From: an uncultured Erysipelotrichaceae bacterium
GTDB taxonomy: Bacteria; Bacillota_I; Bacilli_A; RF39; UBA660
Direction: 5' to 3'
Assembly (NCBI GenBank): GCA_902789225.1
Contig: CADANC010000002.1
Span: forward strand, 103,167 to 167,166
Length of the DNA: 64,000 nucleotides
Below the pieces are notes generated by a model, which had not been told where the DNA came from, did no database searches, and was given only the letters and a program-made list of their open reading frames with translations. A program made the position numbers and the translations under genes. Shown here in pieces: positions 1-64,000 of the stretch; positions within the stretch are counted from its first letter, which is position 1; each line of letters starts with the position of its first letter.

Positions 1-570
1 TCCACGACGCTTATTAATATCTTCTAATACTTTCATTATTTCCATACTTTTCTCTGGATCTAAGTTTCCTGTTGGCTCATCGCAAAGTAATAATTTTGGA
101 TCATTTACTATTGCTCTTGCAATTGCTACTCTCTGCTGTTCTCCACCTGATAATTGATCCGGATAATTATGTATTTTGTTTTTTAATCCTACATCTTCTA
201 AAGCTACTAGAACTTTCTTTCTTATTTCATCATGAGGTGCTCCAATAACTTCTAATGCAAAAGCTACATTTTCGTAAACTGTTTGCTTTGGTAATAATCT
301 ATAATCTTGAAATACAATACCTAATTTTCTTCTAAGCTTGTATACTTTTCTATCTCTTAATTTAGCAACATTTAATCCACCAACAATTATTTGTCCTTTC
401 GTTGGTTTTTCTTCTCTATATAACATTTTAATTAGAGTTGATTTTCCTGATCCTGATCCTCCAATTACAAATGTAAAAGATCCTTTTTCTATTGCTAAAG
501 ACAAATTATATATGGCTGTTACTCCATTGCTATATTTCTTTTCGACATTCTTTAGTCGAATTAGGTCCAT
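1..570 (-). CDS. ftsE: Cell division ATP-binding protein FtsE (3' end outside the window)
   Basis: Not in the ORF track; read manually from ATG at 570: MDLIRLKNVEKKYSNG...GGSGSGKSTLIK...GIVFQDYRLLP...LSGGEQQRVAIARA...LCDEPTGNLDP. Follows prfB as in Bacilli. Confidence 0.9.
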   Translation of the reverse strand, partial: MDLIRLKNVEKKYSNGVTAIYNLSLAIEKGSFTFVIGGSGSGKSTLIKMLYREEKPTKGQIIVGGLNVAKLRDRKVYKLRRKLGIVFQDYRLLPKQTVYENVAFALEVIGAPHDEIRKKVLVALEDVGLKNKIHNYPDQLSGGEQQRVAIARAIVNDPKLLLCDEPTGNLDPEKSMEIMKVLEDINKRRG

Positions 571-656
571 ATAATCACCTACCTTTGTATATATTATTTT
601 ATCATACTTTTATTAAGATTTAAACAAGTCGACACTTTTGTTGCTTTCTTTTACAA

Positions 657-1758
657 TTAATTAATATTATTTTTTAAATTACTTTCTATAAAATCATCTA
701 GATCTCCATCTAATACTTTATTAACATTAGATGTTTCTGTTCCTGTTCTATGGTCTTTGACCATAGAATATGGATGCATTACATAACTTCTTATTTGAGA
801 ACCAAATTCTATGTTAGATTGAATTCCTTTAATAGCATTCAATTCTTTTTCTTCTTCTTCCAATTTTAGTAGTAATAGTTTACTTTTTAGAACTTTAATA
901 GCTTCTTCTTTGTTTTGAATTTGACTTCTTTCATTTTGGCAAGTTACTACTATCTTTGTTGGTAAATGTGTAATTCTTACTGCTGAGTCTGTTGTATTTA
1001 CTCCTTGTCCTCCTGCTCCAGTTGATCTATAAACATCTATCTTTAAGTCTTTTTCGTCTATTTCAATATTATTATCTCTTTCTATTTCAGGTGTTACTTC
1101 TACTGCTGCGAATGAAGTATGTCTTCTATTATTAGAATCAAATGGAGATAATCTTACTAGTCTATGTACTCCCTTTTCGTTTTTTAAATATCCATAAGCA
1201 TAATTACCTTTTACTCTAAATGATACACTTTTAATTCCTGCTTCATCTCCAGCTTGATAGTCAAGTACTTCAATTTTATATCCTTTTTTCTCACAATATC
1301 TTAGATACATTCTATAAATCATATCTGCCCAGTCACAAGCCTCCGTTCCACCTGCTCCTGAATGAATATCTAGAATACAGTCATTTGTATCATATGGGCC
1401 ATTTAACAATAATAATGTACTTATATTTTCTACATCTTTATTTATCTTTTCGATGTTTTTTTCTATTTCTTCTTCTGTATTAGGATCATCTTCTATTTCT
1501 AAGATGTCCATTAAATCATTATTATCTTCTATTTCTTTTTTTATATCTTCTATGGATTTGACTAATTCTTTTTTACCATTTAGTTTTTTTATTACTTTTT
1601 CAGATGTTTCTCTGTCATTCCAAAAATCTTCTTTTTCAGTTTCTTTTTGTAATTTTTCTATTTCTTCTTTTATTTTTGGAACGTCAAAGTCTCCTCCATA
1701 AATTATCTATTTCATTATAATTCTTTTCTAAAGCTTCTTTTATTTCTCTTCTTTCCAT
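657..1758 (-). CDS. prfB: Peptide chain release factor 2 with programmed +1 frameshift (24 codons 1758-1687, then 1685-657; ~366 aa)
   Basis: SPF anticodon-mimic and GGQ motifs. The upstream frame MERREIKEALEKNYNEIDNLWRRL ends at CTT TGA C, preceded by an internal SD-like GGAGG. Confidence 0.95.
1683..1697 (-). promoter_or_regulatory. prfB +1 ribosomal frameshift site (GGAGGAGA-CTTTGAC)
   Basis: Canonical RF2 autoregulatory slippery site with upstream SD-like sequence. Confidence 0.93.
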
Positions 1759-1833
1759 ATAGTCTCCTTATAGTTTGCTTTCTGTAATATTATATTATAA
1801 TCTTTTTGAAATTAAAAGAGAACTTGGAGTTCT

Positions 1834-2283
1834 CTATTTTGCACATCTTCCTTTATGTAATTCACCATATCCTTTTGTTTCTTCGATTTTTTTGTTCTCT
1901 GCTATGGCTTCAGCTAGTATTTCAAATTGTTTTTTATAATCTGGATCTTCAAACCAACCATTTGGATATAAATCATGATTATCATCTGTAGGTTCTCTAT
2001 TAAATTTATCTAAATACATTAATTCTAACATAACATAATCAAATTGTTCTTGAGATATTTCTTCTTCAACTTCTTCTGGATTTTCTTCCTTAGATTCTTC
2101 TGGAATTTCATCTAATTTATATTTTTCTCTTAAATCTTCTGGAAGTTCTTTTATTCTTTCTTCATATCCTTTTTCTAATTCTTTTTTTAGTTCTTCATTC
2201 TTTCCTTCAAGTTCTTTTGCAAGTGTACTAAAATGATCTATTGCTTCTTTATATCCTTCTTCAGTAAATGGTTTATTGTCCAT
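1834..2283 (-). CDS. Acidic hypothetical protein at the distal end of the T7SS cluster
   Basis: 149-aa ORF with GAGGTG SD, co-oriented with the T7SS genes; no family recognised. Confidence 0.7.
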   Translation of the reverse strand: MDNKPFTEEGYKEAIDHFSTLAKELEGKNEELKKELEKGYEERIKELPEDLREKYKLDEIPEESKEENPEEVEEEISQEQFDYVMLELMYLDKFNREPTDDNHDLYPNGWFEDPDYKKQFEILAEAIAENKKIEETKGYGELHKGRCAK

Positions 2284-2326
2284 TGTTAATCACCTCTTTA
2301 ATAAAATTATCAAATGTGATATTTTT

Positions 2327-2575
2327 CTAACTATTTATTTTTTCATCAAGTCTAGGGATTATAGTATTATTAATAACATTTGAAGCAGATTCTAGATATC
2401 TTTGTGCATCATCTATTTTGCTTGCTCCTACTCCTAAACCATTAACGTTTAATGTATTTTCATTTAGAGTTCTCAAATTATCTAAGTGACTTTCTAAAAT
2501 TTCAATTTCATCATAAATAGTTCTTAATCTATCTACTATTTTTTCATATCTTATCTTCTTTTCTTCGTCTTCCAT
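2327..2575 (-). CDS. Small helical-hairpin protein, WXG100-like/Lap-like T7SS accessory candidate
   Basis: 82 aa, two predicted amphipathic helices around LNVNG; start overlaps the stop of the upstream 299-aa gene. Confidence 0.55.
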   Translation of the reverse strand: MEDEEKKIRYEKIVDRLRTIYDEIEILESHLDNLRTLNENTLNVNGLGVGASKIDDAQRYLESASNVINNTIIPRLDEKINS

Positions 2576-3474
2576 TATTTATCTTCTCCATTGCTATTAT
2601 CTTTTTTATCTTTAAATTGTTTCTTTATAATTGTTGTCATAGATTCATATTTAAGCATTTGACTTTCAAGTTCTTGAATATATCTTTCTCTATTTTTCTT
2701 TAATACATCTACGTTTTTCCTTAATTCTTGACAATCTGCTTTAAAGACTGGAACATTAGGTGATGTATATCCGTTAGATATTTCATTATACTTAGTAAAT
2801 ATTGAAGTTAAATCTTTATTTTCTTCATCTTTATATAAATCTATATTTCTAATATCAGCAGATAGTAAATCTGAAGCAACATAATTATCAGTTGTTACTG
2901 CATTTTTTTCCAATTCTACAGCATTGAATTCATATTCTGGAATTACGAAAGGTTCTAACTCATCAATTCTTGATTTAATATCTTCTTCATATTCAGATAT
3001 TTTTTGGAATTTTTCTGTTAATTTTTCTTTTAAACTTCTTAATTTTGATCTAGCGTCTGATACCTTTGCTTTTTGATTTAAAATCATAAAGTATTCAGAA
3101 TAGTAAAAAGAATTATCTATTCTATTGAACTCATTAATTATAGAAGTACATTCTGAAATACAATTGTTTAATGTATTAATTAAAGATTCTTTTTGTTCTA
3201 ATACACAGTTAATCTTTTTTCCTATATTACTATATAAATCAGTTGTATAAGAAAATATATCTTGTCTTAGTTTTAACTCACTTAAAAAATTCTGAGAATA
3301 GCTATTTTCAGTTATCATTGTTTCATCGAAAGCTATTGAGACTGGGTCATGCCAATCATTTGTAGCATCTTTTAATTTACTATATAAATTTATTATTGTA
3401 TCTTCATATGAATCTATATATGAAGTTATTTCATTTGAAGTTTTATTTAATTGCTCTATATCTATGCTAATCAT
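2575..3474 (-). CDS. WXG100-like protein, possibly three tandem ~100-aa helical-hairpin units
   Basis: N-terminus MISIDIEQLNKTSNEI...NDWHDPVSIAF resembles the WXG100 pattern (I-x-I-D start, central W-x-D/G turn); T7SS context. Confidence 0.6.
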   Translation of the reverse strand: MISIDIEQLNKTSNEITSYIDSYEDTIINLYSKLKDATNDWHDPVSIAFDETMITENSYSQNFLSELKLRQDIFSYTTDLYSNIGKKINCVLEQKESLINTLNNCISECTSIINEFNRIDNSFYYSEYFMILNQKAKVSDARSKLRSLKEKLTEKFQKISEYEEDIKSRIDELEPFVIPEYEFNAVELEKNAVTTDNYVASDLLSADIRNIDLYKDEENKDLTSIFTKYNEISNGYTSPNVPVFKADCQELRKNVDVLKKNRERYIQELESQMLKYESMTTIIKKQFKDKKDNSNGEDK

Positions 3475-3526
3475 AATTTACTCCTTTCCTTTTAAAATAT
3501 GACAATTATTATTATCATATTTTAAA

Positions 3527-3552
3527 AAGAAAAAAGTATTGTCTTTTTTCTT
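3527..3552 (-). terminator. Likely intrinsic terminator after the 253-aa WXG100-like gene
   Basis: Inverted repeat aagaaaaaag...cttttttctt with A/T tails. Confidence 0.55.
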
Positions 3553-3577
3553 ATTTTTAGCATTATAAAGCTTAGGC

Positions 3578-4339
3578 TTAAGCAGCTCCGCCGCTTCCGT
3601 CTCCACTTTCTTCAAATGTAGCGTTGTTGTATGCAAGAGCAATGTTAGAAGCAACTTCACCGTATTTAGCCATAGCAGCATTAAATGCACTTTGTAAACT
3701 ATCTTCACCTTGAGATAACCATTTAAAGATTGTAGAAATAGCTTCTAATAATCTTTCAAAGCATCCTTCGATAGCGTCAGCTTGTCCTCCACCGATGAAT
3801 GAAGTAGCTGCATCTAATTTGTCTTTTTCAGCAGTCATTTTTGCTTTAATATCTTCTTGAACTTGTGATAAGTTATCACTTACTGCTTTAACTCCAGCAT
3901 CATCTAAAACAACGTTTCCTGATCCATCTTGAGCTTCAATTGCTGAAACATCTAAATCAAGATCGATTTGTTTAAATTCAGGAAGTGTTATATCTCCTGT
4001 GCTTTCTGTTCCAGTTCCTGAAGTATTATTGAACCAGGTTTGTCCTGCTGATTCAATATCCTTACGGAATCCATCAAAACAATTGAATATTGTTTCTGAT
4101 GTTGATTTTACTACTTCTTTAAGACTGTTTCCATCAGCATCTCCACCACCTTCTTTTGTATCAGAACCAAAGAACTTGCAAGCTTCTGGTGCATACCATG
4201 CAGTACTAATTGGAGTTACTATTTCTTCCTTTAGTGTTTCTACAATACCATCAACGCAATTTTCATATGCTTCTGAAATTGGTGTACTTAAATCAGCTAC
4301 ATTCTGTGGGTTATAACCGTGTAATCCGTCATCTGCCAT
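3578..4339 (-). CDS. Tandem (fused) WXG100/EsxA-like secreted protein candidate
   Basis: Two ~100-aa halves with central turns STAWYAPEA and SFIGGGQAD; directly downstream of esaB; strong AAGGAGG SD. Confidence 0.65.
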   Translation of the reverse strand: MADDGLHGYNPQNVADLSTPISEAYENCVDGIVETLKEEIVTPISTAWYAPEACKFFGSDTKEGGGDADGNSLKEVVKSTSETIFNCFDGFRKDIESAGQTWFNNTSGTGTESTGDITLPEFKQIDLDLDVSAIEAQDGSGNVVLDDAGVKAVSDNLSQVQEDIKAKMTAEKDKLDAATSFIGGGQADAIEGCFERLLEAISTIFKWLSQGEDSLQSAFNAAMAKYGEVASNIALAYNNATFEESGDGSGGAA

Positions 4340-4442
4340 ATTTTTAAATTCCTCCTTACTTTGATACCTTTGTATCTAATTATATGATATCATTTTTTTT
4401 TATAATTTTTAGTTTTTTTCTTTTTTTTTACATTTTTTTACA

Positions 4443-4703
4443 TTATTTTGCTGATAACAGTAATATTTCAGTTCCATTTTCAATATCAGTGTTTGATATT
4501 TGGATATTATTTTGGTAGATTTCCAATGTATTTTTGTTTATTAATATATAATTTTTACTTGTATCCAACGATTTTAAAGTTAGATCACTTACTGATTTTA
4601 CTAGCATTTTTTTTACTTTCCATAATATTTCATTGATCGGTATAAATATGTCAAAGCATTCATCTATTTCTGGAATTATTAATTTTATTAATACTTTATT
4701 CAT
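4443..4703 (-). CDS. esaB: EsaB/YukD-like ubiquitin-fold T7SS protein
   Basis: 86 aa, FDIFIP...WKVKKML...IENGTEILLL ubiquitin-like pattern; overlaps the essC stop. Confidence 0.8.
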   Translation of the reverse strand: MNKVLIKLIIPEIDECFDIFIPINEILWKVKKMLVKSVSDLTLKSLDTSKNYILINKNTLEIYQNNIQISNTDIENGTEILLLSAK

Positions 4704-7700
4704 CAATTTCTTCTCCTTCTTCGCCTTCTTCTACTGCTGTACTGTCATTCCTATGAAAATCTATAAATTTTAGACGAAAAGCATCTGATTCTTTTAAATA
4801 ATAACCATATTCTGTTCTGATATTTTCACTCATTTCTTTTGTTACCTTATTTACTCTAAATGTTGATTGATTTCCAAAACCTTTTCCTATCCAAATTCCA
4901 TCAGTAGCATTTTTTATAGACATAAACCATTGAGCTGTATCTGAGAATTTAATACCTTTAAATCCATCAATTACAATTAGATTACTATTGTCGCTCTTTT
5001 TAATTGAACTTGCTAATGCTTCAATATTTTCTTTTTTATCTAGCTTGTTAATAAATTTCTCAATTCCAAAGATGATATAAACTATGTTTAATTCTGGAGT
5101 TTGAGTAATTTTGTTTTCTACATCAACTAGATTTTTTACATTTGCTTCAAAGTTTTCATTAATATATGAAATTCCTTCTCTATTTGCCTCTGAAAATTCT
5201 TTTGTTCCATCTATAAATACTATTGTTAAATTTTTTATTTGTGTTAATACATCTAGCAATGATAAAACAAAATTCTTTGTGTAATCAATAGTATTTGCTG
5301 TTATTAATGTTGTTGCATATTCATTGAAATTAAATAGTACTGGATTAAGACTATCTCTAGCAATTCCTATAGGTACATTTGAAATCTTATCAATCTTATC
5401 TTTTATCATGTCCATAGTAACAACTTCTGGTAATTCAGGTATTGGAGTAGCTTTCTCAGGCATTTTTTCAATTGTTTCTTTAGTAAATTGATCTAATAAT
5501 TCACTTTCACTATGATCTTCATCTACTAAAGAGGCAGTTTGAAATTCGTGAATTCCACCATTGTATGCTAAACCTCTTCCAAAAATATCTCTAGGTTTAT
5601 TTTTTACTCTAACTCCGAATACTGTTGTATAGTCTGCTTTATCATTTAGTTTTAATACATATTTGTTTTTCATAGCTTGAGAAGCTCTTCTACTAACTGA
5701 TGCAAATGAAGTACAAGTTATTATCATTATTATTCCGTATCTTTCACAGTCTCTTACAATAGGTGTTATCAATGTTGATAAGTCTCTTGTAGCTTCAGTT
5801 ACTCCTTCATAGTTGTTGATAATTACTACCATTTGTTTTAATTTTTTTTCGTTTTTATTATTATAATTTTCAATTGATCCACCATAATCAGTCAACAATT
5901 TTTTTCTTTCTTTAATTGTTGTTCTGATTAATTTGAAAAGATTATTAAATCTTTCATCTTCTCCTATAAAGACCATTCCACCTATTTGAGGTAAGTTACT
6001 AAACATACGAAGTTCTTCTGATCCATAATCAATAATATATAAATTAACTTCTGAAGAATCATGATATTTACATATTGAATATAATATTGTGTTTAGAAGT
6101 TTTTCATTTTCAGGCATTTCGTTTCCGATGATCATTGTATTACCATCTTCTTTTAATGAATATGTTAATATACCTTGTTCTTGAATTTCAGGAGCGTCAT
6201 ATTCACCTATTATTGCTTTTACATCATATTTTTCATCCTGAACATTATATTTTTCATGTAATGAATCATTTGTAATTATTGGGTCAATGTTATTAAGCCA
6301 TAATCTTCTTGCTTTTTTGTTCTCTTTATTAGATACTTCTATAATACTTTTTAATATTGCTGATATTTGTTCGCCTTGTTCTTCAACTTTGTTATTATTG
6401 TTTCCTGATTGAATACTTTTAATGAAAGCTCCTGTATCATCAATAAAGTTAACACTTCTATCAACTTGTTTAATTATTTTTTCTGAAGGATAATACTTAG
6501 CTCCGCACCATGCAGATTGTCCTAAGGCAAAATACTCATCATAACCAACTTGTAGATAGAATCTACCTGTTTGTTTTAATGATGCTGCATCTGGTCTTTT
6601 TAACATTTCTCTTGAATCTGATGCATCTTGAACTTTTAAACATACTCTAAATTTTGTATTAGACCAAATTTGTTCATTAACAACTCCTGATGGTTTTTGA
6701 GTAGCTAGAATCAAGTGAACTCCAAGTGAACGTCCGATACGGGCAACACTTATTAGGTTAGACATAAACTCTGGTTGTTGAGATTTTAATTCGGCAAACT
6801 CGTCGCAGATTATAAATAAATGTGGTACTGGTTCTGTTAGTTTTCCTTCTTTGTAGAATCCTTGATATTTATAGATATCAATTGTACTTTCATTTAATTG
6901 ATCTCTTGCTTCATTAAATATTTTTTGTCTTCTTTTTACTTCACTATCTATACTTACTAAAGTTCTATCCATTTCAGCTTTGTCTAAGTTTGTAATAGTT
7001 CCTGCTAGATGTGGAAGATAAACATTTGTAACTTTGTTTTCAAAAGCTCCAGCTAAACCTCCACCTTTGTAGTCTATTAATATAAAGGCTACATCTTCAG
7101 GACTATAATTAATTGCCATAGATAAAATATATGTAATTATAAATTCAGATTTACCTGAACCAGTCATACCTGCAATAAGTCCGTGTGGTCCATGATATTT
7201 TTCATGCAAGTCTAAATACATTAAATTTCCATCTGCGTCTAATCCAACTTCTGCTTTTAAACTTTGAGTTGAATCATTTTGGTTCCATCTATTTAAAATA
7301 TTCAATTGTTCAACTTTTCCTACTTTTTCCATTTCTAAGAATGTTACCGCATCAGGTAATTGTGTATTTCCTTCTTGGAATTCAATAGGTATATTTGATA
7401 ATTTTTTACTTATAGACATCATGTTAATTGTATAATTGATTTCATCCATAAATGTTAATTGTTCTTGTCTTTCAAAAGAATTCTTAAGTACTCCTGAAGC
7501 ATTCTCACCTAGTGAGATAAAGTTATTACATTTACTTGGTAAATTAGTTAAAGATTTTTCAATTATTACAAAACTAAATCCTAAAGGAGCATCTGCTTCT
7601 GTAGCATTTTTTATAAATTCCAATCTTTTTAACTCACTATAATTATCAATAAATATTAAATAGTATGGTTTAAATAGTGGAACACTACTACCACCTTCTC

Positions 7701-9288
7701 CGACATATGAATATCTAAGTTGGAATTCGGCTTCTAAATATTCTGATACCCTTTTTGCAGATTCAGGATTAGATGAGAAAAATCTAAATGATTTTTCGTT
7801 ATTAAAATTATGATTTAAATATTTTATATAATCCCATTTATCTTCATTTTCTTTTGTTGTAAAGACTACTATTTTTAAATCTTCATAACTACAGAATGTA
7901 AGTATCTGAGTAATGATATTATCTATAAATGGATATATCTTATTTTGATAACCCATAATTGCAGTTATTCTATTTTCAGTGAATGAATAACCTATAGGAA
8001 CACTTGGAATATATTTATAATCAGCTACCATTTGATCAGCTAATTTTTTTAATTCATCTTCATCTATTGTAAATCCTTCTTCTGGATAATTTACTTTTGC
8101 ATCTAATAATTCATTTCCTACTCCAATTCTTACTGTTAAGAAATCTTTTTGTTCTAATCTTCTATCCCAGAAATTCAATTTTGCTGTATTTATTATACTT
8201 AAACACTCTTTTATTGTTATTAAGTTTTCTAATAATATTTCTTTTTGTAAAGATCTCTCTGCTTCTAATTCTTGTCTTTTTGTATTTAAGTAAGTAGTAT
8301 ACTTTTCAATTAATCTTTTTCTTTCTCTTTTAAGTCTCTTTTTATTATATTTTTTAGTTAGTGTTGGCCATAATATCATACTCATTATCATTACTGCTGA
8401 CATGATAAGTTGTGGTAAGACACTTTCTAAATCTCCTGTACCATCAATTAACTTGCTTAATCCTCTATATAACATTGTACCTGACATAACACCCATAGTT
8501 AGCATTGGTCCAATAGTTAATATAAAAGGTAAATCTTCTTTTTTATCTGATTTTGGAGGTGGACTTAATAGTATTTCTTTTGTTGTTATAGTTCTTTTTA
8601 ATCTTGGTGTCTTAGTGAAATAGTCTTCTTTATCATACAAATTTACATCTTTTAATTCTATATCTTGGTAATCCTGTTCTTGATTAAGTCCATATTCGCT
8701 TATAGACATAGTATTTATACTTACCATATTATTTGGGTTATTTATTAAGATTAATTCTTTCAAAAAGATCATCTTAAAACCAAATATATTTATTTGATCA
8801 CCATTTTTTATGTAATATTCATTTAATTCTAATATCTTTTTATTTATATATATTACTGATGATTTGCTTTTTTCTAGTATTATTTGTCCATTTTTATTAT
8901 ATATTTTTATAGGACTATCAAGATAATCAAAATTATAAATAATTGAGCAATCACTACTATTACCGATGGTTAAGTCTATATTTGCATCATATGAGTATGC
9001 TTTAAAACTGTTATCGAATATATCTGATATATATATTAGGTAATTAATTTCATCTCTTCTTAATACATAGTAATTATTTGGAGTAATTGGAACCTCTTCT
9101 TCTAATTGATTACCATTTAAAACTGAAACATCACTAGTAGAATATAATACCCATTTTCCATCTCTAGCTTCTATATTTATTAACTTTGTATCAGTATTAT
9201 CATTTTCGTCAAAACTAAAACTACCAAAAACTTCTTTTGGTAGATTGAATGATACTATTTGATTAATTAAGAATAAATATATTTTCAT
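4696..9288 (-). CDS. essC: Type VII secretion FtsK/SpoIIIE ATPase EssC
   Basis: 1530 aa: FHA-like N-terminus, two TM helices, LDLHEKYHGPHGLIAGMTGSGKSE Walker A, IDYKGGG, DEFAELK, RIGRSLGVHLILATQKP, then two degenerate ATPase domains. Confidence 0.95.
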   Translation of the reverse strand: MKIYLFLINQIVSFNLPKEVFGSFSFDENDNTDTKLINIEARDGKWVLYSTSDVSVLNGNQLEEEVPITPNNYYVLRRDEINYLIYISDIFDNSFKAYSYDANIDLTIGNSSDCSIIYNFDYLDSPIKIYNKNGQIILEKSKSSVIYINKKILELNEYYIKNGDQINIFGFKMIFLKELILINNPNNMVSINTMSISEYGLNQEQDYQDIELKDVNLYDKEDYFTKTPRLKRTITTKEILLSPPPKSDKKEDLPFILTIGPMLTMGVMSGTMLYRGLSKLIDGTGDLESVLPQLIMSAVMIMSMILWPTLTKKYNKKRLKRERKRLIEKYTTYLNTKRQELEAERSLQKEILLENLITIKECLSIINTAKLNFWDRRLEQKDFLTVRIGVGNELLDAKVNYPEEGFTIDEDELKKLADQMVADYKYIPSVPIGYSFTENRITAIMGYQNKIYPFIDNIITQILTFCSYEDLKIVVFTTKENEDKWDYIKYLNHNFNNEKSFRFFSSNPESAKRVSEYLEAEFQLRYSYVGEGGSSVPLFKPYYLIFIDNYSELKRLEFIKNATEADAPLGFSFVIIEKSLTNLPSKCNNFISLGENASGVLKNSFERQEQLTFMDEINYTINMMSISKKLSNIPIEFQEGNTQLPDAVTFLEMEKVGKVEQLNILNRWNQNDSTQSLKAEVGLDADGNLMYLDLHEKYHGPHGLIAGMTGSGKSEFIITYILSMAINYSPEDVAFILIDYKGGGLAGAFENKVTNVYLPHLAGTITNLDKAEMDRTLVSIDSEVKRRQKIFNEARDQLNESTIDIYKYQGFYKEGKLTEPVPHLFIICDEFAELKSQQPEFMSNLISVARIGRSLGVHLILATQKPSGVVNEQIWSNTKFRVCLKVQDASDSREMLKRPDAASLKQTGRFYLQVGYDEYFALGQSAWCGAKYYPSEKIIKQVDRSVNFIDDTGAFIKSIQSGNNNNKVEEQGEQISAILKSIIEVSNKENKKARRLWLNNIDPIITNDSLHEKYNVQDEKYDVKAIIGEYDAPEIQEQGILTYSLKEDGNTMIIGNEMPENEKLLNTILYSICKYHDSSEVNLYIIDYGSEELRMFSNLPQIGGMVFIGEDERFNNLFKLIRTTIKERKKLLTDYGGSIENYNNKNEKKLKQMVVIINNYEGVTEATRDLSTLITPIVRDCERYGIIMIITCTSFASVSRRASQAMKNKYVLKLNDKADYTTVFGVRVKNKPRDIFGRGLAYNGGIHEFQTASLVDEDHSESELLDQFTKETIEKMPEKATPIPELPEVVTMDMIKDKIDKISNVPIGIARDSLNPVLFNFNEYATTLITANTIDYTKNFVLSLLDVLTQIKNLTIVFIDGTKEFSEANREGISYINENFEANVKNLVDVENKITQTPELNIVYIIFGIEKFINKLDKKENIEALASSIKKSDNSNLIVIDGFKGIKFSDTAQWFMSIKNATDGIWIGKGFGNQSTFRVNKVTKEMSENIRTEYGYYLKESDAFRLKFIDFHRNDSTAVEEGEEGEEIDE

Positions 9289-9349
9289 AGCAACACCCTC
9301 TATTTACCTATTATGATTATAACATAAATGGCTTAAAAAAAAAGATATA

Positions 9350-10183
9350 TTACTTTTTAAATATATCTTTTTTTTCTTTTTCTGTTGTTTTTTCTTGGTA
9401 TATTGTTTGAAAACTATCGACTATATCAATCAATTCCTCAGTTAGATATCTGTTTTTGTACTCCATATATTCTTCTGGGACACCATAGTATGCTTCGGCT
9501 ATTCCACCTGTCATGCAAGCTAAAGTATCAGCATCTCCTCCAAGTGATATTACATTTCTTATACTATCTTCAAAATCTTCTCCTTCTAAGAACGCTTTTA
9601 TTGCATAAGGAACTGATCCTTGGCATGTTATATCATATTGATATTTTCTATAGATATCTTTAATATTGAAATCCAAGTTATAATATTTATTTTCAATATA
9701 TTCTCTTATTGTTTCTTTATCTTCATGAGTGCGTGCTAAGTATATAGCTGCTGCTATAGCTTGTGCACCTTTAATACCTTCAGGATGATTGTGAGTTACT
9801 TCTGCCTGTGCCTTAGCTAATTCCTCAGCTTCTTCTAAACTATTAGCAATATAGGCAACACTGGATGTTCTCATAGCTGATCCATTTCCAAAACTATTAT
9901 ATGGTTCATGAATATCTGACATAAGCCATTTATAGAATGACGTCCCATAACCTGCTTTTGGATATTTTCTTCCGAGTTCAACCATATTATTTATGACATT
10001 TAATTTGAATAAAGGTATTGATCTATTATCAGTATAATCAATCGATGCTTTAGCAACTGCACATGTCATTACTGTGTCGTCTGTAAAAAAACATTTATCT
10101 TTAAAAAATTTAAAGTTTTTTTGTTTTATTGTATGAAATTCATAAACAGAACCAACAATATCTCCTATTATAGATCCGTTCAT
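9350..10183 (-). CDS. ADP-ribosylglycohydrolase (ARH/DraG family), candidate immunity protein
   Basis: GSIIGDIVGS, FTDDT, SFGNGSAMR, THNHPEG and GGDADT motifs. Confidence 0.92.
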   Translation of the reverse strand: MNGSIIGDIVGSVYEFHTIKQKNFKFFKDKCFFTDDTVMTCAVAKASIDYTDNRSIPLFKLNVINNMVELGRKYPKAGYGTSFYKWLMSDIHEPYNSFGNGSAMRTSSVAYIANSLEEAEELAKAQAEVTHNHPEGIKGAQAIAAAIYLARTHEDKETIREYIENKYYNLDFNIKDIYRKYQYDITCQGSVPYAIKAFLEGEDFEDSIRNVISLGGDADTLACMTGGIAEAYYGVPEEYMEYKNRYLTEELIDIVDSFQTIYQEKTTEKEKKDIFKK

Positions 10184-10470
10184 CTTTTCTTTACTCCAGA
10201 CGCTTCTTTTAATACATTTTCAATACTGTCATCATTAAATAATACTACATTATTAGAAGTGTTTTCATTATCAGAATTGGCTTTCTTTCCTTTATAATGA
10301 TAATAAACATCCTTATAATAAACATTTCTACCAACTATAGTAACTGGATCTTCAATTTCTTTTAATTTAAGAGTAGTACCTATTTCATATACTTTTGTCT
10401 TTTTATCAAAGTTTTCATTATGTGAAAATTCATTTATATCAGTTATAAATCTATCTATATTATTATTCAT
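10180..10470 (-). CDS. DUF4176-like small protein (T7SS effector-associated)
   Basis: EIGTTLKLKE...VTIVGR...YYHYKG...LFNDDSIENV resembles the DUF4176 pattern PIGSVVxLK..MIxGR..YDY.G..FNxEDI; lies between the effector and the ARH gene. Confidence 0.6.
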   Translation of the reverse strand: MNNNIDRFITDINEFSHNENFDKKTKVYEIGTTLKLKEIEDPVTIVGRNVYYKDVYYHYKGKKANSDNENTSNNVVLFNDDSIENVLKEASGVKKR

Positions 10471-10506
10471 ATATGGCTCCTTTTTGTATTTATTATAACA
10501 TAATTA

Positions 10507-13500
10507 CTAATACAATATACATGGTACTATTACGAATTCTTTACGATATTTTTTATTATCTCTTGGATTAGTTAGTTCTATTTTTTCCATGTATGGTTCT
10601 TGTATACATACTAATTCTTGATTTGGACCTATAATTACTTCGTTTTGAATATATCCACCTACTGATGAGAATGGTTCTATATATGATGCTGAACTTCCTT
10701 CAGGAACAATAATTTTTAAAATTATATTTCTATCTCTATATTCAGGGCTTGAGGCTATTACTTGTAAATCTTCTAAGCTTATTGTTGTGCTTTTAAATCC
10801 AACTTTACATGAGTCACCAACATCAATTAATTTTCTCTTTTTTGCTCCTGCAAAATCAGCTGCCATTTGATATGTTGTTATTGTTGCAGGAATTCTATTG
10901 TTATTAATATATAAAACTAAATTAGCTAATGCTTCTGATGTTGTTGTATCTATTCCTAATTCTTCCTTATATAATGATGCTAAATCTACTTTTTCAGGTG
11001 TTTTAAGGGCTTGTTGGAACAATTTATATCCATCCATTATTGTATAGATATATATAGCATTTCTCTCTGCTTCAGTCATATTTTCTAGCATCTTTTTATA
11101 TAATCCGGTATCAAAATTTGACATAATAGTAGCAATCAACATATTCTCTTCTTCTGTTAAAATCGGTAATGCTTCATTTGCCTTCATGAAATCATTTACC
11201 ATCTGTTCTAGATCTATCTCGTCATTTGTTAATCCTTTATATGCGAATGCTGTTGTTAAAATATCAAAACCTTCCTCACTTAATTGTAATCCAGAATTCT
11301 TAAGCTCTGATTTTATTTTCATCTTTAACAATTCAAAATTTCTTTTTGGAGAAACTCTTTCTAATACTCTAAATTCATCACATATTGAATCAATTTTATT
11401 TACATATTTAAGTTTTATACCTAGTCTTTCAGCAATTGTAGCATTAGACATTATATTAAATAAAATTCCAGCTGGATTACTAAAAAACTCTGCTGCTCCA
11501 TTTCTATCTTTAAATTCAATAACACTGTGTCCTGTTTTCTCCATTAAATACTTTTGGAATGTAAGATTTGGATTGATTTTTAATTCTTCTAAGAAATCTC
11601 TTACTAGACCAACATCTTTTGTAGTTATTTCTGATTCACCTACATCTTCTACAATTGGAGTAGCAATATTGTTTGCTAATTCAGTTAGTGTTGGTGTATT
11701 TGAATCATCCGCTTCAATAACATGAGTTGAATCAAGTGATAATGTAGTAGGTGCTGCAACATCAATGTCTTCACTTGTTGTTGGGCCAAGATTTTGGTTT
11801 GAATCATTGATTGTTGGAGCCACCGTTGGTCCTGTTATGTTGTCTGCTAATGATAAATCTACTTTATAAACAGCACTTCTACTATGGCTATATCTTCTTA
11901 AACTTTCAGGAATAAATCTATATTTTTTACTCCATGATGATACTATTATTTCACCTGCTTCAGTTACTCCTGTTATTAACATGGCATGTCCACCGACATT
12001 TTCCTTAATTCTTCCTACAGTTCTAGAACTTGCTGTTGCTGCATCTACATTTTCACCAGTTTGTGAGGATGTACTAAGAAGTTCTAAATCGAATTCGGCT
12101 GCTGAAAGAATGTGGAAAGATCCTGGACTTGAAACTATTGAAGATAATAGGTTTGCTCTTGCGTTTGGTCCTGCATCAAAATGCTTTGTTTCTAATTTTA
12201 TTCCTCTCTCAGCTAGATATTCAGTTATGTATTTTACATATCTTCCTTTATAACCTAAGTTATCTATAATACCTGCTTTTAAATTTTCTAATTTTCCATT
12301 AGTTTCTTTTGCTACACCTGAAATGCAGAAAGATATTGCTAGAAATTCTTCTGTATATTTTCCATCTATTTGCATAGGAATTCCAAATGCTCTCTCATAT
12401 ATTTCTGCTCCATTTTCAATAGATGATAGATATTGTGTTACCGTATTTGCAAAAGCCATATAAGCACATCCTGATGGACCATACAGTTTAGCTAATCTCA
12501 TTTTTATAATTCTTTGTTCTCTATAAGACATTGTTGCTAATTCAGGGAAGAAGGTACTAATCATATCGCTGATACGGCTTCCCATCTCCATTTCAAACAT
12601 ACTAACGCTTGAATTGAAGAATGAGTCTAAATATAATTCTGGATTGCCTTGATAGCCACCATAAACATCTCCAGCAAACAAACCATCTGTTAAAGTCTTT
12701 ACTCCTGCAAATAACCCTTGTGTATTTTCTACTTTTTCTATAGTAAGTGAGTTAAAATCCATACGTTTTGTTTTTAGTTCTGATATTATGCTGTTTAAAT
12801 CTATGACTCCACCTTGTGAGGCTACATATAATACTTTTGTTATTCCGTCTTCAATATAAGTCATCTTATATAGGCTGTTATCATCTACACTTACACCATC
12901 TACCATGTCTATCTTCATATCGCCTAAATATGTGATTGATTTTAGTTCTGCAGTCTGTCCAGTTTGGTGATCATAACCAAAATCTATACCTCCATATTGA
13001 CTTTTCTTTATTGCTGTATATTCTATACCATCTACTACATATGTTGCTTGATATAGTCCTTGTTGTAGATTTCCAACATATAAAACATCGCGAACTAGAT
13101 TAGGCGTAAAGCTAATTATTTTAAAGTTGCCACTAATTATTGATTCAACCATAGTAGAATCTCTAAAGCATTCTGAAATACTAATTTCTACTTTATCGTC
13201 AATACTAAATGGAGTTGATACCTGTATAGTGGTTGTTTCACCATTTGCTTCTATAGTTAAATTATAATGTGAATATGATGAATCAGCTATTATTTTAACT
13301 CTAGCATCAGAATCTATAATCATATTTGGTTGTAAACTTTGTGGTGCTGAAGCTATTACTTTATGCGCTATATTTTCTTTTATAGTCTTAAGATTGTTTC
13401 CTAAACTAAAGATTTTACTATCTAACTCCGCTATTCCTGACGAATAGTTACCTAGTGATTGGAATAGTTCATTAACAGAATAATAAAGGGTTGAATTTGA

Positions 13501-16500
13501 TTCAAAATCACTTACGCTTGTTACTTGAGTAAGTTTTTCAAATAAAGCTGCAACTGAAGGATTAAATCTATTATCAATTACACTACTTTTTATATCTAAA
13601 CTACTTAATCCTTCTAAGAATGTAGTCATTTCACCAGCATCAAAAGTTCCTATAGTTGAAACAATTGCATCATTTGCTATCCACCAGTTTTGTGTATCTT
13701 TCATTCTTGAAATAACTGTTGCTAATTCTGAAGCGGTCATACTATTAATAAATTGTCTCATTGCTGAAGTATTCATTATTTTATCGAATGATTGTTGAGT
13801 GCCAGAAGTTAAATAAGGTAATAGCATTCTTGCTTTTGAATCAGTATCTAAGTTCATAGTTAATAATGAATCTATTTTTGTACTTCCAGCTAACTTATTT
13901 AAGAATACTGGATCTTTAATTAATTCAAATGTAATATCATTTCCAAGTTGAGAATAAATAGGTGACTTCATTAATGTATTTAAGAATACTTCTTTAAATA
14001 TTTCCGATGTACTAAATATTGCTGGAGGTGAAGTTGTGTTTTTAATGTCATTGATTATTCTCTTATTAGATTCAAAGTTTTGGCTTCCAGGTTGTAATGC
14101 TTGTACCCTCATGTAAACATATTGGAAACCATCGACAATCTTAAATGCAGTTTCACAGATTTGTGAATTGGAATGCGCTGGAATAATATTCTTTAATTTA
14201 GCTGCTAACTCAGGGTGTTCACTTAGATAATTCATATTAGCAAAATTACTAATTAAATCTGTATAGAAACTATCTATTACACTACTCCATTGACCATTTC
14301 CTAAATTGCTATATAAAACATCAAGATTTAATGAGCTACAACTATCCAAAAACTCTGAAAGTTGTTCAGCATTATATCCAAAAATAGTATTTTTTATTGT
14401 TGGGCTTACTATCCAACTATATGTGTTTGAACCCATATTAGTAAGTAAATTACCTAATTGAGTTGGTGACATATTTTGTATGAGATTTGCTGCACCTCTA
14501 CTGTGATATAAGTATGTACTAAAATGAGTTGGAGTCAACACTGAGAATATGGATTGTTCTCTTGATATTGATTTTGATGCTTCTTCTAAATGTACATCTA
14601 AAACCCATGTTCTATCTTCTAATAGACATTGTGCAAATATTGGATTTTCTAATAATTTTAATAAAATACTAGTATCAACAGTTGAATTAAATTTTCCATT
14701 ATTCATTAATTCACGAATAAACCATCTGTGGAAAGTATCAACATCTGCAAATTTTATAGGAACATCTGTTGCAGAAATATTGTTTACTGCATCTAAAATA
14801 CTTAGTGCTTCACCAACTTTTACAAAATTTATTGTATCTGCATACCTTTCGAATTGATTAGCTTCTATGTTTGAAGTGAATGTTGAATATAACATACTTG
14901 AGAAGTCTTGTCCTAGTATTGTATATAAAGAATGTATATTTTGAGATGATCCTGTCAACATTAATTGGGTATAATTAGCAATTATTTCATGGTATGCTGC
15001 TATTTCTCTATCTATAGCTGTTCTTGGTCTAGTTTTTTTCTTATCATAATAGTCATAATAATCTGCTGAATGTCTATAAGTTATATATATTTGTCTTCCA
15101 CTAAGATCTTGATTTCTACCATAAGTTAAAGCACTTATAATATCAGATAATGCACACGCATCAGAAAATTTTGTTCTTGCTATTCTATCATTAATTTTTG
15201 ATATATTAGCATTAATTATTGCTTGAGCAGCTTTATTTGCATCAAATCCATTATTATTAAAATCATTAACTAGATTTTCTATTAAATCAGAATGGTATCC
15301 AAGCTTTACTAATGTTTCTGTAAGATTGTTTATTGTTGTTTGTTTCATAAATACTGCTTTAAAACCTAGAGATCTAGCTAGTGACTGTTTATATTGTGCT
15401 ATTGTTTTTCGTTTAGTTCGCATCAATTCGTCTTCATAATCGATTTGTGCTTGTGACTCACAATATTGTTGTACTTGAGATAAATAGTTCTCTAATTGTC
15501 CCAGTGTATGTGCGGCATTTCTATCATATGTCATTCTATTTCTTGCATCCTGAGATGCACTATACCATGTTGTAGGAATTATTTCGTGAGAAATATAATA
15601 GTATAAGGCATGTCCTAATTCGTGCATGATAGTTCCTTGATCTAGCATAGCTGTATGAAGTTTACCAATTTCTATATTTGATCCAGATGAACTAAAGTGA
15701 CAATCTGAATATGTTTGTGAAGTTATGCAAAAATTAGGGTCCATTTGTTTTATTTTCATTATTGTTCTTATAACTTGAGGTGCATATGGATTCCCTTTAG
15801 TATATGCCATTGATAGTGTTTGGTATAGCAAAGATACTGCTTTAGGATCACTTTTTCTTCCTGAGTCTAATGCATTCTGGAACTCAGTAAATAATATGTT
15901 TGTGATTTGTATTGATTCAAAATAAGCATTATTTACTCTCTCTATTGCTCTAGCAAATTCAAATTCATCTACTCTATATAACATAGGTTCTGTGATTGTT
16001 CTTGATAAATCTTGAAAGTTTCCTGTTCTACCAATTTCAGTTAGGTATGTTAATACATCTTCATAAGTTTGGAACCTTGATCCACCGGCATATGCTTTTG
16101 CTACTTCGATCATTTTTTCTTGTAATTGTAATACTTTATTATAAGAAGTTATTCCTTCATATATAGACGTATAGTCAAATTTTCCAGTAAATGATGCGTA
16201 TTTATTATAATTTACTTTTATTGTTTCTAATTCAGAATAGTTAAAATCTTTAGGGAACTTTATATCTTGCAATTGCTGTCCACTGATATATGCTTCTACT
16301 AATCTTGAAGCTTCCGCTGGGGTAATTTTACATTCTTTAGCAACATTATCTATTGCATTTTGTATATCAACATTCATTTTATTAGTTATATTTCCATTTA
16401 TTCTATCTAAAGCAGTTGTAACTTCAGAAATACTGTATCGACTTATGATAGATCTGCAATTGGCCCTAGTTGTAATAAGATTTTTTTGTCCTGTTCGTAC

Positions 16501-19500
16501 ATAATCATACATTTGTTTAAGAGCTCCCACTGTTGTTAAATCTAGTCTTTCTCCAGTTTTTACCATTGCTAATAATGTATCATTATATATTTGTTGTTCT
16601 CTTGTAATATTTGATAAATCTCCAGGAGGGTGAAATTGTCCTGAGTATAGTGAAGTTGGTCCACTGTATTCTTGTGCTACCTTTACAGTTTCTGCTATAG
16701 ATGGAGCTTCAAAGCCGTGAATGATACCACTTATTCTTCTAATAATTTCTTCTTTAGTTATTTGTTTTGCTTGTTGTTCTACAAGGCCAAATTCAATTAG
16801 TTTGTAAGCATCTAGCGCTTCTTGTTCTTGTTGTGTTAATTCTTCTCCATTCATTTGTTTAGCTACTGCATCGTTAAATACAGCTCCAGCTTTTAATGAC
16901 TGTAATGCCTCTTGAAATGTAGCACCACTTTGTATTTGTCCAATTACCTCTTTAATTGAATATCTATCATTAACTTTTTCTGATGCCTCTTGTTGTGCAA
17001 CATTATAATTAATAGCGTCAATAAATTGTTGAGATGCTGTTTTACTCGTATCGATATGACCATCATACATACCGTTTGCTATACCATATGAAGTAAGAGC
17101 TGTTGTTTTGGCACTTCCGAATGCACCGAATACCAAACCTGAGAAGAAACCTCCTTTAAATGCTTGGATTAATTGGTCACGAAAGTCATCTCTTAATCTC
17201 ATACCAATTTCTTCATCAGTTAATCCTAATTTTTTGTAATGCTCTGCTGCTACCTCTATTTTACTTTTATCTTTAGCAATAACTAAATCAAAGAATGTAT
17301 TCAATAATTCAGTACAAAATTCTTCTTCACCTTCTGCAATTCCTTGACTAATTGAACCTGCTACACAAAAAACTAATTTTGAAACAAAATCTTGTGCTGC
17401 TTTACTTGTAAATAAATCTCCACACCTACCAGCTAAACTTTTTGTTACTGAGCCTAACGCTCCTTCTAGATTAAATAAGTGTCCTAATGAGTATGATTCC
17501 ATTGCAGTTTCAACAATAGCAGATGTTGTTGCTAATAAAACAGCTTGGGCATCTGTTAATCCTCTATCAAGTGATTCATTTAATGTTGAAACATATGCTC
17601 TTGAACCCATTAAAGTAGCACTTAATATTGCATTAACAGCCAATCCTGCTCCACCGGTAAAATAAGTAACCGCTATTAAAGATAAGGAATCTGCCATAGA
17701 CATACCTGTATCATATACAAATTGCCATGTTTCTCCGTATTTATCTCCTATGTTATAGCTTACTCGTTGTCTCATTGTGTCGCCAGAACTATAAACATCA
17801 CATCTTGCTATTTTATATCCTTGTGCTACAGCACTATATGAATGAATAGCTGCACTAATTCCTTCAAATGGTGTTCCTATTACTGACCATAATGAGGCTA
17901 AGAAAGGATGTTTATCGGCAAATTCTTGATCTAATTCTTGTTGACGATATAGCCATCTTTCATCTAGTTTATCAGCTAAATTTACTTCTTCATCATTTAT
18001 GAAGTTTAAATAATCATATAATTCTTCTATAGGGTGTTCTGAGGTGTTCATTATATAATTAAGAACAGCTATTTCTTCTTCTGATAATGGTAAATTTCCC
18101 TCTCCATCTCTTTGTGATAGCCAATCTATATAGTGTTGAAGTAATGGATCATCTGAGGCATATTGATAAGCTTGACCATTCTTAAATACATATGCTGAAG
18201 GAGGAATCTCTCCATTTGCCATAGCTAAAATTAATCTAACTATATCTTCTTTGTTGTTAATAAATTTTGTTTGTGGGCCACCATTATATGTCCATGCATA
18301 TGGTTCATCATCTGGAATAATGTTATTAATATAGTCTGTATTAGCTGGATCATATGAACAGTTGTCTAAAAAGTCATCATTTCTAGTATATTTTCTAATG
18401 TTGTTTTCATAATATAGGTATTCATTTTCTACATAATTTTTTACGCCTCTACAATATTCTATTTCGCTAACTAGTGCATCTATTCTTGCATCTAATTCTG
18501 CTACTCTTTTTGCTCTACTTTCTCTATGTTCAGCGGCTTTATCTAACATATCAAGATAGAATTCTCTTGTAGCTTCATCATAGTTATCCCATCTATGAAC
18601 TACTTCATCATCTCTAAACCAATGATCTATTGTTTGTTCATAGCAATGTTCTTTTATTTGTTGTAAATACTCACTATCACCATACATTTCTTCATAAGTT
18701 AGTGGGGTATACATATAATTGCTACCATAGTTTCCTTGATAAGCCATATCATCGTATGGGTTTGAATATACATATTTGGTTTCATCTGTATCCGGATCAA
18801 CATATGACCATGCTACAGGTTGATTCAATGCTTGTTCTAGAGTATATCCTTCATTTAATTTTATTATTATTTGTTCTACTGCATCTAATTCATGATCATC
18901 AGCTTTATTTCTTTCTTCTATTAATTTTGCTAATTCAGTTTCTTTGTCATTTAGATATGCATCAAGTTCTTCCATGCTATTAAATACAAAGAACGGATAA
19001 TCTTTTGATCTTATTGATTGAATCATGCTATTTTCAACCAATTTTTTATATCGTTCACTACCTATTTTATCTGCTTGTATTTCTTCAAATAGTTGTTTAA
19101 CTGTTATTTGGCCATTTAAAATTTTATTTATATCTTCTTGCTCAATACCAAGAGAAGACAATTGGGCAACAAAGTCATCTGTTATATCTTCTGCTGTTAG
19201 AGTACCATCAACATCATGTCCAGTAATTATATATGCTCTTCCATCATGAAAGAAATATTCGTTATCTGGAATATCTTCAGGGGCATACATTGACATACCT
19301 GTACCTGCTACTTTTATTTCAGTACCTTCTCCTTTGCCCATTCCTGTGTTTGAACCACCTGCTGTATTTTTTCCTGCATTTCCCCCTTCATAGCTAGCAT
19401 CTGGGCCATCACTTGCTTTTAAGTCAGGTCCGTTACCATCTGTGCCGCCAGCTTTAATTTCTCCTCCAGAAGTCATTTGCATATCTGTACCAGCCCCGTT

Positions 19501-19857
19501 ACCACCGGCTTCACCACCAGTACCTCCTGTTTCAAATGAAGTTGATCCTGTTTGATTTGCATTTCCTCCTGTGCCACCTGGATTTGCTCCACCATCACCT
19601 GATGGATTATAAGCTGATGAGTCTTCTCCACCTGATTGGCCTAGACCTTCTGTTCCATCACCGGCTACTTTATCTGATGTAGTCTCTGGGTTTCCACCTG
19701 GTCCATCTGACTCTTCTGTAAAGTCATAAGATTCAGTCTCTTGGCTTGGGTCTACACTTGTATTTTGAGTTGTTGTGTCAGTTGTTACTTGACCACTTTT
19801 TGTTTGACCTGATGCATCAATATCACCACCAATAAAACCTTTTATTACAAAACCCAT
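10507..19857 (-). CDS. Giant (~3116 aa) multidomain putative polymorphic toxin: Gly-rich N-terminus, hydrophobic region, HEXXH metallopeptidase-like, papain/C39-like and C-terminal ADP-ribosyltransferase-like domains
   Basis: Motifs HELGH, GCAYMAFAN...GGHAMLITGV...SSW and AIYIYT...GFKSTT...IIVPEGS...YI...QNEVII. ATG at 19857 preferred because the track's GTG at 19866 lies within the AGGTG SD. Confidence 0.8.
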   Translation of the reverse strand: MGFVIKGFIGGDIDASGQTKSGQVTTDTTTQNTSVDPSQETESYDFTEESDGPGGNPETTSDKVAGDGTEGLGQSGGEDSSAYNPSGDGGANPGGTGGNANQTGSTSFETGGTGGEAGGNGAGTDMQMTSGGEIKAGGTDGNGPDLKASDGPDASYEGGNAGKNTAGGSNTGMGKGEGTEIKVAGTGMSMYAPEDIPDNEYFFHDGRAYIITGHDVDGTLTAEDITDDFVAQLSSLGIEQEDINKILNGQITVKQLFEEIQADKIGSERYKKLVENSMIQSIRSKDYPFFVFNSMEELDAYLNDKETELAKLIEERNKADDHELDAVEQIIIKLNEGYTLEQALNQPVAWSYVDPDTDETKYVYSNPYDDMAYQGNYGSNYMYTPLTYEEMYGDSEYLQQIKEHCYEQTIDHWFRDDEVVHRWDNYDEATREFYLDMLDKAAEHRESRAKRVAELDARIDALVSEIEYCRGVKNYVENEYLYYENNIRKYTRNDDFLDNCSYDPANTDYINNIIPDDEPYAWTYNGGPQTKFINNKEDIVRLILAMANGEIPPSAYVFKNGQAYQYASDDPLLQHYIDWLSQRDGEGNLPLSEEEIAVLNYIMNTSEHPIEELYDYLNFINDEEVNLADKLDERWLYRQQELDQEFADKHPFLASLWSVIGTPFEGISAAIHSYSAVAQGYKIARCDVYSSGDTMRQRVSYNIGDKYGETWQFVYDTGMSMADSLSLIAVTYFTGGAGLAVNAILSATLMGSRAYVSTLNESLDRGLTDAQAVLLATTSAIVETAMESYSLGHLFNLEGALGSVTKSLAGRCGDLFTSKAAQDFVSKLVFCVAGSISQGIAEGEEEFCTELLNTFFDLVIAKDKSKIEVAAEHYKKLGLTDEEIGMRLRDDFRDQLIQAFKGGFFSGLVFGAFGSAKTTALTSYGIANGMYDGHIDTSKTASQQFIDAINYNVAQQEASEKVNDRYSIKEVIGQIQSGATFQEALQSLKAGAVFNDAVAKQMNGEELTQQEQEALDAYKLIEFGLVEQQAKQITKEEIIRRISGIIHGFEAPSIAETVKVAQEYSGPTSLYSGQFHPPGDLSNITREQQIYNDTLLAMVKTGERLDLTTVGALKQMYDYVRTGQKNLITTRANCRSIISRYSISEVTTALDRINGNITNKMNVDIQNAIDNVAKECKITPAEASRLVEAYISGQQLQDIKFPKDFNYSELETIKVNYNKYASFTGKFDYTSIYEGITSYNKVLQLQEKMIEVAKAYAGGSRFQTYEDVLTYLTEIGRTGNFQDLSRTITEPMLYRVDEFEFARAIERVNNAYFESIQITNILFTEFQNALDSGRKSDPKAVSLLYQTLSMAYTKGNPYAPQVIRTIMKIKQMDPNFCITSQTYSDCHFSSSGSNIEIGKLHTAMLDQGTIMHELGHALYYYISHEIIPTTWYSASQDARNRMTYDRNAAHTLGQLENYLSQVQQYCESQAQIDYEDELMRTKRKTIAQYKQSLARSLGFKAVFMKQTTINNLTETLVKLGYHSDLIENLVNDFNNNGFDANKAAQAIINANISKINDRIARTKFSDACALSDIISALTYGRNQDLSGRQIYITYRHSADYYDYYDKKKTRPRTAIDREIAAYHEIIANYTQLMLTGSSQNIHSLYTILGQDFSSMLYSTFTSNIEANQFERYADTINFVKVGEALSILDAVNNISATDVPIKFADVDTFHRWFIRELMNNGKFNSTVDTSILLKLLENPIFAQCLLEDRTWVLDVHLEEASKSISREQSIFSVLTPTHFSTYLYHSRGAANLIQNMSPTQLGNLLTNMGSNTYSWIVSPTIKNTIFGYNAEQLSEFLDSCSSLNLDVLYSNLGNGQWSSVIDSFYTDLISNFANMNYLSEHPELAAKLKNIIPAHSNSQICETAFKIVDGFQYVYMRVQALQPGSQNFESNKRIINDIKNTTSPPAIFSTSEIFKEVFLNTLMKSPIYSQLGNDITFELIKDPVFLNKLAGSTKIDSLLTMNLDTDSKARMLLPYLTSGTQQSFDKIMNTSAMRQFINSMTASELATVISRMKDTQNWWIANDAIVSTIGTFDAGEMTTFLEGLSSLDIKSSVIDNRFNPSVAALFEKLTQVTSVSDFESNSTLYYSVNELFQSLGNYSSGIAELDSKIFSLGNNLKTIKENIAHKVIASAPQSLQPNMIIDSDARVKIIADSSYSHYNLTIEANGETTTIQVSTPFSIDDKVEISISECFRDSTMVESIISGNFKIISFTPNLVRDVLYVGNLQQGLYQATYVVDGIEYTAIKKSQYGGIDFGYDHQTGQTAELKSITYLGDMKIDMVDGVSVDDNSLYKMTYIEDGITKVLYVASQGGVIDLNSIISELKTKRMDFNSLTIEKVENTQGLFAGVKTLTDGLFAGDVYGGYQGNPELYLDSFFNSSVSMFEMEMGSRISDMISTFFPELATMSYREQRIIKMRLAKLYGPSGCAYMAFANTVTQYLSSIENGAEIYERAFGIPMQIDGKYTEEFLAISFCISGVAKETNGKLENLKAGIIDNLGYKGRYVKYITEYLAERGIKLETKHFDAGPNARANLLSSIVSSPGSFHILSAAEFDLELLSTSSQTGENVDAATASSRTVGRIKENVGGHAMLITGVTEAGEIIVSSWSKKYRFIPESLRRYSHSRSAVYKVDLSLADNITGPTVAPTINDSNQNLGPTTSEDIDVAAPTTLSLDSTHVIEADDSNTPTLTELANNIATPIVEDVGESEITTKDVGLVRDFLEELKINPNLTFQKYLMEKTGHSVIEFKDRNGAAEFFSNPAGILFNIMSNATIAERLGIKLKYVNKIDSICDEFRVLERVSPKRNFELLKMKIKSELKNSGLQLSEEGFDILTTAFAYKGLTNDEIDLEQMVNDFMKANEALPILTEEENMLIATIMSNFDTGLYKKMLENMTEAERNAIYIYTIMDGYKLFQQALKTPEKVDLASLYKEELGIDTTTSEALANLVLYINNNRIPATITTYQMAADFAGAKKRKLIDVGDSCKVGFKSTTISLEDLQVIASSPEYRDRNIILKIIVPEGSSASYIEPFSSVGGYIQNEVIIGPNQELVCIQEPYMEKIELTNPRDNKKYRKEFVIVPCILY

Positions 19858-19931
19858 ACTAAACACCTACTCTATTCTTATTCTATTATACTATTATTAG
19901 TATACCAAAATTCCTATCACTTTCAAAGAAA

Positions 19932-19951
19932 AAAGCAACAAAATGTTGCTA
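19932..19951 (-). terminator. Intrinsic terminator after the 214-aa ORF
   Basis: agcaaca-aaa-tgttgct hairpin followed by a T-run on the minus strand. Confidence 0.55.
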
Positions 19952-29887: not shown

Positions 29888-30510
29888 ACTTTTTTCCTCC
29901 TTGTTTTTTTATTTCTTTTAAACAAAACAACAATTAAACTTATTAATACTATTATTAATACTATAGAGGTAATTATATCCTTATTAAAATATTTTTTATT
30001 ATAATCAATTACAAAACTAATATTAATATTATCTTTATTATTATCATTTATATCCCATATGTTTTTATTACCATTTACTATATGTGCAGAACTATTATAA
30101 ATCTTATACTTACTATCAACGATTACTCTTAGATTATCGCCTTGTAAACATTTAAATCCTGTAAGGCTAATAGTTTCAATACTACCATTAATATCATGGT
30201 CAATCTTATTAAAACAACTATTCATATTTAGTGAATTAAAGTAATCTTCATGATTAAATTTATGACTATAAGTAACTAAATAATTATCTACATTATCTAT
30301 TACTTCTATATCATAAAATGTACTATTATCATCAAATACACTCTTATTCGAAGCAATAGTCTCATAATTATTTTCGTACTCACTTCTAGACATAGTAATA
30401 GTTAATTTTTCTTCAATAGATTCTATATCAAAATTTAAATCATAGTTTGAACTACAGCCTGTAACAAGAAGTGCAACAAAGGCTATTAATAAACATTTGA
30501 TTTTTTTCAT
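29884..30510 (-). CDS. Lipoprotein with C-terminal TM anchor
   Basis: Lipobox LVTGC; C-terminal hydrophobic helix and basic tail. Confidence 0.75.
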   Translation of the reverse strand: MKKIKCLLIAFVALLVTGCSSNYDLNFDIESIEEKLTITMSRSEYENNYETIASNKSVFDDNSTFYDIEVIDNVDNYLVTYSHKFNHEDYFNSLNMNSCFNKIDHDINGSIETISLTGFKCLQGDNLRVIVDSKYKIYNSSAHIVNGNKNIWDINDNNKDNINISFVIDYNKKYFNKDIITSIVLIIVLISLIVVLFKRNKKTRRKKV

Positions 30511-30526
30511 ATTCTTTTCCTTTCTA

Positions 30527-31309
30527 TTATTCTATTATTAAATTTCTCATTTTTTCTTTCTTTTCTTTTATTACACATAAGTAATATGTATATAGATGTG
30601 AATATATCTCATCATATGGGTAATTAGTTTGAAATGGCTTTGGTGTCATAATATAATGTAATATTTTTTTATCTAAGTTTTTATTATCATATTCTTTTAT
30701 TGGATGCTTTCTTATATTCCAATTTTCTGTATTATTATTTTTAACCCAATTCGCTAATAAACGCATTAAATTATATTCCTGTGGAATAGTATTGATCGTT
30801 TTGAAATATTCATTTATTATGTCTTGATCTCCAAGTTGTATTTGATTTTTTATTTTTTCTTTCATTAATTCCATTAGATTATCATAATCATCTTTATTAG
30901 GTTCAATTACCATTACTCCTGAGTTATATAAATAACTAAAAGGATAATCCTTTGCCATTGCGATACTATCATAATCAAATAAATTATCAATGTTTTCTAA
31001 TATTAGTAAATCTAAGTCTAGATATACTATTTTCTCATATTCCGTTAAGTTAAATATAGATAATTTATTAAATGTGTTTTTATAATATGGTTGTAAATGG
31101 CCTTCATAATCTACGTCATAGTTAATTTTTTTTGTTTCTTTGTATTCTATTTTAAAGTAATCCAACATTTTTCTTGTTTCTTCATCTATGCTTTCATTTA
31201 TTAAACATAATAATTCATATTGTGAATTAATATGTTTTAGATTTTCATTTAATACTAGACACCCATCTAAATAATCATTTGTTGCTAAAACACATACATA
31301 CTTTCTCAT
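30527..31309 (-). CDS. Glycosyltransferase family 8
   Basis: KIVYLDLD, YNSGVMV, GDQDIIN and ILHY...KP motifs. Confidence 0.9.
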   Translation of the reverse strand: MRKYVCVLATNDYLDGCLVLNENLKHINSQYELLCLINESIDEETRKMLDYFKIEYKETKKINYDVDYEGHLQPYYKNTFNKLSIFNLTEYEKIVYLDLDLLILENIDNLFDYDSIAMAKDYPFSYLYNSGVMVIEPNKDDYDNLMELMKEKIKNQIQLGDQDIINEYFKTINTIPQEYNLMRLLANWVKNNNTENWNIRKHPIKEYDNKNLDKKILHYIMTPKPFQTNYPYDEIYSHLYTYYLCVIKEKKEKMRNLIIE

Positions 31310-31410
31310 ATACTACTCCATTATTATTCTATTTATAGTATATAAAAAAAAAACAAGTATTACAATTGTTATTAAGACATAAAAAAAAGAATTGTAATCA
31401 ATTCTTTTTT

Positions 31411-32088
31411 TTAATTATAGTTACCTGTTGCACTTAAAGCTTCATTTAAATCGATAACAGTTCCATCTACTTGTCTTGCTAATATTGTATGGTATCCATC
31501 TGCTTCTGCTGGGATTAGACTAATTATATCTTTTATTCCATCTAGTTTACCATAAGAATTAGCTTTTTTAGCATTATCTTGTTGACCCCAATTATCATTA
31601 ATGTCTTTTAATAGTGGGATATATTCAACTGTACCATCTTCCATTAGATATAATACTGATAAATTAGATGCATCTTGTCCAGGACCATCTATTAATACTT
31701 GAGTAATTTTTTTATCAAATTTCTTTGTATCAATTGATTCATAAACACTTGTATCTGCTCCTGAAACCCATCCTAGACTAAATGTGCTTGATACTGTTGC
31801 TGCGTTGTATGAAATAGTAGCATTTTTTCTTGTTTTATCTACTAAAACGCTAACTCCTCCAGCTCTATTACCTAATCCATATTCATTTGTGTTTAAGTCA
31901 TAGCTTATATCAGTACATTTAGTTGTTTTGTCATTTGTTCCTTTCTTTTCATTTTTTACTATTGTTGAATCACTAGAGAATATTTTATCTTTGTTTATAA
32001 AGATAAATGCTCCCATTCCAACACATGCTAATAATAGAATAACAACAAGTACAATTAGTCCACCATTACCTTTTTTCTTTTCTTCCAT
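31411..32088 (-). CDS. Membrane-anchored hypothetical protein
   Basis: Basic N-terminus plus a single TM helix. Confidence 0.75.
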   Translation of the reverse strand: MEEKKKGNGGLIVLVVILLLACVGMGAFIFINKDKIFSSDSTIVKNEKKGTNDKTTKCTDISYDLNTNEYGLGNRAGGVSVLVDKTRKNATISYNAATVSSTFSLGWVSGADTSVYESIDTKKFDKKITQVLIDGPGQDASNLSVLYLMEDGTVEYIPLLKDINDNWGQQDNAKKANSYGKLDGIKDIISLIPAEADGYHTILARQVDGTVIDLNEALSATGNYN

Positions 32089-32265
32089 AAGTTTCTCCTC
32101 TCTTATAATATAATAATATCACAATTTTAATTTATTGATTAAAAAAAAAGACCCAATTGATCTTTTTTAAGCTTAATTATGATTTTTAACAAACATACTA
32201 TTTATAGATAGTTATAGTTTCTGCAGTTTTTAAATTTACTGGTAATGTATCATTATATTTTTCTT

Positions 32266-33117
32266 TTATTCACCTTTATATTCTAATACAAAATCATCAA
32301 CAGAAAATTTCACTTTATTGTTTCCTACTATTTCAATAGTATTATTACCTACTTTTATAGAATTATTTTCAATTGTATATGAATAATCTTCTTCTTCACC
32401 CATCGGACCATACATTGTAATAGTATTATTTGCATTGATTTTAATCTTTTTTTCTGAAGTATATTCACTACTTCCATTTTGTGATGTTTTATATTTTCCA
32501 GAATATGTTCCATATTTTATATTATAATTATTAATCTTAATTCCATCTTCTGTTTTTGTATCTTCTCCTGAATCATTAGTTTTTTCATTGGTGTTGTTTG
32601 TAAAGTTTACTTCAGGTATTTCATCATCTGCATAACTACCTGCAGTTGTTTCTGGATCTTTTTCAAAGAATATATAAGCATCAAAATCATAGCCATATAA
32701 TTTCATTTTCATAAATTTATGATTATTATATTCAATATATTCTAATTTTAGATTTTCTTCCCTTTCCTTTAAACTATTTTCATTTGCAACATTTTTATCT
32801 TTAATATTATTAAAAGTAATTATATTATCATCAATTTTATAATTGCCTGTTGTGTTATATGCTAAAGCAATTGTAAGAGAAAAAGTGTTATCTTCGTTTA
32901 ATATTAAGGCTCCTTCTCCGCTTCCTAAAGAATCACCAAATAAATCTCTTAGATTGGCATATCTAGTATCTTCTACTGCTACTTTTCTACTTAATGTCCA
33001 TGAACCTGTAACATCAATTTTCTTTTCTTCTTTTGCTTCTTCTGTTTTTTTACCACATCCTGTTAGTCCTATTAATAGTATCCCAATAAATATAATACTT
33101 AATACTACTTTTTTCAT
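32266..33117 (-). CDS. Lipoprotein
   Basis: Start reassigned to MKKVV (SD AAGGAG); lipobox LTGC. Confidence 0.8.
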   Translation of the reverse strand: MKKVVLSIIFIGILLIGLTGCGKKTEEAKEEKKIDVTGSWTLSRKVAVEDTRYANLRDLFGDSLGSGEGALILNEDNTFSLTIALAYNTTGNYKIDDNIITFNNIKDKNVANENSLKEREENLKLEYIEYNNHKFMKMKLYGYDFDAYIFFEKDPETTAGSYADDEIPEVNFTNNTNEKTNDSGEDTKTEDGIKINNYNIKYGTYSGKYKTSQNGSSEYTSEKKIKINANNTITMYGPMGEEEDYSYTIENNSIKVGNNTIEIVGNNKVKFSVDDFVLEYKGE

Positions 33118-33294
33118 ATAATTTTCTCTCCTTACATTAATCAATTTACTAAAAAATCTATGTAGTAGACTACATAGATTATAACATAATTTTCTAACTA
33201 TAATAATTTTATTAAAAAACAATTAATTGTTAATATTAAATCTTATTCTATCTAAATAATTGAATAAATCTTCTATTTCTTTTTTTTGTAATTT

Positions 33295-34218
33295 TTATAT
33301 CGTTCCTTTGTATTTGTACAGTTTTTTTACTATTGGGGAATAATCTACTTTAGATAAGTCTTTATTCTTTTTTTCTGCAATATATTTAGTTAAATACATA
33401 CTTTGTATAAGCATTTGGTAATCATCTAATATTTGATCTTCATATTTTGAATCAATAGTTATTATCCTTCTATAATACTGTTTTAATTCTTCTAACATTA
33501 GTTCATCAAATTCTGTATTTCTATTATAATAGATAGCTATTCCATTGTAATTTATACCTAGTGTACTTCTTCCATGACAATATGCATATTTATCATGAAC
33601 TATAGGTATTCCTATTCCTGATTCAACCATTGTTGATTCTAAGTATTTTGATGCTGTGCTTGTATCATAGCCACTAAATATTTCATAGACGTCGCTTTCT
33701 AAGTCAAAATTGAATGGTGATTCTTCTATACAATCTAATATTAGACTATCTTGTCCATTCAAATAATAATCCATTAGTATACTTACTGGAATAATTGTTG
33801 CTCCTAAAGAAATGAAACTTCTTTCTTTATCAATATTAGTATCATATTTTAAGTAAGTTACGTCTTCTTCATCAAATGAATTATTTGATAATAGATACTT
33901 CCTTAAACCTCTTAAAAATGATAATTCTACACCATAGTTATTTCCACTATAGCTACACGCTACTACATTTTTAAATGCGTTGTTATTTCGATATATAAAA
34001 TCTCTTGGTTCACTATTTACTGAAACTATAGCATTCTTTGCATTAATAACTTTAGCACCAAATTCACTTACTACACTTGAGCCACCAACTCCACTAAATA
34101 ATGTAGGCTCTTCTAATTTAGATAATTCATTTCTAATGAATTCTAAATCTGTACTATTTAATGAATCTACCACCCTTTCTTTTAAAAATTCAAAATTTGT
34201 TTTCATGCTTTTTTCCAT
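33295..34218 (-). CDS. SIS-domain sugar-phosphate isomerase-like protein
   Basis: FSGVGGS, SYSGNN and HG motifs of double-SIS proteins. Confidence 0.7.
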   Translation of the reverse strand: MEKSMKTNFEFLKERVVDSLNSTDLEFIRNELSKLEEPTLFSGVGGSSVVSEFGAKVINAKNAIVSVNSEPRDFIYRNNNAFKNVVACSYSGNNYGVELSFLRGLRKYLLSNNSFDEEDVTYLKYDTNIDKERSFISLGATIIPVSILMDYYLNGQDSLILDCIEESPFNFDLESDVYEIFSGYDTSTASKYLESTMVESGIGIPIVHDKYAYCHGRSTLGINYNGIAIYYNRNTEFDELMLEELKQYYRRIITIDSKYEDQILDDYQMLIQSMYLTKYIAEKKNKDLSKVDYSPIVKKLYKYKGTI

Positions 34219-34269
34219 AAAAAATCTCCTTTCAAGTTCAATATAACTTAAAAGGAGGCAATATTTCGT

Positions 34270-34872
34270 CTACTCATATTTTTCATCTAATAATTCATAT
34301 TTTATTATTCTTTTTAATTCAAAATGTCTAATATCTTGTTTTTTCTCACAAAAGGCTGCACAATACCAACCATCTTGAAATAAAAACATTTCTGCAGGAT
34401 CAATGACTCTTTCATTTTCTCCTTTACCATAAGAATAATACAATATTTTAACTTTTCTTTTTTCTTTTATTGCTCTAGTTAACAGATTGTATTTTTTTCC
34501 TATTTCATCTTTTAGATTTAATTCTTTTTCTTCTTGCTTACTTCCTATATATACACCTTTAATTTTATCTTGAAGTAATATAAGTTCATCCTTTATTTCT
34601 TTATCTTTCTCATTAGTAATATATTTATCTAACAATTTAGCATCTTTCATTTTAAATTTTCTTACTGGTATACGAACTGATTGATTTAATACATATCCTC
34701 CGTATGGACCCATTATTGTATCAATATAGATACCTGCTTTTTCTAAATCTTCTTTATATACTCTAATCATTCTTTCTGAAACTTCAAGCTCATTTGATAA
34801 TTCACTTATACTATATTTTCTTCCTGATTGTAAAAGCTGTATCATTGTTAACATGTTAGATATTTTAGACAT
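34270..34872 (-). CDS. HTH-WYL transcriptional regulator (short, no WCX domain)
   Basis: ELSNELEVSERMIR...GPYGGY HTH; RVIDP...GWYCAAFC...RHFELKRI WYL domain. Confidence 0.9.
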   Translation of the reverse strand: MSKISNMLTMIQLLQSGRKYSISELSNELEVSERMIRVYKEDLEKAGIYIDTIMGPYGGYVLNQSVRIPVRKFKMKDAKLLDKYITNEKDKEIKDELILLQDKIKGVYIGSKQEEKELNLKDEIGKKYNLLTRAIKEKRKVKILYYSYGKGENERVIDPAEMFLFQDGWYCAAFCEKKQDIRHFELKRIIKYELLDEKYE

Positions 34873-35016
34873 AGAACCACCTACATCAATTATATCATTA
34901 TTATCATTCTATTCATTTTTTCTTTTTATATATATTATTTCTAAAAGTTCTTATTTTTGGTTATTTTTCATGCTATTTGTTTATACTTCTTGCCTGAGTC
35001 AAAAGTATCTAATATT

Positions 35017-35760
35017 TTATTTTAATAACTTTTCAAAAGCATTTGCATTTAGTATTGTATTAGAAACAAACTCTCCTTTATAGAAGTTAGCCCAATTATT
35101 TATAATACATGGAGCATTTTTAGCTTTCTCTAAAGAATCTATTTTTATAAAATATAATTTAATACCTTTATCTTTTGCATAATCAGATAATTCTTTAACT
35201 TCATATTCTACATAAGGGCATTCATTAGAATAATAGATTGTAAAATCTTTATTTTCTATTTTCATCGCTCTAGCATTATCATTAAATCTTGGTGTTTCTT
35301 TATCATCAAAAGAAAGTGCCATTAATTCATAATCATTAATAGTATCTACTACTTTAAATCCAAAATGTTCGAAAAATTTCTTATCACCAATGAATGGTTT
35401 TTTCTTTTGTGTAACTATTGTACAAATTCCACTCATTTTTTTCTTTTTAGCATCTTCTATAGCATATTCTAATAATTCTTTGCCAATACCTTTTCCTTTA
35501 AAACTACCTGCTACCCATAAACAATAAATATACATATAGTTTTTACCATTAATAGGTGCCCAAGCAGTTTCTATTGGTTCATATTCAATAAAGATTTTTC
35601 CTCTAGCGTTTAGTTTTCTAAATATATGTCCGTCTTTTAATTTACTTTTAATCCATTCTTTCTTTTTATCTACACCCTCTTGATGTTTAGGATCTCCTAT
35701 AGCACAACAAATATGTTCTTCATCAATATTTTTTTCATCTAAATTAATATATTCATTCAT
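35017..35760 (-). CDS. YoaP-like GNAT acetyltransferase
   Basis: EEHICCAI, IYCLWVAGSFKGKG, CPY and NAPC..NNWA.FY.G.F (YoaP domain). Confidence 0.88.
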   Translation of the reverse strand: MNEYINLDEKNIDEEHICCAIGDPKHQEGVDKKKEWIKSKLKDGHIFRKLNARGKIFIEYEPIETAWAPINGKNYMYIYCLWVAGSFKGKGIGKELLEYAIEDAKKKKMSGICTIVTQKKKPFIGDKKFFEHFGFKVVDTINDYELMALSFDDKETPRFNDNARAMKIENKDFTIYYSNECPYVEYEVKELSDYAKDKGIKLYFIKIDSLEKAKNAPCIINNWANFYKGEFVSNTILNANAFEKLLK

Positions 35761-35836
35761 CTCTCTCACCTTCATTTTTATTATATAACAAAAAACATTA
35801 GTTTAATACTCTATTATTGCAATTATAAAGCAAATT

Positions 35837-35862
35837 AAAAAGCCCTTATTTTATGGGCTTTT
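35837..35862 (-). terminator. Terminator following the displaced secA 3' copy
   Basis: aaaagccc-N9-gggctttt just after the duplicated ...CHGK* stop. Confidence 0.7.
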
Positions 35863-35864
35863 AA

Positions 35865-35908
35865 TTATTTACCATGACATTGTTTGTACTTTTTCCCGCT
35901 GCCACATG
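35865..35908 (-). repeat. Displaced copy of the secA 3' end (att-like site) encoding CGSGKKYKQCHGK*
   Basis: 35868-35908 matches secA 40409-40449 at 35/41 nt; all differences are synonymous. Confidence 0.9.
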
Positions 35909-36041
35909 CGGGCCAAATTAGTATATTATCCATACTTATAATATTATGAGTATTTCCTTTATTTTCAAGGGTTTGTGGACAGGTAACTTTTTGTATTTTA
36001 AGTACTATTTTTGTCATTTTTTATATAAAATATTCATCTAA

Positions 36042-36063
36042 TGTGCACAAATTGTGCACAAAT
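36042..36063 (+). repeat. Tandem 11-bp repeat tgtgcacaaat x2 (arm-type site candidate)
   Basis: Direct tandem repeat ~135 bp inside the left island end. Confidence 0.7.
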
Positions 36064-36160
36064 TTCTAGCATATTCTATATTTTCTTTGTCACTGTTATT
36101 ATACATAATATAAGGATATTAATCAATTAATCTTTATCGTAATATCTTAATCTGATCGTT

Positions 36161-36676
36161 TTATTTTTCTCTTTTTATAAATAATATTATTAATATAGCT
36201 GTAATTACAATAATCAATAATGGTGCTATTCTAAAAAATGTCCACTCAAATGAATGCCATAATGTTCCAATAACAGACCATTCAGGATTACCATAATCCC
36301 ATGTTAAATAGGGACTACCTAATAATGCTAATAAAACGAAGAAAAATATTAAACATATGTCTATTATTAGTAATACTATAATTTTTGTTTTTCTTTTTTG
36401 TTTTTGACTAATCGATAATTGTTCATTAATTACTTCCAATTTTTCAGATATTACTTTTAAATCATTTGTTTCTTTTTCCTCTATACTTTCTCCAAGAATT
36501 TCACTAACTGGCGTTTCAAAAAGTTCTGATATTTTTATTAGCATTTCAGCATCTGGAACAGATAATCCTGTTTCCCATTTTGAAATTGTTTGTCTTACAA
36601 CATTTAACTTAATACTTAATTCTTCTTGTGAAAGTCCCTTGTTTTTTCTTAATGTTTTTAGATTATCTTTTAACAT
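36161..36676 (-). CDS. XRE-family HTH regulator with C-terminal TM helices
   Basis: LSQEELS..LNVVRQTISKWETGLSVPD; two hydrophobic C-terminal segments. Confidence 0.88.
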   Translation of the reverse strand: MLKDNLKTLRKNKGLSQEELSIKLNVVRQTISKWETGLSVPDAEMLIKISELFETPVSEILGESIEEKETNDLKVISEKLEVINEQLSISQKQKRKTKIIVLLIIDICLIFFFVLLALLGSPYLTWDYGNPEWSVIGTLWHSFEWTFFRIAPLLIIVITAILIILFIKREK

Positions 36677-36861
36677 ATTACAATTTCTCCTTTCATCAAG
36701 TTAAGTTTATTACAAATATGCCGTTGCTACAAGCAATGTATTTTAACATTTGATTTTGCAATTAATTGAACTATTTCATAACTATTTTACCATACAAAAA
36801 GGAACTTTCGTTCCTAATATCTTAATCTTGCGAACTAAACGATAAATTGTAATTTATCTTT

Positions 36862-37755
36862 CTACTTGTTTTTTGATGATTGTCTAATTTTTTCGTGGTA
36901 AAAATAGTTTATTATAATAGGTTTTCCAGTAGGGTTTTTCAAAAATGGTTCTTCATCTATAACATACATAAATCCATTTTTATCTGCATATTCTTGTACC
37001 TTTTTATCTAATTCTTCCCAATAAAACATATCTTTTTTAATATAAATCTTATTATATAAATCGTTTAATTCAGGATATTTTTCATTTATATAATTTATTA
37101 TAGTAGGTTTAAATGTTCCTCTTAAATTCAAATTTTCAAGCCATATATAATCGCAAAAGTCCTTTATTTCTTCAATTATTGGAAATACATCAGTAATGCC
37201 AGGAAATATTGGAGATATAAAGCAAGTTGTTCTTATTCCTGCCTCGTGTACTTGTTTCATTGCTTCAATTCTTGATTTTATTGTTGGTGCTGAATCCATA
37301 TCTTTCTTAAATTCTTCATCTAATGTATTTATTGACCAAGAAACTAAAGGATTAGGGTATGTTTTTATCAAATCAATATCTCTTGTAACTAAATTTGATT
37401 TAGTTGTTATAATTAAGTTAATTCCACTTCCTTGCATTTCTTCTAAAAATGCTCTTGTTCTTTTATATTTTGCTTCAAAATAGTTATATCCATCTGTTAC
37501 AGATCCAACTATCATTGTTTTGCCTTTATATTTTTCAGGATTTTTTATTTTATCCCACATTTTTACATCTAAAAACATTCCCCAATCTTCTGTATGTCCT
37601 GTAAACCTTTTCATAAATGTAGCATAGCAATATTCACAGCCAAAAGGGCAGCCAACATAAGGATTTATTGAGTAACCTGCAATAGGCAAATTTGATTTTG
37701 TTAAAACTGTATCTACTTTCTTTTCTTTAATTACAACTTTTTTTAAATCTATCAT
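36862..37755 (-). CDS. Radical SAM mobile pair protein B (SplB-like radical SAM)
   Basis: INPYVGCPFGCEYCYA CxxxCxxC, GSVTDGY and TKS motifs; coupled to protein A. Confidence 0.88.
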   Translation of the reverse strand: MIDLKKVVIKEKKVDTVLTKSNLPIAGYSINPYVGCPFGCEYCYATFMKRFTGHTEDWGMFLDVKMWDKIKNPEKYKGKTMIVGSVTDGYNYFEAKYKRTRAFLEEMQGSGINLIITTKSNLVTRDIDLIKTYPNPLVSWSINTLDEEFKKDMDSAPTIKSRIEAMKQVHEAGIRTTCFISPIFPGITDVFPIIEEIKDFCDYIWLENLNLRGTFKPTIINYINEKYPELNDLYNKIYIKKDMFYWEELDKKVQEYADKNGFMYVIDEEPFLKNPTGKPIIINYFYHEKIRQSSKNK

Positions 37756-38420
37756 TTTATTCCTCCAAACTCTTTAGGAAATTCTTGCACAAATTCATCT
37801 TCATCTAAAATACCTAATAAATCTTCTTTCATAAATACTGGTATATTTTTCTCTTTTGCTTGATTATAAATATTAAATACCCATTCTCTTTTTGATGATA
37901 TTTTGCCTTTTCTATTTCCTGTTTCAGTTCCTATTACAATCCAAGAAATATTAGTTAAATCTAATTTTCCTACATCATCAAACATTGGCTCAAAAGTAAT
38001 ATGATAATGTTTTGCTTTAATATTATTTCTTAAATAATCAATTCTTGTTTTTTCTTTTGAAGAAGTAACAGTTACACCAAACCAACCATTATCAGGAGTT
38101 TCTTTTAAGTTAATATTTTCAGGTCTTTTAGTTAAAAATATATATTGTGTATCTTTATTTTCTTTCATTTTAGAAAAAACTTTATCTTTCCATTCTTCAT
38201 TCCAACCTGATAAATCACTTTGCCCAGTTAGTAAATAAGCAATATGCCTTTTATTGTCAAGCATTTTTAATTTATTTTCAAAAAATACTGGATTATTAAA
38301 ATTATCTATTGTATGGAATCTATTATTATTCATTCTTGCATAACAATAAGAACAGCCTATATTACAACCAATGACAATATTTATATTTTTTATATAATCT
38401 TTTATACATTTTACTGACAT
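37752..38420 (-). CDS. Radical SAM mobile pair protein A (DUF5131/Gp37Gp68-like)
   Basis: NIVIGCNIGCSYCYAR, FLTKRP, WFGVTVT, TFEP, WIVIGTETG and PVFMK motifs. Confidence 0.88.
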   Translation of the reverse strand: MSVKCIKDYIKNINIVIGCNIGCSYCYARMNNNRFHTIDNFNNPVFFENKLKMLDNKRHIAYLLTGQSDLSGWNEEWKDKVFSKMKENKDTQYIFLTKRPENINLKETPDNGWFGVTVTSSKEKTRIDYLRNNIKAKHYHITFEPMFDDVGKLDLTNISWIVIGTETGNRKGKISSKREWVFNIYNQAKEKNIPVFMKEDLLGILDEDEFVQEFPKEFGGIK

Positions 38421-38422
38421 TA

Positions 38423-38737
38423 TTATTCCTCCCTATATTTTAAGCCGAACTTTTCCATCTCTTTTAATATTTGTTTTAATTCTTGTCCTTTTTCTGTTAA
38501 AGAATACTCAACTTTTGGTGGAACAACTGCATATACTTTTCTATTTATAATTCCATCTTGTTCTAATTCTCTTAAATTCTTTGCTAGAACTTTATCAGAA
38601 ATTCCTACAACACTTTTCATAAGTTCACTATATCTTTTTTCTTTTTCTAATAGATCTCTAATTATCAAAACTTTCCACTTATCTGAAATAATGCTAACTG
38701 TATATTCAACAGGACATTTTGTATATAACTTTTTCAT
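38423..38737 (-). CDS. HxlR/DUF24 winged-helix regulator
   Basis: CPVE...KWKVLII..L...KRYSEL...PPKVEYSLT; start moved to the ATG after GGAGG. Confidence 0.9.
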   Translation of the reverse strand: MKKLYTKCPVEYTVSIISDKWKVLIIRDLLEKEKRYSELMKSVVGISDKVLAKNLRELEQDGIINRKVYAVVPPKVEYSLTEKGQELKQILKEMEKFGLKYREE

Positions 38738-38828
38738 TCTATATTCCTCCATATTCCTTTTAGAAAGTAACTAGCAAAAATAAAGTTATAAATTTAAAAT
38801 ATTAAGGTGGAATATTCCACCTAATGAT

Positions 38829-39617
38829 TTATGCAAATAGGCTATTTGCTGTCATTTCTAAATAATTTTCACATTTATAATCACTATATTTTTCTTTTAC
38901 ATTTTTGATAAATTCTTCTTTTGTGTTAGATTCATTAGCAATTTGTTTTACATTTTTTAAATAATCAATTTTAGTTTTTACATCTTCTAAATTCTCTGGT
39001 GTATGATGACTTGTTAAAATAAGTTCATATCCTTTTTCTAAATATCCTTCTAATTGATGAATAAATCCATCTATTGCTTCTTTGCTTGGTAAAATTGAAT
39101 GACATTCGTGTCCTAACATATGAGTATATACACTATTTATTTGTGGAAATACAATTTCAACATCTTCATCGTGATATGTTATTTCTAAATCAAATCCACC
39201 AATTTTTACTTTTGATTCTTCTAATATATCTGTAATTTCGTGAAATTCACTTGCAAAGCTACCATTAAAAGCAGTTTTAAACCCTTCTACAATATGGAAT
39301 ATTTCTCCTTCTTGCATTGATTTTATAGTTCCTCTTGAAGCGTAAGATTTAACATCTTTAAATTCATTTCCTCCACTTGGGTGATTTGAAAATACTTTTG
39401 CAATAACTTTTTTATTCAAACCTAAAATATAATTTTTAAATTCTTCCATATCTTCATAGAAAGAGGGAAATTCTAATAAAAAAACTTCACTATCATTTTC
39501 TAAAATAAAACATTCATCAGCCATTACATCGCTTGTTTGATATGCGTGTAATTTTATTTCTCCAAAGTCATAAACTTGAACAAAACTCTTTTTTAAATCA
39601 ATTCTTTTACTATCCAT
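38829..39617 (-). CDS. Metallo-beta-lactamase-fold-like hypothetical protein
   Basis: Degenerate S-x-H-P motif, YTHMLGH..HS and LTSHH.PE. Confidence 0.6.
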   Translation of the reverse strand: MDSKRIDLKKSFVQVYDFGEIKLHAYQTSDVMADECFILENDSEVFLLEFPSFYEDMEEFKNYILGLNKKVIAKVFSNHPSGGNEFKDVKSYASRGTIKSMQEGEIFHIVEGFKTAFNGSFASEFHEITDILEESKVKIGGFDLEITYHDEDVEIVFPQINSVYTHMLGHECHSILPSKEAIDGFIHQLEGYLEKGYELILTSHHTPENLEDVKTKIDYLKNVKQIANESNTKEEFIKNVKEKYSDYKCENYLEMTANSLFA

Positions 39618-39688
39618 TTTTAACCTCCATATATTTTATTTTTTTGAACAACCTTATTATATATCGGTTCTATTAAAAATGGAAGAAC

Positions 39689-39722
39689 GCACTTTTTTGT
39701 AAGATACTTTCTTAAAAGTAAG
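39689..39722. promoter_or_regulatory. Possible HxlR-family operator (gcac-N6-gtaag...)
   Basis: GCACTTTTTTGTAAG upstream of the operon containing the HxlR gene; resembles operators seen beside HxlR-family genes (recalled, not searched). Confidence 0.35.
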
Positions 39723-39969
39723 TTTTATTGTATTTTATTGTTTTTAGTAGAAAAAAATTTTTTATCCGAGCGATAACTTACTATTTGTCTTTCTAATTAT
39801 ACCACATTTTTTTAATTTTAATTGAGCGTAATATTACTATATTCCGATATAAATCAAGTAATATTATTGCTTGATTTAGAATTAAAATACGTGGCACGTT
39901 TTGTCATTTTACTGATGAAAGTGGCGATAGTATTTTTTCTTTTTTATGAATCTAGATGATGAAATAAAA

Positions 39970-40153
39970 AAGGCACCTTTACTACTTACGATAGTTTGTA
40001 GTATTGGTGCTTTATGGGATTCCAAAGGGTTTATCCTTGGCACACATTGTTATTGGCTCTGCCAATATCATAGTGTGTTACTATCTTGTCATAATGATAG
40101 TCTTATAAAGAAAGGCCATCATCTCTACTTTTTTCTTTATAAGGTTTATAACC
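39970..40153 (+). ncRNA. Candidate structured RNA (four hairpins)
   Basis: Stems at 39970-40013, 40039-40079, 40080-40101 and 40102-40143; mismatches resolve as G-U pairs on the + strand. Confidence 0.5.
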
Positions 40154-40221
40154 ATTACCCAATATATTTGATGTAATTCTTCTTCGGTATTAATCCATTC
40201 CCTACTCTAGAATTGGTAAAC

Positions 40222-40250
40222 AAAAAATGCCATCATTTAGAGGGCATTTG
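40222..40250 (-). terminator. Island-encoded terminator downstream of secA
   Basis: aaatgcc...ggcattt hairpin with a T-run on the minus strand. Confidence 0.55.
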
Positions 40251-40305
40251 TCTTTATTTTTATCCACAAATATTGAGGAAAAATATCACAACACTTTTTG
40301 TCTTC

Positions 40306-40380
40306 TGTCCACATTGCTCAAAATATGTGGACAAAATGTGGACAAACAGCTAATTTTAACGATTTTTTACGTGGACAAAA
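40306..40380 (+). repeat. TGTGGACAAA repeat cluster (arm-type or DnaA-box-like)
   Basis: tgtggacaaaa 40326-36, tgtggacaaac 40337-47, gtggacaaaa 40371-80 and inverted tgtccaca 40306-13. Confidence 0.7.
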
Positions 40381-40405
40381 TCCTCGCAAAACCGCATAAA
40401 ATCAA

Positions 40406-42898
40406 CTACTTACCATGGCATTGTTTGTATTTTTTCCCTGAGCCACATGGACATGGATCATTTCTACCAACCTTTTTAACTCTTTTTGGTTGTGATTTAG
40501 TACTTCCTTTGTCAGGGTCATTTGTTTGAATATTTTTTGATGTTTCTTTTCTTTCTATATTTTGTCTTATTTCTGCTTTAATTAGTGTGATAGAAACATC
40601 TTTATCTATTTTTTGTAACATTTGATCAAATAAGTCATAACCTTCCATAGTATATGCTCTTAATGGATCTTCTTGTGCATATCCTCTTAAATGAATACCT
40701 TCTCTTAAATGAGACATTGTATTAATATGTTCCATCCAATAATGATCTACTATTTGAAGAGTTATTACTTTTTCAAATTCTTGAGTTATTTCTTCTGGTA
40801 ATTTTTCTAATTTAGCATCATATTCTTCTGTTACTCTCTTAACTATTAAATCTATTACTTCATCTGCAGATAAATCTTTTATTTCTTCTACTTTAAAATC
40901 TTTCTTTAATAAGTTTTCATTTGCAAATTCAGCTATATCTTCATAATCTTTTTCATTTAATACTTGTTCTGTTACTAAATGTGATTTTACTAAATCTTCT
41001 ATATGGTGTCTAAATGTTTCTAGTACCATCTCATGAATTGATTCTTGATCTAGTATTCTATTTCTTTTCTTGTAGATAATATCTCTTTGATCATTCATGA
41101 CATTATCATATTCAAGTAATTGCTTACGTATATCGAAGTTATTTCCTTCAACTCTTTTTTGAGCAGATTCAATAGAACGAGAGAATGTTTTTGATGTTAT
41201 TGCTTGGTCTTCCATACCCATATTTTTCATCATTTCTCCGATTCTATCTGAACCGAATCTTACCATTAGGTCATCTTTCATTGAAACGAAGAATTGAGTA
41301 TATCCTGGATCTCCTTGACGTCCTGAACGTCCACGTAACTGATTATCAATACGACGTGATTCATGACGTTCTGTACCTATAACACAAAGTCCACCTAAGG
41401 CTCTTATTTCATCTGATAATTTGATATCTGTACCACGACCAGCCATATTTGTTGCGATTGTTACTGATTTATGTAGACCGATATTTGCAATTATTTCAGC
41501 TTCACGTTCATGGTTCTTAGCATTTAATGTTTCATGAGGTATTCCTGCTTTAGTTAATAAATCTGATATTAACTCAGATGTTTCTATTGCTATAGTACCT
41601 ATTAATACAGGTTGTCCTTTTCCATATAATTCTTTTACTTTTTCAATAATTGCTTTATATTTAGCCTCTTTAGTTGCATAAACTATATCTGGAGCATCTA
41701 TTCTAATTACTGGTTTATTAGTAGGTATTTCTATAACATACATATTATATATATTTCTAAATTCTTCTTCTTCTGTTTTAGCTGTACCTGTCATACCAGA
41801 TAGTTTGTTATACATTCTGAATAAGTTTTGGAATGTAATTGTTGCTAGAGTCTTTGTTTCTTCATTGATAGTTACTCCTTCTTTAGCTTCAATTGCTTGA
41901 TGAAGTCCATCAGAGTATGCTCTACCTTTCATTAAACGTCCAGTAAATTGATCGACTATAACGATTTGTCCATCTTGAACTACATAGTCTACATCATTCT
42001 TCATAGCATAGTTTGCACGTAGCGCTTGGTTGATAAAATGTAGTAGTGTAGCATTTTCTATATCGTATAAATTGTCTATATGAAACATTTTTTCTGCTTT
42101 TTCTGATCCTTTTTCATTTAAGTTAACGCTCTTTGTTTTTTCATCATAAATGAAATCTACATCTTCTTTAATACTTTTAGCAAATCTATCTGCTTCTTTA
42201 TATAGATTGGCATTTTTCATTTCTCCACCTGAAATGATTAATGGTGTTCTAGCTTCATCTATTAATACTGAGTCAACCTCGTCTACAATAGCAAAGTTAA
42301 GAGGACGTTGTACTCTATCTTCTTTTCTAACTACCATATTATCTCTTAGGTAATCGAATCCAACTTCGTTATTTGTAGAATATAAGATATCACAGTTATA
42401 TGCATCTTGTTTTTCTTGTGGAGACATATCTCTTTTATTAACACCTACTGTTAATCCTAAAAATCTATGAATTCCACCCATCCATTCAGCATCACGACTT
42501 GCTAAGTATTCATTAACTGTAATTATATGAACACCTTTTCCTTCTAATGCATTTAAATATGCTGGTAATACAGCTGTTAATGTTTTACCTTCACCTGTTT
42601 TCATTTCAGCAATATTACCATAATGAATTGCTAAGGCACCTAACAATTGTACAGGGAATGGTTTTTCTCCTATTACTCTGTATGCAGCTTCTCTAGCAGT
42701 AGCGAATGCTTCTACTAATATATCTTCTAGAGTTTCCCCTTTATCTAGTCTCTCTTTGAATTCGCTTGTTTTATCTTGTAATTCTGTATCTGTCATTTTT
42801 GAATATTCATCTTCTAATGCGATGATTTGATCAGCAATTTTTTGGAATCTTTTTAATTCTTTATATTCATGATCAAGTAGTCTTCTTAATATTCCCAA
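40406..42898 (-). CDS. secA: Preprotein translocase SecA
   Basis: AEMKTGEGKT, DEVDSVLIDEARTP, ATNMAGRGTDI and C-terminal SEC-C GRNDPCPCGSGKKYKQCHG. Confidence 0.97.
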   Translation of the reverse strand: MGILRRLLDHEYKELKRFQKIADQIIALEDEYSKMTDTELQDKTSEFKERLDKGETLEDILVEAFATAREAAYRVIGEKPFPVQLLGALAIHYGNIAEMKTGEGKTLTAVLPAYLNALEGKGVHIITVNEYLASRDAEWMGGIHRFLGLTVGVNKRDMSPQEKQDAYNCDILYSTNNEVGFDYLRDNMVVRKEDRVQRPLNFAIVDEVDSVLIDEARTPLIISGGEMKNANLYKEADRFAKSIKEDVDFIYDEKTKSVNLNEKGSEKAEKMFHIDNLYDIENATLLHFINQALRANYAMKNDVDYVVQDGQIVIVDQFTGRLMKGRAYSDGLHQAIEAKEGVTINEETKTLATITFQNLFRMYNKLSGMTGTAKTEEEEFRNIYNMYVIEIPTNKPVIRIDAPDIVYATKEAKYKAIIEKVKELYGKGQPVLIGTIAIETSELISDLLTKAGIPHETLNAKNHEREAEIIANIGLHKSVTIATNMAGRGTDIKLSDEIRALGGLCVIGTERHESRRIDNQLRGRSGRQGDPGYTQFFVSMKDDLMVRFGSDRIGEMMKNMGMEDQAITSKTFSRSIESAQKRVEGNNFDIRKQLLEYDNVMNDQRDIIYKKRNRILDQESIHEMVLETFRHHIEDLVKSHLVTEQVLNEKDYEDIAEFANENLLKKDFKVEEIKDLSADEVIDLIVKRVTEEYDAKLEKLPEEITQEFEKVITLQIVDHYWMEHINTMSHLREGIHLRGYAQEDPLRAYTMEGYDLFDQMLQKIDKDVSITLIKAEIRQNIERKETSKNIQTNDPDKGSTKSQPKRVKKVGRNDPCPCGSGKKYKQCHGK

Positions 42899-43033
42899 TT
42901 AAATTACACCAACCTTTCTTTTTCGAGCTATTCGTAGATTATTATATCAAATTTTTATTAACTTTTAAAGATTATTTATATATCATAGGTTTCAAACAAA
43001 AAAAGGTCTATTTTTTAGACCTTTTAATTACAA

Positions 43034-43555
43034 TTATTCTTCTGTTATTAGACCATAATCTTTATCTTTTCTTCTATATACTACTGCTGCTTTTCCTGTT
43101 TCACTATCATGGTACATAAAGAAATCATGACCTAATAATTCCATTTGAAGTATAGCTTCATCTTCATCCATTGGCTTAACTTCAATTGTCTTTCTTTTTG
43201 TAATTTTCTTTTCCCCTTGAACTGGTTCAATAGCATCTATTGTGAAATCAATTGCGTTAGTTTTCTTAGTTGCTAACCTAGTCTTATTCTTTCTAATTTG
43301 TCTTTCTAATTTGTCTATTGTCTTATCAACTGCTGCATAGAAATCTGCATTTCCTTCTTCAGAACGTAAAATATACGATTTTAATGGAATAGTTACCTCA
43401 ACTCTTTGATTCTTTTTATCACTTTTTACTATTACTTTAGCTCGAACATCTTCCGCATTCTTTAGGTATTTATCTAATTTCCCTAACTTTTCTTCGATAT
43501 AACTCTTCATAGCATCAGTGATTTTAATCTTATCACCTCTTATGATGAACTCCAT
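43034..43555 (-). CDS. hpf: Ribosome hibernation promoting factor (long HPF)
   Basis: DKLERQIRKNKTRL and KPMD.DEAILQMELLGHDFF; upstream of secA. Confidence 0.93.
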   Translation of the reverse strand: MEFIIRGDKIKITDAMKSYIEEKLGKLDKYLKNAEDVRAKVIVKSDKKNQRVEVTIPLKSYILRSEEGNADFYAAVDKTIDKLERQIRKNKTRLATKKTNAIDFTIDAIEPVQGEKKITKRKTIEVKPMDEDEAILQMELLGHDFFMYHDSETGKAAVVYRRKDKDYGLITEE

Positions 43556-43610
43556 AATATCGCCTCCTTGTAACTTTAGTATAACATAATTAATCTAGAA
43601 AAAAAAGAAG

Positions 43611-44696
43611 TTATCGTCTAACTCCTTTGATTTTATTAGAAATTCTCTCTAACAGTTTTGGATTTTTTTCTGAAATAATTGAAGTATGAAATACAAACCA
43701 AACTGCTAATATGAATAAAACTATATATAATATTTGTCCTACTTCTTTGTCTTTTGTTATATAAAAGATTGAAGCTAATGAGAACATTATATTTATTGCA
43801 TATATTATTAATACTGTTACTACTGGAGAGAAATTCATTCCTAGTAGTTGATGATGGAAATGTTCTTTATCTGCTTTAAATGGTGCTTGTTTTCTAAGGA
43901 GTCTTCTTATTATTGCAAATAATGTATCTAATATTGGAATTGCTAGAACTGATACAGGTACAAAGAATGAAATCAATGCAGGTCCTTTAAATTCTAATAA
44001 AGTAATTATTCCTATAATAAATCCCATGAATGTTGCACAATCTCCTGCAAATATCTTTGCTGGATGAAAATTATGTAGTAAGAATCCTAAAGTGGATCCT
44101 AACATTATTAGAGATAATATTAATACTAGCGAATTATATCTTCCTTGATAAAAAGCTATAAAAGCAATAGTTGCGAAGAATATTGAACATATTCCTCCAC
44201 TTAATCCATCTAGTCCATCAATTAAGTTAATTATATTGGTACATGCTACAATAAAGAATAGTGTTATTGGATATGCCCATATACCGAAATCAAATGTTAA
44301 TCCAAATATTGTTATATTATTTAATAATATTTTTCCATAGAATACTATTACACATGCTGCAATGATATGTCCTATTAGTTTTTGATATGCTCTAATTGAT
44401 TTTATATCATCTGTTATTCCTGTAAGAATTACAATAAAACTACCAATAAGTATTGAATTCATTCTTAAACTTTGTTCTCCAAAGAGCATATATCCTACTA
44501 GAAAAGCTAGGAAGATGCCTACTCCTCCGAGTTTTGGCATTGTTCTTTTGTGAATATGCCTGTGTCCTTCTTTATTTGTTGGTATATCTAATGCTCCTAC
44601 ATGCACTGCAATTTTTTTCATAAAAATCATTATTATTGCGGATACTATGAATGTTGTTATTACAATCATTGATCCGTGTATTATTTGTTCTTTCAT
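43611..44696 (-). CDS. tagO: Undecaprenyl-phosphate GlcNAc-1-phosphate transferase (TagO/WecA)
   Basis: PKLGG, TDD, NLIDGLDGL, NFHPAKIFAGD and ADKEHFHHQL motifs. Confidence 0.88.
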   Translation of the reverse strand: MKEQIIHGSMIVITTFIVSAIIMIFMKKIAVHVGALDIPTNKEGHRHIHKRTMPKLGGVGIFLAFLVGYMLFGEQSLRMNSILIGSFIVILTGITDDIKSIRAYQKLIGHIIAACVIVFYGKILLNNITIFGLTFDFGIWAYPITLFFIVACTNIINLIDGLDGLSGGICSIFFATIAFIAFYQGRYNSLVLILSLIMLGSTLGFLLHNFHPAKIFAGDCATFMGFIIGIITLLEFKGPALISFFVPVSVLAIPILDTLFAIIRRLLRKQAPFKADKEHFHHQLLGMNFSPVVTVLIIYAINIMFSLASIFYITKDKEVGQILYIVLFILAVWFVFHTSIISEKNPKLLERISNKIKGVRR

Positions 44697-44705
44697 ATTA
44701 GTCTC

Positions 44706-44903
44706 CTAAAACATTCTAAATGTAGTAAATACATCCATTATAAAATTTGTTACTAAATATATGATTGATATTGTTAATAAAAAATAAAATAAAGTTGATT
44801 GAAAAGGTCTATTTTTTTTAAATATTTGATTAATATTAACTGAGTCTATTGCCCAGATTGTTAATATTGATACTATTATATATACAAAAAACTTACCTTT
44901 CAT
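44706..44903 (-). CDS. DUF1146/YwzB-like small membrane protein
   Basis: WAIDSVNINQIFKKN..Q...L.I.I.YLV.NF pattern. Confidence 0.75.
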   Translation of the reverse strand: MKGKFFVYIIVSILTIWAIDSVNINQIFKKNRPFQSTLFYFLLTISIIYLVTNFIMDVFTTFRMF

Positions 44904-45342
44904 AATTACCTTCCTCATACATAGATATTTTGTTTATTCTACGATTATGTTTTTCTAAATTAGAAAATGGTGTATTAATAAATGTTTTTACTATTTCAAT
45001 AGCATCTTCTAAAGATGTCTTTTCTCCAAAAGCAACTATATTACTATTATTATCATTTCTTGTATATTTTGCCTCTTCTGAATTAGATACTTTTGCACAT
45101 CTTATTCCTTTGACTTTATTACATGCTATAGATATTCCTATTCCAGAACCACAGATAGCTACTCCAAAATCAACATCACCTCTTACAACTGATTCTCCTA
45201 ATTTAAAGGCATAATCTGGATAATCTGTTGATTCTTCACTATTTGTTCCATAGTCTTCTATTTCATATGAGTCTTTAAAATAATTAATTAATTCTTCTTT
45301 TAATTTTAATCCTCTATGATCACTAGCAAATCCTATTTTCAT
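44893..45342 (-). CDS. rpiB: Ribose-5-phosphate isomerase B
   Basis: ASDHRG, DYPD and ICGSGIGISIACNKVKGIR. Confidence 0.93.
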   Translation of the reverse strand: MKIGFASDHRGLKLKEELINYFKDSYEIEDYGTNSEESTDYPDYAFKLGESVVRGDVDFGVAICGSGIGISIACNKVKGIRCAKVSNSEEAKYTRNDNNSNIVAFGEKTSLEDAIEIVKTFINTPFSNLEKHNRRINKISMYEEGNYER

Positions 45343-45784
45343 TTTTTTTCACCTTTTTCTTTCCTAGCTTAATAAAATTCATTTCTCCATATTCTTGAGA
45401 TAATAGTAACAATTCAGCTTTTGTAGTATCATTTATAACTCCATTATTATACTCATCTATTTCTCTTATATTTGATGGTAACTCGGTAGCATAATAATCA
45501 GATTCTAATATTATATCTCTACTTAGTACGTATTTTTCATTACTATTTATGTTTTCTAGAAAAATTGAATATCTATAATATCTAGTTCCTATGTTTATCC
45601 TAGCTCCGGACATATGGCAAGTATATGTTTTCTTTGCTTTAGCCTCTTTAATTCTTGGATAACATAACAAAACTCTTCCATGAGAACAATTATCTATTAA
45701 ACTTTGTTCATATAATTCATATGACTTTTGTTCTGATAATCCTTCTATATATCCATTTTTTAATATCTCTCTAACTTCATTCAT
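45323..45784 (-). CDS. Hypothetical protein
   Basis: 153-aa ORF with GGAG SD; KAKKTYTCHMSG..I..G.RY may be a degenerate Zn-ribbon. Confidence 0.65.
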   Translation of the reverse strand: MNEVREILKNGYIEGLSEQKSYELYEQSLIDNCSHGRVLLCYPRIKEAKAKKTYTCHMSGARINIGTRYYRYSIFLENINSNEKYVLSRDIILESDYYATELPSNIREIDEYNNGVINDTTKAELLLLSQEYGEMNFIKLGKKKVKKNENRIC

Positions 45785-45838
45785 CCTGTACTCCCTACTT
45801 GAATTATAACATTAGATAAAAAAAAAGAAAACTGATTA

Positions 45839-46057
45839 TTATTCAGCTTCTTGTTTAGTATCAAAACCATATTTCTTGTTGAATTTATCTACACGACCAG
45901 CATGAGATGCTCTAGTTTGTTGTCCTGTATAGAATGGATGACAAGCTGAACAAACTTCAACATTAATTTCTTCTTTGATTGATTTTGTTTTGAAAGTATT
46001 TCCACATGCACAAGTAACTGTACATTCTTTCATTTCAGGATGAATTCCTTTTTTCAT
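45839..46057 (-). CDS. rpmE: 50S ribosomal protein L31 (Zn-binding type)
   Basis: MKKGIHP...CACG...[10 protein letters not shown]...[10 protein letters not shown]. Confidence 0.95.
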
Positions 46058-46201
46058 TAATACTTCCTCCCTTCGCCATGACCAAAAATAAGTCATAGAT
46101 ATGAATTGCTTTTATATTGTAGCAAGTTTTCCTTATTTTTGCAAGGTTTTTGTCATTTTATTTTTTTAAAATATATATTATAATTAAATGGAGGTGTTAA
46201 G

Positions 46202-47491
46202 ATGGAACTTGTTATTGATATACCTAAAGAAGAATATGAATCTTTTGTAGAGAAAAGTCCTTATGGTCATTTCATGCAAAGTTATTATTTTGGTCAAATA
46301 AGAAAATATAAAAATTTTATTCCTCATTATGTAGGACTTCGTAATAATAAGAAGTTAGTTTGTGTTGCTTTATTACTTGAAAAGAAACTTTTAATGGGTT
46401 ATTCATATTACTATTGTCCTAGAGGATATGTTATAGATTTTAACAATCATGAATTAGTTAAAGATTTTACTGAACAATTGAAATTCTATGCTAAGAAAAA
46501 TAAAGCAATCTTCATTAAACTAGATCCTGCTATTAAATTACATGATTTAGATCCTGAAGGTAATGTTATTGGTAATGATAATACTGAAATTGTTAATTAT
46601 TTAAAAAGTATTGGATATAAACATCTTGGATATAATTTGGGATTTGAAAGAGAACAGCCTAGATTTACTTTTAGAATAGATTTAGATAAACCTTTTGATG
46701 AGGTATATTCTAATATGCATCCTACTACTAGAAAAATATTAAATAAGGGTAATCAATATGATTTAGATGTTTATAAAGGTAATATTAAAGATATGAATGA
46801 TTTTTATATTACTATGAGTGAAACATCTAAAAGAGAAGGTATTATACAAGCACCTATCGACTATTATAAAACATTCTATAAAGAATTTAATGATGTTGGA
46901 ATGAGTGATTTATATATAGTTAAAGCAAATATTAAAAAGGTTAAAGCTTCATTTAATAATAAAATCAAAGAAGTTAAGAGTACTATTGATACTCTTAATG
47001 ATAAGATTGTTAAAGGAAAAGACGTAGAAAAAAATCAAAATAAAATAAATGATTTAGAAAAGCAATTAGATAAACTTAAAACTATGTTAAGTAATATAAA
47101 TAATATTAAAGAAAAAGAAATTGTTCTTTCTTCTATTATTACTGTTAAATATGGTGATAAAGTATGGACTGTTCATGGTGGAAACAATTCAAAACTAATG
47201 GAATTAAATGGTAATTATTTATGTTATTACACTATTATGAGGGATGCTCATGAGGAAGGATATAAGTGTATGGATTGTTTTGGTACATGTGGTTATGCTA
47301 ATCCAGATAAAAATAATCCAATTTATGGAATCCACTCTTTTAAAAAGAGACTTGGTGGTGAATATACTGAGTTTATTGGAGAGTTTGATCTAATTACTAA
47401 TAAATATATGTATTTTATGTTTAAAACATTAATTCCTATATATAGAAAAATTAAAAGAAATAAAAGTATAAGTAAAAAGGATGAAGATTAG
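46202..47491 (+). CDS. FemABX/MurM-family peptidoglycan bridge aminoacyltransferase
   Basis: FMQS, YCPRG, FIKLDP, QPRF and GIHSFKKRLGG..TEFIGEFD motifs. Confidence 0.9.
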   Translation: MELVIDIPKEEYESFVEKSPYGHFMQSYYFGQIRKYKNFIPHYVGLRNNKKLVCVALLLEKKLLMGYSYYYCPRGYVIDFNNHELVKDFTEQLKFYAKKNKAIFIKLDPAIKLHDLDPEGNVIGNDNTEIVNYLKSIGYKHLGYNLGFEREQPRFTFRIDLDKPFDEVYSNMHPTTRKILNKGNQYDLDVYKGNIKDMNDFYITMSETSKREGIIQAPIDYYKTFYKEFNDVGMSDLYIVKANIKKVKASFNNKIKEVKSTIDTLNDKIVKGKDVEKNQNKINDLEKQLDKLKTMLSNINNIKEKEIVLSSIITVKYGDKVWTVHGGNNSKLMELNGNYLCYYTIMRDAHEEGYKCMDCFGTCGYANPDKNNPIYGIHSFKKRLGGEYTEFIGEFDLITNKYMYFMFKTLIPIYRKIKRNKSISKKDED

Positions 47492-47503
47492 TCTTCATCC
47501 TTT
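47476..47503. terminator. Bidirectional hairpin made of the coding ends of the Fem-family gene and murA
   Basis: aaaggatgaaga-ttag-tcttcatccttt. Confidence 0.75.
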
Positions 47504-48753
47504 ATTTCTTTTAGTTTTACTTTGGCGCCTACGCTAGTTAATTTTTCAATAATTTGCTCATATCCTCTTAAGATGTGTTCTACGTTAGTTACTGTTGTTT
47601 TACCTGATGCAACTAATCCTGCTGCTACCATAGCTGCTCCTGCTCTTAGGTCTGTTGCAACTACTTGGTGTCCTTTTAATTCTGTTGGGCCCATAATTGT
47701 TGCTGTTTGATTTTTAATAGTAATATCTGATCCCATCATATTTAAATAATTTATATGCATAAATCTATTTTCCCAGATTGTTTCTGTTAATTTTGATTTT
47801 CCATTACATTGAGTTAATAAAACTGTTAATGGTTGTTGTAGGTCTGTTGGAAATCCAGGATATACAGCTGTTTTTATATTAGTAGGTTTTAGATTTGTTC
47901 CTTTGCTAACTATTACATAATCTTGACCTACTTCTAGATCTATTCCGATTTCTTCTAATTTTGATAATAGAGCTTCTAAATGTTCTGGAATTAAATTATC
48001 TATTTTTAGATTCTTTCCGCATAATGCTCCCATTATAATATAAGTTCCTGCTTCAATTCTATCTGGTATTATTTCATGGAAGCATTTATGTAAGCTTTCT
48101 ACTCCTTCTATTTTTATTGATGAAGTTCCTGCTCCTGTTATCTTTGCTCCCATATTATTTAAGAATGTAGCAACACTAACTATTTCTGGTTCTTTAGCAG
48201 CATTATCTATAACTGTTTTTCCTTTAGCTAATACAGCAGCTAACATAATATTAATAGTTGCTCCTACTGAAGCTATATCTAAATAAATGTTAGCTCCTTT
48301 TAATTCTTTGGCTTCGACAGTATACTTACTCTTATTCTTTGTAACTACTGCTCCTAATGCTTCAAATCCTTTTAAGTGTAAGTCTATTGGTCTTGCTCCT
48401 ATTGAACATCCGCCTGGGAAAAACATTGATACTTTATGATATTTTCCTAATAATGCACCCATGAAATAATAAGATGCTCTTAATTTCTTAGAATGTTCTT
48501 CTGCAATTTCTGTATTTACCATATTTTTTGGATTTATAACTAAACTTCCACTTGCACGTGTAGTTTCTACTTTTAAATCATGTAATATATCACATAATGC
48601 ATCTGTATCTGTTATTTCAGGAATATTACAAATAGTAACTTCTTCATCTGCTAAAATTGCAGCAGGAATAATTGCAACAGTTGCATTTTTTGCACCGCTT
48701 ACTCTTATGGTCCCCTCTAAATCTCTTCCGCCTTCAATTTCAATTATCTTCAT
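47488..48753 (-). CDS. murA: UDP-N-acetylglucosamine 1-carboxyvinyltransferase
   Basis: SGAKNA, PGGCSIGARPIDLH, DRIEAGT, YPGFPTDLQ and TDLRAGAA. Confidence 0.96.
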   Translation of the reverse strand: MKIIEIEGGRDLEGTIRVSGAKNATVAIIPAAILADEEVTICNIPEITDTDALCDILHDLKVETTRASGSLVINPKNMVNTEIAEEHSKKLRASYYFMGALLGKYHKVSMFFPGGCSIGARPIDLHLKGFEALGAVVTKNKSKYTVEAKELKGANIYLDIASVGATINIMLAAVLAKGKTVIDNAAKEPEIVSVATFLNNMGAKITGAGTSSIKIEGVESLHKCFHEIIPDRIEAGTYIIMGALCGKNLKIDNLIPEHLEALLSKLEEIGIDLEVGQDYVIVSKGTNLKPTNIKTAVYPGFPTDLQQPLTVLLTQCNGKSKLTETIWENRFMHINYLNMMGSDITIKNQTATIMGPTELKGHQVVATDLRAGAAMVAAGLVASGKTTVTNVEHILRGYEQIIEKLTSVGAKVKLKEIKDED

Positions 48754-48829
48754 ATATACTCTCCTATCTGATAGTTCTACAATTTTATAATAATTTGTAA
48801 GATAGTTTTTGTCAAATATAGTAACACTT

Positions 48830-49654
48830 TTAATGTAAATTTGGTGTTACAAATATCATTCTATCTCTTCCCTGTAAATCCTTTTTTATTACTATTTGTA
48901 CATCTTTCAAATAGTTGTTAATTAAAGTCTCTATATCTTTTGCTTGATCTGCACCTATTTCAAAAGCTATTAAAAACTTATCTTTAAGATTTTTATTAAT
49001 ATCTTTTAATATTTTCTTATAACAGTCTAGTCCATCTTTTCCTGCATATAGGGCAAGATGAGGTTCATTTGTTTTTACTATATCTTCTATTTCTTCATCA
49101 TCTTTTATATATGGTGGATTTGAAATAATGATATCATATTTTCTTTTCACATTAGATAAGCAATCACTTTGAAAAACATTTGCTTTAGAATTTAAATTTC
49201 CACAGTTTTTGTTAGTAACTTCTAATGCTTTTTCAGATATATCTATTAAATCCACAGTTTTTGTTAATAATTTCTTTTCTAATGTTAATCCGATTACTCC
49301 ACTGCCACATCCTATATCTAAAATTTCCACAGGATTTGTGAATAAAGTTTTTGCTATTGAGATTGTATTTTCTACTAATTCTTCTGTTTCAAATCTAGGA
49401 ATTAATACATTTTCATTAATATAGAAATCTTGTCCATAAAAATTTATATGACCTAATACATATTGAATTGGTTTATTATTCTTTAATGCTTCTATTTCTT
49501 TTGTATATATTTTCATTTTGTCTTCAGGCACTTCATCATTTAAATGAACTAATAATTCTAATGGATTTAGATTTAGTAAGTCACCTAACAATATCTTGGC
49601 GTGTTCTGAATGAATTTCTTTTTTAGCATATATTAGAGCTTGCTCAATCGTCAC
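48830..49654 (-). CDS. prmC: Release factor glutamine methyltransferase
   Basis: VLIPRFETE, LDIGCGSG and SNPPY; follows prfA. Confidence 0.95.
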   Translation of the reverse strand: MTIEQALIYAKKEIHSEHAKILLGDLLNLNPLELLVHLNDEVPEDKMKIYTKEIEALKNNKPIQYVLGHINFYGQDFYINENVLIPRFETEELVENTISIAKTLFTNPVEILDIGCGSGVIGLTLEKKLLTKTVDLIDISEKALEVTNKNCGNLNSKANVFQSDCLSNVKRKYDIIISNPPYIKDDEEIEDIVKTNEPHLALYAGKDGLDCYKKILKDINKNLKDKFLIAFEIGADQAKDIETLINNYLKDVQIVIKKDLQGRDRMIFVTPNLH

Positions 49655-50714
49655 TTTCTTCTCCTTGAAGCTTCTTTAATTGTTCAGCTTCTCTTAGCGC
49701 TGTAAATAATTCATTTAAGTCTCCATCCATAATTCTGTCTAGATTTTTACTAGTAAATCCTATTCTATGATCTGTTACTCTATTTTGTGGATAGTTATAT
49801 GTTCTTATTTTTTCTGCTCTATCTCCAGTTCCTATTTTATTTCTTCTTTCTGCACCTGATGCTTCTTCTTGCTCTTGTAATTTCATTTCATATAATCTAG
49901 ATTTTAATACTTTCATAGCTTGTTCTTTATTTTGAATTTGACTTCTTTCATTTTGACAAGTTACTACTGTATTTGTAGGTAGATGGGTAATTCTAACTGC
50001 TGAGTCTGTTGTATTTACTCCTTGTCCACCTTTACCACTTGATCTATAGATATCTATTCTTAAATCTCCTGGATTTATTTCTATATCTATTTCATCATCT
50101 ACTTCAGGCATAGCAAGAACTGTTGCTGTAGAAGTTTGTAATCTACCATTTGCTTCTGTTACTGGTACTCTTTGAACTCTATGAGATCCACTTTCATATT
50201 TAAAGAATGAATAAGCATCTTTTCCTGATATAATGAATTCTATTTGGCTATATCCTCCTGCAGTTCCTTCTATTGAGTTGTATACATCATATTTAAATCC
50301 TTGTTTTTCAGCATATCTTGTATACATTCTGAATAGATCCCCTGCAAAGATATTTGCTTCGTCTCCTCCGGCTGCTCCTCTAATTTCCATAACTACATTT
50401 TTGTTATCATTAGGATCTTTTGGAATTAATAATATTTCTAATTCTCCTTCTAATTTTGCTTTTTCTGAAGTTAGATTATTAAATTCTTCTTTAGCCATTT
50501 CTCCTAAATCAGGATCATTCATCATTTCTTTAGCTTCTTCAATATCATTTAATACTTTCTTATATTGTTTATAACATGCTATTAATTCTTCTAAATTAGC
50601 TAATTCTTTGGAATATTCCTTTGTTTTATTAACATCACTTAATACCTCTTGTTTTGTTAGTTCTGTTTCCAAAAAATTATATCTCTCAAGTATTTTGTCT
50701 AATCTTTCTATCAT
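49644..50714 (-). CDS. prfA: Peptide chain release factor 1
   Basis: PVT anticodon-mimic, GGQ and IRTYNYPQNRVTDHRI. Confidence 0.96.
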   Translation of the reverse strand: MIERLDKILERYNFLETELTKQEVLSDVNKTKEYSKELANLEELIACYKQYKKVLNDIEEAKEMMNDPDLGEMAKEEFNNLTSEKAKLEGELEILLIPKDPNDNKNVVMEIRGAAGGDEANIFAGDLFRMYTRYAEKQGFKYDVYNSIEGTAGGYSQIEFIISGKDAYSFFKYESGSHRVQRVPVTEANGRLQTSTATVLAMPEVDDEIDIEINPGDLRIDIYRSSGKGGQGVNTTDSAVRITHLPTNTVVTCQNERSQIQNKEQAMKVLKSRLYEMKLQEQEEASGAERRNKIGTGDRAEKIRTYNYPQNRVTDHRIGFTSKNLDRIMDGDLNELFTALREAEQLKKLQGEESDD

Positions 50715-50775
50715 ATAATATAATCCTTTCAATCAGTTTGTATTATAACATAATAATTAGCAGAAAAAAACTAGA

Positions 50776-51222
50776 TTAATTATCTAGTTCTAATTCATCT
50801 TCATCAATAATTACAAGATCTTTTAAATCTTCATCTGTTGAATCATCAGAATAAGCATCATCAGTGTCATCATAATTGTCTTCTTCTGACATTTCCATAT
50901 CACTTTGAGATACATTATCTTCTTCTTCAAGATCTTCATCATCTTCTTCGTCTTCATCGATATTTGATGAAGATTTATGATTAACTCTTAAATCTAATTT
51001 TCCATTATCTAATAAAATAAAATCTTTATCTGTTGATATTTGTGTGTAATATTCAGCAATTTTGTTTTCAAATGTTGATTCTGGTAATTCTAATAGACTT
51101 ATTATTTTCTTAAATAAATCTGCAATTGTTTGTGGTTTTTTTGCATCTTGAATAATTAATTTAGTTATTTCTTTATTTGTTAATTGTTCTAATTCTTCTT
51201 TTTTCATTTTTTTTAGGCTCAT
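50776..51222 (-). CDS. rpoE: RNA polymerase delta subunit
   Basis: YYTQISTD..F..L..G..DL N-domain plus acidic tail; near argS as in Bacilli. Confidence 0.85.
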   Translation of the reverse strand: MSLKKMKKEELEQLTNKEITKLIIQDAKKPQTIADLFKKIISLLELPESTFENKIAEYYTQISTDKDFILLDNGKLDLRVNHKSSSNIDEDEEDDEDLEEEDNVSQSDMEMSEEDNYDDTDDAYSDDSTDEDLKDLVIIDEDELELDN

Positions 51223-51316
51223 TTTTTGGCCCTCCTTGCGACATTTTGCTTAATTAAATTTACCATTAAACTTATAACACATATCTTTTATACGTGCAAT
51301 AGTTTTTTTTAATATT

Positions 51317-51982
51317 TTATGCATATATTTTTCTATATTGATTATTTTTTTCTTCTTTTTCAAATGAGCTTGCCATTTGAGTATAGAAATATGCTTCATT
51401 TTCCTCAGGAGATTCACTTAATGGTAATCCTCTTCTATTTAATATTATTATATTTACTAGTTCCTTTTGAACAGACTTAGATGTGCTTACTTTTTCTAGA
51501 TTATCTTTATTAACATTATCATTTAATAAGACATCAAAACTATCATATACAGCTTTTAGTCCTTCTATTCCATTTTTTTCATATTCTCTTTTATATACAG
51601 CTTCCGCTTTTACTGCTAATTTTCTATATTCCTTTATCGGAGCATAGAAATCTTGTATCTTATCATATTTTGTATTTAATTGTTTTATTAAATGAGCTAG
51701 AGTTATTTTTACATTTTCATCTTCAAAAATAGTATTATCATCATTAAATATTGAATCTACCATATCCAAAGTAAAATCTTCTCTTTTTGCTGTTTCAGGA
51801 CTTTCATTATAAATTCCTGATAATAATACTAATTGTACTAATGTTGATTCTAAATATCTTTCTATTTCTTTCTTTAAATATTCATCTCTATAAATTTTAT
51901 GATATTTTTTCTTTTCTCCTACTACTTCTTTTATATGATTTCTAATGTTGTTTGGAAAAGTTGACTCTTCTATTTTTTCCAT
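51317..51982 (-). CDS. Hypothetical protein
   Basis: Long ORF; start at MEKIEES after AAGGAG. Confidence 0.65.
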   Translation of the reverse strand: MEKIEESTFPNNIRNHIKEVVGEKKKYHKIYRDEYLKKEIERYLESTLVQLVLLSGIYNESPETAKREDFTLDMVDSIFNDDNTIFEDENVKITLAHLIKQLNTKYDKIQDFYAPIKEYRKLAVKAEAVYKREYEKNGIEGLKAVYDSFDVLLNDNVNKDNLEKVSTSKSVQKELVNIIILNRRGLPLSESPEENEAYFYTQMASSFEKEEKNNQYRKIYA

Positions 51983-52072
51983 TTTTTTCCATTTCTCCTT
52001 AATGACTAGAATATTATACACTTATTTATAAAAATATCAATACTTTTATTAAAAAAGATTGCATAACGCAAT

Positions 52073-53815
52073 CTACATTTTATCAGGTACTTTAATAGCT
52101 AAAATATCTAATAATATACTACATATATTATAAGTTAGTTTAGTCATAGTTAACCAGTTTGTTCTTTTTTCAATATCTTCTTCTGTTAATACCTTGTTTT
52201 TAGCATAAAAAGTATTATATAGTGAACAAATATTGAATATATAATCTGCTATTTCATTTAATGATCTTGTTTTTAATGCTTTATTAATTATATTTGGTAA
52301 ATCTAATATTAATAGTACTAGATCTTTATAATCATCTTCAATCTTAGTAATTTTAGATTTATCCATATCAGCTGCATTATTTAGAAGGGATTTCATTCTA
52401 ATTGTTGTATATAGAATATATGGGCCAGTTTTGCCTTCAATATCAGTGAATTTTTCTACTTCAAAGATATAATCTGTTTCTCTATATGGTACTAAATCTG
52501 CATACTTTAGAGCAGCTATTGCTACTGTTTTAGCTATTTCTGGAGCCTCTTCTTCAGTAACTTTATCATTATTAATTCTAGTAATTGTAGAATTATAAAC
52601 TAAATCAATTAATCCTTTTAGAGTCATTACTCCGCCATCTCTAGTTTTAAATGGTTTTCCATCTTTACCATTCATTGTACCAAAGCCTATATGTTCCATT
52701 TGTTCTTTTTTAAATAAACCTAGTTTTTCTATAGCTCTAAATACTTGTTCAAAGTGTAGTCCTTGACGAGAATCTACTACATACCATATTTCATCTGGAT
52801 TAATTTCTTCTTTTCTTTGTAGTAATGTTAATAAATCAGTTGTTTCATAAGAAATTGTTCCATTTGATTTAATATATAGAAGTGGTGGTATTTCAATCTT
52901 GTCACTTTCTTCTTTTACTTCTATTACTTTAGCTCCTTCACTTTCAACTAAAATATTCTTTTCTTCAATTATTTTATCTAATTTATCTTGATATTCTATG
53001 GCATCACTTTCGCCATTCCAAAGTTCAAAGTCTACGTTTATATCATTATAAACTTCTCTTATATCTGCCTTTGATATTTCAACTATCTTTTTCCATAAGT
53101 CATAATATCCTCTTTCATGGTGTTGTATCTTATTTGTTATATCTCTTCCATCTTCTAGATAGGCTTCATCATCTTTTGCTCTTTGTGATGCATATGGATA
53201 TATTTCTTCTAAATCTTCATTAGATATAGGTAATTCTACTTCTGAATAATCTCCTTCATATTTTTCATCAAAATATGGTAGATCAGGATATCTTTCTTTT
53301 AATTCTTTAACTACAAAACCTAATGGTCTTCCATAATCTCCTAGATGAGCATCTCCTATTACCTCATATCCTACTGATTTAGCTAAACGTTTTAGTGCTT
53401 CACCAATGTTTGCACTTCTCAAATGTCCTACATGTAATGCTTTCGCAACATTAGCTCCACCATAATCAATAACTATCTTCTTAGGATCTTTTTTCTCAAT
53501 AAGATCTTTTGGATTATTAACTGCTTTATTGATGTTTTCTATTAAGTATTCTTCACTTAATTTTAGATTGATAAAACCTGGACCCGCAATATTAATATCA
53601 GTAAATATTTTATTGCTTTCTAATTCTTTTACTACATTTTCAGCTATTTCTCTTGGATTAGCATGATAGATTGAAGCTAGGGCCATACAATCATTAATTT
53701 GATAATCACCTAAATCTTTTCTAGCAGAAGGTTTTAATTCAACTTTTTCTACTTTGTATCCGGCTTTTTCAAAAGTTTTTATTAATTCATTATTTATCTC
53801 AGTAATTATATTCAT
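52073..53815 (-). CDS. argS: Arginine--tRNA ligase
   Basis: AGPGFIN, HVGHLRS (HIGH), KPFKTRDG and GKTGPYILY. Confidence 0.95.
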   Translation of the reverse strand: MNIITEINNELIKTFEKAGYKVEKVELKPSARKDLGDYQINDCMALASIYHANPREIAENVVKELESNKIFTDINIAGPGFINLKLSEEYLIENINKAVNNPKDLIEKKDPKKIVIDYGGANVAKALHVGHLRSANIGEALKRLAKSVGYEVIGDAHLGDYGRPLGFVVKELKERYPDLPYFDEKYEGDYSEVELPISNEDLEEIYPYASQRAKDDEAYLEDGRDITNKIQHHERGYYDLWKKIVEISKADIREVYNDINVDFELWNGESDAIEYQDKLDKIIEEKNILVESEGAKVIEVKEESDKIEIPPLLYIKSNGTISYETTDLLTLLQRKEEINPDEIWYVVDSRQGLHFEQVFRAIEKLGLFKKEQMEHIGFGTMNGKDGKPFKTRDGGVMTLKGLIDLVYNSTITRINNDKVTEEEAPEIAKTVAIAALKYADLVPYRETDYIFEVEKFTDIEGKTGPYILYTTIRMKSLLNNAADMDKSKITKIEDDYKDLVLLILDLPNIINKALKTRSLNEIADYIFNICSLYNTFYAKNKVLTEEDIEKRTNWLTMTKLTYNICSILLDILAIKVPDKM

Positions 53816-54150
53816 TTTATCTCCTTTAATTCATATTCTATTATTTCTTCTTCTAATTTATACTTTATTTTTATATTATTGTCTTTTTTATCAATGTTTA
53901 TTACCTGTAAGATAGGATTCATTTCTGAATGTAATTCTTTTATAAATATATTAGCTTTTTCTTCATTAAAATCATAATCTAGTATTAAATCATTATTTTC
54001 CTTATGAAGAATATTGTTATTATAATTATATTTTACTAATGAACCATCTTCATTATAGGTAATTATTCCATCTAAAAAAATAGCCCGAACTTTATCCGAC
54101 TTAATATTATCATTATTCCTTATTTTATAAATAATATTAATCTTAGACAT
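53812..54150 (-). CDS. Small beta-rich protein, YwiB/DUF1934-like
   Basis: Immediately upstream of argS (ywiB synteny); weak sequence resemblance. Confidence 0.5.
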   Translation of the reverse strand: MSKINIIYKIRNNDNIKSDKVRAIFLDGIITYNEDGSLVKYNYNNNILHKENNDLILDYDFNEEKANIFIKELHSEMNPILQVINIDKKDNNIKIKYKLEEEIIEYELKEIK

Positions 54151-54247
54151 ACTTTCCCTCTTTTTAACGAATATATTATAACATATTTTATTATAATTTT
54201 CTTAATATTAAACCTTTTTTTTGATATACTTATAATGAGGTGATGAT

Positions 54248-55111
54248 ATGCCATATCAAATTATTATTGGTATTGTTATTGTAGTATGTATTTTATTAAT
54301 ATTAATATTATTAGGTAAGAATAAATTTAATTTTTCCATTATAAAGATTGAAGAAGCAGAATCTAATATTGAAATATACTTAGAAAAGAAGAGAAATTTA
54401 TTAGAAAGAGCTATTCCAATATTAAAGAAAGAATTAAAACAAGATGACTTTTTAAAAAGTCTTGATAAGTTAGATAAAGAAGTTTTAAATCATTTTCAAA
54501 CTAATGCTTTATTACATAATGCTTATTTAGAGTTATTAGGTATTATTGATGAAAATGAGAAATTACTTAAAAGTAAAACTATAAAGAAGATAATAAATGA
54601 TTTAGATTCAAATGAACAAAATAGAATTGGTAGTGTTAAATATTATAATGATAATGTTACTAATTTTAATAAATTAGTTAATTCTTTTCCAACTAGTATT
54701 ATTGCTTTCTTTTGTAGATATAAAAATAAAGATTATTATAACGATGAAGATAAAGAAATTGATGAATTATTAGAAAATGATGATAATGAAGTTATAGAAA
54801 CTAATGATAAATTTGGTGAAGATAATCAAAAATATGAATCAGTTAAAAATGTAGAAAATGACGATAACGAAGAAGCTGATGAGTTAGTTTTAGATAATGA
54901 TGATGAAAATGAAGATGAAGAAGATTTTGATGAAGAATATCCTGATGATGAGGAAAATGAAGAGAAATTAGAAGAAGAAATAGAAGATGACGATGATGAT
55001 GAAAATGAAGATGAAGACGACTCTGAAGATGATCAAAATACTGATACATTAGATGAGATTATTATTGATAATCAAGATATTGAAGAATATGATGAGGAGA
55101 AAGACAAATAA
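54248..55111 (+). CDS. LemA-family protein with long acidic tail
   Basis: N-terminal TM, EAESNIEIYLEKK..L and YYNDNVTNFN..V.SFPTSIIA; D/E-rich C-terminus. Confidence 0.8.
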   Translation: MPYQIIIGIVIVVCILLILILLGKNKFNFSIIKIEEAESNIEIYLEKKRNLLERAIPILKKELKQDDFLKSLDKLDKEVLNHFQTNALLHNAYLELLGIIDENEKLLKSKTIKKIINDLDSNEQNRIGSVKYYNDNVTNFNKLVNSFPTSIIAFFCRYKNKDYYNDEDKEIDELLENDDNEVIETNDKFGEDNQKYESVKNVENDDNEEADELVLDNDDENEDEEDFDEEYPDDEENEEKLEEEIEDDDDDENEDEDDSEDDQNTDTLDEIIIDNQDIEEYDEEKDK

Positions 55112-56100
55112 TGAGTTTTATAGATAATATTATTACTAGAGCTAAAGCGGATAAAAAGACTATAGTTCTTCCTGAAACTATGGATGATAGAGTTTTAGGA
55201 GCTGCTGAAAAAATTGTTAATGAAGATGTTGCTAATGTTATACTAATTGGTAATAAAGAAGAAATATTAGAAAAAAATAGTAGTTTAAATAAATGTGTTA
55301 TTATTGATCCTATTGAAGATTCTGTCTTAACTGATGAATTAACTTTAAAGTTATATGATCTAAGAAAAGAAAAAGGATTAAGTGAAGAAGAAGCTAGAAA
55401 ACTATTAACTGAAGATTATATGTATTTTGCTTGTATGTTAGTTAAAACAGGAAGAGCAGATGGGGTTGTTAGTGGTGCTTGTCATTCTACTGCTAATACC
55501 CTTCGTCCTGCATTACAAATTATTAAAACTAAAGAGAATTGTAAATTAGTTAGTGCTTTCTTCTTAATGGTTGTTCCTGATTGTCAATATGGTTCTAATG
55601 GAACCTTTATATTTGCAGATTCTGGATTAGTTCAAGATCCTACTAGTGAAGAACTTGCTTATATAGCTAATAGTAGTGCTGATAGTTTTGAATTACTTGT
55701 TCAAGATAAAGCTAGAGTTGCTATGCTATCTCATTCAAGTATGGGTAGTGCAAAACATGAATTAGTTGATAAAGTAGTTAATGGAGTAAATCTTGCTAAA
55801 GAAATGTATCCTAAGTTAGAAATAGATGGAGAGTTACAATTAGATGCTGCTATAGTTCCTGAGGTTGCAAATAGTAAGGCACCTAATTCTAAAGTAGCAG
55901 GACATGCTAATGTTTTGATTTTTCCTAATTTAGATGCTGGAAATATTGGATATAAATTAGTTCAAAGACTTGCTAAAGCTGAGGCTTATGGACCTATTAC
56001 ACAAGGTATAGCTGCTCCAATCAATGATTTAAGTAGAGGTTGCTCTGTAGATGATATAGTTGGAGTTGTTGCAATAACTTGTGTGCAAGCTCAAGGCTAA
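55111..56100 (+). CDS. pta: Phosphate acetyltransferase
   Basis: IVLPE, ADGVVSGA.HST, DGELQLDAA, FPNLDAGNIGYK and NDLSRGCS. Confidence 0.96.
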   Translation: MSFIDNIITRAKADKKTIVLPETMDDRVLGAAEKIVNEDVANVILIGNKEEILEKNSSLNKCVIIDPIEDSVLTDELTLKLYDLRKEKGLSEEEARKLLTEDYMYFACMLVKTGRADGVVSGACHSTANTLRPALQIIKTKENCKLVSAFFLMVVPDCQYGSNGTFIFADSGLVQDPTSEELAYIANSSADSFELLVQDKARVAMLSHSSMGSAKHELVDKVVNGVNLAKEMYPKLEIDGELQLDAAIVPEVANSKAPNSKVAGHANVLIFPNLDAGNIGYKLVQRLAKAEAYGPITQGIAAPINDLSRGCSVDDIVGVVAITCVQAQG

Positions 56101-56143
56101 TTATAAAAATAAAATATCCACAAATAATGTGGATATTTTTTTA

Positions 56144-56629
56144 TTATGATGAAGAAGCTGCTTGAGCTCTATCTATGTCATTAGTTATAGCAACAATTAT
56201 TGTTAGTATTAATATATAATCTTTCTCATCAAATATATCAATAATATATTGGTCTCCTATTGTTATATATTTTCTAGTTATTTCACCAACTTTTTCGCCT
56301 TTATCATTAAATACAGTAAAATTATGACTTAAGAAATTACCTTCTACTCTATAATTGTTTGATAATTCATAGTCGTTTTTAAAAAATTTAAATTTCTTCT
56401 TTATATTGAATTCTTTTTGCCCATTGATAAAGACATTATAGTTTGGCATTAGATGTAATAGTTCTTGTTCTATATAAGCAAGTTCTTTTCCATTAGGATC
56501 TTTTATCCATGTTTTTGAACCTAATGATATTGCTTTACTAGATATCTCTAGAATATTCTTGTCTTGTTCATCTTTAATAAAATATCTGTTGTGAAATGAG
56601 AATACTTTTTCTTTTATATATAATTTCAT
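56144..56629 (-). CDS. LURP-one/scramblase-like protein
   Basis: LYIKEKVFS...Y.I.D, V.GNF..HNF and D.Y.IDI; ATGA overlap with ung. Confidence 0.85.
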   Translation of the reverse strand: MKLYIKEKVFSFHNRYFIKDEQDKNILEISSKAISLGSKTWIKDPNGKELAYIEQELLHLMPNYNVFINGQKEFNIKKKFKFFKNDYELSNNYRVEGNFLSHNFTVFNDKGEKVGEITRKYITIGDQYIIDIFDEKDYILILTIIVAITNDIDRAQAASSS

Positions 56630-57288
56630 TCTACTCTCCAATCTATTTCTTCTATTCCTTGACTTTTTAAAAACTCATTAGTCTTAGAAAACGGTTTACT
56701 ACCGAAGAATCCATTTCTTGCTGAAAAAGGTGATGGATGAGCCGATTCTATTATTAAATGTTTTGAGTTTGTAATTAGTTCTTTCTTTTTTCTAGCATAT
56801 GCTCCCCATAGTATAAATACTATTGGGGTTTCTTTTTCATTTAAAATTTTAATAACATTATCTGTGAATAATTCCCATCCTCTGTTAGCGTGTGAAGTAG
56901 GTTTATGTTCTTCTACTGTTAATACTGCATTTAAAAGTAGTACTCCTTCTTTCGCCCATGGTTTAAGTGAATTAGATTTAGGAAATTGTATTCCTAAATC
57001 ACTTTCTAGTTCCTTAAAAATGTTTTGTAGTGAGGGTGGCTTTAATACTTCATTTGATACTGAGAAAGATAATCCTTCTGCTTGATTAGGTCCATGATAT
57101 GGATCTTGGCCTAGTATAACTACCTTTACTTTGTCAAAATCAGTATATCTAAATGCATTAAACACTTCGTTTTGTGGTGGATAAATTGTCTTACTTTTAT
57201 ATTCTTCTTTTATAAAGTCTAATAATTTCTCAAAATATTCTTTTTTGAATTCATTAGATAATACTTTATCCCAACTGTTTCCTATCAT
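56626..57288 (-). CDS. ung: Uracil-DNA glycosylase
   Basis: VVILGQDPYH, GVLLLNAVLTV and HPSPFS. Confidence 0.96.
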   Translation of the reverse strand: MIGNSWDKVLSNEFKKEYFEKLLDFIKEEYKSKTIYPPQNEVFNAFRYTDFDKVKVVILGQDPYHGPNQAEGLSFSVSNEVLKPPSLQNIFKELESDLGIQFPKSNSLKPWAKEGVLLLNAVLTVEEHKPTSHANRGWELFTDNVIKILNEKETPIVFILWGAYARKKKELITNSKHLIIESAHPSPFSARNGFFGSKPFSKTNEFLKSQGIEEIDWRVE

Positions 57289-57295
57289 ATAACAC

Positions 57296-57751
57296 CTACT
57301 TATGGTATGATTCATTATTTAATATTTTAAATGATCTATATATTTGTTCTAATAATATTATTCTAAATAATTGATGTGGAAAAGTCATTTTAGAAAATGA
57401 TAGTTTAAAATTACTTCTTTCCTTTATACTATTTGATAATCCGTAACTACCACCTATTACAAAAGTGATATTTGGGTTAATTGTTTGTATAGATTCTATT
57501 CTTTGGGCAAATTCTTCTGAAGATAATTCTTTTCCTTCTATTTCTAAAGTTATTACATAGTCTTTAGAATCTATATGCTTTAATATCTCTATTCCTTCTA
57601 AATTAATTGATTTATCTATATCATCATATGATATATCTTTTACTTCAATTATTTCTATTTTAGTATATCTTGTTAGTCTTTTTTTATATTCTTCTATAGC
57701 ATCTCTAAAAAACTCTTCTTTTATATTTCCTACACATATTATTTTTATCAT
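57296..57751 (-). CDS. rlmH: 23S rRNA pseudouridine-1915 N3-methyltransferase
   Basis: FVIGGSYGL and SFSKMTFPHQL.R.IL.EQIYR...YHK. Confidence 0.95.
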   Translation of the reverse strand: MIKIICVGNIKEEFFRDAIEEYKKRLTRYTKIEIIEVKDISYDDIDKSINLEGIEILKHIDSKDYVITLEIEGKELSSEEFAQRIESIQTINPNITFVIGGSYGLSNSIKERSNFKLSFSKMTFPHQLFRIILLEQIYRSFKILNNESYHK

Positions 57752-57752
57752 A

Positions 57753-58514
57753 TTAAACCTCTATTAATTCTGTTCCTGTATCCTGGTAAGCTATTGTTAC
57801 TCTTATATTATCATCTATTTCATTTCTTACTGTATTATATGCTAATTCTTTAGTATTGTTTGTTTCACTTATATGTGCTAATACTATATTTTTTGTATTA
57901 GATCCTATAATCTTCTTAAGATATTTAGCTGTTGTGTAATTAGATAGATGACCATAATCAGATATAACTCTTTCTTTTAAGAATCTAGGATATGGTCCAT
58001 TCATTAACATTTCTTCATCATGATTAGTTTCTATTATATACATATCTTTATTTATCATAGTATTTAGAAATTTTCTATTAATATAGCCTGTATCTGTTAC
58101 ATATGTAATTGTTTTTCCTTCACACGTTATATTATATCCTACTGAACATGGAGCATCATGAGATGTATGAATTAAATTAATATGCATTCCATTAATATCT
58201 GTATCATCATCTATATATATACAATCTTCTTCTGTAAGTATAGGTATAAATTCTTGTAGAGATTTAAACATTTTTTGTGGAATAAATAATTTCAAATTAC
58301 TTTTCTTAATAAATGTTTCTACGCCTTTTATATGGTCTTTATGATTATGTGTTATTAACAATCCAGCAAAATCATTTATATCTAAATTTAACTTTGTAAT
58401 TTCTTCTATTAATTTTTTGTAAGATATTCCTAAGTCAATTATTATCTTTATAGTGTCAGAAAGGATAATTGTACAATTACCCTTTGATCCACTTTGTATA
58501 ACTTTTATTTTCAT
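57753..58514 (-). CDS. walJ: MBL-fold hydrolase YycJ/WalJ
   Basis: SGSKGNC, THNHKDH, SHDA, ETNHD, GHLSN and AHIS..NN. Confidence 0.85.
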   Translation of the reverse strand: MKIKVIQSGSKGNCTIILSDTIKIIIDLGISYKKLIEEITKLNLDINDFAGLLITHNHKDHIKGVETFIKKSNLKLFIPQKMFKSLQEFIPILTEEDCIYIDDDTDINGMHINLIHTSHDAPCSVGYNITCEGKTITYVTDTGYINRKFLNTMINKDMYIIETNHDEEMLMNGPYPRFLKERVISDYGHLSNYTTAKYLKKIIGSNTKNIVLAHISETNNTKELAYNTVRNEIDDNIRVTIAYQDTGTELIEV

Positions 58515-60022
58515 GAATATAATGCCATTGAGTTAAATGAGTTTCCACCTGAACCATATTTTATTGGATATCCACTATATGCTCCAAAGTGTAAGTGTAC
58601 TCCATAGGCTACACCTGTATTACCCATAGCACCAATTACCTGTCCTTTTGATACTGTATCATTTGCACTAACATATCTTTGACTTAGGTGACCATAATAT
58701 GTATATATTCCGTTGTGATGATCTATAACTATATATTGACCATTTATTGATTGATATCCTGATTCTTTTACTGTTCCAGCGTTTGCTGCAAAGATTGCTG
58801 AACCATATCCACAACCTGCAATGTCATTTCCATCATGTAATGTTCCCCAACGATAACCATATCCACTTGATATAGATGATGGTGAACCACATGTAGCTGG
58901 CCATCCCCAGTTACCAGATATTGCGACAGGTCTACCATAAGCTGAACTTGCTCTTCTCTTAGTACCTTTAACAATAATTTCTTTTATAGGTTCCTTTAAA
59001 ACTTTTGTTTCTATGGTAACTGTATTTACTGTTACTCCGTTTACTTTTTGAATTTGTTGAGTAACTCTATTCTTACCATTTACTCCAGCTTGTGTTACTT
59101 CTTGATAATCTGTATATTGATTAGGATCTTCTTGTGTTTCTGTTGTATATTGTTTATCTTCATCCTTAATAATGTAATCTTCTTCAACAACATCTACTTG
59201 AGGTTGTACTATACCTACTTTTAATACTTGTCCTGGATACAATAATGTTTTAACATCTGTTATATCATTATTTGCTATCATAAGTTCTTCTGTAGACATT
59301 TGGTTATTAAATGCTACTTTTTCTATTGTATCTCCTGGTTGAACAACATAATTTGATTGTTCTTCTGTTGTTCCGAAAAGTAGATATTTACTTAATTCTT
59401 CTTCATCTAAATATATCTTTTTATCTATTGGAATTCTTTGTTTTGAAATAGATATTTTATTTTTGATATATATATTTTCTATAAGTGAACCTGTTTCTTT
59501 AATTTCTAATTGTGTTTTATTAGCATATGCATCATATAAGTCTGATGTTACAAATGCTTTAGCAGTATTTACTGCTGCATTAGTAAATGTTCCTTTTTTT
59601 ATTACATAAATTGTTTGAGCATCAGTTTTTACTTTTTCACTATCTGCTTGAGTTTTAGTTACTCCACCAATTCTAATTCTATATCCATTGATAGTTAATG
59701 GTGAAATATCTTTTATTTTTTCATATATTTCTTCTACTGTATAAATATTATTATTATATGTATATTCTTGTTTAATTTCTAAATCTTTTGGAGTATATAC
59801 TTTATCAACATTATATTTCTTTTTAACTTCTTCTTCTTTTTTATTTATATATTTCTCTAGTTCAGTTTTAGATTCTATTAATCCTATATATTTACCTTTA
59901 AGATATACTCTATATACTTTCTGTGGTTTTGTTAATTTGTTTGTAGTTGTGGTAAATCCTAATGATAAGGGAATTAACATTATTAATAATATTAACAATA
60001 TACTTTTTATTTTCTTATTCAT
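58511..60022 (-). CDS. M23 peptidase with LysM and G5 domains
   Basis: YVVQPGDT LysM, G5-like segment, HDGND, YGHL and HLHF. Confidence 0.9.
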   Translation of the reverse strand: MNKKIKSILLILLIMLIPLSLGFTTTTNKLTKPQKVYRVYLKGKYIGLIESKTELEKYINKKEEEVKKKYNVDKVYTPKDLEIKQEYTYNNNIYTVEEIYEKIKDISPLTINGYRIRIGGVTKTQADSEKVKTDAQTIYVIKKGTFTNAAVNTAKAFVTSDLYDAYANKTQLEIKETGSLIENIYIKNKISISKQRIPIDKKIYLDEEELSKYLLFGTTEEQSNYVVQPGDTIEKVAFNNQMSTEELMIANNDITDVKTLLYPGQVLKVGIVQPQVDVVEEDYIIKDEDKQYTTETQEDPNQYTDYQEVTQAGVNGKNRVTQQIQKVNGVTVNTVTIETKVLKEPIKEIIVKGTKRRASSAYGRPVAISGNWGWPATCGSPSSISSGYGYRWGTLHDGNDIAGCGYGSAIFAANAGTVKESGYQSINGQYIVIDHHNGIYTYYGHLSQRYVSANDTVSKGQVIGAMGNTGVAYGVHLHFGAYSGYPIKYGSGGNSFNSMALYS

Positions 60023-61373
60023 ATGATTCTTCCTTTTTATCTTCTCTTCTTAAACTTAAGAATGTAGATGTATTCTTCTTAAATAATAGTTCTATTGTAG
60101 CAGTTGATCCATTACGATGTTTTCCTATTATTAATTCTGAAATGCTATTATTATCTTCAGTTCTAGCTTCTTTATTATAATAATCATCTCTATATAAGAA
60201 TGCTACTATATCGGCATCTTGTTCAATAGATCCTGATTCTCTTAAGTCTGACATAATTGGTCTTTTATCTTCTCTCGTTTCAACACTACGAGATAATTGT
60301 GATAAAGCAATTATTGGAACATTTAATTCTAAAGCAAGTGTCTTTAGGCTTCTTGATATATCAGATACCTCTTGTTGTCTATTTGTACCATAGTTTTTTC
60401 CACCTGATATTAATTGTAAGTAGTCTATTACTATCAATGATAAACCATGTTCTGAAGATGCTAGTCTACGGCACTTTGCTCTTATTTCGCCGATTGAAAT
60501 TCCTGCAGTATCATCAATCATTAGATTAGTTCCTGATAGTTGTGACATAGCTTCATTTACTCTTTTCCAATCTTCATTAAGAAGTCTTCCTGTTCTTAAT
60601 TTGTATCCATCTATTTGCCCTAATGAAGAAATAATTCTTGTTGCTAATTGTTCTGCTGGCATTTCTAAGTTAAATACTGCAACAGCTTTATCTTGAATTT
60701 TAGCTGCATTTGTTGCTATATTTAGAGCAAATGCAGTTTTACCCATAGCAGGACGAGCAGCTATAATTATTAATTCACCAGCATGAAGTCCTGTTGTTAG
60801 TCTATCAAAGTCATATAATCCAGTAGCAAGTCCAGTAATTTCATTTTTATTTTCTGCTAAAAATTCTAAATTTGCTTCAGTTTTTTGTAAAACGTCTTTA
60901 ATAGTTCTAAACTCTGTTGATTTTCTATTTTTTACTATATCTAAAATCTTTTTTTCTGAATTATCTAAAATATCATTAACAGTTTCATCTGTTGAATATC
61001 CATCGCTAGCAATTTCTTCTGCTGTTGTTATTAGTCTCCTTAATATAGATGATTCTTGTACTATGTTAATGTAGTAATCTATATTTGAGGCTGTTGGTAC
61101 AAAGTTTACTATTTCTGTTAAATATTCTACTCCTCCAACTTCATTTAATTCTTTTTTCTTTTGAAGTTTTGCTGTTAGTGTTGTTAAATCTAAGGGAGTA
61201 GACTCATCTGATAATTCAATAATACTTTTAAATATCTTTTGGTTTTTTTCATCATAAAAGTCTTCTGGTGACACACTCTCGATTGCTTTTTGCATAGCAT
61301 ATTTAGTTAAAAAGCATGCGCCTAATACAGATTCTTCAGCTTCTAAATTGTTAGGTAATGTCCTTATAGGCAT
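60015..61373 (-). CDS. dnaB: Replicative DNA helicase
   Basis: AARPAMGKT, IDYLQL, LSQLSR and DLRESGSIEQDAD. Confidence 0.96.
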   Translation of the reverse strand: MPIRTLPNNLEAEESVLGACFLTKYAMQKAIESVSPEDFYDEKNQKIFKSIIELSDESTPLDLTTLTAKLQKKKELNEVGGVEYLTEIVNFVPTASNIDYYINIVQESSILRRLITTAEEIASDGYSTDETVNDILDNSEKKILDIVKNRKSTEFRTIKDVLQKTEANLEFLAENKNEITGLATGLYDFDRLTTGLHAGELIIIAARPAMGKTAFALNIATNAAKIQDKAVAVFNLEMPAEQLATRIISSLGQIDGYKLRTGRLLNEDWKRVNEAMSQLSGTNLMIDDTAGISIGEIRAKCRRLASSEHGLSLIVIDYLQLISGGKNYGTNRQQEVSDISRSLKTLALELNVPIIALSQLSRSVETREDKRPIMSDLRESGSIEQDADIVAFLYRDDYYNKEARTEDNNSISELIIGKHRNGSTATIELLFKKNTSTFLSLRREDKKEESYE

Positions 61374-61383
61374 GTTATCACCT

Positions 61384-61824
61384 CTACTTTATTAAGTGTA
61401 CTTTTACTGTTGCTACAATTTTTGGATATAGTTCTATTTCTACATTATGAAATCCTAAACTAGAAATAGAATTATCCATTTTAATCATATTCTTTTCTAT
61501 CTTTATATCTTTCTTTCCTAATTCATCTTTTATTTGTTTAGCACTTACACTTCCAAATACTTTGTCTCCTGCTCCTGTTTTTACTTGGAATTCTAGCACT
61601 TCTTTATCAATTAATTTCTTTAATTCTTTTGCTTTTTCTTGTTCTTCTAGATCTTTTGCTTTCTTTTCTTTATTTTCTTTTTCTAATTGTCTTAAAGAGT
61701 CTTTTGTTTTTAAAACGGCATATCCGTTTTTTATTAGGTAATTTTCTGCATAACCAGTTTTTACATCCTTAATATCCCCTTTTTTTCCTTGGCCACGTAA
61801 ATCTTTAATGAATATTACTTCCAT
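61384..61824 (-). CDS. rplI: 50S ribosomal protein L9
   Basis: GKKGDIK.V..GYA.NYL and FGSVS. Confidence 0.95.
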   Translation of the reverse strand: MEVIFIKDLRGQGKKGDIKDVKTGYAENYLIKNGYAVLKTKDSLRQLEKENKEKKAKDLEEQEKAKELKKLIDKEVLEFQVKTGAGDKVFGSVSAKQIKDELGKKDIKIEKNMIKMDNSISSLGFHNVEIELYPKIVATVKVHLIK

Positions 61825-62807
61825 TATTTTACCTCCTCTTCAATTATTTTTTTCAACTTATCATGTACTTTGCTTATTTTGTCTTCTTTGACAGTTGCTG
61901 CTCCATGATAAGCATCTCCTCCTCCTTTAAAGTTTGATAATATTTTGTTTATATCAAATTCTCCTAGACTTCTTGCACTTATTCCTATTTCTTCTTTTGA
62001 TAGTTTTGCTATTACAAATGAAGCTTCAATATTATTAAAATATAGAAGTGTGTCTGCTACTTTAGCTATATCTTCTCTCCTATATAATGTATATGGAGAT
62101 CCTTTTGTTATAGCTATATTTCCTATTGTTTCAACACTTGTTAATAATTTTTCTCTTTCTGTATATTCTTCTAAATCTTGTTTTAGAAGATATTGTACTT
62201 TTTGGGCACTTGCTCCTAAACAAGATAAATAATATGCTGAATAATATGTTTCTCTTGTTGTTTTTAGTATAAAGTTGTTTGTATCTAATACTATACCTGC
62301 TAATAATACTGTTGAATAATATGGATCTAATTCTAAATCATATTTTTCTATTAATGTAGTTATCATTTCACAAGTACTTGATACTTCTGGTTCTATTATT
62401 TGATATGCATCTTTAATTGTTGTTTTTCCGGTGTTGTGATGATCTAAAATTACTTTTCTATCAAATTTTTTAAGTGCTTCTGCACTTTGTACTAATTCTG
62501 TTTTGTTAGTATCTAATATTATTAATAGATTTTTACTATTCTTTGGATGCATCTTTTCTTCTATTTCTTCTGTTTTTACTATTTCTATACATCCAGTTAA
62601 TTCTATAAGAACTTTTGCCACTCCTGCTTCATGTTTCTTTTCATCTATTATGATATAAACGTTTTTACGTTTCTTTTTAATTATTTCATATAATCCTATA
62701 GTACTTCCTAAAGCATCTAAATCTAAGTTTTTATGAGCCATTAAAAATACATTTTTAGAATTTCTTATGAATTTCATCAGTTTATTAATGTTGTTTTTTT
62801 CTTCCAT
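61824..62807 (-). CDS. DHH/DHHA1 phosphoesterase (GdpP catalytic portion only)
   Basis: H..DLDALG, LDHH, GIVLDT, ISARS and GGG..H; occupies the gdpP position between rpsR and rplI. Confidence 0.85.
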   Translation of the reverse strand: MEEKNNINKLMKFIRNSKNVFLMAHKNLDLDALGSTIGLYEIIKKKRKNVYIIIDEKKHEAGVAKVLIELTGCIEIVKTEEIEEKMHPKNSKNLLIILDTNKTELVQSAEALKKFDRKVILDHHNTGKTTIKDAYQIIEPEVSSTCEMITTLIEKYDLELDPYYSTVLLAGIVLDTNNFILKTTRETYYSAYYLSCLGASAQKVQYLLKQDLEEYTEREKLLTSVETIGNIAITKGSPYTLYRREDIAKVADTLLYFNNIEASFVIAKLSKEEIGISARSLGEFDINKILSNFKGGGDAYHGAATVKEDKISKVHDKLKKIIEEEVK

Positions 62808-62917
62808 AATTTGCTCCTTCCACTAGAAATACGCACTTTTCATTACATAATATATTTTACTATAATATAATGAGTAATTCAAATAAAGAGAACAAAAAAA
62901 GTAGTTATTTTTCATAA

Positions 62918-63133
62918 CTACTTAGTATATGGTAAATATGCTATTGCACGAGCTCTTTTGATTTCTCTTGCTACTACTCTTTGATGACGAGCGCATGTAC
63001 CAGTTACTCTTCTAGGAACAATTTTTCCTCTTTCATTAATATATTTTTTAAGAGTTTCTGGATCTTTATAATCAACTGTTTTACCAGCACATAATTGACA
63101 TACTTTTTTTCTTCTTCTATTAAATTCTGCCAT
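62918..63133 (-). CDS. rpsR: 30S ribosomal protein S18
   Basis: VDYKD...ERGKI.PRRVTG.CA.HQR. Confidence 0.96.
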
Positions 63134-63152
63134 GACTATCCTCCTTTTTTAG

Positions 63153-63635
63153 TTAGAATGGTAATTCATCATCGCTAATTTCAATATTTTGTCCAAAGTC
63201 AGCAAATGGATTTGAATCTACATCTGTGCTTTGTGGAGCCTCATCCTTAAAATCATAAGGGGTTGGTTCTGATGATGAACTTGTTTCTCCTGATGGCATA
63301 GATGAACCATTATTAGAATTTTTACTACCCATGAATTCTACTGAATTTGCTATAACTTCTGTTACATATCTTTTTTGTCCATTATTATCATCGTAATTTC
63401 TTACTTGAATTCTTCCTTCTACAGCAACTTGTGAACCTTTAGCTAAATAGTTCTTAACATTTTCAGCTTGTTTATTCCAAACAACGATTGGTATAAAATC
63501 AGTTCCTCTTTCTTGTGTATTTGAATTAAATGGTCTATCGACAGCTATTGTGAAATTACAAACAGCTGCATTTCCAGAAGTGTATCTTAATTCTGGGTCT
63601 CTTGTTAATCTTCCTATTAAAACTACTTTATTCAT
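63153..63635 (-). CDS. ssb: Single-stranded DNA-binding protein
   Basis: MNKVVLIGRLTRDPELRYT...DDELPF. Confidence 0.97.
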   Translation of the reverse strand: MNKVVLIGRLTRDPELRYTSGNAAVCNFTIAVDRPFNSNTQERGTDFIPIVVWNKQAENVKNYLAKGSQVAVEGRIQVRNYDDNNGQKRYVTEVIANSVEFMGSKNSNNGSSMPSGETSSSSEPTPYDFKDEAPQSTDVDSNPFADFGQNIEISDDELPF

Positions 63636-63652
63636 ACTATACCTCTTTTTTA

Positions 63653-63940
63653 TTAATCTTCTACTCTAATAATTAAATGACGAAGTAAATTCTCATTTAA
63701 TCTTGCAACACGATCAAATTCTTCAATTGTTTCTTTATTAGCTTCTATTTCATAATAGAAATAATATCCAGTATTAAACTTTTTAATTTCATAAGCTAAT
63801 TCTTTTTGACCTATTGCTTTTTCTGTAGTGATGTTAGCTTTATCATTTACTAATACTTCCTTTAATGCATCTGCAGTCTTAGTAACTTCAGCTTCTTCCA
63901 TATCAGGTCTAACAATAAAAGTTATTTCATATTTATTCAT
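63653..63940 (-). CDS. rpsF: 30S ribosomal protein S6
   Basis: YEITFIVRPD...LAYEIKK...GYY...LRHLII. Confidence 0.96.
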   Translation of the reverse strand: MNKYEITFIVRPDMEEAEVTKTADALKEVLVNDKANITTEKAIGQKELAYEIKKFNTGYYFYYEIEANKETIEEFDRVARLNENLLRHLIIRVED

Positions 63941-63944
63941 GACT

Positions 63945-63990
63945 ACACCTCCTTTTGGTCTATTGGCTATATATTTTATAGCAAGGAGTA
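63945..63990 (-). promoter_or_regulatory. S6:S18 ribosomal protein leader RNA (candidate)
   Basis: Minus strand TACTCCTT-GCTATAAAATATATAGC-CAATAGACCAAAAGGAGG: CTCCTT can pair with the SD AAGGAG around an internal hairpin, upstream of rpsF. Confidence 0.6.
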
Positions 63991-64000
63991 TTTTAAATAC

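Follow-up and report, generated by a model that had tools for sequence, protein, structure and literature searches.

Which function can be deduced for a gene that encodes about 3,100 amino acids with three different predicted catalytic modules and that lies beside the EssC gene of a T7SS? The gene is located on the minus strand of the window, i.e., the whole 64,000-nt stretch of DNA analyzed here. An earlier note, made from the sequence, had described it as a multi-effector cassette protein. In the reading that we prefer, to which we assign a probability of roughly 0.6, the giant protein is a T7SS-exported toxin with three warheads, which is accompanied by three candidate immunity genes.

The giant reading frame and its predicted catalytic modules

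The gene product is divided as follows:

10507-19866, minus strand: giant ORF, intact, 3119 codons from a GTG; probable start at the ATG at 19857, which gives 3116 aa
19267-19866, minus strand: aa 1-200, Gly/Thr/Ser-rich N-terminus, assigned by composition
17047-19266, minus strand: aa 201-940, conserved N-terminal block, common to a large family of proteins of 700-5900 aa
17062-18087, minus strand: aa 594-935, Gly/Ala/Ser-rich amphipathic or hydrophobic sub-block, assigned by homology and hydropathy
14857-15894, minus strand: aa ~1325-1670, predicted zincin (gluzincin-like) metallopeptidase module, assigned by AF2 model, VIA, and invariant residues
15610-15624, minus strand: HELGH 1415-1419, with H1599, Y1603/Y1604, and E1627
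12682-14769, minus strand: aa ~1700-2395, helical and then beta-rich region that travels with the papain-like module in proteins of the genomes G034 and G251
11842-12669, minus strand: aa ~2400-2675, predicted papain-like (clan CA, C39-like) cysteine peptidase module with C2467 and H2627, ending in KVDLSLAD (2668-2675)
10510-11799, minus strand: aa 2690-3119, variable C-terminal cassette (Thr/Pro-rich linker, helical region, and ART domain)
10612-11115, minus strand: aa 2918-3085, ART domain, Pfam ADPrib_exo_Tox (PF03496)

Because AGGTG lies 6 nt ahead of the ATG at 19857 and an identical database protein (P0002) is 3116 aa long, the true start is probably M4, and therefore the residue numbers of the earlier note, which count from the GTG and are kept here, exceed those of the real protein by 3. 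The giant protein is a single intact polypeptide of 3116/3119 aa without an LXG domain, and no Sec-type signal peptide was seen by eye. A regex search recovered each of the motifs once and at the residues claimed for them, namely HELGH at 1415-1419 (the sole HExxH of the protein), HEIIA at 1626-1630 (which includes E1627), GPSGC with C2467, GGHAMLITGV with H2627, IVSSW at 2641, STT at 3026, and QNE at 3074-3076. The described Gly/Thr-rich N-terminus was found as well, with 49 Gly and 24 Thr within residues 1-200, a region that is probably disordered and that is weakly kept among homologues (31-58% identity per bin). As hydrophobic block, one stretch (728-754) within the Gly/Ala/Ser-rich region 650-935 reaches a Kyte-Doolittle value of at least 1.3 in a 19-residue window, and it is the only one in the protein.

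The AF2 model of the zincin module (pLDDT 78.6) contains three short strands (model residues 181-200), followed by a helix (211-227) that bears HELGH, whereby E1627, which comes later, also sits on a helix. The residues H1415, E1416, G1418, H1419, H1599, Y1603, Y1604, and E1627 are invariant in all 14 aligned sequences, although some carriers are only 21-30% identical. With VIA, the matches at ranks 1-6 and 8 span the module and are all LF-like or M34, whereas the match at rank 7 is helical, 69 residues long, and unrelated. The Z values are 8.8 for the anthrax LF catalytic domain (1yqy_A, rmsd 3.8, 164 aa), 8.5 for the Certhrax N-domain, 7.3 and 7.2 for the N-domains of LF and EF, and 7.0 and 6.7 for PPEP-3 and PPEP-2; for this model as for the papain one, a Z of 7-9 is the range that the tool calls middling. 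Foldseek returned nothing significant (best E 0.21), no Pfam peptidase family matched in the module, and a profile of 10 zincin modules gave no significant solved metallopeptidase among PDB sequences, only M3B at E 0.5 and ACE at E ~6. The model supports aa ~1325-1670 as a predicted zincin that is nearest to the anthrax-LF/Pro-Pro-endopeptidase folds.

For the papain-like module, the modeled part (2409-2675) has a pLDDT of 65-90. C2467 (model residue 88) stands at the start of helix 87-102 and H2627 (model residue 248) at the start of strand 248-255; both are invariant in all seven carriers of the module, and a variable insert of ~140 aa lies between them. Of 50 VIA rows, the best 37 are without exception papain-like clan CA proteins (Z 6.4-9.3), including UfSP2 (9.3), PeiR (9.2), SpeB (8.5), and the C39 domain of ComA (7.7). 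The best Foldseek rows are papain-like, too, but with E values of at least 0.011. Within the giant protein itself no Pfam family matches this module; the homologous module in the giant protein of G021 matches Peptidase_C39_2 with 28.6 bits (cut-off 24). Fold model and sequence together support the prediction of a papain-like (C39-like) cysteine peptidase. To the preceding region, aa ~1700-2395, no family was assigned; blast matches to the G034 and G251 proteins span aa 1957-2675.

The ART domain was recognized by ADPrib_exo_Tox with 24.1 bits in the whole protein and 31.4 bits in the cassette alone (cut-off 23.4). STT3026 aligns with the STS of Vip2 and QNE3074-3076 with its EKE, Vip2 and C3 are the best PDB sequence rows, and STT and QNE are kept in all three homologues that bear the ART. 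The Q-x-E form is known from C3 exoenzymes. By alignment of three sequences (P0001, P0003, and P0005) at the sequence level, no conserved Arg was found upstream of STT (aa 2900-3026); Y2999-Q3000 presumably stands at the place of the Tyr-Arg of C3/Vip2. An Arg at a shifted position could have escaped this alignment. The sequence evidence supports a predicted C3/Vip2-type ART without the conserved catalytic Arg.

Since the motifs are kept in distant relatives, they are more than chance matches, and each of the three proposed modules is now backed by fold or family evidence. The structure prediction that had been suggested as a check gave a divided result: the zincin and papain folds were upheld by VIA, whereas neither model had a Foldseek match at E<=0.001 and the ART part of the AF2 model stayed below a pLDDT of 50.

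The exchanged cassette and the module-linked small genes

Four small genes have to be considered together with the modules:

10180-10470, minus strand: DUF4176-like gene, 96 aa, candidate toxin-specific T7SS chaperone (Ltc type), in the swapped cassette
9350-10183, minus strand: ADP-ribosylglycohydrolase, 277 aa, candidate ART immunity gene, in the swapped cassette
19952-20596, minus strand: 214-aa ORF that lies directly upstream of the giant gene and has a terminator-like hairpin of its own; candidate immunity/inhibitor gene for the papain-like module
1834-2283, minus strand: 149-aa ORF, its C-terminal ~70 aa forming a conserved domain, candidate immunity/inhibitor gene for the zincin

The giant gene behaves as a polymorphic toxin. 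In the near-identical strain L022, window positions 9329-11798 are replaced by another tail and one 397-aa ORF, while the flanks of the exchanged block show 92.6% and 97.7% DNA identity. The block comprises the last 430 codons, the DUF4176-like gene, and the ADP-ribosylhydrolase gene and is exchanged as one unit; the DUF4176-like gene is absent from L022. The DNA breakpoint lies at window position 11799, and in DNA run X2 the contigs break at both cassette borders. The L022 comparison reveals a downstream immunity-like gene that is exchanged together with the toxin tail, as in polymorphic toxin systems sensu Zhang et al. (2012). Among the homologues, the trunk (aa 1 to ~2690) is kept in eight of eight with 45-100% identity per bin, whereas after aa ~2690 identity drops to ~10-30% in five of them, and three tail types occur (ART, an unknown type of ~520 aa, and EndoU). 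Of the swappable modules suggested by the earlier note, the C-terminal ART cassette is one indeed, whereas the zincin and the papain-like module belong to the conserved trunk among the ~8-9 close homologues. The search for domain shuffling, too, was answered in part: only the cassette varies among close homologues, but both peptidase modules occur as C-terminal ends of proteins elsewhere.

The 96-aa product matches PF13780 with an E value of 2.5e-5 and 24.7 bits, which is 0.3 under the 25-bit cut-off; PMC12478183 assigns an Ltc chaperone role to this family and ties it to T7SS toxins. The 277-aa protein is recognized by Pfam ADP_ribosyl_GH (E 2e-35) and has weak NCBIfam matches to DraG and Tri1 (Tri1 42.6 bits against a cut-off of 490). 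In Zhang et al. (PMC3482391), Imm-ADP-RGHD is listed with Tox-ART-RSE.

The zincin module forms the C-terminal end of shorter proteins in G003, G265, G191, G262, and G063, and in each of these genomes the ORF directly after the zincin-ending protein is a 74-86-aa homologue (38-50% identity) of the conserved domain of the 149-aa protein. Within 251 genomes of the same bacterial family, the module is present in seven, the 74-aa domain in eight, and both in five; they are adjacent in all four co-carrying genomes other than our own, with G003 as an additional case. The 149-aa gene itself is 8 kb away from the giant gene, and its product has an extra acidic N-terminus of 75 aa. In a comparable manner, the papain-like module is the C-terminal protein end in G034, G251, G238, and G202. 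Homologues of the 214-aa ORF directly follow the papain-ending proteins in G251, G034, and G238 (three tandem pairs), precede the papain-ending protein in G202, and follow the giant gene of G021 at a distance of ~1.3 kb from its end. Here, the module was found in 10, the 214-aa family in eight, and both in six of the 251 genomes; the two are close together in all five co-carrying genomes other than our own and adjacent in G034, G251, G238, and G202. The 214-aa ORF retains its place ahead of the giant gene in L020, L021, and L022. In L022 the papain-like module is 52-72% identical over aa 2300-2700 and the 214-aa gene 94%, so that partner and module do not co-vary tightly.

It might be that only the tail is toxic and that the zincin and the papain-like module are releasing or processing peptidases that detach the tail or trim the protein in the course of export or afterwards and that the small partners keep inactive in the producer. 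This would agree with the conserved position of both peptidases in a trunk whose tail alone varies among the ~8-9 close homologues, and with the end of the papain-like module (aa 2675) coinciding with the start of the cassette (~2690). Such a border is the usual site of a releasing peptidase in the polymorphic toxins treated in PMC3482391, and PMC5512222 proposes that the zincin domains of polyvalent proteins process the polypeptide. However, with the zincin at the C-terminus in five genomes and the papain-like module in four, there is nothing downstream of either to release, and beside each module there is a conserved small gene of its own, as is the case for toxin domains. Because they are C-terminal in related genomes, each with a small gene homologous to an ORF of the locus, both modules seem to be more than mere processing domains, and we regard the restriction of toxicity to the tail as unlikely.

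A host-directed toxin in the style of MARTX or the large clostridial toxins, whose modules would hit animal-cell targets, like the LF-, YopT/AvrPphB-, and C3-type enzymes that are nearest in structure, and whose neighboring small genes would have other roles, appears still less probable. The nearest structures to the zincin (anthrax LF and Certhrax), AvrPphB among the best Foldseek rows for the papain-like module, the Q-x-E form of the ART with Vip2 and C3 as best PDB sequence rows, and the occurrence of the DNA in animal gut metagenomes would all suit it. However, the ADP-ribosylhydrolase and the two module-linked cytoplasmic partners agree with self-protection, and only a toxin to which bacterial cells are susceptible would require it. 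Moreover, an exchange of cassettes between strains that are almost identical typifies interbacterial polymorphic toxins, and a Pfam search revealed no receptor-binding repeats, no C80 domain, and no other MARTX domains in the giant protein.

The T7SS locus and the N-terminal block

The genes that connect the giant gene to a T7SS, and one further upstream ORF, are:

4696-9288, minus strand: EssC, T7SSb FtsK/SpoIIIE ATPase, 1530 aa (TIGR03928, 956 bits, cut-off 778)
4443-4706, minus strand: 87-aa gene that accompanies EssC
3578-4339, minus strand: 253-aa gene, conserved T7SS-locus gene
2575-3474, minus strand: 299-aa gene, conserved T7SS-locus gene (WXG100 at E 0.0047, below cut-off)
2327-2575, minus strand: 82-aa gene, conserved T7SS-locus gene
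20628-20987, minus strand: 119-aa ORF, kept upstream in L021 and L022 and linked to no module

EssC begins 1.2 kb downstream of the giant gene. The same linkage is present in G008 and L022, and giant or module-bearing relatives adjoin EssC in G008, G003, G265, G262, and G202. Homologues of the 87-aa gene lie next to EssC in G008, G003, G265, and G202 and, in G262, ~5 kb from it, beyond the toxin gene. The 87-aa protein has no Pfam or NCBIfam match; by size and position it recalls EsaB/YukD, which is a guess. Homologues of the 253-, 299-, and 82-aa genes follow EssC in G008 and G003, and it is possible that these three genes (2327-4339) encode Esx/LXG-like co-secreted partners. EssB/YukC was not found in this genome, nor was there a WXG100 match at cut-off. 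As for small helical targeting factors of the Lap type, the small neighboring ORFs gave no Pfam or NCBIfam match, a search that divergent forms could escape. In three RNA libraries, the contig of highest word depth covers 3602-4372, and for the giant gene as well as for all three partner genes there are RNA-library contigs with 0-3 differences, which is a weak sign of expression.

The giant protein matches neither LXG (PF04740) nor WXG100 at E<=1, nor any other known T7SS targeting domain in Pfam. Its N-terminal block belongs to a family of 742 representatives at E<=1e-3 (83 at E<=1e-30), in which the block is always near the N-terminus; the 48 proteins found at E<=1e-10 bear varied Pfam tails. 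Only three of the 251 family genomes contain the block, and in one of them, G109, it is located away from EssC. We propose that it may be the trafficking or translocation part of the protein. Within the block, aa 594-927 show homology to a segment (residues ~260-580) of polyvalent proteins of the phage/plasmid type, which are ~3300 aa long and carry PBECR5 and ART-PolyVal (28-29% identity, pairwise E 1e-23 and 2e-27). In a feature-based comparison, the neighbors of the block were phage clusters with LPD22, LPD14, MuF_C, and ART-PolyVal, which we treat as a lead only.

Accordingly, the giant protein could also be a polyvalent protein of a phage or conjugative-type element that is delivered with DNA in order to disarm the recipient, whereby the vicinity of EssC would be accidental or a later capture. 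The homology of aa 594-927 points in this direction, as do the phage-cluster neighbors, taken as a lead, and the G109 relative with this sub-block, which is followed by an ADP-ribosylhydrolase-like ORF. However, the housekeeping genes RF2 and polyprenyl synthase flank the locus, which is syntenic in L022 as well, no phage, conjugation, or other mobile-element genes were found within the T7SS locus, and the full N-terminal-block relative in G008 again adjoins EssC. Together with a cassette that bears a DUF4176-like gene, of a family tied to T7SS toxins in PMC12478183, these observations make such an origin very improbable.

Proposed mode of action and comparison with known systems

For the three-warhead toxin that we prefer, the following course of events is conceivable. 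The EssC machine would export the giant protein, the DUF4176 protein might stabilize the ART cassette, and the N-terminal block may serve recognition and/or passage through the target membrane. Once in a target cell, both peptidases (zincin and cysteine peptidase) would cleave proteins and the ART would add ADP-ribose to its target; in addition, the giant protein may be split by its own peptidases into separate effectors. Three cytoplasmic proteins would shield the producer and its kin, i.e., the 149-aa protein against the zincin, the 214-aa protein against the papain-like module, and the ADP-ribosylhydrolase against the ART, whose modification it would take off again. The small partner proteins could, however, be module-specific chaperones instead of immunity proteins. 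A wider idea, which we put forward only tentatively and at somewhat less than even odds, is that the N-terminal block is an undescribed export and entry module, related to a phage/plasmid polyvalent segment and adopted by the T7SS of small-genome gut Bacilli, which carries several independently neutralized enzymes (zincin, cysteine peptidase, and arginine-less ART) into a neighboring cell.

To our knowledge, the characterized T7SSb toxins have one toxin domain behind an LXG domain. A full-text literature search, with supplements outside its scope, led to no description of a T7SS toxin with several toxin domains, since it gave only comparative-genomics papers from 2011/2012 and an unrelated S8-peptidase system. 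If our reading is true, a T7SS can export a 3,100-residue substrate without LXG that has three enzymatic activities, each with its own protective gene. The analysis newly defines the N-terminal family (742 representative clusters), a predicted toxin-type zincin with a ~70-aa partner, and a predicted papain-like toxin with a ~215-aa partner, all missed by the models of Pfam, NCBIfam, PHROG, and PADLOC. The polyvalent homology joins interbacterial toxins and mobile-element effectors, fields that have so far been treated apart; if the N-terminal block is read correctly, a single delivery scaffold would serve both the polyvalent DNA-borne effectors and the polymorphic toxins of the T7SS.

MARTX toxins resemble the giant protein in that one long polypeptide contains several effector domains. 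However, they depend on type I secretion, have glycine-rich repeats and an inositol-phosphate-activated C80 protease, act on eukaryotic cells, and are not known to have immunity genes. Tre1-Tri1 consists of a T6SS ART toxin and an ADP-ribosylhydrolase immunity protein; in both systems an R-S-E-clade ART is followed by an ADP-ribosylglycohydrolase gene whose product would reverse the modification, whereas for the giant protein the context is a T7SS, the motif reads Q-x-E rather than E-x-E, and a conserved Arg is absent. With the M34 peptidases anthrax LF, PPEP-2, and PPEP-3, the zincin module shares the modeled fold (Z 8.8 to 6.7 over 140-164 aligned residues) and the conserved HExxH with a later Glu and Tyr, but it lacks a sequence-level match to them and has a ~200-residue helical insert between HELGH and E1627 as well as the extra invariant H1599. 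Among the structural matches of the papain-like module are C39 domains (ComA, PCAT1) and the papain-like toxin/immunity pairs known from contact-dependent inhibition (PDB 8ssm, 9l5u); they have in common with it the clan-CA fold, in which the Cys stands at the N-terminus of a helix and the His on a strand, and an adjacent small partner gene, whereas the module is only 8-14% identical, has the ~140-aa insert between Cys and His, and is part of a giant T7SS-linked protein.

Among giant proteins, actinobacterial examples such as SACTE_5178 also combine an anthrax-LF-like metallopeptidase, a cysteine peptidase, and an R-S-E ART in one polymorphic-toxin-like protein, as described in PMC3482391. These proteins reach 13,652 aa and carry caspase and MCF1-SHE domains, whereas the giant protein comes from a small-genome member of the Bacilli and has one module per kind with one identifiable partner gene each. 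The polyvalent proteins, as described in PMC5512222, likewise unite many enzymatic domains including a zincin-like metallopeptidase and an ART, and aa 594-927 are homologous; in contrast to them, the giant gene is chromosomal in a T7SS locus, has immunity-like genes and a polymorphic C-terminal cassette, and encodes an ART of the ADPrib_exo_Tox rather than the ART-PolyVal type. The T7SSb LXG toxins with Ltc (DUF4176), e.g., the Tel toxins of Streptococcus intermedius, share with it, according to PMC12478183, the gene position beside EssC, the constant N-terminal part with a variable C-terminal toxin, and a DUF4176-like and an immunity-like gene that move with the toxin cassette and are exchanged between strains. 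Compared with these toxins, the giant protein is without LXG and without recognized Lap-type factors, is about five to ten times longer, and has two further predicted enzymes in its trunk, each with its own partner gene.

The giant open frame and its type VII secretion context

The giant gene forms a single open frame of 3119 codons counted from GTG and lies in a genome assembly of 1.6 Mb with 27% G+C and 96% completeness. An AGGTG motif is located 6 nt ahead of ATG 19857 and the identical database protein has a length of 3116 aa, which suggests that the true start is probably M4; a TATAAT-like box and a terminator-like hairpin are found farther upstream of this ATG. Residue numbers used here are those of the earlier note, counted from GTG. 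Each motif claimed there for the three catalytic modules is present once and in the place assigned to it, and the Gly/Thr-rich N-terminus described there was confirmed, with 49 Gly and 24 Thr in residues 1-200. Small and hydrophobic residues are abundant at 650-935, where a single strongly hydrophobic 19-mer falls at 728-754. Searches of the protein against NCBIfam, PHROGs, PADLOC and PDB sequences yielded nothing useful, a Pfam scan detected no LXG domain, and self-BLAST revealed no internal repeat at E<=0.01. A second HSP against locus L021 hints at a weak duplication (aa 1690-1850 and 1936-2094). A contig scan of the genomes with alignment A1 yielded no relative.

Features of the locus
10507-19866 (-), giant gene: N-terminal block (aa 201-940), zincin module (aa ~1325-1670), papain-like module (aa ~2400-2675), ADP-ribosyltransferase (ART) module (aa 2918-3085)
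directly downstream, DUF4176-like gene, 96 aa (24.7 bits against a cut-off of 25)
downstream, ADP-ribosylglycohydrolase gene (Pfam E 2e-35; weak DraG and Tri1 matches), candidate partner of the ART module
downstream, EssC gene (TIGR03928, 956 bits against a cut-off of 778)
downstream, four small conserved genes, one with a weak WXG100 match
1834-2283, 149-aa ORF, candidate partner of the zincin module
19952-20596, 214-aa ORF, candidate partner of the papain-like module

According to an excerpt of PMC12478183, DUF4176 proteins are toxin-specific chaperones for T7SSb toxins. YukC/EssB had no match in the genome, and no WXG100 match above the cut-off was obtained there. These two negative results may reflect a variant T7SS of the kind presented in an excerpt of PMC11217815. 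A protein of 861 aa in which an ABC ATPase is fused to an FtsX-like permease is encoded two genes upstream of the toxin locus (22145-24730, minus strand). A 307-aa ORF at a distance of 9 kb from the T7SS locus (28964-29887, minus strand) matches T4SS_pilin (residues 23-78) and NlpC/P60 (175-291) and resembles a fusion of a conjugation-type pilin with a cell-wall hydrolase.

DNA of the giant gene occurs in animal gut metagenomes from 11 studies. Contigs from three RNA libraries of two studies, with 0-3 differences, lie on the giant gene and also on the Esx-like gene and each of the three partner genes, whereby DNA carry-over is possible, contig depth in these libraries cannot rank genes, and uncovered parts carry no meaning. 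The contig over the 253-aa Esx-like gene (contig at 3602-4372) had the top word depth in all three RNA libraries (13-30 versus 0-8 elsewhere, with a flat DNA run), contig depth being a poor measure.

Fold and family evidence for the three predicted catalytic modules

The AlphaFold2 model of aa 1200-1720, built from an alignment of 9 sequences (pLDDT 78.6, pTM 0.70), presents three short strands followed by a helix that carries HELGH. With this model, Foldseek retrieved nothing from PDB at E<=0.001 (best E 0.21). In VIA, a search independent of Foldseek, the best structure was the catalytic domain of anthrax lethal factor (LF; Z 8.8, rmsd 3.8, 164 aa), followed by the LF-like N-domain of Certhrax (8.5), the N-domains of LF (7.3) and edema factor (7.2), and the Pro-Pro endopeptidases PPEP-3 (7.0) and PPEP-2 (6.7), all of which cover the whole module with Z values in a range that the tool rates middling. 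When PDB sequences were searched with a profile of 10 zincin modules, only chance or very weak rows came up and no metallopeptidase was significant. Because the Z values are middling and a significant PDB sequence match is missing, we name the predicted domain a zincin of LF/PPEP-like fold and not a member of M34. An Atlas search with the zincin part led mostly to unnamed clusters; the sole named one has Peptidase_M90 on 20% of its members.

The model of aa 2380-3119 is good at aa 2409-2675 only (pLDDT 65-90), whereas linker and ART lie below 50 and are unusable. C2467 is placed at the N-terminus of a helix and H2627 at the beginning of a strand. Rows 1-37 of the 50 VIA rows are all clan-CA peptidases, with Z values of 9.3 for UfSP2, 9.2 for PeiR, 9.0 for a tegument DUB, 8.7 for interpain, 8.5 for SpeB, 8.2 for IdeS and 7.7 for the C39 domains of ComA and PCAT1. 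The top Foldseek rows for the aa 2380-3119 model are papain-like too, yet with E values of at least 0.011. The interval between Cys and His (window 11900-12400, aa ~2480-2620) is a local divergence hot spot, with 47-57% identity in the homologous protein P0003 and the metagenome contig L022, while the rest of their trunk, i.e., the part up to aa ~2690, shows ~80-100% per bin.

ADPrib_exo_Tox is the sole Pfam family above cut-off in the giant protein (aa 2918-3085; 24.1 bits for the whole protein and 31.4 bits for the last 430 aa alone, cut-off 23.4). In the Vip2 alignment, STS corresponds to STT3026 and EKE to QNE3074-3076, and no conserved Arg was found upstream of STT across three ART-bearing sequences. 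A word-based search revealed no shorter proteins with the ART part.

Exchange of the C-terminal cassette and relatives of the N-terminal block

Of 7474 candidates from a search of 5.8 billion proteins, 76 were hits. Nine are full-length-type homologues with 55-100% identity, and the remaining 67, proteins of ~3300 aa, match just 10-11% of the query. The trunk to aa ~2690, including HELGH, E1627, C2467 and H2627, is kept in all close homologues, and beyond this point identity collapses in 5 of 8.

Tail types of the giant protein and its homologues
ART: P0001/2, P0003, P0005
~520 aa, no assigned family: P0006, P0009, P0010
EndoU: P0008

Comparison of homologues for domain shuffling revealed that the C-terminal cassette is exchanged as a block in L022, a metagenome contig that represents the same locus of a near-identical strain. 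Positions 1-10021 of L022 align to window 21808-11799 with 92.6% DNA identity and positions 12880-20020 to window 9328-2224 with 97.7%. The stretch in between (window 9329-11798), which comprises codons 2690-3119, the DUF4176-like gene and the ADP-ribosylglycohydrolase gene, is swapped for a different tail and one 397-aa ORF. This ORF (L022:11603-12793) and a 403-aa ORF of locus L020 (L020:9987-11195) share 56% identity, have no Pfam family and both come after the second tail type; they are probably the immunity gene of the ~520-aa toxin cassette. In a gut metagenome DNA run, assembled contigs end at both cassette borders and word depth drops to 9 on the cassette contig versus 26-27 on the flanks, which hints at a mixed population. 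With fold or family evidence for three modules and a tail swapped between strains, the interpretation in the earlier note as a multi-effector protein with possibly swappable modules is supported.

The N-terminal block matched 742 representative clusters at E<=1e-3 (252 at 1e-10, 83 at 1e-30); among the best 150 of the 742, almost all proteins have 700-5900 aa with the block near the N-terminus. In the annotated collection, 48 proteins matched at E<=1e-10, and 12 of them carry precomputed Pfam families: ADPrib_exo_Tox, EndoU, HD, transglutaminase core and polyvalent-protein domains. The sub-block 594-927 shows 28-29% identity to residues ~260-580 of proteins that carry PBECR5 and ART-PolyVal domains, described in an excerpt of PMC5512222 as polyvalent proteins of phages and plasmids; the Atlas feature neighbours of the block are no more than a lead in the same direction. 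The full block again adjoins EssC in the related genome G008. In G109 (C3) the hydrophobic sub-block alone is shared, by a 2182-aa protein (L023:9623-17416) with no EssC within 35 kb. The ORF after it has 415 aa and shows ADP-ribosylhydrolase-like similarity, and the 2182-aa protein may belong to the polyvalent proteins of mobile elements.

Candidate partner genes and comparison with known toxin systems

Piecewise trunk matches were found in four others among 61 related genomes, and the search was carried out part by part in 251 genomes of the same family.

Genomes with a match among 251 (own genome included)
Zincin module: 7
C-terminal 74 aa of the 149-aa ORF (window 1834-2283): 8
Papain-like module: 10
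214-aa ORF (window 19952-20596): 8
119-aa ORF: 3
ART part: 4, the 3 besides the own genome weak
N-terminal block: 3

These 3 weak matches to the ART cassette, among the 250 other genomes, have E values of 3e-4 to 1e-3. The 119-aa upstream ORF was rejected as zincin partner, since it occurs in 3 of 251 genomes and in none close to a zincin module.

Local BLAST of the loci revealed that the zincin forms the C-terminal end of proteins in G003 (678 aa), G265 (1467 aa), G191 (1287 aa), G262 (964 aa) and G063 (805 aa), and the next ORF (74-86 aa) in each case resembles the C-terminal domain of the 149-aa ORF, with 38-50% identity. No such partner was found on the 3.2-kb contig of G170, which encodes a 632-aa zincin carrier. 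The papain-like module is C-terminal in G251 (890 aa), G034 (2608 aa) and G238 (696 and 713 aa scored), where it is followed by a homologue (208-223 aa) of the 214-aa ORF. In G238 (locus L017, C3:58000-76000) three tandem partner genes of 221-223 aa alternate with ~700-aa papain-ended proteins, resembling a toxin/immunity array. The homologue precedes a 513-aa protein in G202, and in G021 it lies 1.3 kb beyond the end of a protein of >6600 aa with an internal papain-like module. This open frame (L011, C32; 6816 codons by genome search) carries the module near its N-terminus (residues 813-1036, Peptidase_C39_2). EssC is encoded near module carriers in G003, G265, G262 and G202; Pfam on eight carriers detected nothing beyond one sub-threshold LXG match, in the 513-aa protein of G202. 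Zincin and partner are co-present in 5 genomes and papain-like module and partner in 6, where frequencies predict about 0.2 and 0.3 by chance, an indication and not a test since related genomes are not independent. In the alignments, catalytic residues are invariant among carriers of just 20-30% identity, and the 70-aa partner domain is conserved too.

A C-terminal domain with a dedicated small downstream gene is a toxin-type arrangement. Because of this arrangement, both peptidase modules are themselves read as putative toxins, with the two ORFs of 149 and 214 aa as their candidate immunity proteins or inhibitors. L022 speaks against a tight pairing, since its papain-like module is just 52-72% identical (aa 2300-2700) versus 94% for the 214-aa gene. 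The complex prediction for the zincin module and the C-terminal domain of the 149-aa ORF scored 0.00, which counts neither for nor against binding. In the main rival reading, the two peptidases would serve processing, and releasing peptidases are listed in an excerpt of PMC3482391 (Zhang et al., 2012); given the toxin-type arrangement of both modules, we consider this role less likely. In the favoured reading, the giant protein would be a T7SS-exported polymorphic toxin with three candidate warheads and three candidate immunity genes, to which we assign a probability of roughly 0.6.

Literature searches of main texts did not find these modules combined in a single T7SS-linked protein in which every module has a partner gene of its own. 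The excerpt of PMC3482391 lists Tox-ART-RSE with ADP-ribosyl glycohydrolase immunity and T7SS trafficking, a toxin metallopeptidase of the anthrax-LF-like kind, and papain-like toxins with a C39 type among them; therefore, the individual parts of the giant toxin are of known kinds. The same excerpt presents giant actinobacterial proteins that join LF-like, caspase and ART domains.
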